Shown: piece after piece, positions 1 through 40,337 of the stretch | Numbering within the stretch: position 1 is the stretch's first letter | How the letters are laid out: each line of letters opens with the position of its first letter | From: a virus | Taxonomy: Duplodnaviria; Caudoviricetes | Length of the DNA stretch: 40,337 bases | Virus record (IMG/VR): IMGVR_UViG_3300017912_003721 | Coordinates: 1 to 40,337 of that record | Strand: one strand, 5' to 3' | Notes under the pieces: generated by a model | Database searches by the model: none | Told to the model about the DNA's origin: nothing | The model's input: only the letters and a program-made list of their open reading frames with translations | Position numbers and translations under genes: made by a program

Positions 1-103
1 CGTTATGATTTACTAAGCAATTTATTACCTTCGATTCTCTTATCCGAAACGAAGACAACATGTCAGGATGTTGTAATTTATCTGCTACAAGTCTATCTAT
101 CAT
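1..103 (-). CDS. hypothetical protein, N-terminal part (runs off the window edge)
   Basis: ATG at 103 opens MIDRLVADKLQHPDMLSSFRIRESKVINCLVNHN with no stop before position 1; it lies directly downstream of a sigma70-like promoter. Not in the ORF track. Confidence 0.6.
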   Translation of the reverse strand, partial: MIDRLVADKLQHPDMLSSFRIRESKVINCLVNHN

Positions 104-109
104 AAACCT

Positions 110-138
110 AATTTACGAAGAAAATTACTTTTTGTCAA
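110..138 (-). promoter_or_regulatory. sigma70-type promoter TTGACA-N17-TAAATT
   Basis: Minus strand reads TTGACA aaaagtaattttcttcg TAAATT aggttt ATG: perfect -35 and a 17-nt spacer. Confidence 0.75.
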
Positions 139-295
139 GCACTATTTTATCTTGTGGCACTGTGTATAATTTACCATCTTTACTTTCTACACGAAACTTA
201 TTTGTGATCTGATCAATTGTGTGAATCGTGACTTGATCATCTTTGTATAATGCTCCATCAGCAGAAAAATAGTTTTCTTTCAATCTACCTTTCAC
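125..295 (-). CDS. small hypothetical protein (56 aa, beta-rich, possibly SH3-like)
   Basis: GTG at 295 overlaps the upstream TAG (TAGTG); reads MKGRLKENYFSADGALYKDDQVTIHTIDQITNKFRVESKDGKLYTVPQDKIVLDKK*. Below the ORF-track size cutoff. Confidence 0.65.
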   Translation of the reverse strand: MKGRLKENYFSADGALYKDDQVTIHTIDQITNKFRVESKDGKLYTVPQDKIVLDKK

Positions 296-798
296 TAGAA
301 ATTACCTGATGATGGGAACTGACCGTTAAATGAAAAATAACAATTAGGGCAGAGTAATCGTAGATTATCTATTCTATGATTGTCTCTATTCCCATCTATA
401 AAGTCAATCCTAAGTAGAACTCTATCTTTACCAAGCACAACCTCGTTGTAACCACAAGAGCTACATTCTTCTTGTACCCAACCCTCATCAATCAATCTGT
501 TTTTTAGATATGTCAAACCTAATCTAACCTTTCTATTTTCTTTACTCAGCAGTTGGTCAAGTGGTTTTCTATACTTACCATATCCTTTCTTAATACCAAC
601 TCCTTCAGGATTCAAGTGTCTTTCCCACAATCCATATATCTTAGCATATTTACGATAAGTTAGGTAATGAACTCCTAGCCAACGAGCAGCAGCGCTGTTA
701 GATTTAGTAACAGCTTGTGCATCTTCAATCATCTTTTGAGTTACTGCTATCTGTTTACCAGGAATCCGAATAGGTTTTTCAAAACTACGACTTGACAT
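295..798 (-). CDS. HTH plus zinc-binding HNH-fold protein, catalytically degenerate
   Basis: N-terminal helix-turn-helix-like SNSAAARWLGVHYLTYRKY; CSSC...DFIDGNRDN...NLRLLCPNC HNH scaffold. Confidence 0.7.
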   Translation of the reverse strand: MSSRSFEKPIRIPGKQIAVTQKMIEDAQAVTKSNSAAARWLGVHYLTYRKYAKIYGLWERHLNPEGVGIKKGYGKYRKPLDQLLSKENRKVRLGLTYLKNRLIDEGWVQEECSSCGYNEVVLGKDRVLLRIDFIDGNRDNHRIDNLRLLCPNCYFSFNGQFPSSGNF

Positions 799-1006
799 AT
801 ACTTTTAAATCCGCATTAAATCTAGTGGTTAGATTTTCCTCTATGTCGTGACATATCATTTCATCTATCTTACGATATTTCTTAGCAGAATTCTTAGGTG
901 CTATTCTAAATATCTCACCCTTAACTACATCACCATATTGTTGTTGTTCAAAGTCACTACCCACACCTGGTGGATCGTATCTATCTTGAGCGTGATCGTT
1001 TGACAT
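785..1006 (-). CDS. hypothetical protein
   Basis: 73-aa ORF with GGAGA RBS upstream; overlaps the next gene. Confidence 0.7.
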   Translation of the reverse strand: MSNDHAQDRYDPPGVGSDFEQQQYGDVVKGEIFRIAPKNSAKKYRKIDEMICHDIEENLTTRFNADLKVYVKS

Positions 1007-1007
1007 A

Positions 1008-1208
1008 TTATTCTCCAGCTTCTTGTAATAAATTAAGTTTTTGTACTATATATTGTAAATTAGAAGTGATTAAACTTGATGGTTTAATCTTATGATAACT
1101 AACTTTAGCAGCTAATTTCTTTTCATACAACTCTACATCTAATTTCTTGTACAGATCATCTACAGCATTTCTAATATTCTGTAGTTCATCTAACTGTTCA
1201 TTTGTCAT
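1008..1208 (-). CDS. hypothetical protein
   Basis: 66-aa ORF; GGAGTTATAAATG start context abutting the upstream stop. Confidence 0.7.
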   Translation of the reverse strand: MTNEQLDELQNIRNAVDDLYKKLDVELYEKKLAAKVSYHKIKPSSLITSNLQYIVQKLNLLQEAGE

Positions 1209-1424
1209 TTATAACTCCAATTCCATTTGATTGTTTGGTTCTCTTTGACTTCCAAATCCCGAAGTCAATTCTTCTATCTCATCAATCCACTCAAATATAA
1301 ACCTAGAGACATCACTATTGAGTTTTTTCAACTCCTCTAGTGCTAGTTCTCTAACAAAAGGTTTCTCTTCTGTATCTCTGATTGTGAGCATTAAATTTGT
1401 GATATGTAAACCTAGTTTATTCAT
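1209..1424 (-). CDS. hypothetical protein
   Basis: 71-aa ORF; AGGAGTTATATAATG RBS; ends in QMELEL. Confidence 0.7.
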   Translation of the reverse strand: MNKLGLHITNLMLTIRDTEEKPFVRELALEELKKLNSDVSRFIFEWIDEIEELTSGFGSQREPNNQMELEL

Positions 1425-1452
1425 TATATAACTCCTGTTACACTTATAAGTA

Positions 1453-2706
1453 TTACTTAGTCTTACAAATAATTAAATCTTTTTCATATGTTTGTAAAGA
1501 ATTGACTTTTATATTGAAAATATCTAGATCAAACTCACCTATTTCACCTGAATCTTGTAATATCTCTGGTAATTGAGTCAACATTTGAAAGTTTTGATTA
1601 TTTAATTTAGAGCAATCAATATAAACCATTATGTCATTTTTAAGATTACTATGTTGTGTATGTATTTTTTTACTCAAACTAAAATCAGTATTAGGTTGTT
1701 CCTCTTCAATATATTTGTTCACATGAAACCCCTTATGTCCAACCCAATCACCATAAATATCACTACACCACGGCTCTAATGCTGATAAATGTTCAAGTCC
1801 ACAATTATCTACCATAAATCCAATATTATACTTCGGTGGTATTATTGGCATCATCATTGAATCATGTTTCACAAAATGTCCCCACTTACGAATAAAGTTA
1901 CGAGTTGATCTTTCATTTTGTTTTAACCACTCATCTGTCTCTCTGTTCTTCATAAAGACTTGACCATCAGGATTTCTTTGAGCTCCATCAGCAAATCTAC
2001 TACCACGACAGGTCATGTGATACACAAACCCTTTCCAAGTCTGAATTAATTCGTATCCATTCAACACAAACCTATTAAATATATCAGAATCTTCTTTACT
2101 CTGTGGAGCATATAATGGATCATGTCCACCAATACTTGTGAAGTCTTCCTTATAGACAGCCCAAGGAGCAAAGATACCTTGACTTGTCTCTTGACCAAGT
2201 TTAAGAGGACCATACAATAAACCATTACCACTTTGTATTTCATCAACAAAACTAAGTAAATCTTGTTCTTTAAACTCCTCTGGTTCTATACCAAAATCCT
2301 CTAATATCTTTTCAGGACCATCAGGATGTAATGGTGGTTCTATACGAGTGGCACTGACTACTTTACCTGGTTCTAAATGTTTTAGTATTTCTGTATCTAA
2401 ATTAGGACAAGCATACATATCAGCGTGATAAATCATAACGATATCACTTGTCGCCATATCTACCAGCGTATCATACAGAATGGTGTGTCCTAACCTTGTA
2501 GGTCCTTCATTCCTATGTATCTTTACATTCGGGTCTTTCTTGATAATCTCATTCATCCACTCCCATGTACCATCATCGGAGAAATCATCAGCCCAGCATA
2601 TCTCGTGTCGGTATCCAAGATTCTTTCTGATAGAGTTATAACTCCACTGTAAATACTTTAAGTTGTTTCTACTTGGTTGTATAAAACTTATTACTTTATC
2701 ACTCAT
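1453..2706 (-). CDS. glycosyltransferase family 2 (GT-A) with C-terminal extension
   Basis: ISFIQPSRNN, ADDFSDDGT, HADMY (DxD-like), GGHDP...EDSDIF motifs. Confidence 0.9.
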   Translation of the reverse strand: MSDKVISFIQPSRNNLKYLQWSYNSIRKNLGYRHEICWADDFSDDGTWEWMNEIIKKDPNVKIHRNEGPTRLGHTILYDTLVDMATSDIVMIYHADMYACPNLDTEILKHLEPGKVVSATRIEPPLHPDGPEKILEDFGIEPEEFKEQDLLSFVDEIQSGNGLLYGPLKLGQETSQGIFAPWAVYKEDFTSIGGHDPLYAPQSKEDSDIFNRFVLNGYELIQTWKGFVYHMTCRGSRFADGAQRNPDGQVFMKNRETDEWLKQNERSTRNFIRKWGHFVKHDSMMMPIIPPKYNIGFMVDNCGLEHLSALEPWCSDIYGDWVGHKGFHVNKYIEEEQPNTDFSLSKKIHTQHSNLKNDIMVYIDCSKLNNQNFQMLTQLPEILQDSGEIGEFDLDIFNIKVNSLQTYEKDLIICKTK

Positions 2707-2944
2707 ATAAACTACTCCATTTTTTTAATCTCTCTATTTTCTTCAATACTCCAGCATCGATATCATCCCAACTAACCAAATCATATTCGTGAATCAACTC
2801 AATCATACAATATACATCTGCAATTTCTTGTATAAGTTTTTTATTATCATGGTAATCATTACATCGGATTGCTTTGCTACATTGTTGGATAAGTTCACCA
2901 CACTCCTCCATGGTGATGGTCAATAATTCTTGTAATTTATCCAC
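2699..2944 (-). CDS. MazG-like nucleotide pyrophosphohydrolase
   Basis: EECGEL...QEIADV all-alpha NTP-PPase motif. Confidence 0.8.
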   Translation of the reverse strand: MDKLQELLTITMEECGELIQQCSKAIRCNDYHDNKKLIQEIADVYCMIELIHEYDLVSWDDIDAGVLKKIERLKKWSSLYE

Positions 2945-3860
2945 CGAATGCTCTCCTTATGTTTTGATGTAATTCATTATAATCTCTATGTCCTCTCTGT
3001 TTTATCTCCTTCTTTTTATCTATTGTAGGATAAATTGGAGCGTTAGATAGTTTTCTGAAATATGAATTATTATCAAAATATCCTGGTCTAACATCACAAG
3101 ATGTATTTACATAGATTACTACTGGTACTCCAAAACAACTACAGAGAATACTAGAACCTCCACCCATAGATATAAATCCTCTAGACTTTGAAAATATTTT
3201 TAATTGCCCTACATTATAAGATAAATTGTTATTATGTATCACCTCGTCCATCAAGAACACATTAGGATGTTTTTTTACCAAATCATAATCGGTAAGTCCA
3301 TTTTGTTCGATATCTAAATTTAATAATTCATTTGGATCTCTGGTAAATTCGGTGTTTCTAGGTCTTTTATAAATTACACTCAAACCAATGCTTCGTAAGT
3401 AATTAAAGATTTCATTCAAACAATCAATATCAAAATATCCAACGGGTAACTCACCATGCTCTAAATTATATCTATTAGAAATAACGATAAAATTATTTGG
3501 TAAATTTAGGTTTTCATCATAGTATTCTTGTCTGTAAGGTGGACACTCCCATTGTGAATAATCTAACCAACCATTAGCTTTTGTTTTATCTTCTTCTGTT
3601 AACTCACTGTAATCTTTACCGAAGTTAGCAATAGCATTATGATGTATCCACGTGTTAGGTAAATTCTGAACTCCGTTATTTAAATTATCTATACTTCTAT
3701 GTTCATATTTTTCCTCTACATTATCACAAAAATAGTAAAATGGTTTCATACCTTTACTAGTAATTACCTTTTCTAATTGATTATTCTTATGTAACCAATA
3801 CGCGTAAGGTATGGAACAACCTATCTCGTATCCAAATTCAGGATTAACATCAATAACCAT
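2937..3860 (-). CDS. putative GT-B glycosyltransferase (GT9/heptosyltransferase-like)
   Basis: C-terminal IFSKSRGFISMGGGSSILCSCFGVPVVI resembles the GT9 segment; sits in a glycan island. Confidence 0.5.
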   Translation of the reverse strand: MVIDVNPEFGYEIGCSIPYAYWLHKNNQLEKVITSKGMKPFYYFCDNVEEKYEHRSIDNLNNGVQNLPNTWIHHNAIANFGKDYSELTEEDKTKANGWLDYSQWECPPYRQEYYDENLNLPNNFIVISNRYNLEHGELPVGYFDIDCLNEIFNYLRSIGLSVIYKRPRNTEFTRDPNELLNLDIEQNGLTDYDLVKKHPNVFLMDEVIHNNNLSYNVGQLKIFSKSRGFISMGGGSSILCSCFGVPVVIYVNTSCDVRPGYFDNNSYFRKLSNAPIYPTIDKKKEIKQRGHRDYNELHQNIRRAFGG

Positions 3861-4572
3861 AAAACTCCTTCAATTCTTTTAACTGAATAGTAATTGGATT
3901 TCTCTGTTTACCCTTTACTAAACATTTATCAGCAACCACAGACGCATCTGATTTTATTTCTATATCCTTGTCGTAAATATCTGCTATCTCTGTCAACAAC
4001 TCAAATTTAGATATACAATAAGATTTAATAATAGTTTCGATTTCCCACATATCCCAATCATTTATTAACTGTAAACACACATTAGCCCATTCCAAAGTTG
4101 TATTTCCATTCCACATAGCTTGACTATAACCCGATACACTACCTTTGCTATTTAAAAACCAATCTAACAAACTGTTAGAACTATTCAACTCATGTCCTAT
4201 TATGGATGTTTTAATTATCTTAGTTCTCATACCATCAATCTTTATATAGTCCGAAGCATTTACCTTTGACACACCATAGTGATCATTATCCATTTCACAA
4301 TCTGTGCCAGGATGTATCACTCTACACTCTAGGTTTTTATCTAACCATATTGGTAATTCATAATTAATATCAAAATCCTTAGTTCTCTGTGGAATAGCAC
4401 CAATACAATTTATTACATAATCCACACCCATATTTACAATATCTGTTAAGAAGTGGTCATCAGGCCATCTACCATCAACAGTAAAGGTTTCTATGTTTTG
4501 AAATGATGAAAAATACTTGTGAACACAATTACCCAACATACCCGTATGACCTAATACCAAAACCTTTACCAT
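3850..4572 (-). CDS. RmlD-like NDP-4-keto-6-deoxyhexose reductase (SDR)
   Basis: VLVLGHTGMLG Rossmann motif, VINCIG, YGVSK catalytic YxxxK, SLLDWF, ISKFELL. Confidence 0.8.
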   Translation of the reverse strand: MVKVLVLGHTGMLGNCVHKYFSSFQNIETFTVDGRWPDDHFLTDIVNMGVDYVINCIGAIPQRTKDFDINYELPIWLDKNLECRVIHPGTDCEMDNDHYGVSKVNASDYIKIDGMRTKIIKTSIIGHELNSSNSLLDWFLNSKGSVSGYSQAMWNGNTTLEWANVCLQLINDWDMWEIETIIKSYCISKFELLTEIADIYDKDIEIKSDASVVADKCLVKGKQRNPITIQLKELKEFYGY

Positions 4573-5525
4573 ATTACTTTACTCTCCTTTAAAAAGTCCT
4601 TAGCCTCAGAACTATCCATTAGGTAGTCCAATGAGTTATAAGAATGTATTTCTTTATTTACATTCTTATTTCCAATTAACAAGAAATTGTCTAACTCCTC
4701 AGTTTTCATCCACTCTTCACTAGATACCATCTCCTCATGTAGTTTTTCTCCAGGTCTAATACCAACTTCTTTTATACCCTCAAACCACCCATTAGTTGGT
4801 TTATAATGATTGATAAGAGTTTCAGCAATATCAACAACTTTCAGTGACTTTACTTTAGGAACAGCAATCTTACCATGTGAACCACCATATTCATAAGCCC
4901 AATGAATCAAATCCGTGGCTTGTTCTAAAGTCAATAAGAATCTAGTCATATCTAAATGTGTAATTGGTATATAATCTAAAACTCTATTCTCTAAAATACT
5001 TTTGAAAAATGGAATAACTGAGCCAGTCGATTCTAACACATTACCATATCTGACTATTACTATCTTAGTGTCTCTTTGTTGTTTAGCGTAACTAACATAC
5101 AATTGTTCGCTTATAGCTTTACACATACCATAAACATTTATTGGTTTACACGCTTTATCAGTTGAGACAAATATTAAAGTTTTAACAGTTCCATTTGCTT
5201 CACATTCTTCTATTACATTCTGATGACCGATTATATTTGTTTTTACACTTTCAAATGGATTATCTTCACATATTGGGACATGTTTTAGAGCAGCAGTATT
5301 TATAACAACATCAGGACAATATCTATTAAGAGTATTTCTAATTGAATTTTTATCTTTTATATCACCTATTACAGAGATAAAATCAGGATAAGTTTTTAGT
5401 AACTCATAGTGTTTGTGTTCATCTCTAGAAAAAACTATTATCGTGTTATCTTGATAGTACCTTTTCATTAAAGTTCTACCTAGAGCACCAGTACCACCTA
5501 ATATTAATATGATTTTATTCTTCAT
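4566..5525 (-). CDS. UDP-GlcNAc 4,6-dehydratase (PseB/FlaA1/CapD family)
   Basis: GGTGALG, FSRDE, AALKHVP, STDKA, YGMCK, RYGNV...GSVIP, GIRPGEKLHEE; start at the ATG of MKNKII. Confidence 0.9.
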   Translation of the reverse strand: MKNKIILILGGTGALGRTLMKRYYQDNTIIVFSRDEHKHYELLKTYPDFISVIGDIKDKNSIRNTLNRYCPDVVINTAALKHVPICEDNPFESVKTNIIGHQNVIEECEANGTVKTLIFVSTDKACKPINVYGMCKAISEQLYVSYAKQQRDTKIVIVRYGNVLESTGSVIPFFKSILENRVLDYIPITHLDMTRFLLTLEQATDLIHWAYEYGGSHGKIAVPKVKSLKVVDIAETLINHYKPTNGWFEGIKEVGIRPGEKLHEEMVSSEEWMKTEELDNFLLIGNKNVNKEIHSYNSLDYLMDSSEAKDFLKESKVIW

Positions 5526-6393
5526 CAACAACAGCTCTTCCTTTGAGTTCTTTCCAATCTTGTTCAGGTCTCACTTCTAAATTTTTTCTCCAAACGGCTG
5601 CCAAAATACTTGGGTTTACACCAACAGATTCAGCAAAATTTCTCATAGCTTGAACATCTTTTGGAAAGCAACTACCACCAAAACCAAGTTTACCATCATG
5701 ACCTGGCACATTCAAATGTGAGTGTCCAATCCTACCATCAGCAACGAACCCATCTACAGCTTGTTTCCAATTAATTTTACACTTTTTAGCAATCTGATAC
5801 ATCTCATTCATAAAAGATACTTTAGTTGCAAAAAAACAATTACTCATATATTTAATCATTTCAGCAGTTTCGTAAGTTGTTTCTAATATGGATATACAAT
5901 CACCGAATCTCTGTCTAATTAAATTAACAAAAAGTTCTGAACCTAAAGCACTTTTATGTGAATCTCCACTACCAATAATAAAACGACCTTGACTTATAAA
6001 ATCAGAATTAGCTGATCTTTCAGTTAGAAACTCAGGATTAAATAATAAGTTTAATTTTGGAAACTTCTCTTGTAAAGACCGAGTAGTTCCTGGTACTACA
6101 GTTGATCTTATCAGTATGTAATTATCTTTATCTGATATTTTATCTATGTCACTAAGAGCATCAGTTAGTATATCAAGATTAATTGAACCATCTTCATTTG
6201 CTGGAGTTGGAACTGACAGATATATCAGATCAGATTTATTAATTGTTTCTTCTAATTCATGTGTTGATTTACTTGGATCTTTATCGTAAACTCTAACCTC
6301 AGCATCACAACCTACTTTTTGTGAAAAACCAAACTGAACAGCATTTCCTACAAATCCATTACCGACCACACCTATTTTTTGTTCTATTTTCAT
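5515..6393 (-). CDS. UDP-glucose/GDP-mannose dehydrogenase family protein (short form lacking the C-terminal domain)
   Basis: GNGFVG, SVPTP, RSTVVPGT, FNPEFL, AEMIKY, GFGGSCFPKD (catalytic Cys). Confidence 0.88.
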   Translation of the reverse strand: MKIEQKIGVVGNGFVGNAVQFGFSQKVGCDAEVRVYDKDPSKSTHELEETINKSDLIYLSVPTPANEDGSINLDILTDALSDIDKISDKDNYILIRSTVVPGTTRSLQEKFPKLNLLFNPEFLTERSANSDFISQGRFIIGSGDSHKSALGSELFVNLIRQRFGDCISILETTYETAEMIKYMSNCFFATKVSFMNEMYQIAKKCKINWKQAVDGFVADGRIGHSHLNVPGHDGKLGFGGSCFPKDVQAMRNFAESVGVNPSILAAVWRKNLEVRPEQDWKELKGRAVVDEE

Positions 6394-7298
6394 TTAAACG
6401 GCCACTCTATTTTATTAGGGTTATTAGTTCCTTCAATGGGGATTACAAATGAATCTTCATCTTCACCAGGTAGTCGTCCCCACTTTTCTATAAATCTTTG
6501 CATAGCTCTTTGTTCCCAACGAACTATATGTGCTGGTCTTTTATTATTATCTAATTCTCTCTCACCATTGGGAAATCTTGATGTTCTTGATGTGAAATGC
6601 CAAATCAGAGACTTACTTGTCATGATAAATTTATAACCTTCCATTTGCATTCTCATGAACAAATCCTTATCTTCCCAATACATAGGTTGGAATATAGGAT
6701 CGTTACCACCAATGTTTATATGATCTTCTACTCTACAGAAGTAACCAGCACCACCACCTTTTCTAATTTGAATATCATTATCTTTTGTAAACTCAGTAGC
6801 CCATCTATCAAAATACTCATCATCAAAATTATCTTCATGTTCACCAAACTCATCAAAATCTACGAACACTGTACCAGGTCTGTAAGGTGGATCATTTGGA
6901 AATATATTTGGTTGAACCCTAAATGATGAAGCAATCAATCTTTCACCTGGTTCTATGTCATCATATAGTTTCAATAACTCAATATCTTGATTAGGTGCTA
7001 CCCAAAAATCCGAATGTAATATGTTGACAAACTCTGTCTTTACCTTACTCACACAATAATCAATACCACCACCGATACCTCGTTGATCCTCTCTGTCTGT
7101 ACCACTTTCTATATAATATTCAATCCCAAGTTGATTATAGTTAGCATCCAACCAATTGTTAGTTCCATCTGTACAGTTCTCAGCAAAAATAATAATAGGT
7201 TGATCTTGATAGTAACAATTTTGTCGAATAGATTGCACAGTTAATTTTAAAAATGGTAAATTATTATATGTTGGTATTACTGATGTTATCTTACTCAC
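6390..7298 (-). CDS. glycosyltransferase family 2
   Basis: VIPTYNN, CTDGT, HSDFW, GGNDP...WEDKDLF. Confidence 0.9.
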   Translation of the reverse strand: MSKITSVIPTYNNLPFLKLTVQSIRQNCYYQDQPIIIFAENCTDGTNNWLDANYNQLGIEYYIESGTDREDQRGIGGGIDYCVSKVKTEFVNILHSDFWVAPNQDIELLKLYDDIEPGERLIASSFRVQPNIFPNDPPYRPGTVFVDFDEFGEHEDNFDDEYFDRWATEFTKDNDIQIRKGGGAGYFCRVEDHINIGGNDPIFQPMYWEDKDLFMRMQMEGYKFIMTSKSLIWHFTSRTSRFPNGERELDNNKRPAHIVRWEQRAMQRFIEKWGRLPGEDEDSFVIPIEGTNNPNKIEWPFK

Positions 7299-8307
7299 TC
7301 TCTACTCCATTTAAGTTAGCAAAAAAGTTATACCAATACATACCTACATTGTGATAAGCAAACATTTCCACTAGTTTTTTTCTACTATTGTCTATAATAT
7401 ACTGATAATCTTTATAATTAGCAAGCACTTTTTCAATAGTTTCATTTAAATCAGACCAATCGGGTTTAACTGGTACATAAGTTTCCATTGGTTTATAAAA
7501 ATCAGGCTCAGTAATTACTTTACTCATGTCGGGTTTAATTAATAATCCACCGTGTTGAACTATCTCTAAATCACGGTAACAAACCTCACATTGTCCATAT
7601 GGAGATATTCCTATCTTTGATCTCTCCATGACATTTTTTGTAACATCTGGTGGTAACTTTTGAGCAACAATATTATACTTGTCTGATATCTTTTCTAACT
7701 CATTCCACCCACCTTGTCTATGTTTTGTATAGTATTGACCGGTCTCTACACCAAAATTGTAGTTATTTGGTGGATGTATTGTTTGCCACACAGCACAAAC
7801 ATCAATGTCCTTTTGACCAATCGGTTGTAAATTTTGCATATTTGGCCAGTTATGACATACAGTATATCCTGTTAATTTAATCGTATCATAAATTTCTTGT
7901 GGTATATCATATCCAACATCACATGTAGAACCTTTACCAAAATACCACTTATTCAAAACAGTTTTTTCTTTATAATCTTCTCTTGATAACATAGATTTTT
8001 TAAAAAGAAATTGAGCATCACAATCAACAAATACCTCGTAACCACCAAGTAAATCAGTACCACCACCGCCATGAAACATGAAGTAATCTCCTGATTTTTT
8101 AGACATGTTTTCTAATCCATAGTTAACACTCTCTTCTAAACTCTTACCTTTCTGAGTCCACTGATTCATATCAACAAACTCATAATCATAATCATTTGAG
8201 TTGGTCAATTCAATACTATAATCAGACAATATACCTATTTGATTTGATATTAACAAAGCACCAAAACATTTCATATTGGAGTTATCAGATAGTTTTATTT
8301 TTATCAT
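7291..8307 (-). CDS. GT-B/group-1-like glycosyltransferase (paralog of 15844..16851)
   Basis: SKIGISPYG.CEVCYRDLE...LIKPDMS...TYVPVKPDWSDL C-terminal domain. Confidence 0.65.
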   Translation of the reverse strand: MIKIKLSDNSNMKCFGALLISNQIGILSDYSIELTNSNDYDYEFVDMNQWTQKGKSLEESVNYGLENMSKKSGDYFMFHGGGGTDLLGGYEVFVDCDAQFLFKKSMLSREDYKEKTVLNKWYFGKGSTCDVGYDIPQEIYDTIKLTGYTVCHNWPNMQNLQPIGQKDIDVCAVWQTIHPPNNYNFGVETGQYYTKHRQGGWNELEKISDKYNIVAQKLPPDVTKNVMERSKIGISPYGQCEVCYRDLEIVQHGGLLIKPDMSKVITEPDFYKPMETYVPVKPDWSDLNETIEKVLANYKDYQYIIDNSRKKLVEMFAYHNVGMYWYNFFANLNGVESE

Positions 8308-9266
8308 GACAACAAATCTATATCGTTACCAACCATGTTAGAAACCATTTGTTTAAACGAAGTTTCTGGTTTCCATCCCAACACCTCACGAGCTTTTGTT
8401 GAGTCTCCACATAAAACAGCAACCTCTGCTGGTCTCATAAATCGTTCATCTTGAATAACAAACCTTTCCCAATCTTCTATGTCAACACACTCAAAAGCCA
8501 CATCAAGAAAATCTCGAATCGAATGTTCCACACCTGTAGCAATCACATAATCATCTGGCTCATCATGTTGTAACATCATCCACATAGACTTAACGTAATC
8601 AGGTGAATATCCCCAATCTCTTTTAGCATCTAAGTTACCTAACTTGATGTGATCTTTTAGTCCTAAATGAATCTTAGCAACACCATCAGTAATCTTACGA
8701 GTTACAAACTCAACACCTCGTCTCTCTGATTCATGGTTGAACAGAATACCACTGACATTAAACATATCATAAGATTCTCTATAGTTCTTTGTAATCCAAT
8801 GTCCATATAGTTTAGCAACACCATAAGGTGATCTAGGATAAAATGGTGTGGTTTCCTTTGCTGGATTCTCAACCATTCTACCATAGAGTTCAGAAGTTGA
8901 TGCTTGATAAAACTTGATGTCTTTACCATACTCTCGTATAGCCTCAAGCATTCTCAAAACACCAAGACCTGTAACATCACCTGTTTGTTCTGGTGTGTTC
9001 CAACTCTCTCCTACAAATGACATAGCAGCTAAATTGTACACTTCATGTGGATTAGATTTAACCAAACACCTAACTAATGAATTTTGATCAGTTAAGTCAC
9101 CATTTAAAAAAGTGATCTTATCTTCTAAATGCCAACTATTAGTTCTGTTAGGAGTTGATGTTCTTCTCTCCATACCAAATACTTCATAACCTTTTTCTAA
9201 TAGAAAGTCGGCAAGGTGACTACCATCCATTCCATTTATACCTGTAATTAAAGCTCTTTTATTCAT
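8304..9266 (-). CDS. gmd: GDP-mannose 4,6-dehydratase
   Basis: ALITGINGMDGSHLA, YQASTSELYG, PFYPRSPYGVAKLY, ILFNHES, FVTRKIT, LGNLDAKRDWG. Confidence 0.95.
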   Translation of the reverse strand: MNKRALITGINGMDGSHLADFLLEKGYEVFGMERRTSTPNRTNSWHLEDKITFLNGDLTDQNSLVRCLVKSNPHEVYNLAAMSFVGESWNTPEQTGDVTGLGVLRMLEAIREYGKDIKFYQASTSELYGRMVENPAKETTPFYPRSPYGVAKLYGHWITKNYRESYDMFNVSGILFNHESERRGVEFVTRKITDGVAKIHLGLKDHIKLGNLDAKRDWGYSPDYVKSMWMMLQHDEPDDYVIATGVEHSIRDFLDVAFECVDIEDWERFVIQDERFMRPAEVAVLCGDSTKAREVLGWKPETSFKQMVSNMVGNDIDLLS

Positions 9267-10273
9267 TCCGACTCCAATATCTGTTTTAAATCATTATACT
9301 CTTTAAATTTTCCTTGACCACTAACCAACACTCCGATGTTGTGTCTAGACAACTCTAGAAATTGTTTAAATTTATTATTTTTTTCATTAAGAAATGAGTG
9401 TGGATTGTCCTCATTCTTTACATACAATCTTTTTTGTGGATGTCTTCTAGCATGAACGTGTAAAACATTCTGACAAACAAACTGAATAAAGTTTTGTCCC
9501 ATCAGTTTATGAGATAATATTGATAAACCCTCATCATCATTATATAATAAACAAGATGGTATATTCACACCAGACTTTATCAAATCACTTGACAACACCA
9601 AACAAGCACCACTTATCTTTGGATGTTTGATATATGAAAAATCAAATTCATTAGCTTTAGAATTTATCTCATTCATCTTTTCTATTGACAATTGTGATTT
9701 AGCCTGTTTAGGATTTAAATGTCCGTTTTCATCATCAACAAAAACATGATCACGATAGTCTATATGAACCAACGGGTCCCAAGAACTATCCCACATTTTT
9801 CTATCTGAAAAACTCATCAGATATCTGTGTATGTTTTGTTCATCTGTATATTGAGATAAAGTCTCAATCACTTGAAATGCCTCTCTTGGAAAGAAACTAT
9901 CAGTTTCACCCCACATCACATAATCCACTTTTTTACAGTAGTTATAATTCAAATCTCTTCTATAATCAGTATGAAAATAAAACCCATCATCTTTTTTTAA
10001 CCCAATGATATCAAAATTAACTTTGTATCCTAATTTTTCAATTTCATGGACACCAGCTCTGAACTTATTTAATATATCTTCTCTGTTTATTTTTTCAGCA
10101 TCTATTTTTTCAAAATGCTCTAACACATTTAAACACAAGTCAACGGTGACATTTTCTTTATTCTCTACAGTTTCTAATAGATTTACCATACCCTTTATGA
10201 AGTCAGCATACATCTCTATCTCGAACCACATCACATGAGTTCCAATTACATATTTATTTCTTAATTTATTCAT
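9263..10273 (-). CDS. hypothetical protein, possible GT-A fold
   Basis: 336-aa ORF coupled by ATGA overlaps; DYVMWGETDSF resembles a variant DxD loop. Confidence 0.5.
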   Translation of the reverse strand: MNKLRNKYVIGTHVMWFEIEMYADFIKGMVNLLETVENKENVTVDLCLNVLEHFEKIDAEKINREDILNKFRAGVHEIEKLGYKVNFDIIGLKKDDGFYFHTDYRRDLNYNYCKKVDYVMWGETDSFFPREAFQVIETLSQYTDEQNIHRYLMSFSDRKMWDSSWDPLVHIDYRDHVFVDDENGHLNPKQAKSQLSIEKMNEINSKANEFDFSYIKHPKISGACLVLSSDLIKSGVNIPSCLLYNDDEGLSILSHKLMGQNFIQFVCQNVLHVHARRHPQKRLYVKNEDNPHSFLNEKNNKFKQFLELSRHNIGVLVSGQGKFKEYNDLKQILESE

Positions 10274-11586
10274 TTAACTACCTGACAAATTAAACCTTCA
10301 CTATCTTTTAAAAATTTGTGAGCAAACATATGTCCTTTTTGATGACCTATTTTCTTTACAATTTTAATTTTATTAGAGGATATGTATTCATCCACAGCTA
10401 CCTTTACATTTTCTTCATGTGTATTTAAACCATAATCATCAAAAATAATATAACATTTATCACCTGTAATCATAGAAAGACATCTTTCTATATCAGATAC
10501 AACTTGTTTATATTTATGTCCAGCATCAATCATAAAAACAGAAGCACCTTTTATATCTAAAATGTCACTAGAATATAAGTCAAATGGAATGTACTCGATA
10601 TTATCTATATCGGCATTTAATTTCTTAGCAGTTGTTAGTGAGTCTTCATTAATGTTAATTGTGTAAACTTTTTTATTTTTTGTGGATAAAATCTTCGTAG
10701 TTTGCCCTTTATGTGTACCAAATTCAACACAGATTTGATCTTTAAAATCTTTGAAAAAATCCCACACATCTCTCTTAAACTGATCGGATGTGGTGGTAAG
10801 ATTAACATGTTTATCCTCATTAATACTTTCAATCAAAAGGTCAATGTCTGGTGTTTTGACATAATTTTTTTTAATTTTTTTCCATAATTGTTTTATAAAT
10901 TGATCTTGAAAATCTCTTGGTATACCATTAAAATGCCAGAACCAACCCATGTCCATAAAATAATAATTTTGTAATATCTCTTTTCTAACCATATGAACAA
11001 GGTTATATTTTTCAGACATAAACTCTATGTCTGTTTCATTGTAAGCATTGAAATAATTAAAAGGAGTTTGATCAAAACCTTTTCTCACCTGTTTTTGGAA
11101 TTGAAATATGCTCTCGGCATTGTCTATGTAAAATTGTTTAAATGATTGAAATAAATCTTTATGACTTTGATCAAATAATTGAACACCTGAATTGAAGTAT
11201 CTTTCCCAATCCAAATCAATGTCTTCAAATAATTGTTTATATGCAGTTATACTTTCCCATATCCAACTTAAACCAGAATTATCTCTAACGACATATAATT
11301 TTTTTAAATCTTTGTATTGTTCAAAAATATCAGGAGCATTCCAATGAACAATTATATCAGAATCAATGTAGAGGTATCTATCATAGTCTGGTTTTAAATC
11401 AAATATAAAGTATCTAAACCAATGAGGTGTACCCACATCAAATTGTGGTTTATCAATCACATAAAAATCTATATTATATTTCTTACAATAGTGTTCCCAG
11501 CTTTGTTTTGTGGTTTTAAATATACCTGCATCGTCAACCTTCCTACCTTCTTTATTAACTGCTAGGGTGTATATGAGTTTTTTCAT
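10270..11586 (-). CDS. GT8-like glycosyltransferase fused to a class I SAM methyltransferase (Methyltransf_24-like)
   Basis: N-terminus YDRYLYIDSDII, YFNSGV, DQTPFN, WHFNG; C-terminus VEFGTHKG, IDAGH.Y, IIFDDY. Confidence 0.8.
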   Translation of the reverse strand: MKKLIYTLAVNKEGRKVDDAGIFKTTKQSWEHYCKKYNIDFYVIDKPQFDVGTPHWFRYFIFDLKPDYDRYLYIDSDIIVHWNAPDIFEQYKDLKKLYVVRDNSGLSWIWESITAYKQLFEDIDLDWERYFNSGVQLFDQSHKDLFQSFKQFYIDNAESIFQFQKQVRKGFDQTPFNYFNAYNETDIEFMSEKYNLVHMVRKEILQNYYFMDMGWFWHFNGIPRDFQDQFIKQLWKKIKKNYVKTPDIDLLIESINEDKHVNLTTTSDQFKRDVWDFFKDFKDQICVEFGTHKGQTTKILSTKNKKVYTININEDSLTTAKKLNADIDNIEYIPFDLYSSDILDIKGASVFMIDAGHKYKQVVSDIERCLSMITGDKCYIIFDDYGLNTHEENVKVAVDEYISSNKIKIVKKIGHQKGHMFAHKFLKDSEGLICQVVK

Positions 11587-11643
11587 TAACTATAACCTTA
11601 TTAATATACTAATAAATATATATTTTAAACCCTAAACAAGTGA

Positions 11644-12606
11644 TTAATTTCTAAGACGATCTCTGACATCATCACTCAACTCAACCCAACACTCATGTTG
11701 TTTGATATGTTTAGGGTGTTCAAATTTATCAAAAAACTTAATATGTTTACGTAAATCATCATCTGCAACCTTTGGTCTAACGACTATTTCAGACGATTCA
11801 TACTGATCAGCTTCATCTAATCCACGGCAAAAATCATCCCAATAAGTCCCACTTCTCTGTAATTGATCACATCTAAGTTCTCTAAATTTGTTAGGTCGTA
11901 TCCAAGCATAGTGATAGGTTATCAAATCAGTAGGATATAACATCCCATACCCCTTAATTGGATTATGATAATCAATAGTCATAAAATTATCTAACACTTG
12001 TTTATAAAACTTTCCACCCTTGTCATACCTAATACAAATTCTTCGTGTCATATATTCATTATCTAAACCTTCATACAAGTAAGGAACTATTCTCATGTGC
12101 TCAACATACCAAAAGTTTTGCATATAATCTATCCAAATACTACGAAAACCTTGACCAGGTTCTATTTGATTAATGTAACCTTGTATGTTTTCCTTATCAT
12201 TTTCATGATGGAATACATCACCTTCATATGGAAAAATATAATCACCCTCTTCAAATTTAATATCTAAATTTTCTAAGTTTAAACAAGCACTCAAATAACA
12301 ATCCGTAGAAGACATACCTTGTTTATATTCGATATTGTTTAGTATTATTTTAGTATTTGGATACTTTCGTTGAGCATCATCTACTATATTACTCAACTCT
12401 AACCAATCCCATCCTCTCTTTCCATCTAAAGTATATTTATCCAACCAATTGGAATCATAGGTTTTATTACCCTCAGTACCATTAGGAAACAATCCCTCTT
12501 GATACACTATATAATCAGGATCTATAGTATCGATAATATTAGGTATTTGACACTTAATTAAATGACTCTCAGCAAAAGTCGGAACTATAACTATTTTTTT
12601 ACTCAT
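11644..12606 (-). CDS. hypothetical protein, possible GT-A fold
   Basis: KIVIVPTF start, DYIFPYEGDVF variant DxD, YHYAWIR motif seen in GT2-like phage proteins. Confidence 0.5.
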   Translation of the reverse strand: MSKKIVIVPTFAESHLIKCQIPNIIDTIDPDYIVYQEGLFPNGTEGNKTYDSNWLDKYTLDGKRGWDWLELSNIVDDAQRKYPNTKIILNNIEYKQGMSSTDCYLSACLNLENLDIKFEEGDYIFPYEGDVFHHENDKENIQGYINQIEPGQGFRSIWIDYMQNFWYVEHMRIVPYLYEGLDNEYMTRRICIRYDKGGKFYKQVLDNFMTIDYHNPIKGYGMLYPTDLITYHYAWIRPNKFRELRCDQLQRSGTYWDDFCRGLDEADQYESSEIVVRPKVADDDLRKHIKFFDKFEHPKHIKQHECWVELSDDVRDRLRN

Positions 12607-13274
12607 ACCATATCCACGTAAAGTGTTTTATGTTTCTCAGAAAAAACATTATTAGGTTTATCCTTTGTATAATAGTATAATGCTAGTGACTTTCGATGAA
12701 TCCACCTTGGTACATTTAATGGTTTTGGGTGACCATGATAAGCAATAGTGTCTCCATCTGGTTGTGTATTGAAACAAATCATCCTATTTAATACAGGTTC
12801 TATTTCAACTTCAGCTTTTGTCAAATCTGTATTCCATAACTCAAGATTTCCATTATAACTACTTTTCCAATTATCATTTAAATACAGTATTAAATTTAGT
12901 CTTCTATGATATCCTGGTTTTTTATCAGATTGATTGAAATCAGCATGAACTTTTAAAAATCCACCACTTCCTATCATGTGTAATCCACCACCAGCTAAAC
13001 CATCATCACTAACTAAATTAGGTATTTTAAATATGCTACCTAATATACTACAAAAATAGGAACTATTCAAGTATTTTATTAAATTATTTATATTAGGTAA
13101 TTGTTGAATTAGATTTTGATCTTGACACATATATTTAATGCTATTTTCATCGTTTGATTTCCAAGTCCAAAAATCAGATTCCTCATGTGGAAACTCTTCT
13201 TCTATAAAACTTAACGTTTTTTTATCAAGAAAACTATCCCATACAATATGTGGAAATGGTTTATCCCTCACCAT
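12603..13274 (-). CDS. 2OG-Fe(II) oxygenase (prolyl-4-hydroxylase-like)
   Basis: PFPH, GGGLH, HxD (HADFN), RRLNLILYLN, YHGH, RKSLALYYY. Confidence 0.9.
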   Translation of the reverse strand: MVRDKPFPHIVWDSFLDKKTLSFIEEEFPHEESDFWTWKSNDENSIKYMCQDQNLIQQLPNINNLIKYLNSSYFCSILGSIFKIPNLVSDDGLAGGGLHMIGSGGFLKVHADFNQSDKKPGYHRRLNLILYLNDNWKSSYNGNLELWNTDLTKAEVEIEPVLNRMICFNTQPDGDTIAYHGHPKPLNVPRWIHRKSLALYYYTKDKPNNVFSEKHKTLYVDMV

Positions 13275-13683
13275 TTATTAACTTTGAAAAGATTTCGTCT
13301 ATTCTATTTTTTTGTCTACCTCTTGATTCATTTGCAACTCTTAGTTTTGCTTCATTTACAAGAAACTTTTCTAAAGTTGGTTCACCATCGGTTTTTTCAT
13401 AATAAGCAGCACCCACACCTAAATCATCTGTTACCAATTTTTCTACATCTAAGATAAGTTTAGCTTCATCAAAGGTTCTTTTTTCTCCAATATGCTCGTA
13501 ATTATGATTTTCAAAAGACTCTTCAAGTAACTGAACTAACTTTATTCTTATCTCTTTGATGACAGCCTCTTGATGTAGAGCTTCTTCTTCTTTACCATCC
13601 TTATCAAAAAAATACCATTTAATTTTTTCTGATATTAATCTATCAAAATATGCTGAAAGTGAATCTACATTTGTAACTCTCAT
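13261..13683 (-). CDS. hypothetical helical protein
   Basis: 140-aa ORF, translationally coupled; VDSLSAYFDRL and ANESR..KNRID are reminiscent of DUF4254-like proteins. Confidence 0.6.
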   Translation of the reverse strand: MRVTNVDSLSAYFDRLISEKIKWYFFDKDGKEEEALHQEAVIKEIRIKLVQLLEESFENHNYEHIGEKRTFDEAKLILDVEKLVTDDLGVGAAYYEKTDGEPTLEKFLVNEAKLRVANESRGRQKNRIDEIFSKLINGEG

Positions 13684-14372
13684 TTCAATAACTCCTTCAT
13701 CTTGTTTGTGTTCATAGTTAAGATGTTTGGAACAGGATGTTCACATTCATTTGGTTTAACTTTAGAATTGGTTTTCAATGCTAACTCATACATTGAAGTA
13801 TCCTCTCCACCAATGTTAACAATTCCAGTAGCTCCAACATTTATTAATTTTATTAATTTTTTTACTTGTTCATCGACATAATCAAAGTTACCTACTTGAT
13901 TCTTCCAAGCCTTTTCATAAGGAAAGGGTGTTGGTTTATGTGTCATTCTACATATGAGATAATTTTTTGAATAACTTTCAATATACCCATCTGCTAAAAG
14001 TTTACTATAGGTATACCAACTTTGATTGTGTATTGGAACATCAACCTCACTAGCATATTGAACTGAATTACTGTATACATAATCACTAGAAATGTGAACT
14101 AATTTTTTAGAATTATGGTATCCAATTTCTAACTCATTTACTAAATCAACTACAAATTTATAATTTACATCTATCATTGATTCTTTGTCATTAGAATAAG
14201 TGTCCGTATTCGCAATACAATTTACGATAATTTTGGAATTATCAGCTAAAATTATTGGTAATAACCTATTCAATGTTATTTTATTTTTCTTTCGACTAAC
14301 ATAATCCCAACCAGTTTGTTTTACTAACTCTGATCCTAATAATCCATCACCTATTACTAAAACCTTACTCAC
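13680..14372 (-). CDS. RmlD-like dTDP-4-dehydrorhamnose reductase
   Basis: VLVIGDGLLG, VNCIA.T, HISSDYVY, YTYSK. Confidence 0.85.
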   Translation of the reverse strand: MSKVLVIGDGLLGSELVKQTGWDYVSRKKNKITLNRLLPIILADNSKIIVNCIANTDTYSNDKESMIDVNYKFVVDLVNELEIGYHNSKKLVHISSDYVYSNSVQYASEVDVPIHNQSWYTYSKLLADGYIESYSKNYLICRMTHKPTPFPYEKAWKNQVGNFDYVDEQVKKLIKLINVGATGIVNIGGEDTSMYELALKTNSKVKPNECEHPVPNILTMNTNKMKELLK

Positions 14373-14571
14373 TGAAAACCTCTATACACAAAACGTTGTT
14401 GTCATTTATCATGATAATTCTACCATCTTTTGTTTCTAATTTAGTCATCTGACCTTGTTTTATCTCAGCAGTTTTTATACCTTCAAAAGTTCGTTTTACA
14501 CCACCAACAAAATGTATAATTTGAGTAACATAATCACCTTGTGATTTTAATGATGATTGTAAATCTGGCAT
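14365..14571 (-). CDS. small hypothetical protein
   Basis: 68-aa beta-rich ORF; TGATG coupling with the upstream gene. Confidence 0.65.
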   Translation of the reverse strand: MPDLQSSLKSQGDYVTQIIHFVGGVKRTFEGIKTAEIKQGQMTKLETKDGRIIMINDNNVLCIEVFSE

Positions 14572-15851
14572 CAGAAATCCTTAATTACACCTTTGATATA
14601 TTCAAAAACCTTGTCGGTATAATGAGGAGCAGCTCCTATAAAAAACACTCTATCCAAAACTTCATTACTAAGTGGATAGTCACCCCACTTATCTAAGTTT
14701 GAATAACCAGGATGTAACAATATATTTCCTGCAAAATAATTTCTGGTCTGTACTTTGTTTTTTTCTAGATGATTTACCAAATTAGTTTTATATTCCTTGT
14801 TCTCACAAATAATGGGAGTTCCAAACCAAGATGTTTCTGCATCTGGTAATTCTTTTGGAACATAAACATCTAAAATATCTTCTATCATTTCAGTTAATAC
14901 TTTCTTAGCATTTCTTCTTTTAACATGAATTTCATCAACCTTACCCATTTGTGCTAATCCAATAGCACCTTGAAAATCTAATGGTTTTAAGTTATACCCT
15001 AAATTGGTAAAGATATATTTATGATCCATTACACCATCATAGTTAGGTAACCAATTATCAAATCTATTCCCACAACTACCGTGAGGTAATAAATTAGCAG
15101 GACCAACACAATAACAATCTCTACCCCACCATGCCATACTACGAGCAGTAGATACTATCTCAGCATTATTACTTGAAACCATACCACCTTCACCAGTGGT
15201 TATATGATGTGATGGAAAGAAAGAATTACTCCAAGCTAAACTGTATTCCACTAATAACTTGTCTTTCCATTTTGTACCTAAACTATCACAACCATCTAAT
15301 ATCATTTCTATATTATATTTTTCACATAAACTCATTAGTTTATCCATATTAGGTGGATTGCCTAATACTGGTGATAAAAATATTGCTTTAGTTTTATCTG
15401 TTATTTTTTCTTCTATCAAATCAACATCAAAATTCAATGTATCAAATTCTATGTCAATAAAAACAGGTACCATACCATGTTGTACTATCGGAGCTATAGT
15501 TGTTGGAAACCCAACCGGTGATACTATTATCTCATCACCATCACTCCACTTCAATACTTTTTTAATAGCACCTATCATTACGAGATTGGCAGAACTACCA
15601 CTGTTTACCATCACACCATATTTAGTATTAAACTTATTGACAAACTTTTTTTCAAACTTATACACATTCTCACCAGAACTTAACCACTTACCAGTTAAAA
15701 AACCTTTTAGTGCCATCCGCACCTCTTGATTGTCCCAATATGGTCCTGAATAAAATACAGGTGTTTTACCTGGTACAAAATCTGTAAAATCATTATGTAT
15801 AAACTTTGGTTTTACTGTTAAACTATCTATTATATTATCTATATTACTCAT
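14571..15851 (-). CDS. rfbH: RfbH/DdhC (E1)-type NDP-4-keto-6-deoxyhexose 3-dehydratase, PLP/PMP and [2Fe-2S] dependent
   Basis: VNSGSSANL; SFFPSHHITTGEGG has His in place of the Schiff-base Lys; GRDCYC...C...DHKY Fe-S ligands; GYNLK. Confidence 0.85.
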   Translation of the reverse strand: MSNIDNIIDSLTVKPKFIHNDFTDFVPGKTPVFYSGPYWDNQEVRMALKGFLTGKWLSSGENVYKFEKKFVNKFNTKYGVMVNSGSSANLVMIGAIKKVLKWSDGDEIIVSPVGFPTTIAPIVQHGMVPVFIDIEFDTLNFDVDLIEEKITDKTKAIFLSPVLGNPPNMDKLMSLCEKYNIEMILDGCDSLGTKWKDKLLVEYSLAWSNSFFPSHHITTGEGGMVSSNNAEIVSTARSMAWWGRDCYCVGPANLLPHGSCGNRFDNWLPNYDGVMDHKYIFTNLGYNLKPLDFQGAIGLAQMGKVDEIHVKRRNAKKVLTEMIEDILDVYVPKELPDAETSWFGTPIICENKEYKTNLVNHLEKNKVQTRNYFAGNILLHPGYSNLDKWGDYPLSNEVLDRVFFIGAAPHYTDKVFEYIKGVIKDF

Positions 15852-16851
15852 TGATTAAACCCTTTAATATGTTGTAAAAATGTATGACTAAATTTTTTGC
15901 ATCGTATTGTTCGATAAAAGATTTTCTAAAATTATAAACCAATCTATTTCTTATGTTATCATAATCAGATAAAACGTAATCAATCTTTTCCTCTAGATCA
16001 GACCAATCATATTTTACAGCTATGTAAGTTTTATTATCTTCATAAATAAATGGTTTTGATAAAATATAACTCATATCAGGTTCGATCAATACAGAACCTA
16101 ACATAGCAGATTGAACATCTCTTGGATTCATTTCACCAAATCCAATCGGTGACATTATAATTTTAGACTTTGACATTTTCTGAAAATATTCTTCACCCGA
16201 TACCTTTTTACCATTTTCTAATCCAATGTAATTATATTTTGGTGTTATTTTTTCTAATAGTTTCTTTCTATGACTCTCGTAATATTCGTTTTGATATAAC
16301 CCATGTTCATAATTTTTTGTAATAATAGGATAACCAAACATGCAAGATATATCATATTTTTTTTCATTAAAAACATTATACCATCGTGGAGTTATCGTAG
16401 ATAACCAATTACAACCAGTTAGTTTCATTTTAGGTTTAAGTTGATCAATGTCTGGCACAGAATAATTTCCCTTTCCCCAATACATTCTACCATTAGCCCA
16501 ACCTTGTTTGTATAAATTAAAGTCTTTAAGATAACTGTTCTTTAGAAATAGTATAGCATTTGACTCTCTGAAAACGTCTATCGTTCCTATCAAAGATGTT
16601 GAATCTTGACCATCGACTATAAAATAATCACCTGTAATTTTTGATACAAATTCTAACCCCTTATCAACAGATTCTTGAAGTGGTTTCTTTTTATCTATAA
16701 TACTGGCTTGACCAACAAAGGCATAATCGTAAGTATCACCACTGGTAAACTCTATACCAACATCACGAAACAAGTTTTGTGCCATAAGAAATGGTCTAAA
16801 TGTTGTTTCATTTCTATGAACTTGATGTTCACATAACTTTATCTTAATCAT
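15844..16851 (-). CDS. GT-B/group-1-like glycosyltransferase (paralog of 7291..8307)
   Basis: MIKIKL start; SKIIMSPIGFGEMNPRD...LIEPDMS...TYIAVKYDWSDL. Confidence 0.65.
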   Translation of the reverse strand: MIKIKLCEHQVHRNETTFRPFLMAQNLFRDVGIEFTSGDTYDYAFVGQASIIDKKKPLQESVDKGLEFVSKITGDYFIVDGQDSTSLIGTIDVFRESNAILFLKNSYLKDFNLYKQGWANGRMYWGKGNYSVPDIDQLKPKMKLTGCNWLSTITPRWYNVFNEKKYDISCMFGYPIITKNYEHGLYQNEYYESHRKKLLEKITPKYNYIGLENGKKVSGEEYFQKMSKSKIIMSPIGFGEMNPRDVQSAMLGSVLIEPDMSYILSKPFIYEDNKTYIAVKYDWSDLEEKIDYVLSDYDNIRNRLVYNFRKSFIEQYDAKNLVIHFYNILKGLINE

Positions 16852-17486
16852 CTTTTTATACCACTTATCTCCTCATTATAAAATCTATTCTGTTCTACTT
16901 GTTTTTCTATTGTTTTTGGGTGTAGTATACAAAATGGTTTATCAGTTGGTAATGTAGCATAAGTTTTATAACCTGTTATCTGTTCATGAACTTTCTTTTG
17001 CCATCTGATATTTGGTCGATTACGAAATATTCTACCTTGCCAATCAGGAAAGTTTACCCATCCATTCTCATCTAATCTGTATCCATAGGCTCTACAATGT
17101 TCTTCTGTTATCCCATCTACTGTATTTATTCGTGGTAATAAAATTAAATCTATTCCCTCATTACCAGCTATGATCTCGTGTACATTTTGAATCATCCATC
17201 TACTAATCATTTCATCAGCATCAAGATTAAAACTATAATCACCACTACCCATGTTCTTTAGGTAATTCTTTTGTGAAGCAAAATCACCCAATAGATTTCT
17301 TTGTTCATATACTATATCATGTGCTGATACATAGAAATCTAATATCTGTTTGGTCTTTTCATTGTCGGAATAATCATCTAAGATAACAATCTCATCTTGT
17401 GGTTGTTTCCACTTGACTAAAAACTTTAGTAATTTTTCTAAAGTCTTGTCTTCATTATGGACTAACATAGAGTAACTTATTTTCAC
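16848..17486 (-). CDS. glycosyltransferase family 2
   Basis: EIVILDDYSD, FNLDADE, PDWQGRIF, VHEQI. Confidence 0.88.
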   Translation of the reverse strand: MKISYSMLVHNEDKTLEKLLKFLVKWKQPQDEIVILDDYSDNEKTKQILDFYVSAHDIVYEQRNLLGDFASQKNYLKNMGSGDYSFNLDADEMISRWMIQNVHEIIAGNEGIDLILLPRINTVDGITEEHCRAYGYRLDENGWVNFPDWQGRIFRNRPNIRWQKKVHEQITGYKTYATLPTDKPFCILHPKTIEKQVEQNRFYNEEISGIKR

Positions 17487-17959
17487 TTTAATATATCCTC
17501 TTTTAAATCCACTACTTGAGCACCAGTAATATTATCAAATTTATAACTACGATATGCCTTTGCAAAATCAGGATCAGCTTTTATAACCTGTTTATAATAT
17601 CTCTCAGGTGTTATCTGACTTCGTTTTCTAAATGCTGATATCGGCACTCTTGTAAAATCTTTACTAACACCAACTACCTTTTCATCCTTCTGTATTTCTG
17701 TTTGTAATCTAGTTCTAGTTAATTTAAATATTTTCTTTACTTTTGGTAAAACCAAGTAATTTAAATTTATACCCTCTATTAGTTTTTTACCTCTATCAAC
17801 ATATAAAACAAGGACAATTGGAGTGTAGTCATTAGTTTTTGCACCAGCTCGTTGAGTGCTGTAATCAAAATTTAGGATCATACCTTCCATAATCTGAGCA
17901 GTACTTATTACATGATCAGATTTTATTATTCTACTATGGTGTTTGTACTTTGTCGCCAC
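17483..17959 (-). CDS. putative T4 gp2-like DNA end-protector protein
   Basis: GMILNFDY...YTPIVLV...IEGINLNYL...YRSY resembles the gp2 pattern G.MY.F.Y...D.FPL...GLNLHYL. Confidence 0.45.
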   Translation of the reverse strand: MATKYKHHSRIIKSDHVISTAQIMEGMILNFDYSTQRAGAKTNDYTPIVLVLYVDRGKKLIEGINLNYLVLPKVKKIFKLTRTRLQTEIQKDEKVVGVSKDFTRVPISAFRKRSQITPERYYKQVIKADPDFAKAYRSYKFDNITGAQVVDLKEDILK

Positions 17960-18338
17960 TTCTTGTTTCCATCATTTGTATCACGACATAGGCATCGTAA
18001 AATGTTGGCATAGATACATCTTCGGCATTGAGAATCGATTGATCTCTTATCACCCATGTTAGTTTGTCTTCGACTATCTTTGGTGCTATCATATATTTTT
18101 CGGTTTGATATATTGCCGGTATCCACCATCGATCATTAACTTGTCTACAGACATTGATAAAATCTTTAGGATAGTTTTCTAAGATATCACCGATCTCACC
18201 TTTGTACTTTGAATTAGAAGCATACCCACAGTTTGTACACTGCATATTCTGTTGATCATCACCAAGTAATATCAGAGAGTTGTTTATATCACTCCCATCT
18301 TCTAAACACAAAGGGCATTGAACTTCTAAGAACATCAA
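17934..18338 (-). CDS. zinc-ribbon hypothetical protein
   Basis: CPLC...CTNCG. Confidence 0.7.
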   Translation of the reverse strand: MMFLEVQCPLCLEDGSDINNSLILLGDDQQNMQCTNCGYASNSKYKGEIGDILENYPKDFINVCRQVNDRWWIPAIYQTEKYMIAPKIVEDKLTWVIRDQSILNAEDVSMPTFYDAYVVIQMMETRSGDKVQTP

Positions 18339-19696
18339 GTAACCTTCTTCAACTTAGGTAGTTTGATTTTTGCCGATGGTTTATTATTTTTTGTCTTCGT
18401 TAACTTAGGTAATTTTAGTGATACTGGTTTTGGTGTTTCAGGAATTTGTGAAATAACATTATCCAACATCTTATTGAATTCTTTTTTCATAGTATCAAGA
18501 GAATGTTTTTTACGATTTGTCATTCCTAATATTTTAGCCTGATGTTTTAGTTTCTTATGATTCTTCTTGAAAAATCTAAGTTTTCTTATAATATCACCTT
18601 CATCAGCACAAAACCATTTACTTGGTTCTACTAAAATTGGTTTCCATATCATACTCTTTGGCACTGGTTTTAATTCACCCTCAATCAAAGTAGATTGTTT
18701 TGGATTCAAGAAGTCCATCTGACCACTCCAACCTGTAGCAATAACTGGTAAGTCACAACATGTAGCTTCAGCCAATGGTCGTCCAAAACCCTCACCATGT
18801 GTACAACTCAACATAGCTTTGACCTTGGGTAAGTTATACAACAGAGCCATTTGTTCTAATGTCAAATCACCATGTAGTAAATAAATATTAGGTAAGGAGT
18901 CAGCGGATTTAAACTTATCCTTTTCCTTCTGTATCTTTTTTATCACATCATCTTTATCCAAATGTGAGAAGTCAGCACCATTGGTTTTCAATAACAATGC
19001 TGGTGGATTTGGTTGATTAGCAAATGCCTGTAGAAAACATTTTATCATTACAGCTATATTTTTTCTATCTTCACCGTACTTCCCTTTACCCCACTGACCT
19101 ACATGAAGAAATACAAATGATTCATCAATCATATCATAGATTTCTTTTTTAAACGGATCATCACTTTTACCGGCATCTTTAATGGGTTTGTATATAGTAG
19201 TATCAATTCCCTCAGATAAAACCCCCATAGGTGAAGTAAGTTTTACTTGACCAACAACTTGATTCTGACCGTTTACCTCTTTAGTTTGATCATAAGCACA
19301 TCTATGAAAATTAGCCGCAGTAAACTTAGAGGTAGCGAGATTTAAATTCATCTGATTACAACCCATGAGAAACTCAGGTGAAACCACATCAGTTTCTACA
19401 CCAGCAGTTATCCCAATATTAAATTTTGCTGGAGTTTGAAACTCATTTGGTATTCTTATATCAATATAGATATCAGGTTGTTGAATATTTTGACCATCAG
19501 TGAACGTATCTAACAACTTCTTATGTTTTGGTATTTTGGGATCAAGATGATTTCGTGGAGTCTCACCCCAACGAACATCAACACATTTAATTTCAAAATC
19601 TTCTCTATCCATTATTGAATAAAAGATAGAACGAGCATGATCTCCATAACCACTACGGGTATTAAACGGAGCACACATCAATACTTGTTTCTTCAT
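18335..19696 (-). CDS. glycosyltransferase family 4 (GT-B)
   Basis: SGYG, FLHVGQW, RKNI, HGEGFGRPLAEA...PVIATGWSG. Confidence 0.9.
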   Translation of the reverse strand: MKKQVLMCAPFNTRSGYGDHARSIFYSIMDREDFEIKCVDVRWGETPRNHLDPKIPKHKKLLDTFTDGQNIQQPDIYIDIRIPNEFQTPAKFNIGITAGVETDVVSPEFLMGCNQMNLNLATSKFTAANFHRCAYDQTKEVNGQNQVVGQVKLTSPMGVLSEGIDTTIYKPIKDAGKSDDPFKKEIYDMIDESFVFLHVGQWGKGKYGEDRKNIAVMIKCFLQAFANQPNPPALLLKTNGADFSHLDKDDVIKKIQKEKDKFKSADSLPNIYLLHGDLTLEQMALLYNLPKVKAMLSCTHGEGFGRPLAEATCCDLPVIATGWSGQMDFLNPKQSTLIEGELKPVPKSMIWKPILVEPSKWFCADEGDIIRKLRFFKKNHKKLKHQAKILGMTNRKKHSLDTMKKEFNKMLDNVISQIPETPKPVSLKLPKLTKTKNNKPSAKIKLPKLKKVT

Positions 19697-21060
19697 ACTT
19701 TCTCCATAGTGTAACGAATTCTAGGTTTCCAATTATCAAAAGCACCATTCATAGATTTGATAAAGTTCTCACCCATAGCAGTTGCTGTCATTTGATTTTC
19801 TCTACAGAACTTAGTACCAAGAGCACCAAGTCGTTTTCTTTCTTCTCTACCCATGTCATAAAACTCTCTGAGATTTACAGCCACATCTTCAGGATTACAT
19901 CTATCGTCCCAAATATATGGAGTTGGTGGTGAACCTTGTAGAGATATTGACGCTGGATAAACAGGTTTTACCCACTCTCCATGAGTCTTATACTTACCTC
20001 TGTGATTACTACCTAATTCAATATAATCCTCTGCTGTTAATAGGTTTCCTTCATCATCTCTCAAACCACATTGGTCTTGTAATCCACCAGTCATATTTAC
20101 AATGATTGGTGTTCCAACTGTGAGTGCTTCACAACTACCCAATCCAAATCCTTCGTTACTAGCCATGTTAACATAAACATCAGCAGAGTTAAACAATAGA
20201 TTCATTAACTTGTCATCAAATGGTTGTCCATTGTTTATCGTATATGTAAAGGCCACATTATAGTCTGGCATCAGATGTCTACACACTCGTGGTAAATCAG
20301 TTCCGTTGGGATCACTTGGAGCACAATGAAATATCAATACACAATCATCTCTTTCTTCTTCTGGCAAAGCATCTACGAAATACTTGTATGCCAACACTAC
20401 ATCACCAGGCATTTTTCTACGAATGTTTCTATTACTATACAGAACTCTAAACTTCTTGTTAGCAAATCCAAATTTATCATTAAATGCTAACATATCAGTA
20501 TCAGTGTCTTCTACTTTTTTAAACCTACGTTGTGAAATTCCATGTGGTACATAAGTTGTTTGCCAATCTTCGTAATCAGGTAATAATCTGTTATTTATAC
20601 CATAGGTTTGTTTTGATATTGACATTAATAAATCAGAACTTCTGTAGTATAATTCATTGTATTGTGGATCTGGTAAATCATCCCATATATTGTAATAGAA
20701 TATCGGAATATCCCTACGAATCTCTGCTTCCATTTTGTATAACCAAATCCAAAATCTAGGATCAGTATAGTGAAGTATAGCATCAGGTTTTTCTACCTTC
20801 ATAATCTCTCTTAGTAAAGGACCATCACCATAACCATCAGTTGGATATACTTTTAAATAACCATTTTTAATTCCATAATCTTCCAAACCTGCAGACATAT
20901 CAAAAACCTTACCTTTATCAGGATGTTTGATAGCCCCAGCAATCTGAACCCAATCGTATTCATTGAGTGTTTCCATCACGATATCCTTAGACACTTTGGC
21001 AATCCCACTGTGCATTCTCAGATCATCAGATAGTAATAATATTTTCTTTTTCTTACTCAT
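19693..21060 (-). CDS. glycosyltransferase family 4 (GT-B)
   Basis: KILLLSDD...SGIA, NRNIRRK, SNEGFGLGSCEA...GTPII. Confidence 0.9.
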   Translation of the reverse strand: MSKKKKILLLSDDLRMHSGIAKVSKDIVMETLNEYDWVQIAGAIKHPDKGKVFDMSAGLEDYGIKNGYLKVYPTDGYGDGPLLREIMKVEKPDAILHYTDPRFWIWLYKMEAEIRRDIPIFYYNIWDDLPDPQYNELYYRSSDLLMSISKQTYGINNRLLPDYEDWQTTYVPHGISQRRFKKVEDTDTDMLAFNDKFGFANKKFRVLYSNRNIRRKMPGDVVLAYKYFVDALPEEERDDCVLIFHCAPSDPNGTDLPRVCRHLMPDYNVAFTYTINNGQPFDDKLMNLLFNSADVYVNMASNEGFGLGSCEALTVGTPIIVNMTGGLQDQCGLRDDEGNLLTAEDYIELGSNHRGKYKTHGEWVKPVYPASISLQGSPPTPYIWDDRCNPEDVAVNLREFYDMGREERKRLGALGTKFCRENQMTATAMGENFIKSMNGAFDNWKPRIRYTMEKV

Positions 21061-21078
21061 ATAACCATTTACCTTTTA

Positions 21079-21294
21079 TTACAGAATTTCTTTTTCTTTG
21101 AAATACTTTCTCAGCACTTCAAGTCGATCTTCAAACTCAGCTATCTTCCCCAACTCCTTATCTATTGTTTCAATATGGTCGGAATGTTCGGCAACACCAA
21201 CTGCAGCGCTTGCATGTATTTTAACATTAGCAACATGTTTATCTATGTTACCTTGTAAATAACTTTCCAATGCTTTGTATAATAAACTTCTCAA
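21079..21294 (-). CDS. hypothetical protein
   Basis: 71-aa ORF containing VGVAEHSD, a type common in marine phages; TTGA start/stop overlap. Confidence 0.7.
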   Translation of the reverse strand: MRSLLYKALESYLQGNIDKHVANVKIHASAAVGVAEHSDHIETIDKELGKIAEFEDRLEVLRKYFKEKEIL

Positions 21295-21488
21295 AATTGA
21301 CTCCCACTCAAATGTAATTTATCATATGTTTCGATTGACTCTTTGATCTCTTCATCATTTAGATATTGATGAATTGCTCTGTTTACTAGTTTTTGTAAAT
21401 TCATATTTGAATTCACTGTTTTTATTTTGAAATTATTATAAAGACTTTCTATAATCTTCACCGATGTTAGTTTTATTTGTTTCTTCAT
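21291..21488 (-). CDS. small basic protein, possible ribbon-helix-helix regulator
   Basis: LTSVKI strand followed by two helices (ESLYNNFK, LQKLVNRAIHQYL). Confidence 0.55.
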   Translation of the reverse strand: MKKQIKLTSVKIIESLYNNFKIKTVNSNMNLQKLVNRAIHQYLNDEEIKESIETYDKLHLSGSQF

Positions 21489-21508
21489 ATATACATAAAT
21501 ATATATAT

Positions 21509-21925
21509 CTAATCTATAACGATGGTTTTTTTTCCAAACTTTTTAGCATATTCGATTGTCGATTTGGCATGTAGTGATTTATCACCTCTAGGAATAAATG
21601 CCACTAAATATTTGGAGTAAGCAGCTACTATTTTATTTCTCGCAAAATAGTTTTTAGCATTATATGGTTTACCATAATCACTTTTATTCTTAGGACAGTA
21701 AATATTCCAATTCTCATGAAATGGTGGAAACTCTTGATATTGTAATCCAAACTCTAAAGTATATTTTTTAACATACTTACCAGCTCCATTCTTACTACCA
21801 TTACCAACCACCACAGTGTCAATACCCTTTTCATTCTTTAGTTTGAATATAAAGTCTTTTATCTTCTTTCGGTTCTCGTATTTACGACTACCGACAATCC
21901 CTACTCTTAAAGGATTTTCCCCCAT
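21509..21925 (-). CDS. SLOG-family (DUF2493/YspA-like) protein
   Basis: VGIVGSR, G...GA, RNKIVA, LVAF, STIEYAKK.GK. Confidence 0.75.
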   Translation of the reverse strand: MGENPLRVGIVGSRKYENRKKIKDFIFKLKNEKGIDTVVVGNGSKNGAGKYVKKYTLEFGLQYQEFPPFHENWNIYCPKNKSDYGKPYNAKNYFARNKIVAAYSKYLVAFIPRGDKSLHAKSTIEYAKKFGKKTIVID

Positions 21926-22770
21926 TTACAATGCTCCGTATCATAGAACTCACAGAATTTACAAGCACTGCCTGGTGAGGCGTTGTATTCTCTATCGGTT
22001 CTATAGTTCCCCTTTGAATCAAATATAAGTTCACGAAACTCATTGAAAGCTTTGTTCACTTTATTAAGAGTAACACTACCATGAGCAGGCTCAAATCTTT
22101 GTAACCTACTGATAGGCCAATCACTCTTCTTTGGTACTTTACGTTTTAGTATTAGGAACTCAACAGATATCTTATCCAATGGAACACCAAACTTCTCAGA
22201 GTATTTTTGTTTATACAATATCAACTGAGATGTTTTGTAGAAGTTCTTTTTGTGATAATCTGTCCAGCTACGGGTTGAAGTTTTAAGGTCAATTATTTTT
22301 ATGTTATCATTTATCTTGTTCTTGATCACTACATCTAAAAAGGATTTGAACTGAACACCCTCTTGTGGTTGATCAAATATAGGAAGTTCAATACCAACTA
22401 ACTCATAGTTCTTCTTCATGAAATACTTAGCACGATCTTTCTTGAATCCTTCGATTATTGCCACACCATCTTCATAAAACTCTGTTAGTTCTTTTTGATC
22501 ACACACATCTACTTTATGTTGTTCACGAATCTGTGTAAACTCTTTGATCATCTCTTCTTTCAACATCGTGACTAAATCCATAGAGTCTGCTGATTTGATT
22601 GACTTGTTATAAAATTCAGTTAGATATGCCTGTATCGTAGTGTGCATAGCAGTTCCAAATACAGTGTGAATACTACCACTGAATTTACTGAGTTTATCTA
22701 TATAACGAAGTTTCCACTTTAGGTTACATTCGTTATAGGCACTGAACTGTGAATGTGATATTGACTTCAT
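21907..22770 (-). CDS. Cas4/AddB-like PD-(D/E)xK exonuclease with a probable 4Fe-4S cluster
   Basis: ISHSQ...EC, GTAMH, FLDVV, IIDLKT, QLILY, CKFC...C; start reassigned to ATG 22770 (ATGA overlap with the clpP-like stop). Confidence 0.85.
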   Translation of the reverse strand: MKSISHSQFSAYNECNLKWKLRYIDKLSKFSGSIHTVFGTAMHTTIQAYLTEFYNKSIKSADSMDLVTMLKEEMIKEFTQIREQHKVDVCDQKELTEFYEDGVAIIEGFKKDRAKYFMKKNYELVGIELPIFDQPQEGVQFKSFLDVVIKNKINDNIKIIDLKTSTRSWTDYHKKNFYKTSQLILYKQKYSEKFGVPLDKISVEFLILKRKVPKKSDWPISRLQRFEPAHGSVTLNKVNKAFNEFRELIFDSKGNYRTDREYNASPGSACKFCEFYDTEHCKWGKIL

Positions 22771-23366
22771 ACTATCTCGTCTATCATCCCATACTCTAAA
22801 CAAGTCTTGGCATCCCACATCAAGTCGTGTTTCAATATCTCATCTAATTTCTTCATAGGTAGTTTAGTGTATTTTTTATAAATGTCTTTTATTGTTTTCA
22901 TCATTAAGTCTAAGTTTTTCTTCTCATCCTCAAAGTTACTGTATGTTCCCCAAAAGGTGCTTGATAACTGATGAACCAACATATATGAATTTCTACTCAT
23001 GTATCTTTTCTCACCGACCACAGTTAAAAATGTAGCGGCACTGGCAGAAAATCCATCGACATAAGTTTCAATTGGAACTTGACATCTTAGCATTGTATCC
23101 ATAGAAGCAATACCACTCACGATAGTTCCACCACCTGAATTAATAAACACCTTTATTGATGGTGGTAATATACCAAGAGTATTTGACAAAGTCAAGCTTT
23201 TTGCTTCTAATTCACTAATTTTTTTATTCAACTCAACACAAGAGTTTCTGTTGACACCAGAGTAAAAGTATATTCGATTGTCTTGAACTGATATGTGTTT
23301 TTCAGTTGCTTGATTTCCAGCCTTTCTCGGTGCTTTTTCTTTCTTTGCTCCCCAATGTGTATTCAC
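22767..23366 (-). CDS. clpP: ClpP-family serine protease
   Basis: INSGGG, GFSASAA (Ser), MLVHQ (His), HDLMWDA (Asp), GMIDEI. Confidence 0.85.
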   Translation of the reverse strand: MNTHWGAKKEKAPRKAGNQATEKHISVQDNRIYFYSGVNRNSCVELNKKISELEAKSLTLSNTLGILPPSIKVFINSGGGTIVSGIASMDTMLRCQVPIETYVDGFSASAATFLTVVGEKRYMSRNSYMLVHQLSSTFWGTYSNFEDEKKNLDLMMKTIKDIYKKYTKLPMKKLDEILKHDLMWDAKTCLEYGMIDEIV

Positions 23367-23719
23367 TATTTACCCCACTTTCCACGACCAACGATTGTAG
23401 CCATGATTCCATAATTACTAACATCTAAATAAGCATCTTCTAATGGCTCATCCTTTACAGCAGAATCTCTACCTGTCATCAACAAGGTCTTTACCCTTTG
23501 TAGTTTATCATTCATTCTGAACCAAAGACCTGTAAGAGATAACTTAATCTCTTCGGCATTTTTCAATTGAGTTCCAACTGAAATATTACCAGGACCATAA
23601 TCATGTTGTTTATGTAGAAACAACTCGTACTGTTCTCTTTGTAACTTTCTAAATTCTGCTGTCATTACTGGCCATTCCTTTTCCATTAATGTAACGACAT
23701 CCTTTGTTTTTTTACTCAT
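23366..23719 (-). CDS. DUF1599/nucleotide-modification-associated domain protein
   Basis: KQHDYGPGNI, RMNDKLQR, EPLEDAYLDVSNY; start reassigned to MSKKTK after GAGGTTAT. Confidence 0.75.
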   Translation of the reverse strand: MSKKTKDVVTLMEKEWPVMTAEFRKLQREQYELFLHKQHDYGPGNISVGTQLKNAEEIKLSLTGLWFRMNDKLQRVKTLLMTGRDSAVKDEPLEDAYLDVSNYGIMATIVGRGKWGK

Positions 23720-23726
23720 ATAACCT

Positions 23727-24059
23727 CTACTTTGATAATTGTAATATAACAATAATAATTGATAAAAACAAGCTTATTATTGTTTTTGTGTCTGGCAATT
23801 CATCCAATACAAACCAAGCTAATGTTCCAAATGTAATTGTAGCAACACTAAATCCTATCGGTCTGACATACCAATAATTGTTAAAATATTCATAATACCA
23901 TCTGGTTGAATAGAAAAACATATAGCTGACAGGTATTCCAGCTAAACCCACAACCCACCATTGTCTCATCCATTCATATTTGAACTGACCATTCATCTGC
24001 ATCCAAGCAATAATATTACCCACTACTGAAAACAAAAGTGCCATTAAAAATTTATTCAT
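23727..24059 (-). CDS. small 4-TM membrane protein (SMR/DMT-like)
   Basis: Four hydrophobic segments in 110 aa. Confidence 0.6.
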   Translation of the reverse strand: MNKFLMALLFSVVGNIIAWMQMNGQFKYEWMRQWWVVGLAGIPVSYMFFYSTRWYYEYFNNYWYVRPIGFSVATITFGTLAWFVLDELPDTKTIISLFLSIIIVILQLSK

Positions 24060-24472
24060 CTAACTAACTTCTTTATTTCTTTTTCAGTTTTACCAAACTC
24101 TCTTAGTAAGTCTTTCATACTATCCTTTGGTATCAATGGAATATACTCCGATGCCTGTAATCTACTGACCTCAAAATATTCAACTAAATAATCAATGATC
24201 TCTTTGTTAAACTTATCTTTCTTACCCTTAATATATTTTAAGTAAGTCTTTTTCTTTGGTAAGATACCACACCAAAACTGATATACAGCTTTGTGTGGCA
24301 TATCTTGAATACAGTAATTCTGCATATGATTTACCAAAGGTAAGAAATCCTTACCCATACTGAGATACCTTATCACCATAAAAGGTGAGAATGACTTCTT
24401 GTCGGCATCCGAGAAAGAATCCCAATCTCGTTTACCGACAAACAATTCATTTATCCATTTAAATAAGTTCAT
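24056..24472 (-). CDS. clamp-loader small subunit (gp62-like)
   Basis: FSPFMVIRYLSM, KKKTYLKY, YFEVSRLQASEY; located beside gp44- and gp45-like genes. Confidence 0.7.
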   Translation of the reverse strand: MNLFKWINELFVGKRDWDSFSDADKKSFSPFMVIRYLSMGKDFLPLVNHMQNYCIQDMPHKAVYQFWCGILPKKKTYLKYIKGKKDKFNKEIIDYLVEYFEVSRLQASEYIPLIPKDSMKDLLREFGKTEKEIKKLVR

Positions 24473-24710
24473 CTAGTTCCTTGGATAATGGTAAGATTGT
24501 ACCACAGTTTCCACAATTAAACACTTGAACTGGTGCAATCACCTCTTCACCAGTTGGTGACATAATCGCAGATATTTTTTTTATTACATATCCTTGAATA
24601 AATATGGTATTGTCACACTCAGCACATTTCATTGTTTCAGCACTTTTCAAATCAACCTCAACTTGTTTTTGTTTGGGTTGTGGTATTGGTTTTCGTGGTT
24701 TCATATTCAT
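24459..24710 (-). CDS. zinc-ribbon protein
   Basis: CAEC...CGNCG. Confidence 0.7.
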   Translation of the reverse strand: MNMKPRKPIPQPKQKQVEVDLKSAETMKCAECDNTIFIQGYVIKKISAIMSPTGEEVIAPVQVFNCGNCGTILPLSKELDELI

Positions 24711-25618
24711 TATATTCTCCCTAGAATGTTTGACACCGTAGCGATAAAGTTTATCTCTTTATCCACAACCAACACATCTTGATACGAACCTTTGGATATA
24801 TCAGCTATGATCTCTGGCATCTTATCTACACCAAAACTCTCAACCTCATCATATAGAAGTCGGTACAATTCGGTGTACTCTGTGAAATTACTATCCGCAA
24901 CCATTTTACGAATAGTACTTATACTCTCTCCATTTCTGATAGCATCAAGAAATTGAAGTTTGAACTCATTGTGAATCATCCCATCTTTATCCACACTCAG
25001 CTTTCCATTGATCGACATCCTCTGTAGTTCATTGATCACCTTACGAAGATCAGGATATCCAGCAGTTACCACTAAAGCCAGATCATCCAAGTCGAAAGAA
25101 ATATTCTCTTTCTCAAGGATAGTTTTAGCGTGAACAGCGACCTCTTTCTTCGATGGTGGTACAATCTTGTATGTCTGACATCTACTCTGTATCGGATCAA
25201 TGATCTTCTCCACATAGTTACATGTCAAAATAAATCGACAGTGAGCAGAAAAGGTCTCCATTAGATTTCTCAATGCTGGTTGAGCAGAATTGACATTTAG
25301 ATAATCAGCCTCATCTAATATCACAACCTTCATTGGTTTGAAACCAACAGAAGAAGCAAAGGTCTTTAGTTTGTCTCTGACGAGGTCAATATTCCTCTCA
25401 TCTGAAGCATTAATATACAGATAATCACACTCAGTATTATTAACAATAATTTTAGCAAGTGTGGTCTTTCCACCGCCAGCTCTGCCATAAAGTAATAAAT
25501 GTGGGATATTTCCATCATCTAAGAACCTCTCTACTTTAGTTTTTAGGTGTTCGTTACCGACATAAGTCGATAAGTCTTGTGGTCGGTAACGTTCCACCCA
25601 TAGTCCATGTGAACTCAT
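24710..25618 (-). CDS. clamp-loader AAA+ subunit (gp44/RFC-small-like)
   Basis: WVERYRP, GRAGGGKT, NASDE, ILDEAD, QSRC. Confidence 0.93.
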   Translation of the reverse strand: MSSHGLWVERYRPQDLSTYVGNEHLKTKVERFLDDGNIPHLLLYGRAGGGKTTLAKIIVNNTECDYLYINASDERNIDLVRDKLKTFASSVGFKPMKVVILDEADYLNVNSAQPALRNLMETFSAHCRFILTCNYVEKIIDPIQSRCQTYKIVPPSKKEVAVHAKTILEKENISFDLDDLALVVTAGYPDLRKVINELQRMSINGKLSVDKDGMIHNEFKLQFLDAIRNGESISTIRKMVADSNFTEYTELYRLLYDEVESFGVDKMPEIIADISKGSYQDVLVVDKEINFIATVSNILGRI

Positions 25619-25619
25619 A

Positions 25620-26336
25620 CTAATTACCTTGTTGTGCTACTAACCAATACTTTGCAACAAAGTCATCTACCTTAAACTCAACATGAGCAAGTCCATTAGT
25701 AGAGATTTGTAGTTCAGCTTTTGAACATTCTTTGTTAGCACTCAACACCTCTTTGAAAAGATCAGCATTGAAAGTAATTGGTTCAGTGATGGTGACAGCA
25801 CCACTCTGTGCCTTCAACGAGATACGATTTGAGTTCATATCAGAGTAACCAATGGTAAACTCAACACCACTATCAGATGGTTGAACTGTAAAATGTTCTA
25901 CATCAGATAGAGCACTTTTACTCTTAATAAATGAGTTGATGAACTGAGAATCAAGATTCACTAAAGTATCAAACTCAGGTAAAGTCTTTAGGTCTGGTAC
26001 ATCAGGTATCACACCAAGAGCAGCCAATACATAATCAACTGAAAGAACTTTGTCATAAAGATGAAAGTTCGTAGGTGTTCCATCTACTTCATTTACTTCA
26101 AACTCGATACTATCTGATAAAGTCCCTAACATCTTTGCTAGTTGGGCAGTATCATAAACACCGACTTCAAATACAGGCAAGGTTTGTTTTACTAATTCAA
26201 CATGTCCCAACAAAGACTTATCGCCTGATATAAATTTTGTTGAAAGTGTTGTCCCATCAGAAATCCACTTGACAGAATTTACATTCCCACCAAGATTATA
26301 TTTCTGTATGAAAGTGTCTAATGTTATTTTATTCAT
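25620..26336 (-). CDS. sliding clamp (gp45/PCNA-like)
   Basis: 238-aa acidic protein between the polymerase and the clamp loader; GVYD..QL and C-terminal YWLV patterns of gp45-like clamps. Confidence 0.75.
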   Translation of the reverse strand: MNKITLDTFIQKYNLGGNVNSVKWISDGTTLSTKFISGDKSLLGHVELVKQTLPVFEVGVYDTAQLAKMLGTLSDSIEFEVNEVDGTPTNFHLYDKVLSVDYVLAALGVIPDVPDLKTLPEFDTLVNLDSQFINSFIKSKSALSDVEHFTVQPSDSGVEFTIGYSDMNSNRISLKAQSGAVTITEPITFNADLFKEVLSANKECSKAELQISTNGLAHVEFKVDDFVAKYWLVAQQGN

Positions 26337-26353
26337 TATAACTCCAGGTTTAT

Positions 26354-28864
26354 TTAGAAGAATCTTTCGATAGTATTTTGTTTATCAACCGGCATATCCC
26401 AAGACAGAGCATCATAGAACATCTGTATTTTCTTGTTCAAAGCACGATTGTATAACTTATCTCTATCGATATATTGTTTGATGAAATCCATCAATTCTTT
26501 GGGATCATCATATCCCTTGTAAGCCAAAGCATCTAACTGAAATGGATTGTTCTTTAGGTAAACCCATTTGATCTTACTGGCATTTCTAATCGGTTCTAAG
26601 TGATTAGATTTGTAATGAGATAGTAAATCATTGTATGCCAGAGAAGCTTTAACATGAGCTGGTGTACCACTTTTTGGTATTCTGAATATACCACCACTCT
26701 TAGTTCCTAAATATTTTTTCATACCTTTCACACCACTAGGTAGAGCAATATCATCTATATTATGATCACTCAAACTACTTTTGAACTTTAGTATAAACTG
26801 ATCTATCTTATCCTTTTCATAATTATGTAGAATAGCCTTCAATACATTTGTCATAAACTTTTGAAATGCTGGTGGAAATGAACTCCTCACAATATCCAAA
26901 CCTTTTACATCCAACTTCTCACATTCCAAACCACCATCATTGATAATCCATTGACCATATCTTTTCTTGGTAACCCAAAACGCTGACTTAGCAATCACCT
27001 CTTGTTTGATATCAAACCTGTGATCTTCACCAATGTTTAGAAACTTCTTGGCAAAATACATATAGGATTTATTAATATACTCTTGAACCTCAGAAGCAAT
27101 ATCTAGAATTTGCTCGGTCATAAACTTATCATCACTAATATCGGCATCAGGATATCTCTTCTTCACCAAAGGTATAGCAGAATAGAATACAGAATCAGTA
27201 TCAGTGTAGATACAATAATCCTCATCAGTACCCAAAAGATTATTATAATAGTGATTCGTTACCTTCTCTGTAAACTGAATCAACTTTACACCTGTGGTGG
27301 TGGTAGCCTCGGCATTGTCAATATCGTAAAACCTAAACACGGTCAACCCCAATACGCCATAGAAACTATTCAGAAGAATCTTCTGAACATATTGTCTCCT
27401 ATCAAAATAACCATGCAGTTCATCGTTACCTTCCTTACCATACTTCTTGGACAAACCCTTGTATTCGACTCTTTCGTTGAACCACTTTTCAAGTATCGCT
27501 GGTATGATACCACGTTGAGATGTTTTATAGACAACACCATTTGAAGCTACCGACACCTCATTTTTATTAAAGAAATCTTTTAACTCACCAGTAGAGAATG
27601 TTCTCAACTTCTCCTTACCTTGGTAGAATGAATAAGTTTTTTGCTCACCCTTGATAAACTCTTCAGCATCCCAACCAGCAAGTTTACCAATCTTAGTTTC
27701 AGGTGATATATTCAGAGACATAATAGTAGATGGATACATAGAGGTCAAGTCCAAATCATATACCCATTCATATCTACCTGGATTGGGATCTTTTACATAA
27801 GCACCACTGAACCTACCAGCAGAATCATCATAACTGGCATCATGTCTTTTACTAGGAGCAACTAAGTTCAACTTACGTAAGTAAGTCAACATAGCTCCCT
27901 CGATATATCTAGAACTAAAATACACTTCCTCATAAGGTATTCTACCCATATGAGATACAGCACGAGCAAGGTCGATCAACTTCAACTTTTCTTCTAATGC
28001 CACCACAATCTTCACATCAACCAAATTATATTCAATAAACTTATCAATATCATTCTCTAACAACTGATCCAATGTACCTTCATATTCGACCTTACCCATG
28101 TCAACTTCTATTTGACCTATGTAATCCAAGCGATAACTTGATCTCTGAACATAGGTAAACTTTCTATACAACTCAATATAATCCAAACTACTGACACCAG
28201 CAATCCTATACTTCTTTTTATTCTGATTATATCTAACTTGTTGAATAGGTGATAGAGCATTAGCAAACTCCTCACCGAAAACTTTTTTGATTCTATTATA
28301 CAAATAAGGTGTATCAAACTGATCTATATTCCAACCACTGATGATTGTAGGTTTAGCATCTAACCAAAACCTAAGAAACTCTTGTAACAAGTCTGCCTCA
28401 TTCTTAAAAAACCTAACCAAAGCACCACTTTTCTCTTCATCTTTTCTATCACCTAAGACATAAACATAAGACTTATCATCATGTGATGTTTGAAATGCTA
28501 TAGATGTAATTTTATTCTCAGCCTGTGCTGGTTCAGGAAAACCATCAGTAACTTCAACCTCAATATCATAATATAAAATACGATGATTCTCTGAGACATC
28601 ATCTGAATCAGGATATCTATCAATTAGAATACGAGTCTCCAATGGAATATCAGATTCAAACACACGACCAGTCTTGAAATCTTCTTCTGTCCAATAACCT
28701 ACTTTCTTTAACTTATCCCCATAGATAGATTGGTATTGACCAGCACCATCCTTTACATACGCATAATTCTTAAAGATAAAGTTTTGATAACCAGCTTTGT
28801 CATCCCAAAGATGAACCTCTACTTGATTACTTGCTCGTTTTTCACACCAGATATTTTGATACAT
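26354..28864 (-). CDS. family B DNA polymerase (gp43-like)
   Basis: ExoI YDIEV, ExoII GWNIDQFD, ExoIII YNLVD, DLTSMYPS, KILLNSFYG, YTDTDS, KKRY. Confidence 0.97.
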   Translation of the reverse strand: MYQNIWCEKRASNQVEVHLWDDKAGYQNFIFKNYAYVKDGAGQYQSIYGDKLKKVGYWTEEDFKTGRVFESDIPLETRILIDRYPDSDDVSENHRILYYDIEVEVTDGFPEPAQAENKITSIAFQTSHDDKSYVYVLGDRKDEEKSGALVRFFKNEADLLQEFLRFWLDAKPTIISGWNIDQFDTPYLYNRIKKVFGEEFANALSPIQQVRYNQNKKKYRIAGVSSLDYIELYRKFTYVQRSSYRLDYIGQIEVDMGKVEYEGTLDQLLENDIDKFIEYNLVDVKIVVALEEKLKLIDLARAVSHMGRIPYEEVYFSSRYIEGAMLTYLRKLNLVAPSKRHDASYDDSAGRFSGAYVKDPNPGRYEWVYDLDLTSMYPSTIMSLNISPETKIGKLAGWDAEEFIKGEQKTYSFYQGKEKLRTFSTGELKDFFNKNEVSVASNGVVYKTSQRGIIPAILEKWFNERVEYKGLSKKYGKEGNDELHGYFDRRQYVQKILLNSFYGVLGLTVFRFYDIDNAEATTTTGVKLIQFTEKVTNHYYNNLLGTDEDYCIYTDTDSVFYSAIPLVKKRYPDADISDDKFMTEQILDIASEVQEYINKSYMYFAKKFLNIGEDHRFDIKQEVIAKSAFWVTKKRYGQWIINDGGLECEKLDVKGLDIVRSSFPPAFQKFMTNVLKAILHNYEKDKIDQFILKFKSSLSDHNIDDIALPSGVKGMKKYLGTKSGGIFRIPKSGTPAHVKASLAYNDLLSHYKSNHLEPIRNASKIKWVYLKNNPFQLDALAYKGYDDPKELMDFIKQYIDRDKLYNRALNKKIQMFYDALSWDMPVDKQNTIERFF

Positions 28865-28896
28865 TTAGATTATAACTTTCCTATTTACGATATGAT

Positions 28897-28926
28897 AATA
28901 TACGAAAAAAACCCTATATAAGTCAA
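28897..28926 (-). promoter_or_regulatory. sigma70-type promoter TTGACT-N18-TATATT upstream of the DNA polymerase
   Basis: Minus strand TTGACT tatatagggtttttttcg TATATT, immediately after a terminator. Confidence 0.6.
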
Positions 28927-28936
28927 GGGTTTTTTT
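28905..28936. repeat. 11-bp inverted repeat overlapping the polymerase promoter
   Basis: AAAAAAACCCT-N10-AGGGTTTTTTT. Confidence 0.7.
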
Positions 28937-28939
28937 GAT

Positions 28940-28966
28940 AAAAAGGGGGATATATTTCAATCCCCC
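28940..28966 (-). terminator. rho-independent terminator after the TonB-dependent receptor
   Basis: GGGGGAT-TGAAATAT-ATCCCCC-TTTTT on the minus strand. Confidence 0.85.
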
Positions 28967-28978
28967 AATTTCATCATC

Positions 28979-31729
28979 TTAGAAATTAACAGTTAGTCCT
29001 AAGTTGTAGTATCTTGGTGTACCCAAAAATACTTCAGCATTATGAGCCAAGTGAAGTTTATCACCATAGCCATTGTACTTACTGTTATCAGTAGCATCTT
29101 GAACATATACATTGTCAAGAACATTAAAGACATGACCATGTAAGGTCAAGTCCAAACCAGCAATCTCTGGTAGTTTGTATGATAAGTGTAGGTCGAGTTT
29201 GTTATAGCCAGGAGCTTTCCAAACTTGTGCTCTATCCTCATCACCCGTTACCTCACGAGATTCTGGTGACCAATCAGCGTAATTGTCATCATAGACTTTC
29301 AATAGTCCTTGAATGTTCAATCCTTTGATTGGTTTTAGTGTTAAACCACCAACATAAGCAGTTTGTGGCATATCACCAACTTTTAGATTGTTTAGAGCAT
29401 AAACATATTCGGTTGTCATCTGTCCGATAATCTGACCTTCTTCATTATACTCTTGTTCTAAGTAGTCACCTTTGGCATCTCCATCGAACTTCCAATCACC
29501 TTTACTGAAAGCAAGGTCTACATCAACCATTTCGTGTAGGGCAACTTTAGCCTCTACCTCAACACCAGTATGACTTTGATTTACACCAGTAAGATAAATG
29601 ATGTCTGTGTCACCTGAGTCACCAGCACCAGTTTCTACATTACGAGTTAGGTTTCTATCTTTCCATTGTGTGTTGTAGTAACTACCTTTGATAGCAACAT
29701 TACCACTTCTGTAAGAACCACCAACCTCTGCTGATGTGAACTTCTCATTATCTGGATTGGAAGAAACATTACCATCGTAGTCAATCACATTGTCTAAGAT
29801 TGGTGGTTTCTGAACATATCCAAGATTAGCAAAAGCAGATAATCTGTCATCAAGATTATAAACACCACCACCCTTTACTTGAAAGGTTGTGATGGATGGA
29901 GCTTCTACAAGTTCCTTCTCAACAGAAAAATGGTCTTGATAAGAATATCCAATTGTGGATACCCCACCCATACCATATAGATTTAACTTAGCGATGTCGT
30001 ATTTACCTTGTACGAAAGCACCGAACCAATCAACTGTAGTATTGTTATGGTAGGCAATAATATCACCTAAACCAACTTTCTTACCATCTGGTGCATTGTC
30101 ATCAGCGTAGTCTACATAGTAGTCTCCACCGAGTAAATCACGAACTTCTCTAGCATGTTCGATTCCAGCCGTTCTCCAATCAATACCAACTTGAACTTCT
30201 AAGTCATCGTTGACATCATAGTTTAGTTTGGAAATCAAACCATAGGTATTTTGCCTATTGATTGAATTACGAAGTATACCTGTGGAACGGTTTTCGGTTT
30301 CTGACCATGTTGAATCTACATTAGCAGAGTTCTGAGCAATCTCAGCATTCCAATCCCAAGTCCAAGGTGAAGATGCATACCAAGGTTCTCCCTCAACTGC
30401 TGGAGCTCTTGATACACTTCCGTAAGTACCAGTTCCACCGCCAGAACCACCACTCCAATATAAGATTGAACTTACTTTGATTTGATCGTTTACGTTGTAG
30501 AAGTGGTTAAGGTTAACTAATGGTTTATGAAAGAAGTTTTCTCTTTCGTTTAGCAGACCACCAATCTTTCGATCTTGTAATCCACCACCGAATAATCCAC
30601 CTTCTCCATACATATACCAATACTGTTGACCTTTATACTCAGTATCAACGGGTGCCCAATTTTGGTTAAAGAACCTACCAGCTTCAGTTTCAAACTTCTC
30701 ACCTTCAGCGAAAGCAGTTTCATCGTATCCATCGATATCACCAGCTAACTCTTGTGAATAAGTTGTTATGTTCTGTTTGTATAGGTTCTGTCCATGTCTT
30801 TGTGGAGCACCAATTGCATATAACTCAAACCTTTGGTCATCAGACACAGCGTATGAACCACCTACATAGTAAGCCCACGCATCTGTCCAAGTTCCATCGA
30901 TAAGACCATCACCAGTTTTACGAACAATCGTTCCACTAAGTGCTAACTTATCTCCGATAAGACCAGAGTTATAATTGAGTGTTGTTTTCTTGAAACCAGC
31001 AGCACCGATTTCTTGTTTGACCTTACCACCCTTTTCAAGAGCAGCAGGATCTGTTATGATGTTCATAGTTCCACCAATAGATGGTGTAGCAAGATTAACA
31101 GCTGATAGACCTCTTTGCATCTGAATGGAAGAAGTAGCATCTCCTACTCCATCCCAATTGGACCAATAAACCCATCCGTTCTCCATATCATTCTGAGGAA
31201 CACCGTTTATCATCACTGCAACATTTCTTTGGTTGAAACCACGTACATTGATACGAGCATCACCCGCACCACCACCTTGACCAGTAGCATATACTGATGG
31301 TGTCATATTCAGAGACATTGGAATATCTTGTGAACCAAGACGAATTTCCATCTCTTCTTTAGTCACCGTTGTATAAGCAACAGGTGTTTTTTCATCAGCC
31401 CTAGAAGCCAAGACCTCAAGTGCTGTTAGAGCAACTGCATCAATTTCCAATAGAAAATTTACAGTTCCTACTATGTCATTCACCGTAACAGGATTCGTTA
31501 CTGATGAATACCCTATGAATGAAGCAGTTACATCATAGTCACCAGATTTACCAATATCGATAGTGTACTTACCATTAAGATCAGATACACCACCTTTCTC
31601 AGTTCCCTCGACAACTACATTGGCTCCAGCCAAAGGTTTTGAGTTCACATCTGTCACTACACCCACGATAGTTTGAGCAAACAAACCACTTGTTAGTAGA
31701 ACAGAAGTGATAAGATTACGATAATTCAT
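28979..31729 (-). CDS. TonB-dependent outer-membrane receptor with N-terminal carboxypeptidase-regulatory-like domain
   Basis: Signal peptide MNYRNLITSVLLTSGLFA|Q; GVVTD..KPLAGANV domain; plug INVRGF...MINGVPQND; beta-barrel; C-terminal YNLGLTVNF; GAGGAG RBS. Confidence 0.93.
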   Translation of the reverse strand: MNYRNLITSVLLTSGLFAQTIVGVVTDVNSKPLAGANVVVEGTEKGGVSDLNGKYTIDIGKSGDYDVTASFIGYSSVTNPVTVNDIVGTVNFLLEIDAVALTALEVLASRADEKTPVAYTTVTKEEMEIRLGSQDIPMSLNMTPSVYATGQGGGAGDARINVRGFNQRNVAVMINGVPQNDMENGWVYWSNWDGVGDATSSIQMQRGLSAVNLATPSIGGTMNIITDPAALEKGGKVKQEIGAAGFKKTTLNYNSGLIGDKLALSGTIVRKTGDGLIDGTWTDAWAYYVGGSYAVSDDQRFELYAIGAPQRHGQNLYKQNITTYSQELAGDIDGYDETAFAEGEKFETEAGRFFNQNWAPVDTEYKGQQYWYMYGEGGLFGGGLQDRKIGGLLNERENFFHKPLVNLNHFYNVNDQIKVSSILYWSGGSGGGTGTYGSVSRAPAVEGEPWYASSPWTWDWNAEIAQNSANVDSTWSETENRSTGILRNSINRQNTYGLISKLNYDVNDDLEVQVGIDWRTAGIEHAREVRDLLGGDYYVDYADDNAPDGKKVGLGDIIAYHNNTTVDWFGAFVQGKYDIAKLNLYGMGGVSTIGYSYQDHFSVEKELVEAPSITTFQVKGGGVYNLDDRLSAFANLGYVQKPPILDNVIDYDGNVSSNPDNEKFTSAEVGGSYRSGNVAIKGSYYNTQWKDRNLTRNVETGAGDSGDTDIIYLTGVNQSHTGVEVEAKVALHEMVDVDLAFSKGDWKFDGDAKGDYLEQEYNEEGQIIGQMTTEYVYALNNLKVGDMPQTAYVGGLTLKPIKGLNIQGLLKVYDDNYADWSPESREVTGDEDRAQVWKAPGYNKLDLHLSYKLPEIAGLDLTLHGHVFNVLDNVYVQDATDNSKYNGYGDKLHLAHNAEVFLGTPRYYNLGLTVNF

Positions 31730-31760
31730 AATCGTTCTCCTCGTTGTTCATTAATGAAAA

Positions 31761-31794
31761 GACACATTTTTCTACAGGTGTGTCGTCTGCCTGT
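31761..31794 (-). other. predicted H-type RNA pseudoknot in the TBDR leader
   Basis: ACAGG-CAGAC-GACACA-CCTGT-AGAAAAA-TGTGTC: S1 ACAGG/CCTGT, S2 GACACA/TGTGTC, A-rich loop 3, followed by TTTT. Confidence 0.6.
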
Positions 31795-31801
31795 CCGCTT
31801 T

Positions 31802-33814
31802 TTAGTTTGCATATTCTTGATCGTCATTATCACCATGCATTGGTGGGATTTCACAACTATCGTTGTTACAGAACTTATCGACATCAGCCTCTTCATTCTT
31901 TATCACACCAAAGGATAGTTTACCAAGTTTCTTTACTTGTTTATTGTATTCTTCTTCATCAATAGCTTCATAAGGCATTTGTTTATACGCACCATAATCA
32001 TGTCGTGGTAATAACGAAATACCTTTCAGATGATATTGATAATAATTCAAACATGGAGCAATTTGATCTGCTTCTGTTTGAGGATCAAATGTAACCGTAC
32101 AACTAACTTGGTTGTCTGCCCAATGTCGTTGTAAAAACGCAGCCAATGAGAATTGTTCCCAAATGGAGAGTTCGGAAGCAGTTCTGATTCCCTCTCCCAC
32201 ATCTACGGGCACTTCAACAACCATAGTAGTATCCTCAGAACCAAATGCTGGTTCTACTAAGTATCCAGCTTTTTTCAATGGTTCTAGTAATTCCGAATGT
32301 TTTGATAACCTAATTCTTCTAATATAAAATCTTGATTCAGGATAGTGAAGTCCTGGTGTAGCACCAGCTAATAGAGATACAGTTCCACTTGGTTTTACAC
32401 TCGTAGTTTTGATACTACGAGGCACTGCCATCCAATCTGAATAACTTTTATCCCACGTTTGAATAACATCGTATCCATTGTTCAACCACTGTTGAAACTC
32501 ATCTATTCCTCTGTTGGTAACAAACTGAGCAACACCACTTACTGAACAACCAATTCTTCTGTTTCTCAACATTACTCTATTTGTATCTGACCAATGAGTT
32601 CTACCCAATGTTACTGTTTTAGCATACAGATAAGCATATTTCAAAGTCTTAGCATAATCATCAAAATCATCGTGATTATCAGGAAATGTTTCTACCAAAC
32701 AACATAACTCGTATGATTCTAATGATTGTTCTAAACAAGGATTACCACCCATAACTCTATGGTCTTTGTTATCTCCACCATTTTTCATACGAGAATATTT
32801 TCTCATATTGTCTAACCATGCAAATCCAGGCTCACCATTATCCACAATTCGTTTGGCAGCTTCTGTATAATCCATACCCAATTCAGCGAATATACTATTA
32901 TTACTAGTCCATCCATATGTCTCCCTATGTGGGTTTACTTTATAATTCTTTAGGTCTAAATACTCTTCTGAATGTGGATCTCCAAACACAATCTCTGCTG
33001 TTCTTCTAACATTACCAGCCACGACACACTTACCAATGAGATTCATAATATCCACGATTGTTGTTATTGTGATTGGTTCTCCACTATTCTTTTCCAAAAC
33101 CTGTCTGATTTCTTCATGTACTTCTTCCAATGGTTCATAACCACTAGCAACACCACCAAATCCACTTATCGGTTCACCAGCTGCTCTTATCTTTGAGTAG
33201 TCAAAACTCACTGGTGCTTGACCATGAAAGTAACTTTCTAATAATAACTTCAGAGACTCAACCCAACCTTCACGAGTATCAGGTATTTCGTATACTTGGT
33301 CGTCACGACTTTTTTCAACTCCCTTAATTACTATCTCTCCAGCACCTTTGGTGTCAAATCCTACACCAACACCTAACATACTGGCATCCATAAGGAAACA
33401 GAAAGGTTTAGCATAATCTTCCTTTAGTGTTTTCGTTGATACGAAAGCACAATTGTTTAGGGCGGCATATAATCCTTTGTCTTCTGTAATGGACGTTCCC
33501 ATAGCCCACAGACCACGACCAGGTGGCAAGAACTTCATAGTAAAAATACGCTCATACATTTCTTGAGCTGATCTTTGTGCTTGCCAGGGATTCCACCCTA
33601 ATTGATGTGATTCAATCCAATTCATTTGCATCGTGTAAGTCCCCTCGACCACACGTTGAACAGTTTCCCACCATCGTTCATTCTTTCCATTATCTTTGAT
33701 TCTTGAATAAGTTCTCATATAAACCAACTCACCCAACCCATTGAAACCAAACGGAGCTTTTCTTCTTTTGTACTTATTGATAAAATTCTCCGATAGTGTA
33801 AACTTCTTTTTCAT
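31802..33814 (-). CDS. nrdJ: class II (adenosylcobalamin-dependent) ribonucleotide reductase, monomeric RTPR type
   Basis: RTYSR, PPGRGLW, LNNCAF, GGNPCLEQ, ELCCLVE, TTSVKPSGT, C-terminal CxxxxC; start reassigned to MKKKFT. Confidence 0.93.
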   Translation of the reverse strand: MKKKFTLSENFINKYKRRKAPFGFNGLGELVYMRTYSRIKDNGKNERWWETVQRVVEGTYTMQMNWIESHQLGWNPWQAQRSAQEMYERIFTMKFLPPGRGLWAMGTSITEDKGLYAALNNCAFVSTKTLKEDYAKPFCFLMDASMLGVGVGFDTKGAGEIVIKGVEKSRDDQVYEIPDTREGWVESLKLLLESYFHGQAPVSFDYSKIRAAGEPISGFGGVASGYEPLEEVHEEIRQVLEKNSGEPITITTIVDIMNLIGKCVVAGNVRRTAEIVFGDPHSEEYLDLKNYKVNPHRETYGWTSNNSIFAELGMDYTEAAKRIVDNGEPGFAWLDNMRKYSRMKNGGDNKDHRVMGGNPCLEQSLESYELCCLVETFPDNHDDFDDYAKTLKYAYLYAKTVTLGRTHWSDTNRVMLRNRRIGCSVSGVAQFVTNRGIDEFQQWLNNGYDVIQTWDKSYSDWMAVPRSIKTTSVKPSGTVSLLAGATPGLHYPESRFYIRRIRLSKHSELLEPLKKAGYLVEPAFGSEDTTMVVEVPVDVGEGIRTASELSIWEQFSLAAFLQRHWADNQVSCTVTFDPQTEADQIAPCLNYYQYHLKGISLLPRHDYGAYKQMPYEAIDEEEYNKQVKKLGKLSFGVIKNEEADVDKFCNNDSCEIPPMHGDNDDQEYAN

Positions 33815-33886
33815 GTATTTTGCCTCTGAAACGTTCTTGTTATGAATTATTACCAAATATAAATATAATATATACGAGCACTATTC

Positions 33887-34924
33887 TCATTTTTTAAACA
33901 CAAATATCGGTTCATATTTATATCCAGCACCCATTACACTCGATAATGTTAATTCGATTGTTTTTTCTTGTTTAAACCCTAGCTCCTTAGATATCCTAAT
34001 GGTTTCCTCTTCAATAAATTTATACTTTGGTGTGTTTGCTATATTGATTAACATGTATTTATTACCCTTTAATCCTCTGTAGCAATTCTCAATAGTCTTT
34101 TGTAAAAATCCATTTACCCATTCATCCTTAGTCGGATACTTAACATAGCTCTGTGTTTCTTCATCCGAGTATTTCTCAGTATCAAAATAAGGTGGTGAAG
34201 TGAAACACAAGTCCAAAGAATCCTTCTCTGGCTCAAAAACTTCACTACCTAATTTATGTAATTCTACTGACTTTGTCAAGTAATTAAAATCTTTTTTTAT
34301 CCTTTTCAATCCCTCAAATGTTTTGCTTGATGGTTCTGTTCCTATATACTTTGGTCGTGAACTTGCTAGAAAACCTATAAGTCTTCCACCCCAGCCACAA
34401 CTCATATCCCAAATCACATCACCACCAAACTTCTCATATATCAGTTTAGCAGCACTTGGTCGAAAGTTACTTACGGCTTGTGAGTTAGTGTGGATCTTTA
34501 GAATCTTTCTAATCGTATTATCATTTACACGATTAAATAACTTCCAACATTTTCTGATAGCACTTTTGAACTTTTCATCACTTGTATAAATATCCATTGG
34601 TGTATATTTTGCACCACCACATTTTACACTCCAAGCATGTGGAAAGTAAGACCAAGCCAATCTCAACCCATGCATTGTTTGTATGATTTGATTGTCTTTA
34701 AATATCGTGTCTATATTAAACTTTTGCATCTTTCTCAAATGCTTGTGTTTCTCATCTTCTCTGATTTGATAATATGGAAACCCATGTTTTCTATAATATT
34801 GATAAACGATTTCTACACCAGTCTCTATATCGTAGTTGTCCTTATCACTTAGAATCTCATAAAATCTAAGATCAGAATCCTCATAACCAAGAAAATCTGT
34901 TAGGGTTTTTCTATTACTAATCAC
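33887..34924 (-). CDS. SAM-dependent amino (N4-C/N6-A) DNA methyltransferase
   Basis: Motif I DMSCGWGGR followed by motif IV FTSPPYF..EKY. Confidence 0.8.
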   Translation of the reverse strand: MISNRKTLTDFLGYEDSDLRFYEILSDKDNYDIETGVEIVYQYYRKHGFPYYQIREDEKHKHLRKMQKFNIDTIFKDNQIIQTMHGLRLAWSYFPHAWSVKCGGAKYTPMDIYTSDEKFKSAIRKCWKLFNRVNDNTIRKILKIHTNSQAVSNFRPSAAKLIYEKFGGDVIWDMSCGWGGRLIGFLASSRPKYIGTEPSSKTFEGLKRIKKDFNYLTKSVELHKLGSEVFEPEKDSLDLCFTSPPYFDTEKYSDEETQSYVKYPTKDEWVNGFLQKTIENCYRGLKGNKYMLINIANTPKYKFIEEETIRISKELGFKQEKTIELTLSSVMGAGYKYEPIFVFKK

Positions 34925-36278
34925 TCATCAAATCATCATAACGAGCAGATAACATCTGTTTCGTCTGATTATCCCTATTTCGTATCTTCTGTTGAACTTC
35001 CTTACCTTGATTAGATGTAGATTCAAATATCTCTATCTTACCTATGTTGGTATTTATCTTTGCTGGAAATGTCAAACCATCAGGACCAAATCTATTCTTG
35101 ATCACATGGAATCTACCTGTATTACCTATCTTATCCTCTACTTTACGAGACAAGGACATTACGAAGTCGGCTGTCATAACCTTTGCATAACTTTCTGCTA
35201 CCTTCGTTGCTTCTATCACATCTTCATCTAAAGCACTTCTGTTTGCCTGACTTGCCGTCCATATCGGAACCTGTAATTCACCAGCCAAACCTCGTAAGTC
35301 CTCGTAAATATTTCCAAGAGCATGTCGCATCTCTTGAGCCTTACCCACATCTCTCATGATGTCAGCATAATCCACCAACACCATGTCTATTTGATTACCA
35401 AAAGATGTTACCTTTTTCAGATGAGCACCCAACGTGTTTACTGTACAAGTTTTTGTTGGATAATACTTTATCGTAAGTTTACCATCAAGATCAAATATCT
35501 TTTCTTGTACATCTTCTTTATGATATTTTAGATTTTGATTCTCTACACCACTGAATATACTATCGTATCTCAACCCCACATAAGCCTCATTCAACTCTAA
35601 GGTGTAGTGAACAACATTCTTTTTCTGAGATAGAGCATAAGCACCCATGGCACTCAACACCCAAGATTTACCAATACCAGCTGGTGCTACAACAACACCA
35701 AGTTCACCAGCACCTAACCCACCTTGCATCAGTTCATTCATCAAATCCCAAGGTGTTGGTGTAGTGACACGAGCAGTTTCAGAATATCTTTCTTCAAAAT
35801 CTTGTAGATAGTCATGTCCTATATCTCTTTCAGCTCCAGCTTTCATAGCATCATCAATAATTACCTTTATCTGTTCTACATCACCATCTACTTCTAATAT
35901 TTGTGCTGATCTCAATATCGCATCTTTCAATACTTGTGTCTTGTGGAAGTCAAGAGCTTTGTCTTTGATATAATCTAACTCTTCTGACTCCAAATATTTG
36001 ACCACCTCACGTAAGGTATCAAGGATATTTTGTTTAAGTAAGTCGTTATCCACTTCACCGACCTGAACCTTAAACACATCCATTGTCATCACTTTTTTAT
36101 ACTTAGAATAATGTTCCTTTATCTCCTTGACTAACCATTTGAAAGCATCATTACCTAAATATTTTTCATCTAATATATCATATATTTGTTCTAAAAATAA
36201 CTTATCTGTAATCAGACATACGATAAACTTTACCTGAAAGTTAAATCCGTATTCCGATATATTTTTTTGTTCACTCAT
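34917..36278 (-). CDS. replicative helicase (DnaB/gp41-like)
   Basis: APAGIGKS, YTLEL, VDYAD, WTASQANR, KNRFG. Confidence 0.95.
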   Translation of the reverse strand: MSEQKNISEYGFNFQVKFIVCLITDKLFLEQIYDILDEKYLGNDAFKWLVKEIKEHYSKYKKVMTMDVFKVQVGEVDNDLLKQNILDTLREVVKYLESEELDYIKDKALDFHKTQVLKDAILRSAQILEVDGDVEQIKVIIDDAMKAGAERDIGHDYLQDFEERYSETARVTTPTPWDLMNELMQGGLGAGELGVVVAPAGIGKSWVLSAMGAYALSQKKNVVHYTLELNEAYVGLRYDSIFSGVENQNLKYHKEDVQEKIFDLDGKLTIKYYPTKTCTVNTLGAHLKKVTSFGNQIDMVLVDYADIMRDVGKAQEMRHALGNIYEDLRGLAGELQVPIWTASQANRSALDEDVIEATKVAESYAKVMTADFVMSLSRKVEDKIGNTGRFHVIKNRFGPDGLTFPAKINTNIGKIEIFESTSNQGKEVQQKIRNRDNQTKQMLSARYDDLMSD

Positions 36279-37330
36279 TGATTATTCCAATAATGATTTA
36301 ATTCCATAAACTCTGTTACCCAATTATCAAAGTTAGGTATCTGTCCCCATAGCTTGTCTTGAACCAATAACTTTTGTAGATTATACTTTACTATCTGTGG
36401 TTTCAAGTCTCGTATAGCATCTAATATTCTCAACTTCGCATGATTGTTTATATTTGGTTCTTTTAGTTGCATCAACAAATAGTTTCTTTTTACTATCAAT
36501 TCACTATCTGAGATCAGTTTTGATATCCTTGTTGATTTCTGTTTAGCAGAATCCAATAAGGTTTTTATGTCAAATGGTTTGTCCTCAGATAACTCAGGAT
36601 ATTCTTTCAACAAACTCTTAGTCCCCACACCTTTAACTCCAGGTATGCTATCTGATCTATCACCATCTATTACCCTACAAGTTAGAACGTTTTGTGGGTA
36701 GATTCCAAACTCTTTTCTCACCAATTCCTTATCATAGGTTATCTTCTTGGTAGGTGAATACATCTGAACCCTATCACTAACTAACTGATAGAAATCTTTA
36801 TCAGTGGACATAATGGTTATCTTAGAATCTTTCAGTGCTGTATTTGTGGTGTAAGCAATCACATCATCTGCTTCCAACCCATCAATAGATAATATAGTCA
36901 ATGGTAGATTTTCAATATACTCCACGAGTCTACTCAGTTGTCTTTTCATAGCCTCTGCTTCGTTTTGAACATTTATATCCCAATCCACCACACGATTCAA
37001 TCTAGTTCTTACTTTTCTACCACCCTTGTAACCATCGTATACTTTTTGTCTAGATTTAGAACCGTGTTTACCATCAAATACAATAACACATCTCGTTGGT
37101 TTGAATTTGTTTACAGCAAACCTAACTGATTTTAAGAATCCAATTAGTCCACCGACATGACTTCCATCTTCATTTAGTGATGGATTTATCGAAAAGGCTC
37201 TGATGAATGTATTCAACCCATCTATTAATAGAGCGTGGTCGTTAAGTTTTCGTCTAGTAGGCTCAGTAGATATTTCTTCTTTATACTCATTGAACCTTTT
37301 CGATAACAGGTTCTTGTTGGCTTTACTCAT
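36275..37330 (-). CDS. 5'-3' exonuclease/RNase H (T4 rnh / Pol I N-terminal-like)
   Basis: IDGLN, VFDG, YKGGR, EADD, STDKD, GDRSDSIPGVKGVG; start reassigned to MSKANK. Confidence 0.92.
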   Translation of the reverse strand: MSKANKNLLSKRFNEYKEEISTEPTRRKLNDHALLIDGLNTFIRAFSINPSLNEDGSHVGGLIGFLKSVRFAVNKFKPTRCVIVFDGKHGSKSRQKVYDGYKGGRKVRTRLNRVVDWDINVQNEAEAMKRQLSRLVEYIENLPLTILSIDGLEADDVIAYTTNTALKDSKITIMSTDKDFYQLVSDRVQMYSPTKKITYDKELVRKEFGIYPQNVLTCRVIDGDRSDSIPGVKGVGTKSLLKEYPELSEDKPFDIKTLLDSAKQKSTRISKLISDSELIVKRNYLLMQLKEPNINNHAKLRILDAIRDLKPQIVKYNLQKLLVQDKLWGQIPNFDNWVTEFMELNHYWNNQ

Positions 37331-38420
37331 CGGCGAATTCATCAGATGTAGTGACATCATCAATGCCAAGTTTACCTGAATCATATCGTAGAATCGAAGC
37401 CTCACAGATTTTATCATAGATATATTTCTGTGTGTCTTCATCAGCCATCAAAGAACCAAAGTCCTTAGATTGGAACTTATGTTCCTTTCCATCTTGGTCT
37501 TCTAGTGTATACCAAGCACCAGCTTGTTTGATCAACTTGTGACCTTTTAACACTTCCAACCAACTACCAAAATCATCAATACCTTTATCAAAGTATAGTG
37601 AAAAGTCAGCACTTCTCAGTGGTGGTCCTAACCTATTCTTGATAACTTGTGCTCGTATCTTGATACCGATTGTATTCTTCTTTGTGTCTTTTATCTGTCC
37701 TACATTCTTCAATCTAATACGAGTTGATGAGTGAAATGGTAGAGCTTTACCACCTGATGTTGTCCACGGATCACCGAACATAACACCAAGTTTCTGTCTC
37801 AACTGATTAGTAAAGATCAAACACACCCGTTGTCTAGCAATCAACTGTGTTATCTTTCTCATAGCCTTACTAATCACGATAGCCTTGGCAGTAGCCCAAC
37901 CATCTTTGTCGAAGTCAGCTTCCATCTCGACTTTGGTTGAAGCAGCTGCCAAACTATCCACGAGTATTGTAACCAATTTATCCTTATCGGATTCTCTGAT
38001 TTTAGCAACTATTGTTTCGATAGTATCAAATATCTCTTCAACAGTTTCCAAGTGGACATACAGCATATTCTCGGTATCGATTCCAATAGCCTGTAAGAAC
38101 TCACTTGATACGGCAGACTCAGTATCTATATAGACAGCAAGTCCACCTTTCTTTTGGGTGGCGGCAAGAGCATGAGCTCCGATCAGAGATTTACCACTAC
38201 CTTCAAGTCCATTTATTTCTGTGATTCTACCAGCGGCTAATCCACCATCTGGTCGATTTGATATAGCCAAATCCAATATGGTAGAGCCAGTAGAAATCCA
38301 ATCTGTTACATCAGTTGGTGTTTCTTGAACTCCATCAAGAAAATAAGCAACTTGATGTGATTTAGATTGTTTGTTTAATTCCGAAGCAATAACTTCGGCT
38401 AGTTCATCTTTCTTTGACAT
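37323..38420 (-). CDS. recA: RecA/UvsX recombinase
   Basis: ISTGS..LD, GRITEINGLEGSGKS, YIDTE, VDSLAA, FTNQLR, GGKALPF; start reassigned to MSKKDE after GGAGA. Confidence 0.95.
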   Translation of the reverse strand: MSKKDELAEVIASELNKQSKSHQVAYFLDGVQETPTDVTDWISTGSTILDLAISNRPDGGLAAGRITEINGLEGSGKSLIGAHALAATQKKGGLAVYIDTESAVSSEFLQAIGIDTENMLYVHLETVEEIFDTIETIVAKIRESDKDKLVTILVDSLAAASTKVEMEADFDKDGWATAKAIVISKAMRKITQLIARQRVCLIFTNQLRQKLGVMFGDPWTTSGGKALPFHSSTRIRLKNVGQIKDTKKNTIGIKIRAQVIKNRLGPPLRSADFSLYFDKGIDDFGSWLEVLKGHKLIKQAGAWYTLEDQDGKEHKFQSKDFGSLMADEDTQKYIYDKICEASILRYDSGKLGIDDVTTSDEFADE

Positions 38421-38429
38421 ATGTTCTCC

Positions 38430-38488
38430 AAAAACCGACAAGGGTAGCAGGCAAAAGGAGGAAAACCTACCACCCTTTTTATGTCGGT
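38430..38488 (-). other. long bulged RNA hairpin with an anti-Shine-Dalgarno loop and 3' U-tract (terminator-like or regulatory RNA)
   Basis: ACCGACA-TAAAA-AGGGTGGTAGGT-TTTCCTCCTTTT-GCCTGCTACCCT-TGTCGGT-TTTT; three G-U pairs form only on the minus strand. Confidence 0.7.
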
Positions 38489-38493
38489 GTTAA

Positions 38494-39240
38494 TTAAGAG
38501 TTAAATAACTTATCGAAGTCATCCTCTACATTAGAAGAAGCTTGAGTGGAAACCATTTCTGGTTCTTTCTCTGTAGTTTCTTCAGCAGCAGATGGATTTA
38601 GAAAGTTCTGTAAATGACCTTTCAACTCATCGAATGACGGCTCTGTGTAGAGTTCAATAATATTTGGTTGATTCTTTAGTAAGTTATCACTCAAATTTGC
38701 ATCTTCTACAAGTGCTGTTTGATTTGGTTTGACACGAATAGTTGTCTTCCCATATTGATTACCAGCTTCAGCAGCAGTTTGTCTCTCCACAACGATGTCT
38801 CTACCAGTCATTACATCTGATATATCACCATAGTCGGGATCAGCAATAATAGCAAGAAGTTCTTGATAAACTGTCTTACCAAATCCCCACCATTTTACAC
38901 CTTCGGATTCTTCTCCACGAACTATGACAGGAGCAAATGTCCTCATCTTAGGTTCGATTCTCTTACCTTGAATCCATTCATCTTTATCGCCAGAAGCTTT
39001 TAACTTATCAGCAAATTGTTGAACAGGATCAGGTCGTCCAAATGAAAGTGGTGAAAGTACTGTCTTCTTAGGAACAAGACTATAGTGAAAAAATAATTCT
39101 ACGAAAGGATTATCTTTGTTGTCAATATATGGCGTGATTCTAATCTGTGACTTTCCTGGTTGTGGTTTCCAAAAAGCGTTAGCTGTTGAGGAAGTATTCT
39201 GTAACTGATTCAAGCGTGATTTAATCGCATTAATATCCAT
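38494..39240 (-). CDS. single-stranded DNA-binding protein (gp32-like)
   Basis: FWKP, IRI.P, PF, F+GK.VY, DISD...GRD, acidic tail EDDFDKLFNS; lies upstream of recA; start at MDINAI by RBS spacing. Confidence 0.85.
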   Translation of the reverse strand: MDINAIKSRLNQLQNTSSTANAFWKPQPGKSQIRITPYIDNKDNPFVELFFHYSLVPKKTVLSPLSFGRPDPVQQFADKLKASGDKDEWIQGKRIEPKMRTFAPVIVRGEESEGVKWWGFGKTVYQELLAIIADPDYGDISDVMTGRDIVVERQTAAEAGNQYGKTTIRVKPNQTALVEDANLSDNLLKNQPNIIELYTEPSFDELKGHLQNFLNPSAAEETTEKEPEMVSTQASSNVEDDFDKLFNS

Positions 39241-39301
39241 TATCATTCTCCATGTTTATGTTGTTATTTATAGTTTATCTACTATAAATATTATATATAA
39301 T

Positions 39302-39330
39302 AATTTACATATAATATTTCTATTTGTCAA
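39302..39330 (-). promoter_or_regulatory. sigma70-type promoter TTGACA-N17-TAAATT for the replication operon
   Basis: TTGACA aatagaaatattatatg TAAATT; same hexamers as the promoter at 110..138. Confidence 0.75.
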
Positions 39331-39338
39331 GTAGTTTT

Positions 39339-39737
39339 TTAGATATTTATTATTTTTAGTATTCTCGTTGATATTCGGGACAACCCTTCCTTGTTCGTAA
39401 TCAGAATCATGTTCTTATACATCTCCCAAGGTAATTCAAATTTTGTATCCAACACACCGTTGTTTATCTCCATGATCAATTCATTCAGAGCATTTATCGT
39501 GTACAGTGTGTTTGTAATTTTTTTCCTATGTAGTGAAATGGTGTTCGCAACAGCATTGAAATCCAAATCTCTGTTCTTCTCTACATTATAAGTACAGATC
39601 AACTCATTATGTTTATCTTCATTCTGTAGAACATAAATCTTCTCATAGATAACATTGAACTTACTGCTAATGTCCATCAGAGTTTGATCTAACTTTTTGT
39701 TAGTGGTGAATGTACAGAGGAGTTGGGTATTCATCAA
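39339..39737 (-). CDS. hypothetical protein
   Basis: 132-aa ORF (NTISLHRKK..NTLYTINALN), coupled to the upstream gene. Confidence 0.75.
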   Translation of the reverse strand: MMNTQLLCTFTTNKKLDQTLMDISSKFNVIYEKIYVLQNEDKHNELICTYNVEKNRDLDFNAVANTISLHRKKITNTLYTINALNELIMEINNGVLDTKFELPWEMYKNMILITNKEGLSRISTRILKIINI

Positions 39738-40336
39738 GCGACGCCGTACCGAGCAACTAAATCATCTAATTCTTTTTGACGATTAGCTCTTTTTCTATCC
39801 GATAATTCTGGATCACTCAATTGAATTTTTAATATCTGAATTCTTTTTCTATCTAATATCTCATTGATTTCTTTTCTAGCTTCATCAATAACCTCTTCTT
39901 GATTTTTATCGTCTTCTATTGTGTTACCAAAATAATTTTGTGATTGAAATTCATTCGTCATATATTCATGATCTTGTTTTACAGGTCTTCTTTTAGCACC
40001 ACCTCTACTTCTACCAGCTTGAACGTAAATAGCCAATGTTTGGTTAAATGGTGGTAAATTATAGTTAACGTCTTCTATATTTTCTGGCAAATCAACACCT
40101 TTTTTTGCCCAAAAATCTTTAACTTTTTGATAGTAATCAGGATCTGGTTCTATACCTTTAGTTTTATCACCTTTTGTATACATGGTTACAGTTTTTGCAT
40201 CAGGATGAAAGTAATTATGTGCCTTCATCATAGCATTAGTTTCAACCGCATCTGCATCTCTGATTTGTTTTTCGTGATATGGTGGAACAGAACCATTTTT
40301 GACTGCATCTCTATGGTACTTTGTAATTAACCTTTT
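39734..40336 (-). CDS. hypothetical protein, C-terminal part (5' end outside the window)
   Basis: The frame stays open upstream of the track start at 40231 to the window edge (KRLITKYHRDAVKNG...ETNAMMKAH...). Confidence 0.7.
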   Translation of the reverse strand, partial: KRLITKYHRDAVKNGSVPPYHEKQIRDADAVETNAMMKAHNYFHPDAKTVTMYTKGDKTKGIEPDPDYYQKVKDFWAKKGVDLPENIEDVNYNLPPFNQTLAIYVQAGRSRGGAKRRPVKQDHEYMTNEFQSQNYFGNTIEDDKNQEEVIDEARKEINEILDRKRIQILKIQLSDPELSDRKRANRQKELDDLVARYGVA

Positions 40337-40337
40337 C

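Follow-up and report, generated by a model that had tools for sequence, protein, structure and literature searches.

Introduction

A T4-like marine myovirus carries a complete TonB-dependent transporter (TBDT) gene among its replication genes, directly behind nrdJ. This raises the question of what such a phage would bring across the outer membrane of its host. The window analyzed here is the 40,337 nt of IMG/VR record IMGVR_UViG_3300017912_003721. The original prediction described an import module serving dNTP synthesis, with cobalamin (B12) for NrdJ as the first candidate cargo and a nucleotide source among the others. An import module is still the best-supported idea and a nucleotide source is favored as its cargo; B12 is not supported. 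For phages of small, slow marine bacteria the nucleotides of the host chromosome are insufficient, and such phages are known to make up for this with enzymes and phosphate-uptake genes of their own.

Gene order and integrity of the locus

The following features were assigned in the window:

34917-36278, minus strand: DnaB
33887-34924, minus strand: DNA methyltransferase-like gene, which varies between relatives and lies outside the TBDT module
31802-33814, minus strand: nrdJ, monomeric adenosylcobalamin-dependent ribonucleoside-triphosphate reductase, 670 aa (TIGR02505 and Pfam)
31730-31801, minus strand: nrdJ-TBDT spacer, 72 nt
28979-31729, minus strand: TBDT of the DdbC-like family, 916 aa, terminal Phe (domains, predicted fold, identity to DdbC, tree)
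28945-28966, minus strand: intrinsic-terminator-like hairpin closing the TBDT cassette (spacer fold z -3.4)
28897-28926, minus strand: sigma70-like promoter ahead of polB (consensus match only)
26354-28864, minus strand: polB, family B DNA polymerase (context)

Coordinates, domains and hairpin confirmed the predicted order of nrdJ, 72-nt spacer, intact 916-aa TBDT and terminator, and the minus-strand coordinates confirmed its placement between the helicase and methyltransferase genes and polB. The nrdJ start was taken as ATG; the ORF finder runs on to a TTG at 33856. A promoter-like sequence similar to that ahead of polB was also present in TBDT-less relatives (the nrdJ-polB spacers of L105 and L150). 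UvsX is also encoded by the phage.

A chimeric assembly had been named as one way in which the prediction might fail. This did not hold, as the nrdJ-TBDT order recurs across independent contigs and the polB/TBDT and nrdJ/methyltransferase junctions are bridged in contigs of other studies' DNA runs. The TBDT is dispensable in close relatives, which is compatible with a neutral passenger. That reading, or an assembly artefact, is hardly credible and is already contradicted by the 372 viral relatives found, a dN/dS below 0.2, a covarying phage-specific leader and the bridging contigs. No close relative was found among cultured phages.

The nrdJ gene and its junction among related phages

NrdJ matched TIGR02505 (monomeric AdoCbl RTPR) with 369.5 bits, above the cut-off of 340.05, and contained the Pfam domains RNR_Alpha and RNR-II insertion. 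Cysteine-bearing motifs were located at 120, 358, 369 and 648, and we take these to have the catalytic roles ascribed to them. With the TIGR02505 match above cut-off and no class I beta subunit, the enzyme was classed as a class II monomeric RTPR (NrdJm). Class I RNR was absent from all five long contigs of the phage clade.

Of 80 distinct scorable loci, 79 had an nrdJ gene upstream of the TBDT, immediately so in 75 and separated from it by one gene in four. An nrdJ-type RNR was kept without the TBDT in nine of 19 relatives spanning the junction, and none of three TBDT-less records (fragments, 12-44% complete) encoded a TBDT elsewhere. The TBDT, fixed in position behind nrdJ, is an optional cassette that brings a leader and a terminator of its own. 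Genes for dUTPase, thymidylate synthase and PNKP-type proteins were inserted at the same junction in relatives. The commonest insert was glutamine synthetase (20 copies), so the junction may be a general auxiliary-gene hotspot; this was counted against the nucleotide-import reading. When viral contigs were scanned with a distant family member, neither a second phage lineage nor a carrier with class I RNR turned up.

Structure and selection of the TBDT

The TBDT contained the Pfam domains CarboxypepD_reg and Plug. An alignment-based AlphaFold model predicted a plug and a 22-strand barrel (strands counted from the DSSP list) with a pLDDT of 88 and a pTM of 0.86; it was used in place of the single-sequence model, which had a pLDDT of 29. 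The N-terminus is hydrophobic and signal-peptide-like as judged by eye. A short, conserved beta-like segment before the plug, at about residues 104-109, is a candidate TonB box. The terminal residue F916 was invariant in 18 aligned phage copies.

Structure prediction had been proposed as a check. It supported the TBDT fold, with Z about 30 against solved TBDTs. BtuB (Z 30.8) tied with FecA, and BtuB, FecA, YncD and PqqU were all within 0.3 Z of each other against the model. Such a fold search does not identify the cargo. A PDB sequence search returned an N-terminal SusC fragment only.

The dN/dS was 0.11-0.19 in 11 of 11 pairs, with purifying selection on plug and barrel, and plug motifs were invariant between phage and cellular TBDTs. 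The phage carries an intact, selected TBDT of a DdbC-like family. In contigs from RNA libraries TBDT coverage was much fuller than that of its neighbors in two runs of one study, and two other runs covered all bins; genes cannot be ranked by contig depth and DNA may be present, and this is not taken as proof of expression.

Evidence on a B12 cargo

The TBDT has the general TBDT fold in common with BtuB and with riboswitch-led B12 TBDTs. A BtuB-like cobalamin importer supplying NrdJ is consistent with nrdJ lying upstream in 79 of 80 loci, with the place of BtuB in the tie for top structural match, with one database label reading 'outer membrane cobalamin receptor' and with a distant family member, L512, just upstream of a cobalamin operon. 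At L512, however, the riboswitch comes after the family member, as the leader of the following gene. The phage TBDT had no match to TIGR01779/PRK10641 (BtuB) at E<=0.001. Cobalamin riboswitches, which the original prediction had proposed to look for at cellular homologs, were found neither in the window nor at 11 cellular loci.

The five carrier (host-type) genomes each had a separate riboswitch-led TBDT. These matched TIGR01779/PRK10641 best, below cut-off, and scored <=15 bits with the family profile, compared with 212-680 bits for DdbC-like proteins. They formed a separate branch in the tree. The evidence therefore points to a nucleotide source and not to B12, because the TBDT is unrelated to the host B12 TBDTs, the RNR is kept without it in nine of 19 loci and it groups with DdbC. 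A cobalamin cargo is considered very unlikely.

Relationship to DdbC and to cellular orthologs

DdbC Pv1 and Pv2 (WP_005843284.1 and WP_117829583.1) are transporters of Bacteroidales DNA-utilization loci (Sharan et al. 2025, PMC12478041). The phage TBDT and these proteins have in common the CarboxypepD_reg-plug-barrel arrangement, a plug signature and barrel motifs. The phage TBDT aligned over 945 columns with a P. massiliensis TBDT (L508), at 31% identity (E 7e-116). L508 was taken as Pv1-type from a by-eye match to the printed Pv1 DdbC query and from Dataset S1 of the same source, which scores P. massiliensis as Pv1. The TBDT was also homologous, over 634 columns, to a TBDT of the syntenic nuclease-TBDT-DUF5689 locus, which represents the DdbC Bt type and Riemerella RA0C_RS04915 (PMC8459023) (HHalign probability 100, E 2e-39; 23-25% identity). 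That comparison was with a syntenic stand-in and not with the named proteins.

Phage, ortholog, Pv-like and Bt-like rows shared one branch (support 98), with B12-led TBDTs apart; trees were built with FastTree and long branches are unsure. The Pv1-type L508, the Bt-type stand-in and the shared branch together provide the full-length homology on which membership of the DdbC family was judged. The TBDT does not belong to a named subtype (Bt1, Bt2, Pv1, Pv2), for which the cut-off is >50% identity and >75% coverage to the query: identity to the stand-ins was 31% and 23%, and with the printed queries the comparison was visual only. At 31% identity two TBDTs can differ in cargo, which was counted against the nucleotide-import reading.

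Unlike DdbC Pv1/Pv2, the TBDT is phage-encoded, has its own pseudoknot leader and has no DdbD lipoprotein or nuclease gene beside it. DdbD (DUF5689/DUF5017) and secreted nucleases were absent from the window and the phage neighborhoods examined; DdbD-type and nuclease genes do flank distant cellular family members. The ddbABCDEF genes are needed for DNA depletion (PMC12478041) and RA0C_RS04915 for transformation (PMC8459023); the part of PMC12478041 consulted reports no DdbC-only deletions, and Pv2 strains barely deplete DNA.

The essential role of the Riemerella DdbC homolog in natural transformation (PMC8459023), the pilin-like genes beside a short TonB_C gene in one contig and the phage UvsX are in keeping with competence-like uptake of long DNA for recombination, as new genetic material for phage or host. 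This is highly improbable, since the phage subfamily is nearer the Pv type (338 bits) than the Bt/RA0C type (144 bits), no DdbD partner is present and the orthologs pair with DNA-destroying hydrolases.

The closest proteins were uncharacterized TBDT orthologs of Marinimicrobia/Fidelibacterota with 60-68% identity. An ortholog at E<=1e-180 was found in 109 of 201 sampled Marinimicrobia genomes. These differ from the phage TBDT in having no pseudoknot (0 of 80) and no RNR neighbor. The phage clade nests inside the Marinimicrobia orthologs. The gene was likely captured from a Marinimicrobia host, and the phage group probably infects SAR406 bacteria.

Genes adjoining the cellular orthologs

The neighborhoods of cellular homologs, whose examination had also been proposed earlier, contain genes for nucleotide pyrophosphatase/phosphodiesterase (NPP), deoxynucleoside kinase (dNK), acid phosphatase or secreted nucleases. 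Orthologs of the phage TBDT differ from DdbC Pv1/Pv2 in pairing with NPP, dNK or acid phosphatase. Among 80 cellular loci there were 34 same-strand next genes, comprising 13 NPP (PF01663), four dNK and one PhoD; the other 16 were unrelated or of unknown function and were counted against the nucleotide-import reading. A class C acid phosphatase was directly upstream in three. When 151 genomes were sampled evenly, NPP directly followed five of ten close orthologs (one being the seed genome) and was divergent from a sixth. Beside four more distant members lay genes for LTD, endonuclease I, PLD-like, DUF5689 or 5'-nucleotidase proteins. As a rule the ortholog is a lone gene in Marinimicrobia, its likely donors: dNK adjoins it in three of 30 top loci, and the gene most often upstream is SRAP (7/37). 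No dNK was found in five long contigs of the phage clade (55-71% complete). This solitary state in the donors, the lack of dNK, DdbD and nucleases in the phages and the weak DNA depletion by Pv2 strains also count against nucleotide import.

NPP, class C acid phosphatase and PhoD are broad phosphoesterases, and the cargo might instead be some other phosphorylated molecule or a cofactor (NAD/NMN, FAD, sugar phosphates, other phosphoesters) for phosphorus or cofactor supply. Flavobacterium TBDTs adjoining phosphatases are induced by phosphate depletion (PMC8115612). The family profile matches the TBDT of megaphage LR745206 with 130 bits, and this TBDT is followed by pnuC and a nadR-like gene; a related contig contains phoH. 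The dNK, endonuclease I, DUF5689 and DdbC relations are nucleic-acid-specific and argue against this alternative, which is rather unlikely. Nucleotide import is favored over it.

A short TonB protein in the phage clade

The absence of TonB, noted in the original prediction, is true of this 40-kb fragment. It does not extend to the clade, as four of five long related contigs encoded a TonB_C protein. This mini-TonB (57 loci) is roughly 110 aa long, begins with a signal-peptide-like segment and lacks a long linker, whereas host TonB_C matches are mostly in frames above 200 aa. Pilin-like genes lay beside it in one related contig.

Soluble TonB fragments inhibit uptake. The short secreted TonB_C protein could occupy TonB boxes and block TonB-dependent phages while the TBDT replaces or dilutes a host receptor. 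TBDTs serve as phage receptors, and exclusion has been proposed for phage outer membrane proteins (bioRxiv 10.64898/2026.10.24.761521). Such envelope remodeling or superinfection exclusion is judged unlikely but is a serious rival, the more so given the clade's short TonB_C protein. Purifying selection on plug and barrel and the invariant plug motifs suit a working transporter over a diversifying decoy, and a complete TBDT of 916 aa would be an expensive means of exclusion next to the known small proteins with this role, such as T5 Llp (structure 8a60).

The TBDT leader

Within the 72-nt spacer the following elements were found:

31761-31794, minus strand: 34-nt H-type pseudoknot, TBDT leader (covariation)
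31794-31790 paired with 31778-31774, minus strand: pseudoknot stem P1
31784-31779 paired with 31766-31761, minus strand: pseudoknot stem P2; loop 3 is A-rich
31737-31741, minus strand: Shine-Dalgarno-like AGGAG ahead of the TBDT, unchanged across 30 aligned leaders

The spacer had been described as structured. Covariation supported this in the form of the H-type pseudoknot; nested stability was not unusual (z +0.38, chance level). Cells were paired in 96.4% of cases and five of 11 pairs changed on both sides (23 such cells). None of 500 shuffles scored as high and slid controls were 18-49% paired. The covariance model of the leader covers P1 only. In 125 distinct leaders AGGAG followed the pseudoknot at a distance of 12-27 nt.

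Compact H-type pseudoknot leaders are known from the T4 gene 32 operator and the preQ1-I and SAM-II riboswitches. These share with the phage leader a pair of short stems and an A-rich loop, followed by a ribosome-binding region without structure. The phage leader differs from them in having no Rfam match, no anti-SD and only rarely a U-tract. A role as terminator or SD-sequestering switch was rejected (anti-SD 0/125, U-tract only 15/125). Of the features of a riboswitch, a conserved covarying 5' leader structure was present and an expression platform absent. Because there is no switch platform, the pseudoknot likely keeps the TBDT mRNA stable or serves as the binding site of a regulator.

Discussion

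Phage-borne TBDTs as such are already published. Those of the megaphages Mar_Mega_1 and LR745206 (PMC9723777) and of Lak phage (bioRxiv 10.64898/2026.10.24.761521) are likewise phage-borne 22-strand TBDTs and proposed auxiliary genes, for which carbohydrate uptake or exclusion was suggested. They differ in belonging to other families (BFVD match 10% identity) and in lying outside any replication operon; that of LR745206, followed by pnuC and the nadR-like gene, is of 660 aa. No paper on the DdbC-like TBDT family in these phages was found in the open-access literature.

From sequence comparison we favor, with moderate confidence, a TBDT that brings in nucleotides or short pieces of DNA or RNA from outside the cell for dNTP supply, not B12. 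Export and insertion of the TBDT would fall to the host Sec/BAM machinery, and host TonB-ExbBD would energize it, perhaps with help or regulation from the short TonB_C protein of the clade. Periplasmic cargo would be cut and dephosphorylated by host enzymes of the NPP/5'-nucleotidase type. Nucleosides would then cross the inner membrane and be rephosphorylated by host kinases, and the ribonucleotides would be reduced by NrdJ. More speculatively, and with fairly low probability, the phage may have a scavenging line of its own, in which a DdbC-like channel, a dedicated mini-TonB for coupling or gating and a nucleotide-responsive pseudoknot recycle the DNA of lysed neighbors into phage genomes in SAR406 cells.

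If true, nucleotide import would define a new auxiliary-gene class, a phage outer-membrane nucleotide/DNA importer, linking the dissolved-DNA pool to virus production. It offers a testable cargo for a TBDT present in over half of the sampled SAR406 genomes and brings up two unstudied parts, the phage-specific pseudoknot and the phage mini-TonB. Cells infected by this widespread ocean phage group probably draw nucleotides or pieces of DNA from seawater and build phage genomes with them.

Gene order and transporter anatomy

All genes are encoded on the minus strand. Those of the replication block run gp32, uvsX, RNase H-like exonuclease, DnaB, MTase, nrdJ, TonB-dependent transporter (TBDT), polB, clamp and clamp loader. 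The two adjoining genes are:

31802-33814, minus strand: nrdJ, monomeric AdoCbl-dependent triphosphate reductase, exceeding the TIGR02505 cut-off
28979-31729, minus strand: TBDT, 916 aa, with CarboxypepD_reg and Plug domains

The TBDT fold was predicted with confidence as a plug within a 22-strand barrel (pLDDT 88, pTM 0.86; 97-row alignment). Downstream are a terminator-like hairpin and then a promoter-like site, ahead of polB. The original prediction of nrdJ, then an intact TBDT with plug and barrel, closed by a terminator before polB, was upheld by the TIGR02505 and domain matches, the predicted fold and the hairpin. The window record is a 40-kb virus fragment. The TBDT is a myovirus gene, judging by a 130-kb relative: among the 92 of its 123 ORFs scanned are genes for a T4-like major head protein, a tail sheath, a tail tube and a baseplate.

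Numerous glycosyltransferase and NDP-sugar genes follow the clamp loader. A large glycosylation island (1453-21060) has about 20 genes in one run, including glycosyltransferase, NDP-sugar epimerase/dehydratase, UDP-glucose dehydrogenase, DegT aminotransferase and 2OG-oxygenase genes. The clamp-loader/exonuclease block also encodes, at 22767-23366 and 23727-24059, a ClpP-like protease and a small membrane protein with four helices.

Recurrence and selection

TBDT relatives were found in 372 viral stretches, the best 80 of them at 67-93% identity. The gene was found in 173 of 225 viral loci examined; removal of 63 duplicates and 30 loci without upstream sequence left 80 distinct scorable loci. 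nrdJ was directly upstream in 75, one gene (glutamine synthetase or peroxiredoxin) intervened in four, and one had no ORF upstream. The link runs one way: across the RNR-polB junction, 10 of 19 distinct polB-anchored loci had the TBDT and nine did not. Some TBDT-less loci had 72-74% polB identity and one, L139, had a more distant RNR. Other junction inserts were glnA (20 copies), dUTPase (11), thymidylate synthase (4) and PNKP-type phosphatase (4). The commonest is a short (~330 aa) glutamine synthetase (L099:1369-2370, L149:4225-5418 and 18 more). Two genes recur between TBDT and polB, a lipoprotein-like gene of 167 aa (L108:9427-9930 and 12 relatives) and one of 504 aa (L254:3963-5477 and 6 relatives); neither matched Pfam.

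TBDT dN/dS against the window copy was 0.11-0.19 in 11 of 11 pairs, and its GC3 agreed with that of core genes. Given these ratios and the recurring position behind nrdJ, a neutral passenger is scarcely credible. Four DNA runs, each from a different study, gave contigs that covered all 30 bins and bridged polB/TBDT (X4) and nrdJ/MTase (X3, X5, X8). Two near-identical RNA-library contigs cross the leader and TBDT start (X15, 31512-31764, 3 differences; X16, 31605-31798, 6 differences), which is compatible with transcription.

The pseudoknot leader

The 72-nt spacer between nrdJ and TBDT had been described as structured. This did not hold for nested folding, the stability of which was unremarkable (z +0.38), but did for a covarying H-type pseudoknot of 34 nt (31761-31794). 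Across an alignment of 30 leaders, pairing held in 96.4% of cells, compared to 18-49% in slid controls, and both sides changed in 5 of 11 pairs. The 23 double changes were reached in 0 of 500 shuffles, a test inflated by relatedness. Of 120 viral loci matching the leader pattern, 109 had the TBDT directly downstream, nine were too short and two had no match in 300 nt. The leader remains attached to the TBDT where another gene has been inserted behind nrdJ. It was found neither in 15 phage loci that lack the TBDT nor in 80 cellular TBDT loci, and matched no Rfam family. In two viral loci (L015/L016) the stop codon of an inserted peroxiredoxin gene falls in pseudoknot loop 3, which places part of the RNA element within coding sequence.

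Among 125 distinct leaders, the pseudoknot ended 12-27 nt upstream of the SD, none contained an anti-SD and 15 had a U-tract. We infer that the pseudoknot stabilises the mRNA or acts as an operator bound by a protein, rather than working as a classical riboswitch; ligand binding is conceivable.

Relationship to DdbC

Sequence comparison places the TBDT in the family of DdbC, the transporter of Bacteroidales DNA-utilisation (ddb) loci. A Phocaeicola massiliensis gene (L508), followed by a DUF5017 lipoprotein gene, matched the whole protein by tblastn (31% identity, E 7e-116). By eye it closely resembles the DdbC query that Dataset S4 of PMC12478041 gives for Pv1. Among the 30 of 33 'massiliensis' rows listed from Dataset S1 of that paper, P. 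massiliensis was scored Pv1 in 24 of 24. A nuclease-TBDT-DUF5689 locus of Bt/Riemerella layout also aligned (E 2e-39, 634 columns); of an unrelated host TBDT, just the N-terminus aligned. Plug-plus-barrel BLAST bits were 678-1079 for orthologues, 287-379 for Pv-like, 144 for Bt-like TBDTs, 90 for one megaphage TBDT, and 22 or no hit for B12-led TBDTs.

The verdict is that the TBDT probably works like a DdbC-type nucleic-acid importer. It belongs to no named ddb subtype or locus, and whereas ddb loci contain nucleases and the lipoprotein partner DdbD, the phage gene has neither nearby. Uptake of long DNA is very improbable.

Nothing was found in the open-access literature on this family in these phages. 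TBDT genes of other families are described in reports on Mar_Mega_1 and LR745206 (PMC9723777) and Lak phages (bioRxiv 10.64898/2026.10.24.761521). In the megaphage LR745206, pnuC (PF04973) and a nadR-like gene lie behind the TBDT (L513:3935-7451), probably forming an NAD-precursor salvage operon, whereas carbohydrate uptake was suggested in print (PMC9723777).

Cellular relatives and their neighbourhoods

Among the best 80 of at least 589 relatives, the nearest cellular copies were from Marinimicrobia/Fidelibacterota (60-68% identity), followed by Calditrichota, Ignavibacteriota, Balneolota, Cloacimonadota and Bacteroidota. A FastTree branch (support 99) held all 18 phage rows and a short MAG contig, nested among Fidelibacterota rows. 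Of 201 Marinimicrobia/Fidelibacterota genomes sampled, 109 had a family member at E<=1e-180. This nesting and frequency make a SAR406 host likely. The MAG contig (L156, JAFMFP010000048.1; 4 kb, Marinimicrobia) lacks the leader and is possibly a back-transfer or binning effect. In some cellular genomes family members occur as tandem pairs (L205, L225, L227; L166, L181), either an orthologue beside a Pv-like paralogue of 28% identity or two closely similar copies.

A same-strand gene lay within 400 nt downstream in 34 of 80 cellular loci: 13 nucleotide pyrophosphatase/phosphodiesterase (NPP), 4 deoxynucleoside kinase (dNK), 1 PhoD, 4 ABC ATPase, 5 other and 7 unknown, these counts being of this family's loci only. 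A 14th NPP (L215) was just past the cut-off. The 37 upstream genes included three class C acid phosphatases and seven SRAP genes, and neighbour links were seen across six phyla. In L159, L160, L163, L165, L168, L170 and L194, the gene immediately preceding the Marinimicrobia orthologue was SRAP (abasic-site processing). An even draw of 151 genomes gave 15 matches. Ten were close orthologues, with NPP directly downstream in five (including the seed genome) and divergent in one. The other five were more distant; in the four examined further, flanking genes encoded LTD proteins, a PLD-like protein, endonuclease I, DUF5689 or a split 5'-nucleotidase.

These neighbourhoods agree with the DdbC relation. 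As counter-evidence, Marinimicrobia copies are largely solitary, dNK is adjacent in 3 of 30, and five long phage contigs contained no dNK. Another phosphoester or cofactor as cargo is possible, if unlikely.

The proposed B12 import

The suggestion that the TBDT imports B12 for nrdJ was not sustained and is now very doubtful. Class II RNR was present in every scorable clade member, and no class I beta subunit was found in five long contigs. Because all scorable members are class II, adjacency cannot show a B12 link, and the TBDT is missing from nearly half of the junction loci. It matched no B12-receptor model. The proposed check of cellular homologues found no cobalamin riboswitch in 11 loci, nor was there one in the window. 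In 5 of 5 carrier genomes a single riboswitch lay elsewhere and preceded a TBDT that among NCBIfam models matched TonB-B12/BtuB best, below cut-off. Such TBDTs scored <=15 bits against the family profile and formed their own branch. BtuB identity was rejected on the missing model match, the missing riboswitch and this separate branch. In predicted structural matches BtuB tied with FecA, YncD and PqqU. One distant member (L512) adjoins a B12 operon; the riboswitch lies behind it, leading the next gene.

Mini-TonB proteins

The original claim that no TonB is present holds for the 40-kb window but not for the clade of related marine phages, in which TonB_C exceeded the Pfam cut-off in four of five long TBDT-bearing contigs. 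The clade-wide mini-TonB genes are:

L514:2446-2760
L515:2494-2886
L517:2633-2971
L439:10114-10452
L518-L574, further loci

The proteins are 104-112 aa; they begin with a signal-peptide-like segment and lack a long linker. Gene position varies, at times just upstream of gp32. A profile matched 59 viral loci: 57 have genes in common with the long contigs of the clade and two are unrelated 590-aa proteins. The TBDT was within 10 kb at five of the loci. Host matches were weaker, mostly in frames >200 aa (36 of 41 genomes). A 120-kb relative has a pair of pilin-like genes beside the mini-TonB (L515:4055-4492, 4525-5172), and one of the pair carries an N-methylation motif.

A TonB_C protein that lacks a membrane anchor might serve either as an adaptor or as a decoy, and this keeps superinfection exclusion in play as an unlikely alternative.

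Proposed role

The analysis shows the gene, its selection, the cassette, the family and the neighbourhoods. We infer TBDT export, energisation, cargo and benefit. The most likely reading, held with moderate confidence, is that of an extra importer for nucleotides or oligonucleotides. The infected cell would insert additional importer copies, with host periplasmic hydrolases and kinases salvaging what comes in for use by NrdJ and polB.

Follow-up and report, generated by a model that had tools for sequence, protein, structure and literature searches.

Does the short G+C-rich patch between a ribonucleotide reductase gene and a TonB-dependent receptor gene of a phage contain a functional RNA, and what would such an RNA do for the receptor? 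The window, meaning the whole stretch of 40,337 nucleotides analysed here, is a 40-kb virus record representing a fragment of a T4-like phage. Its replication block lies on the minus strand and comprises genes for gp32, a RecA-like protein, a 5'-3' exonuclease, a DnaB-like helicase, a methylase, nrdJ, the receptor, DNA polymerase B, the clamp and the clamp loader. In the leader of the receptor gene, a first-pass annotation had noticed a compact H-type pseudoknot and proposed it as a novel riboswitch or regulatory RNA. The neighbouring features are as follows.

28979..31729, minus strand: TonB-dependent receptor of 916 residues (CarboxypepD_reg and Plug), the constant partner gene of the motif
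31802..33856, minus strand: nrdJ, B12-dependent ribonucleotide reductase (TIGR02505 above cut-off), the usual yet replaceable upstream gene
28945..28966, minus strand: terminator-like hairpin with a U-run, 3' of the receptor gene

Given this hairpin after the receptor and a sigma70-like site predicted ahead of the polymerase gene, the transcription unit probably ends with the receptor gene. The cellular relatives of the receptor share 55-75% identity with it and are labelled mostly as Marinimicrobia (SAR406), which makes SAR406 the likely host of the phage. Neither a solved structure nor a named family was found for the receptor barrel. Elsewhere in the window, a G+C-rich inverted repeat at 38435-38500 (minus strand) separates the gp32-like and RecA-like genes and was not called a terminator. 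In addition, the motif ATATTTAT recurs on the coding strand, at minus-strand positions 39291, 34593, 33866, 24605, 21502, 18888, 11619 and 1760, and several of these copies fall between genes; a close variant is found 5' of the knot where the receptor stands alone (L126, L291, L298, L303 and L371). We regard it as a candidate phage promoter.

The annotated pseudoknot sequence and its two interleaved stems are present exactly as described, on the minus strand, which the annotation had left unstated. The predicted H-type pseudoknot spans 34 nt (31761-31794), with stems of 5 and 6 pairs and loops of 5, 0 and 7 nt, and is composed, together with its flanks, of the following parts.

31795..31798, minus strand: GCGG flank, common but optional, immediately 5' of P1 in 97 of 176 distinct leaders
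31790..31794, minus strand: P1 5' strand, 5 nt; covariation at pairs 2 and 3, and an outer pair that fails to form in 20 of 68 cores
31785..31789, minus strand: loop 1, 5 nt, with a near-invariant initial C and A (42 of 43 homology-found cores)
31779..31784, minus strand: P2 5' strand, 6 nt, abutting the P1 3' strand without a loop 2
31774..31778, minus strand: P1 3' strand
31767..31773, minus strand: loop 3, 7 nt, the last five being A; 7 nt in 77 of 81 cores and 9 nt in 4
31761..31766, minus strand: P2 3' strand; double-sided change at three of the six P2 pairs, with 13 parsimony steps at one
31742..31760, minus strand: A/C-rich spacer ahead of the ribosome site; a weak hairpin lies at 31747-31758
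31737..31741, minus strand: Shine-Dalgarno (SD) sequence AGGAG of the receptor, whose ATG is at 31729

The nrdJ stop codon occupies 31804-31802, and P1 begins 7 nt after it, the GCGG flank 3 nt after it. P2 ends 19 nt before AGGAG, close to the 18 nt originally estimated, and 31 nt before the ATG. The patch was rightly described as G+C-rich, at 53% compared to 34% for the window. An in-frame TAG lies inside the motif, and nrdJ and the receptor share one reading frame in the window.

A descriptor for H-type knots of 5 and 6 pairs found 12 matches on both strands of the window, and 25 dinucleotide shuffles gave a mean of 4.2 matches per strand, none with at least three G/C in each stem. Since so generic a descriptor yields about four matches per strand by chance, the window sequence by itself is only suggestive. 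The stems have predicted energies of -4.4 and -4.7 kcal/mol. The ViennaRNA fold of the sense strand gave z = +0.38, which is uninformative because this program omits pseudoknots. The reverse complement can also form an H-type fold, but an antisense reading was rejected as the position of the motif tracks the sense gene; moreover, an inner P2 pair on the sense strand is G-U in three cores and A-C in none, which also speaks against it. On the plus strand, the antisense of P1 followed by a T-run (31774-31794) was called terminator-like; this predicted site could halt antisense transcription into nrdJ.

Comparison across loci settled whether the fold is real. Protein homology recovered 80 viral loci, 66 of which include the leader and all 66 of these the motif; the remaining 14 end inside the receptor gene. 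When a host protein served as the seed instead, the search gave 73 loci, some of them on contigs of the first set; 71 carry the motif, one is cut and one is altered (L479, 970-1003), with loop 3 reduced to four A ahead of a start region that looks intact. Among 68 distinct cores, 96.7% of the cells pair and six of the 11 pairs change on both sides, giving a covariation score that none of 500 shuffles reached; slid registers of the same alignment reach a pairing of only 18-54%. As relatedness can inflate covariation, changes were also counted on a receptor tree of 124 non-identical loci (64-100% identity). The left and right letters changed 5 and 5, and 6 and 6 times at two P1 pairs, and 13 and 13, 15 and 13, and 7 and 6 times at three P2 pairs, counts that may be inflated where leader and gene have recombined. 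The annotation had named a lack of covariation as what would speak against the knot; instead, comparative sequence analysis found covariation in both stems, in support of the predicted pseudoknot.

Conservation goes beyond pairing. In 43 homology-found cores, 14 of the 34 positions are invariant and three further ones vary once; these cores were excised by a pattern that requires the invariant letters, which caught 137 of the 138 leader-bearing loci. Loop 1 has 5 nt in 80 of 81 cores. The invariant letters gather at the junction and in the loops, whereas the ends vary. Neither the four invariant pairs nor the junction A-U contributes a covariation signal of its own; the junction A-U, which shows no compensatory change and reads A-C in one core, is a putative pair. 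We judge the leader element to be a real, selected and phage-specific structured RNA.

Scans with an RNA pattern revealed a single gene context. In viral contigs, 116 of the 120 matches listed precede the receptor (107 by tblastn, nine with a cut or short N-terminus), and the other four have no start codon behind them. In metagenomes, 78 of the 120 listed matches keep both stems, 76 of which precede the receptor and two of which are cut just past the ATG; the stem test excludes the remaining 42. A looser pattern, with four of 64 parts scanned, gave 18 two-stem matches among 120 listed, all ahead of the receptor. Thus no other gene context was found among the 120 viral, 120 metagenome and 120 looser-pattern matches listed. 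In IMG/VR, we estimated about 370 stretches with the motif, in agreement with the 372 that have the receptor.

The upstream side is far less constant. In 212 of 262 records nrdJ is the neighbour, at a gap of 5-52 nt; in others its place is taken by a gene of glutamine synthetase-like, membrane or peroxiredoxin-like type (named from translations), with gaps of up to 189 nt, and in L370 a tRNA-Thr(TGT) at 206-281 ends 16 nt before P1. Overall, the distance from the upstream stop ranges from 5 to 189 nt, whereas the motif ends 24-39 nt before the ATG in 167 leaders, at 28-31 nt in 136 of them and never below 24. This fixed spacing, together with the variable upstream neighbour and gap, assigns the element to the 5' region of the receptor. 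GGAG follows the motif by 13-28 nt in the 167 leaders, and the spacers are 57% A, 21% U and 6% G. In three leaders (L015, L140 and L322), a peroxiredoxin-like frame, named from its translation, enters the motif and ends at its TAG, so that translating ribosomes would open the knot there. A linear element of the TTCACATAC type lies 9-31 nt before P1 in 101 of 176 phage leaders and is absent from the window; it is present in the host leaders L209, L230 and L233 as well, and may be a site of cleavage or protein contact that came from the host leader.

These contexts bear on the proposal that the element acts as a conditional terminator, or as a readthrough or frameshift signal for nrdJ. In its favour, the window has four U directly after P2, a knot that begins 7 nt past the nrdJ stop, and one reading frame for nrdJ and the receptor. 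However, four U follow P2 in just 11 of 176 distinct leaders, and the minus strand was not called a terminator here. The conserved U-run after a G+C hairpin that defines an intrinsic terminator was not found, and the terminator idea fails on this point. Recoding of nrdJ fails on the variable spacing (5 to 52 nt) and the replaceable neighbours, other genes or a tRNA taking the place of nrdJ; the in-frame TAG within the motif also argues against it. With other genes or a tRNA upstream in many loci, a link to nrdJ or B12 is not supported either. In addition, contigs from RNA libraries of two studies join the motif to the receptor start (run X2, 31605-31798; run X4, 31560-31788) and to the nrdJ end (X2, 31761-31876; X6, 31763-32065). 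Such contigs indicate presence in these libraries and are no proof of transcription, of one transcript or of RNA ends, yet their passage from the nrdJ end through the motif into the receptor start fits poorly with termination. Altogether, we consider either role highly improbable. Contig depth is higher for the receptor than for nrdJ in runs X1 and X2 and not in X4 and X9; it was set aside as evidence because it cannot rank genes and includes relatives. The end of an X2 contig at 31798 was not accepted as an RNA end.

Is the element a host sequence that travelled with the gene? Among 74 loci from cellular genomes, only L203 and L206 carry the motif, and both are likely phage contigs in genome bins, since nrdJ lies upstream and their proteins fall among phage ones. 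The motif was not found in 65 host leaders (seven further loci have almost no leader), and a covariance model, with which 46 candidates per genome were scored in 151 genomes of the phylum, reached no more than 19.9 bits. A loose pattern matched 116 of 201 genomes, and the 33 matches within fetched host loci all failed the two-stem test. Rfam found tRNAs only on 11 host loci, and no match beside a 30%-identical gut homologue. In a FastTree of 107 rows, a branch with a support of 100 parts the phage proteins from 63 of 64 host rows. On the basis of this split and of the absence from the host leaders and genomes searched, the knot was likely gained once, in the phage lineage, as far as an unrooted tree can tell. 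One Marinimicrobia-binned receptor (L208) is nested among phages on a long branch of the FastTree and has no knot, a possible back-transfer, or a long-branch or broken-frame artefact.

The host loci have features of their own. Eight of 35 host leaders have folds with z < -2, which touches on the idea that a 5' hairpin was replaced by the knot. A conserved leader of another kind, ~170 nt before the ATG and comprising hairpins and a sigma70-like promoter, is shared by one host clade (L232, L238, L242, L244, L246, L257, L263, L264 and L266), with no Rfam match in L238, and a AACCCTCGGA-like word lies 40-90 nt before the start in the host leaders L221, L225, L228, L250, L255 and L260 and their relatives. 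The host neighbours of the receptor include SRAP (34 of 74 loci), S1/P1 nuclease (13), deoxynucleoside kinase (11) and phosphodiesterase (10), which weakly suggest a nucleic-acid-derived cargo; no biotin, thiamine or B12 gene was found among the 30 host neighbour clusters scanned.

On comparison, the element would work like leader pseudoknots of known kinds but is a member of none tested. Searching the whole window against Rfam 15 gave no match at the gathering score, and a search of 31600-31950 at E<=10 gave three chance matches, none on the motif. The preQ1-I riboswitch shares a size of ~34 nt, the H-type topology, a 5-pair P1 and an A-rich loop 3 (PMC11625349). However, it has UC or AC with a free specificity C before the P1 3' strand, where all cores of the motif have a paired CA and no loop 2, and its loop 1 opens with U, whereas that of the motif opens with C and A and has no conserved U (PMC11625349). 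The preQ1-I platform, with the SD in P2 or a terminator, is also missing, as P2 of the motif forms six canonical pairs and the SD lies 13-28 nt beyond. SAM-II uses conserved U residues for major-groove triples with SAM (PMC13541005), for which loop 1 has no counterpart. The NAD+-II class, also named by the annotation, has a consensus marked by layered A.G-C triples. The annotation, which did not recognise the preQ1-I or SAM-II consensus, was correct in this respect. The in-vitro-selected biotin aptamer (PDB 1F27) has an A-rich second loop. It is also a small H-type knot whose loop 1 holds C8 and A9, but A9 can be changed without loss of binding, whereas the matching A of the motif is kept in 42 of 43 cores (PMC12710915). 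That aptamer is artificial, and the 30 host neighbour clusters contained no biotin genes. We treat the likeness as a lead only.

The invariant letters at the junction and in the loops, set against variable ends, are what a new riboswitch aptamer would display: a small ligand at the stem junction, weakly suggested to be a nucleoside- or nucleotide-type compound, would stabilise the knot and, with no need for a classical expression platform, raise receptor output by way of mRNA stability or access of the ribosome. A junction A-U that lacks covariation and reads A-C in one core fits such a site, as does the fact that the regulated gene encodes a transporter. Precedents exist in guanidine-III, where a ligand-promoted pseudoknot blocks RNase E (PMC12186494), and in one SAM-II that works at a distance and on stability (PMC9373788). 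In a specific version, which we regard as unlikely though worth naming, the junction A and the C and A of loop 1 would form a nucleoside or nucleotide pocket in a phage-private riboswitch of preQ1-I size, whose ligand-locked fold would block RNase E.

Predicted SD accessibility gives this reading a mixed answer. Opening of P2 is predicted to bury the SD in the window (0.48 to 0.01) and in 22 other leaders, as accessibility falls by more than 0.3 in 23 of 167; the mean shifts from 0.59 to 0.50. The other 144 have no predicted SD switch, so a classical translational switch was rejected as the general mechanism. Riboswitches normally occur in cells, and the motif was found in none of the 65 host leaders or 151 host genomes. 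A single gene context in all pattern scans, the lack of an Rfam match, and canonical stems that may fold unaided are further points against a ligand. Of the earlier proposal of a novel riboswitch or regulatory RNA, the supported part is a conserved, covarying cis structure tied to the receptor, whereas the riboswitch part appears unlikely.

The tight ATG spacing would also fit a role at the ribosome. As a translation enhancer, the knot would dock ribosomal protein S1 or the 30S platform beside the spacer and the strong SD, winning ribosomes for the receptor message. The long spacers oftener hold small hairpins (nine of 11, against 4.1 in shuffled sequences; the rows are related), which would restore the distance. 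S1 is known to bind H-type pseudoknots, namely a SELEX ligand and those of tmRNA, rpsO and the tisB standby site, and the motif likewise lies upstream of a translation start; the SELEX ligand has an L2 of 0 and an L3 of 7 nt, as here (PMC7708055). Full-length S1 is encoded in four of five host genomes. However, L1 is 3 nt in the SELEX ligand compared to 5 nt in the motif, S1 favours less-folded pseudoknots (PMC7038950), and in E. coli it is dispensable where the SD is strong and the ribosome site open (PMC3858243), as is mostly the case here. We therefore rate ribosome docking, too, as rather unlikely.

A partner encoded by the phage would suit the phage-only range, and invariant loops would suit contact with a protein. 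Such an operator protein would nucleate on the knot, spread over the A-rich spacer and close the ribosome site. The T4, T2 and RB69 gene 32 operator has this layout, a phage H-type pseudoknot followed by unstructured A+U-rich RNA before an A-rich ribosome site (PMC3014915), and is not modelled in Rfam (PMC10690425, section 2.6). Unstructured A+U-rich RNA up to the ribosome site was also found in the motif leaders, in the similar setting of a T4-like replication module, and a gp32-like protein is encoded in the window. However, the gene 32 operator resides on the mRNA of its own binding protein, whereas the motif always stands before a captured TonB-receptor gene, ending 24-39 nt before the ATG, and the gp32 leader of the window has no descriptor match. 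Moreover, neither the window nor 1.15 Mb of phage loci yielded a second copy, and no candidate repressor was identified. Control by a phage protein is accordingly doubtful, and we place it somewhat below the ligand and S1 readings.

The reading we favour, while holding it at less than even probability, is that the knot serves as a constitutive coaxial obstacle to RNase E, keeping the receptor mRNA alive and so yielding more receptor. H-type pseudoknots, through coaxial pairing, impede the scanning of RNase E from 5'-monophosphate ends, which bypasses an orthogonal stem-loop; the size of the obstacle matters and its composition little (PMC9943677). Guanidine-III and the model pseudoknots VPK and BWYV, which are such obstacles, share with the motif a compact coaxial leader knot, of 11 pairs in VPK as here (PMC9943677, PMC12186494); unlike them, the motif is phage-only, has one gene context and matches no Rfam riboswitch. 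Both elements of such an obstacle are present, namely predicted coaxial pairing in the leader (11 pairs) and an enzyme of the RNase E/G family, encoded by 56 of the 61 genomes examined from the likely host phylum. By contrast, a 5'-3' exonuclease block of the xrRNA kind was rejected because its enzyme, RNase J, is absent from the 61 genomes searched: the C-terminal domain PF17770 was found in 0 of 61, in a search that detected controls in seven of 14.

We propose that the 34-nt leader would fold in vivo into 11 stacked pairs just beyond the ribosome footprint. Upstream cleavage or processing would leave a 5'-monophosphate end, and RNase E scanning from this end would be slowed by the coaxial stems, with the invariant loop letters (C and A of loop 1, five A of loop 3) possibly forming triples that lock the fold. 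The receptor part of a polycistronic message, or one behind a processed tRNA, would thereby be protected from RNase E, leading to more receptor during infection; in L370, processing of the tRNA-Thr would make a fresh 5' end near P1.

Several observations argue for the RNase E obstacle: compensatory changes in both stems with a position fixed to the receptor start, a likely host phylum with RNase E/G and without RNase J, and the lack of a conserved SD-hiding alternative fold (23 of 167), which fits an always-folded element. RNWUU, which we take to be an RNase E-like cleavage consensus, occurs within 30 nt 5' of the knot in 152 of 180 leaders, where shuffles gave 75, a weak support in that this excess comes from related sequences and partly from the last codons of nrdJ. 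The 30 nt upstream in the window itself have no such site. On the other side, 11 coaxial pairs in a pseudoknot are only a modest impediment to RNase E (PMC9943677). The 14 invariant positions of 34, the near-fixed loops and the often broken outer P1 pair look rather like a recognised surface; the narrow ATG spacing equally suits a ribosome-linked role, and the host itself is assigned only from receptor relatives. A bound partner would enlarge the obstacle, so the partner readings and the RNase E obstacle are not exclusive. Stabilisation of mRNA, which the annotation had listed as one option, is thus our best, though tentative, explanation.

A literature search found no description of the motif. 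A SusC-like gene in marine megaphages is mentioned, without a riboswitch, in the available text of PMC9723777, and the records of those megaphages match 17-26% of the receptor protein at ~27% identity. The IMG/VR survey of PMC10690425 lists no TonB-receptor leader in the portion consulted, its table covering genes within 25 bp; the motif may be present, unannotated, among the 8,495 candidate alignments of that survey. The accessible part of bioRxiv 10.64898/2026.09.15.751765 likewise makes no mention of it.

Altogether, the element represents an uncatalogued family of structured RNA with strong covariation, confined to abundant marine phages (~370 IMG/VR stretches). Its size of 34 nt permits synthesis and direct probing, and the ligand, S1 and RNase E models are each testable. 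As a stabiliser, the knot would represent a natural RNase E obstacle dedicated to this purpose; as a riboswitch, it would found a new class without known cellular members. Should the phage-private version of the latter be true, the phage would tune a stolen outer-membrane importer to the metabolite pool of the infected cell with a device that has no cellular counterpart, and the ligand would name the cargo of an uncharacterised SAR406 transporter family. In each case, the phage has added its own post-transcriptional control to a captured transporter gene, which suggests that the output of this importer matters in infection.
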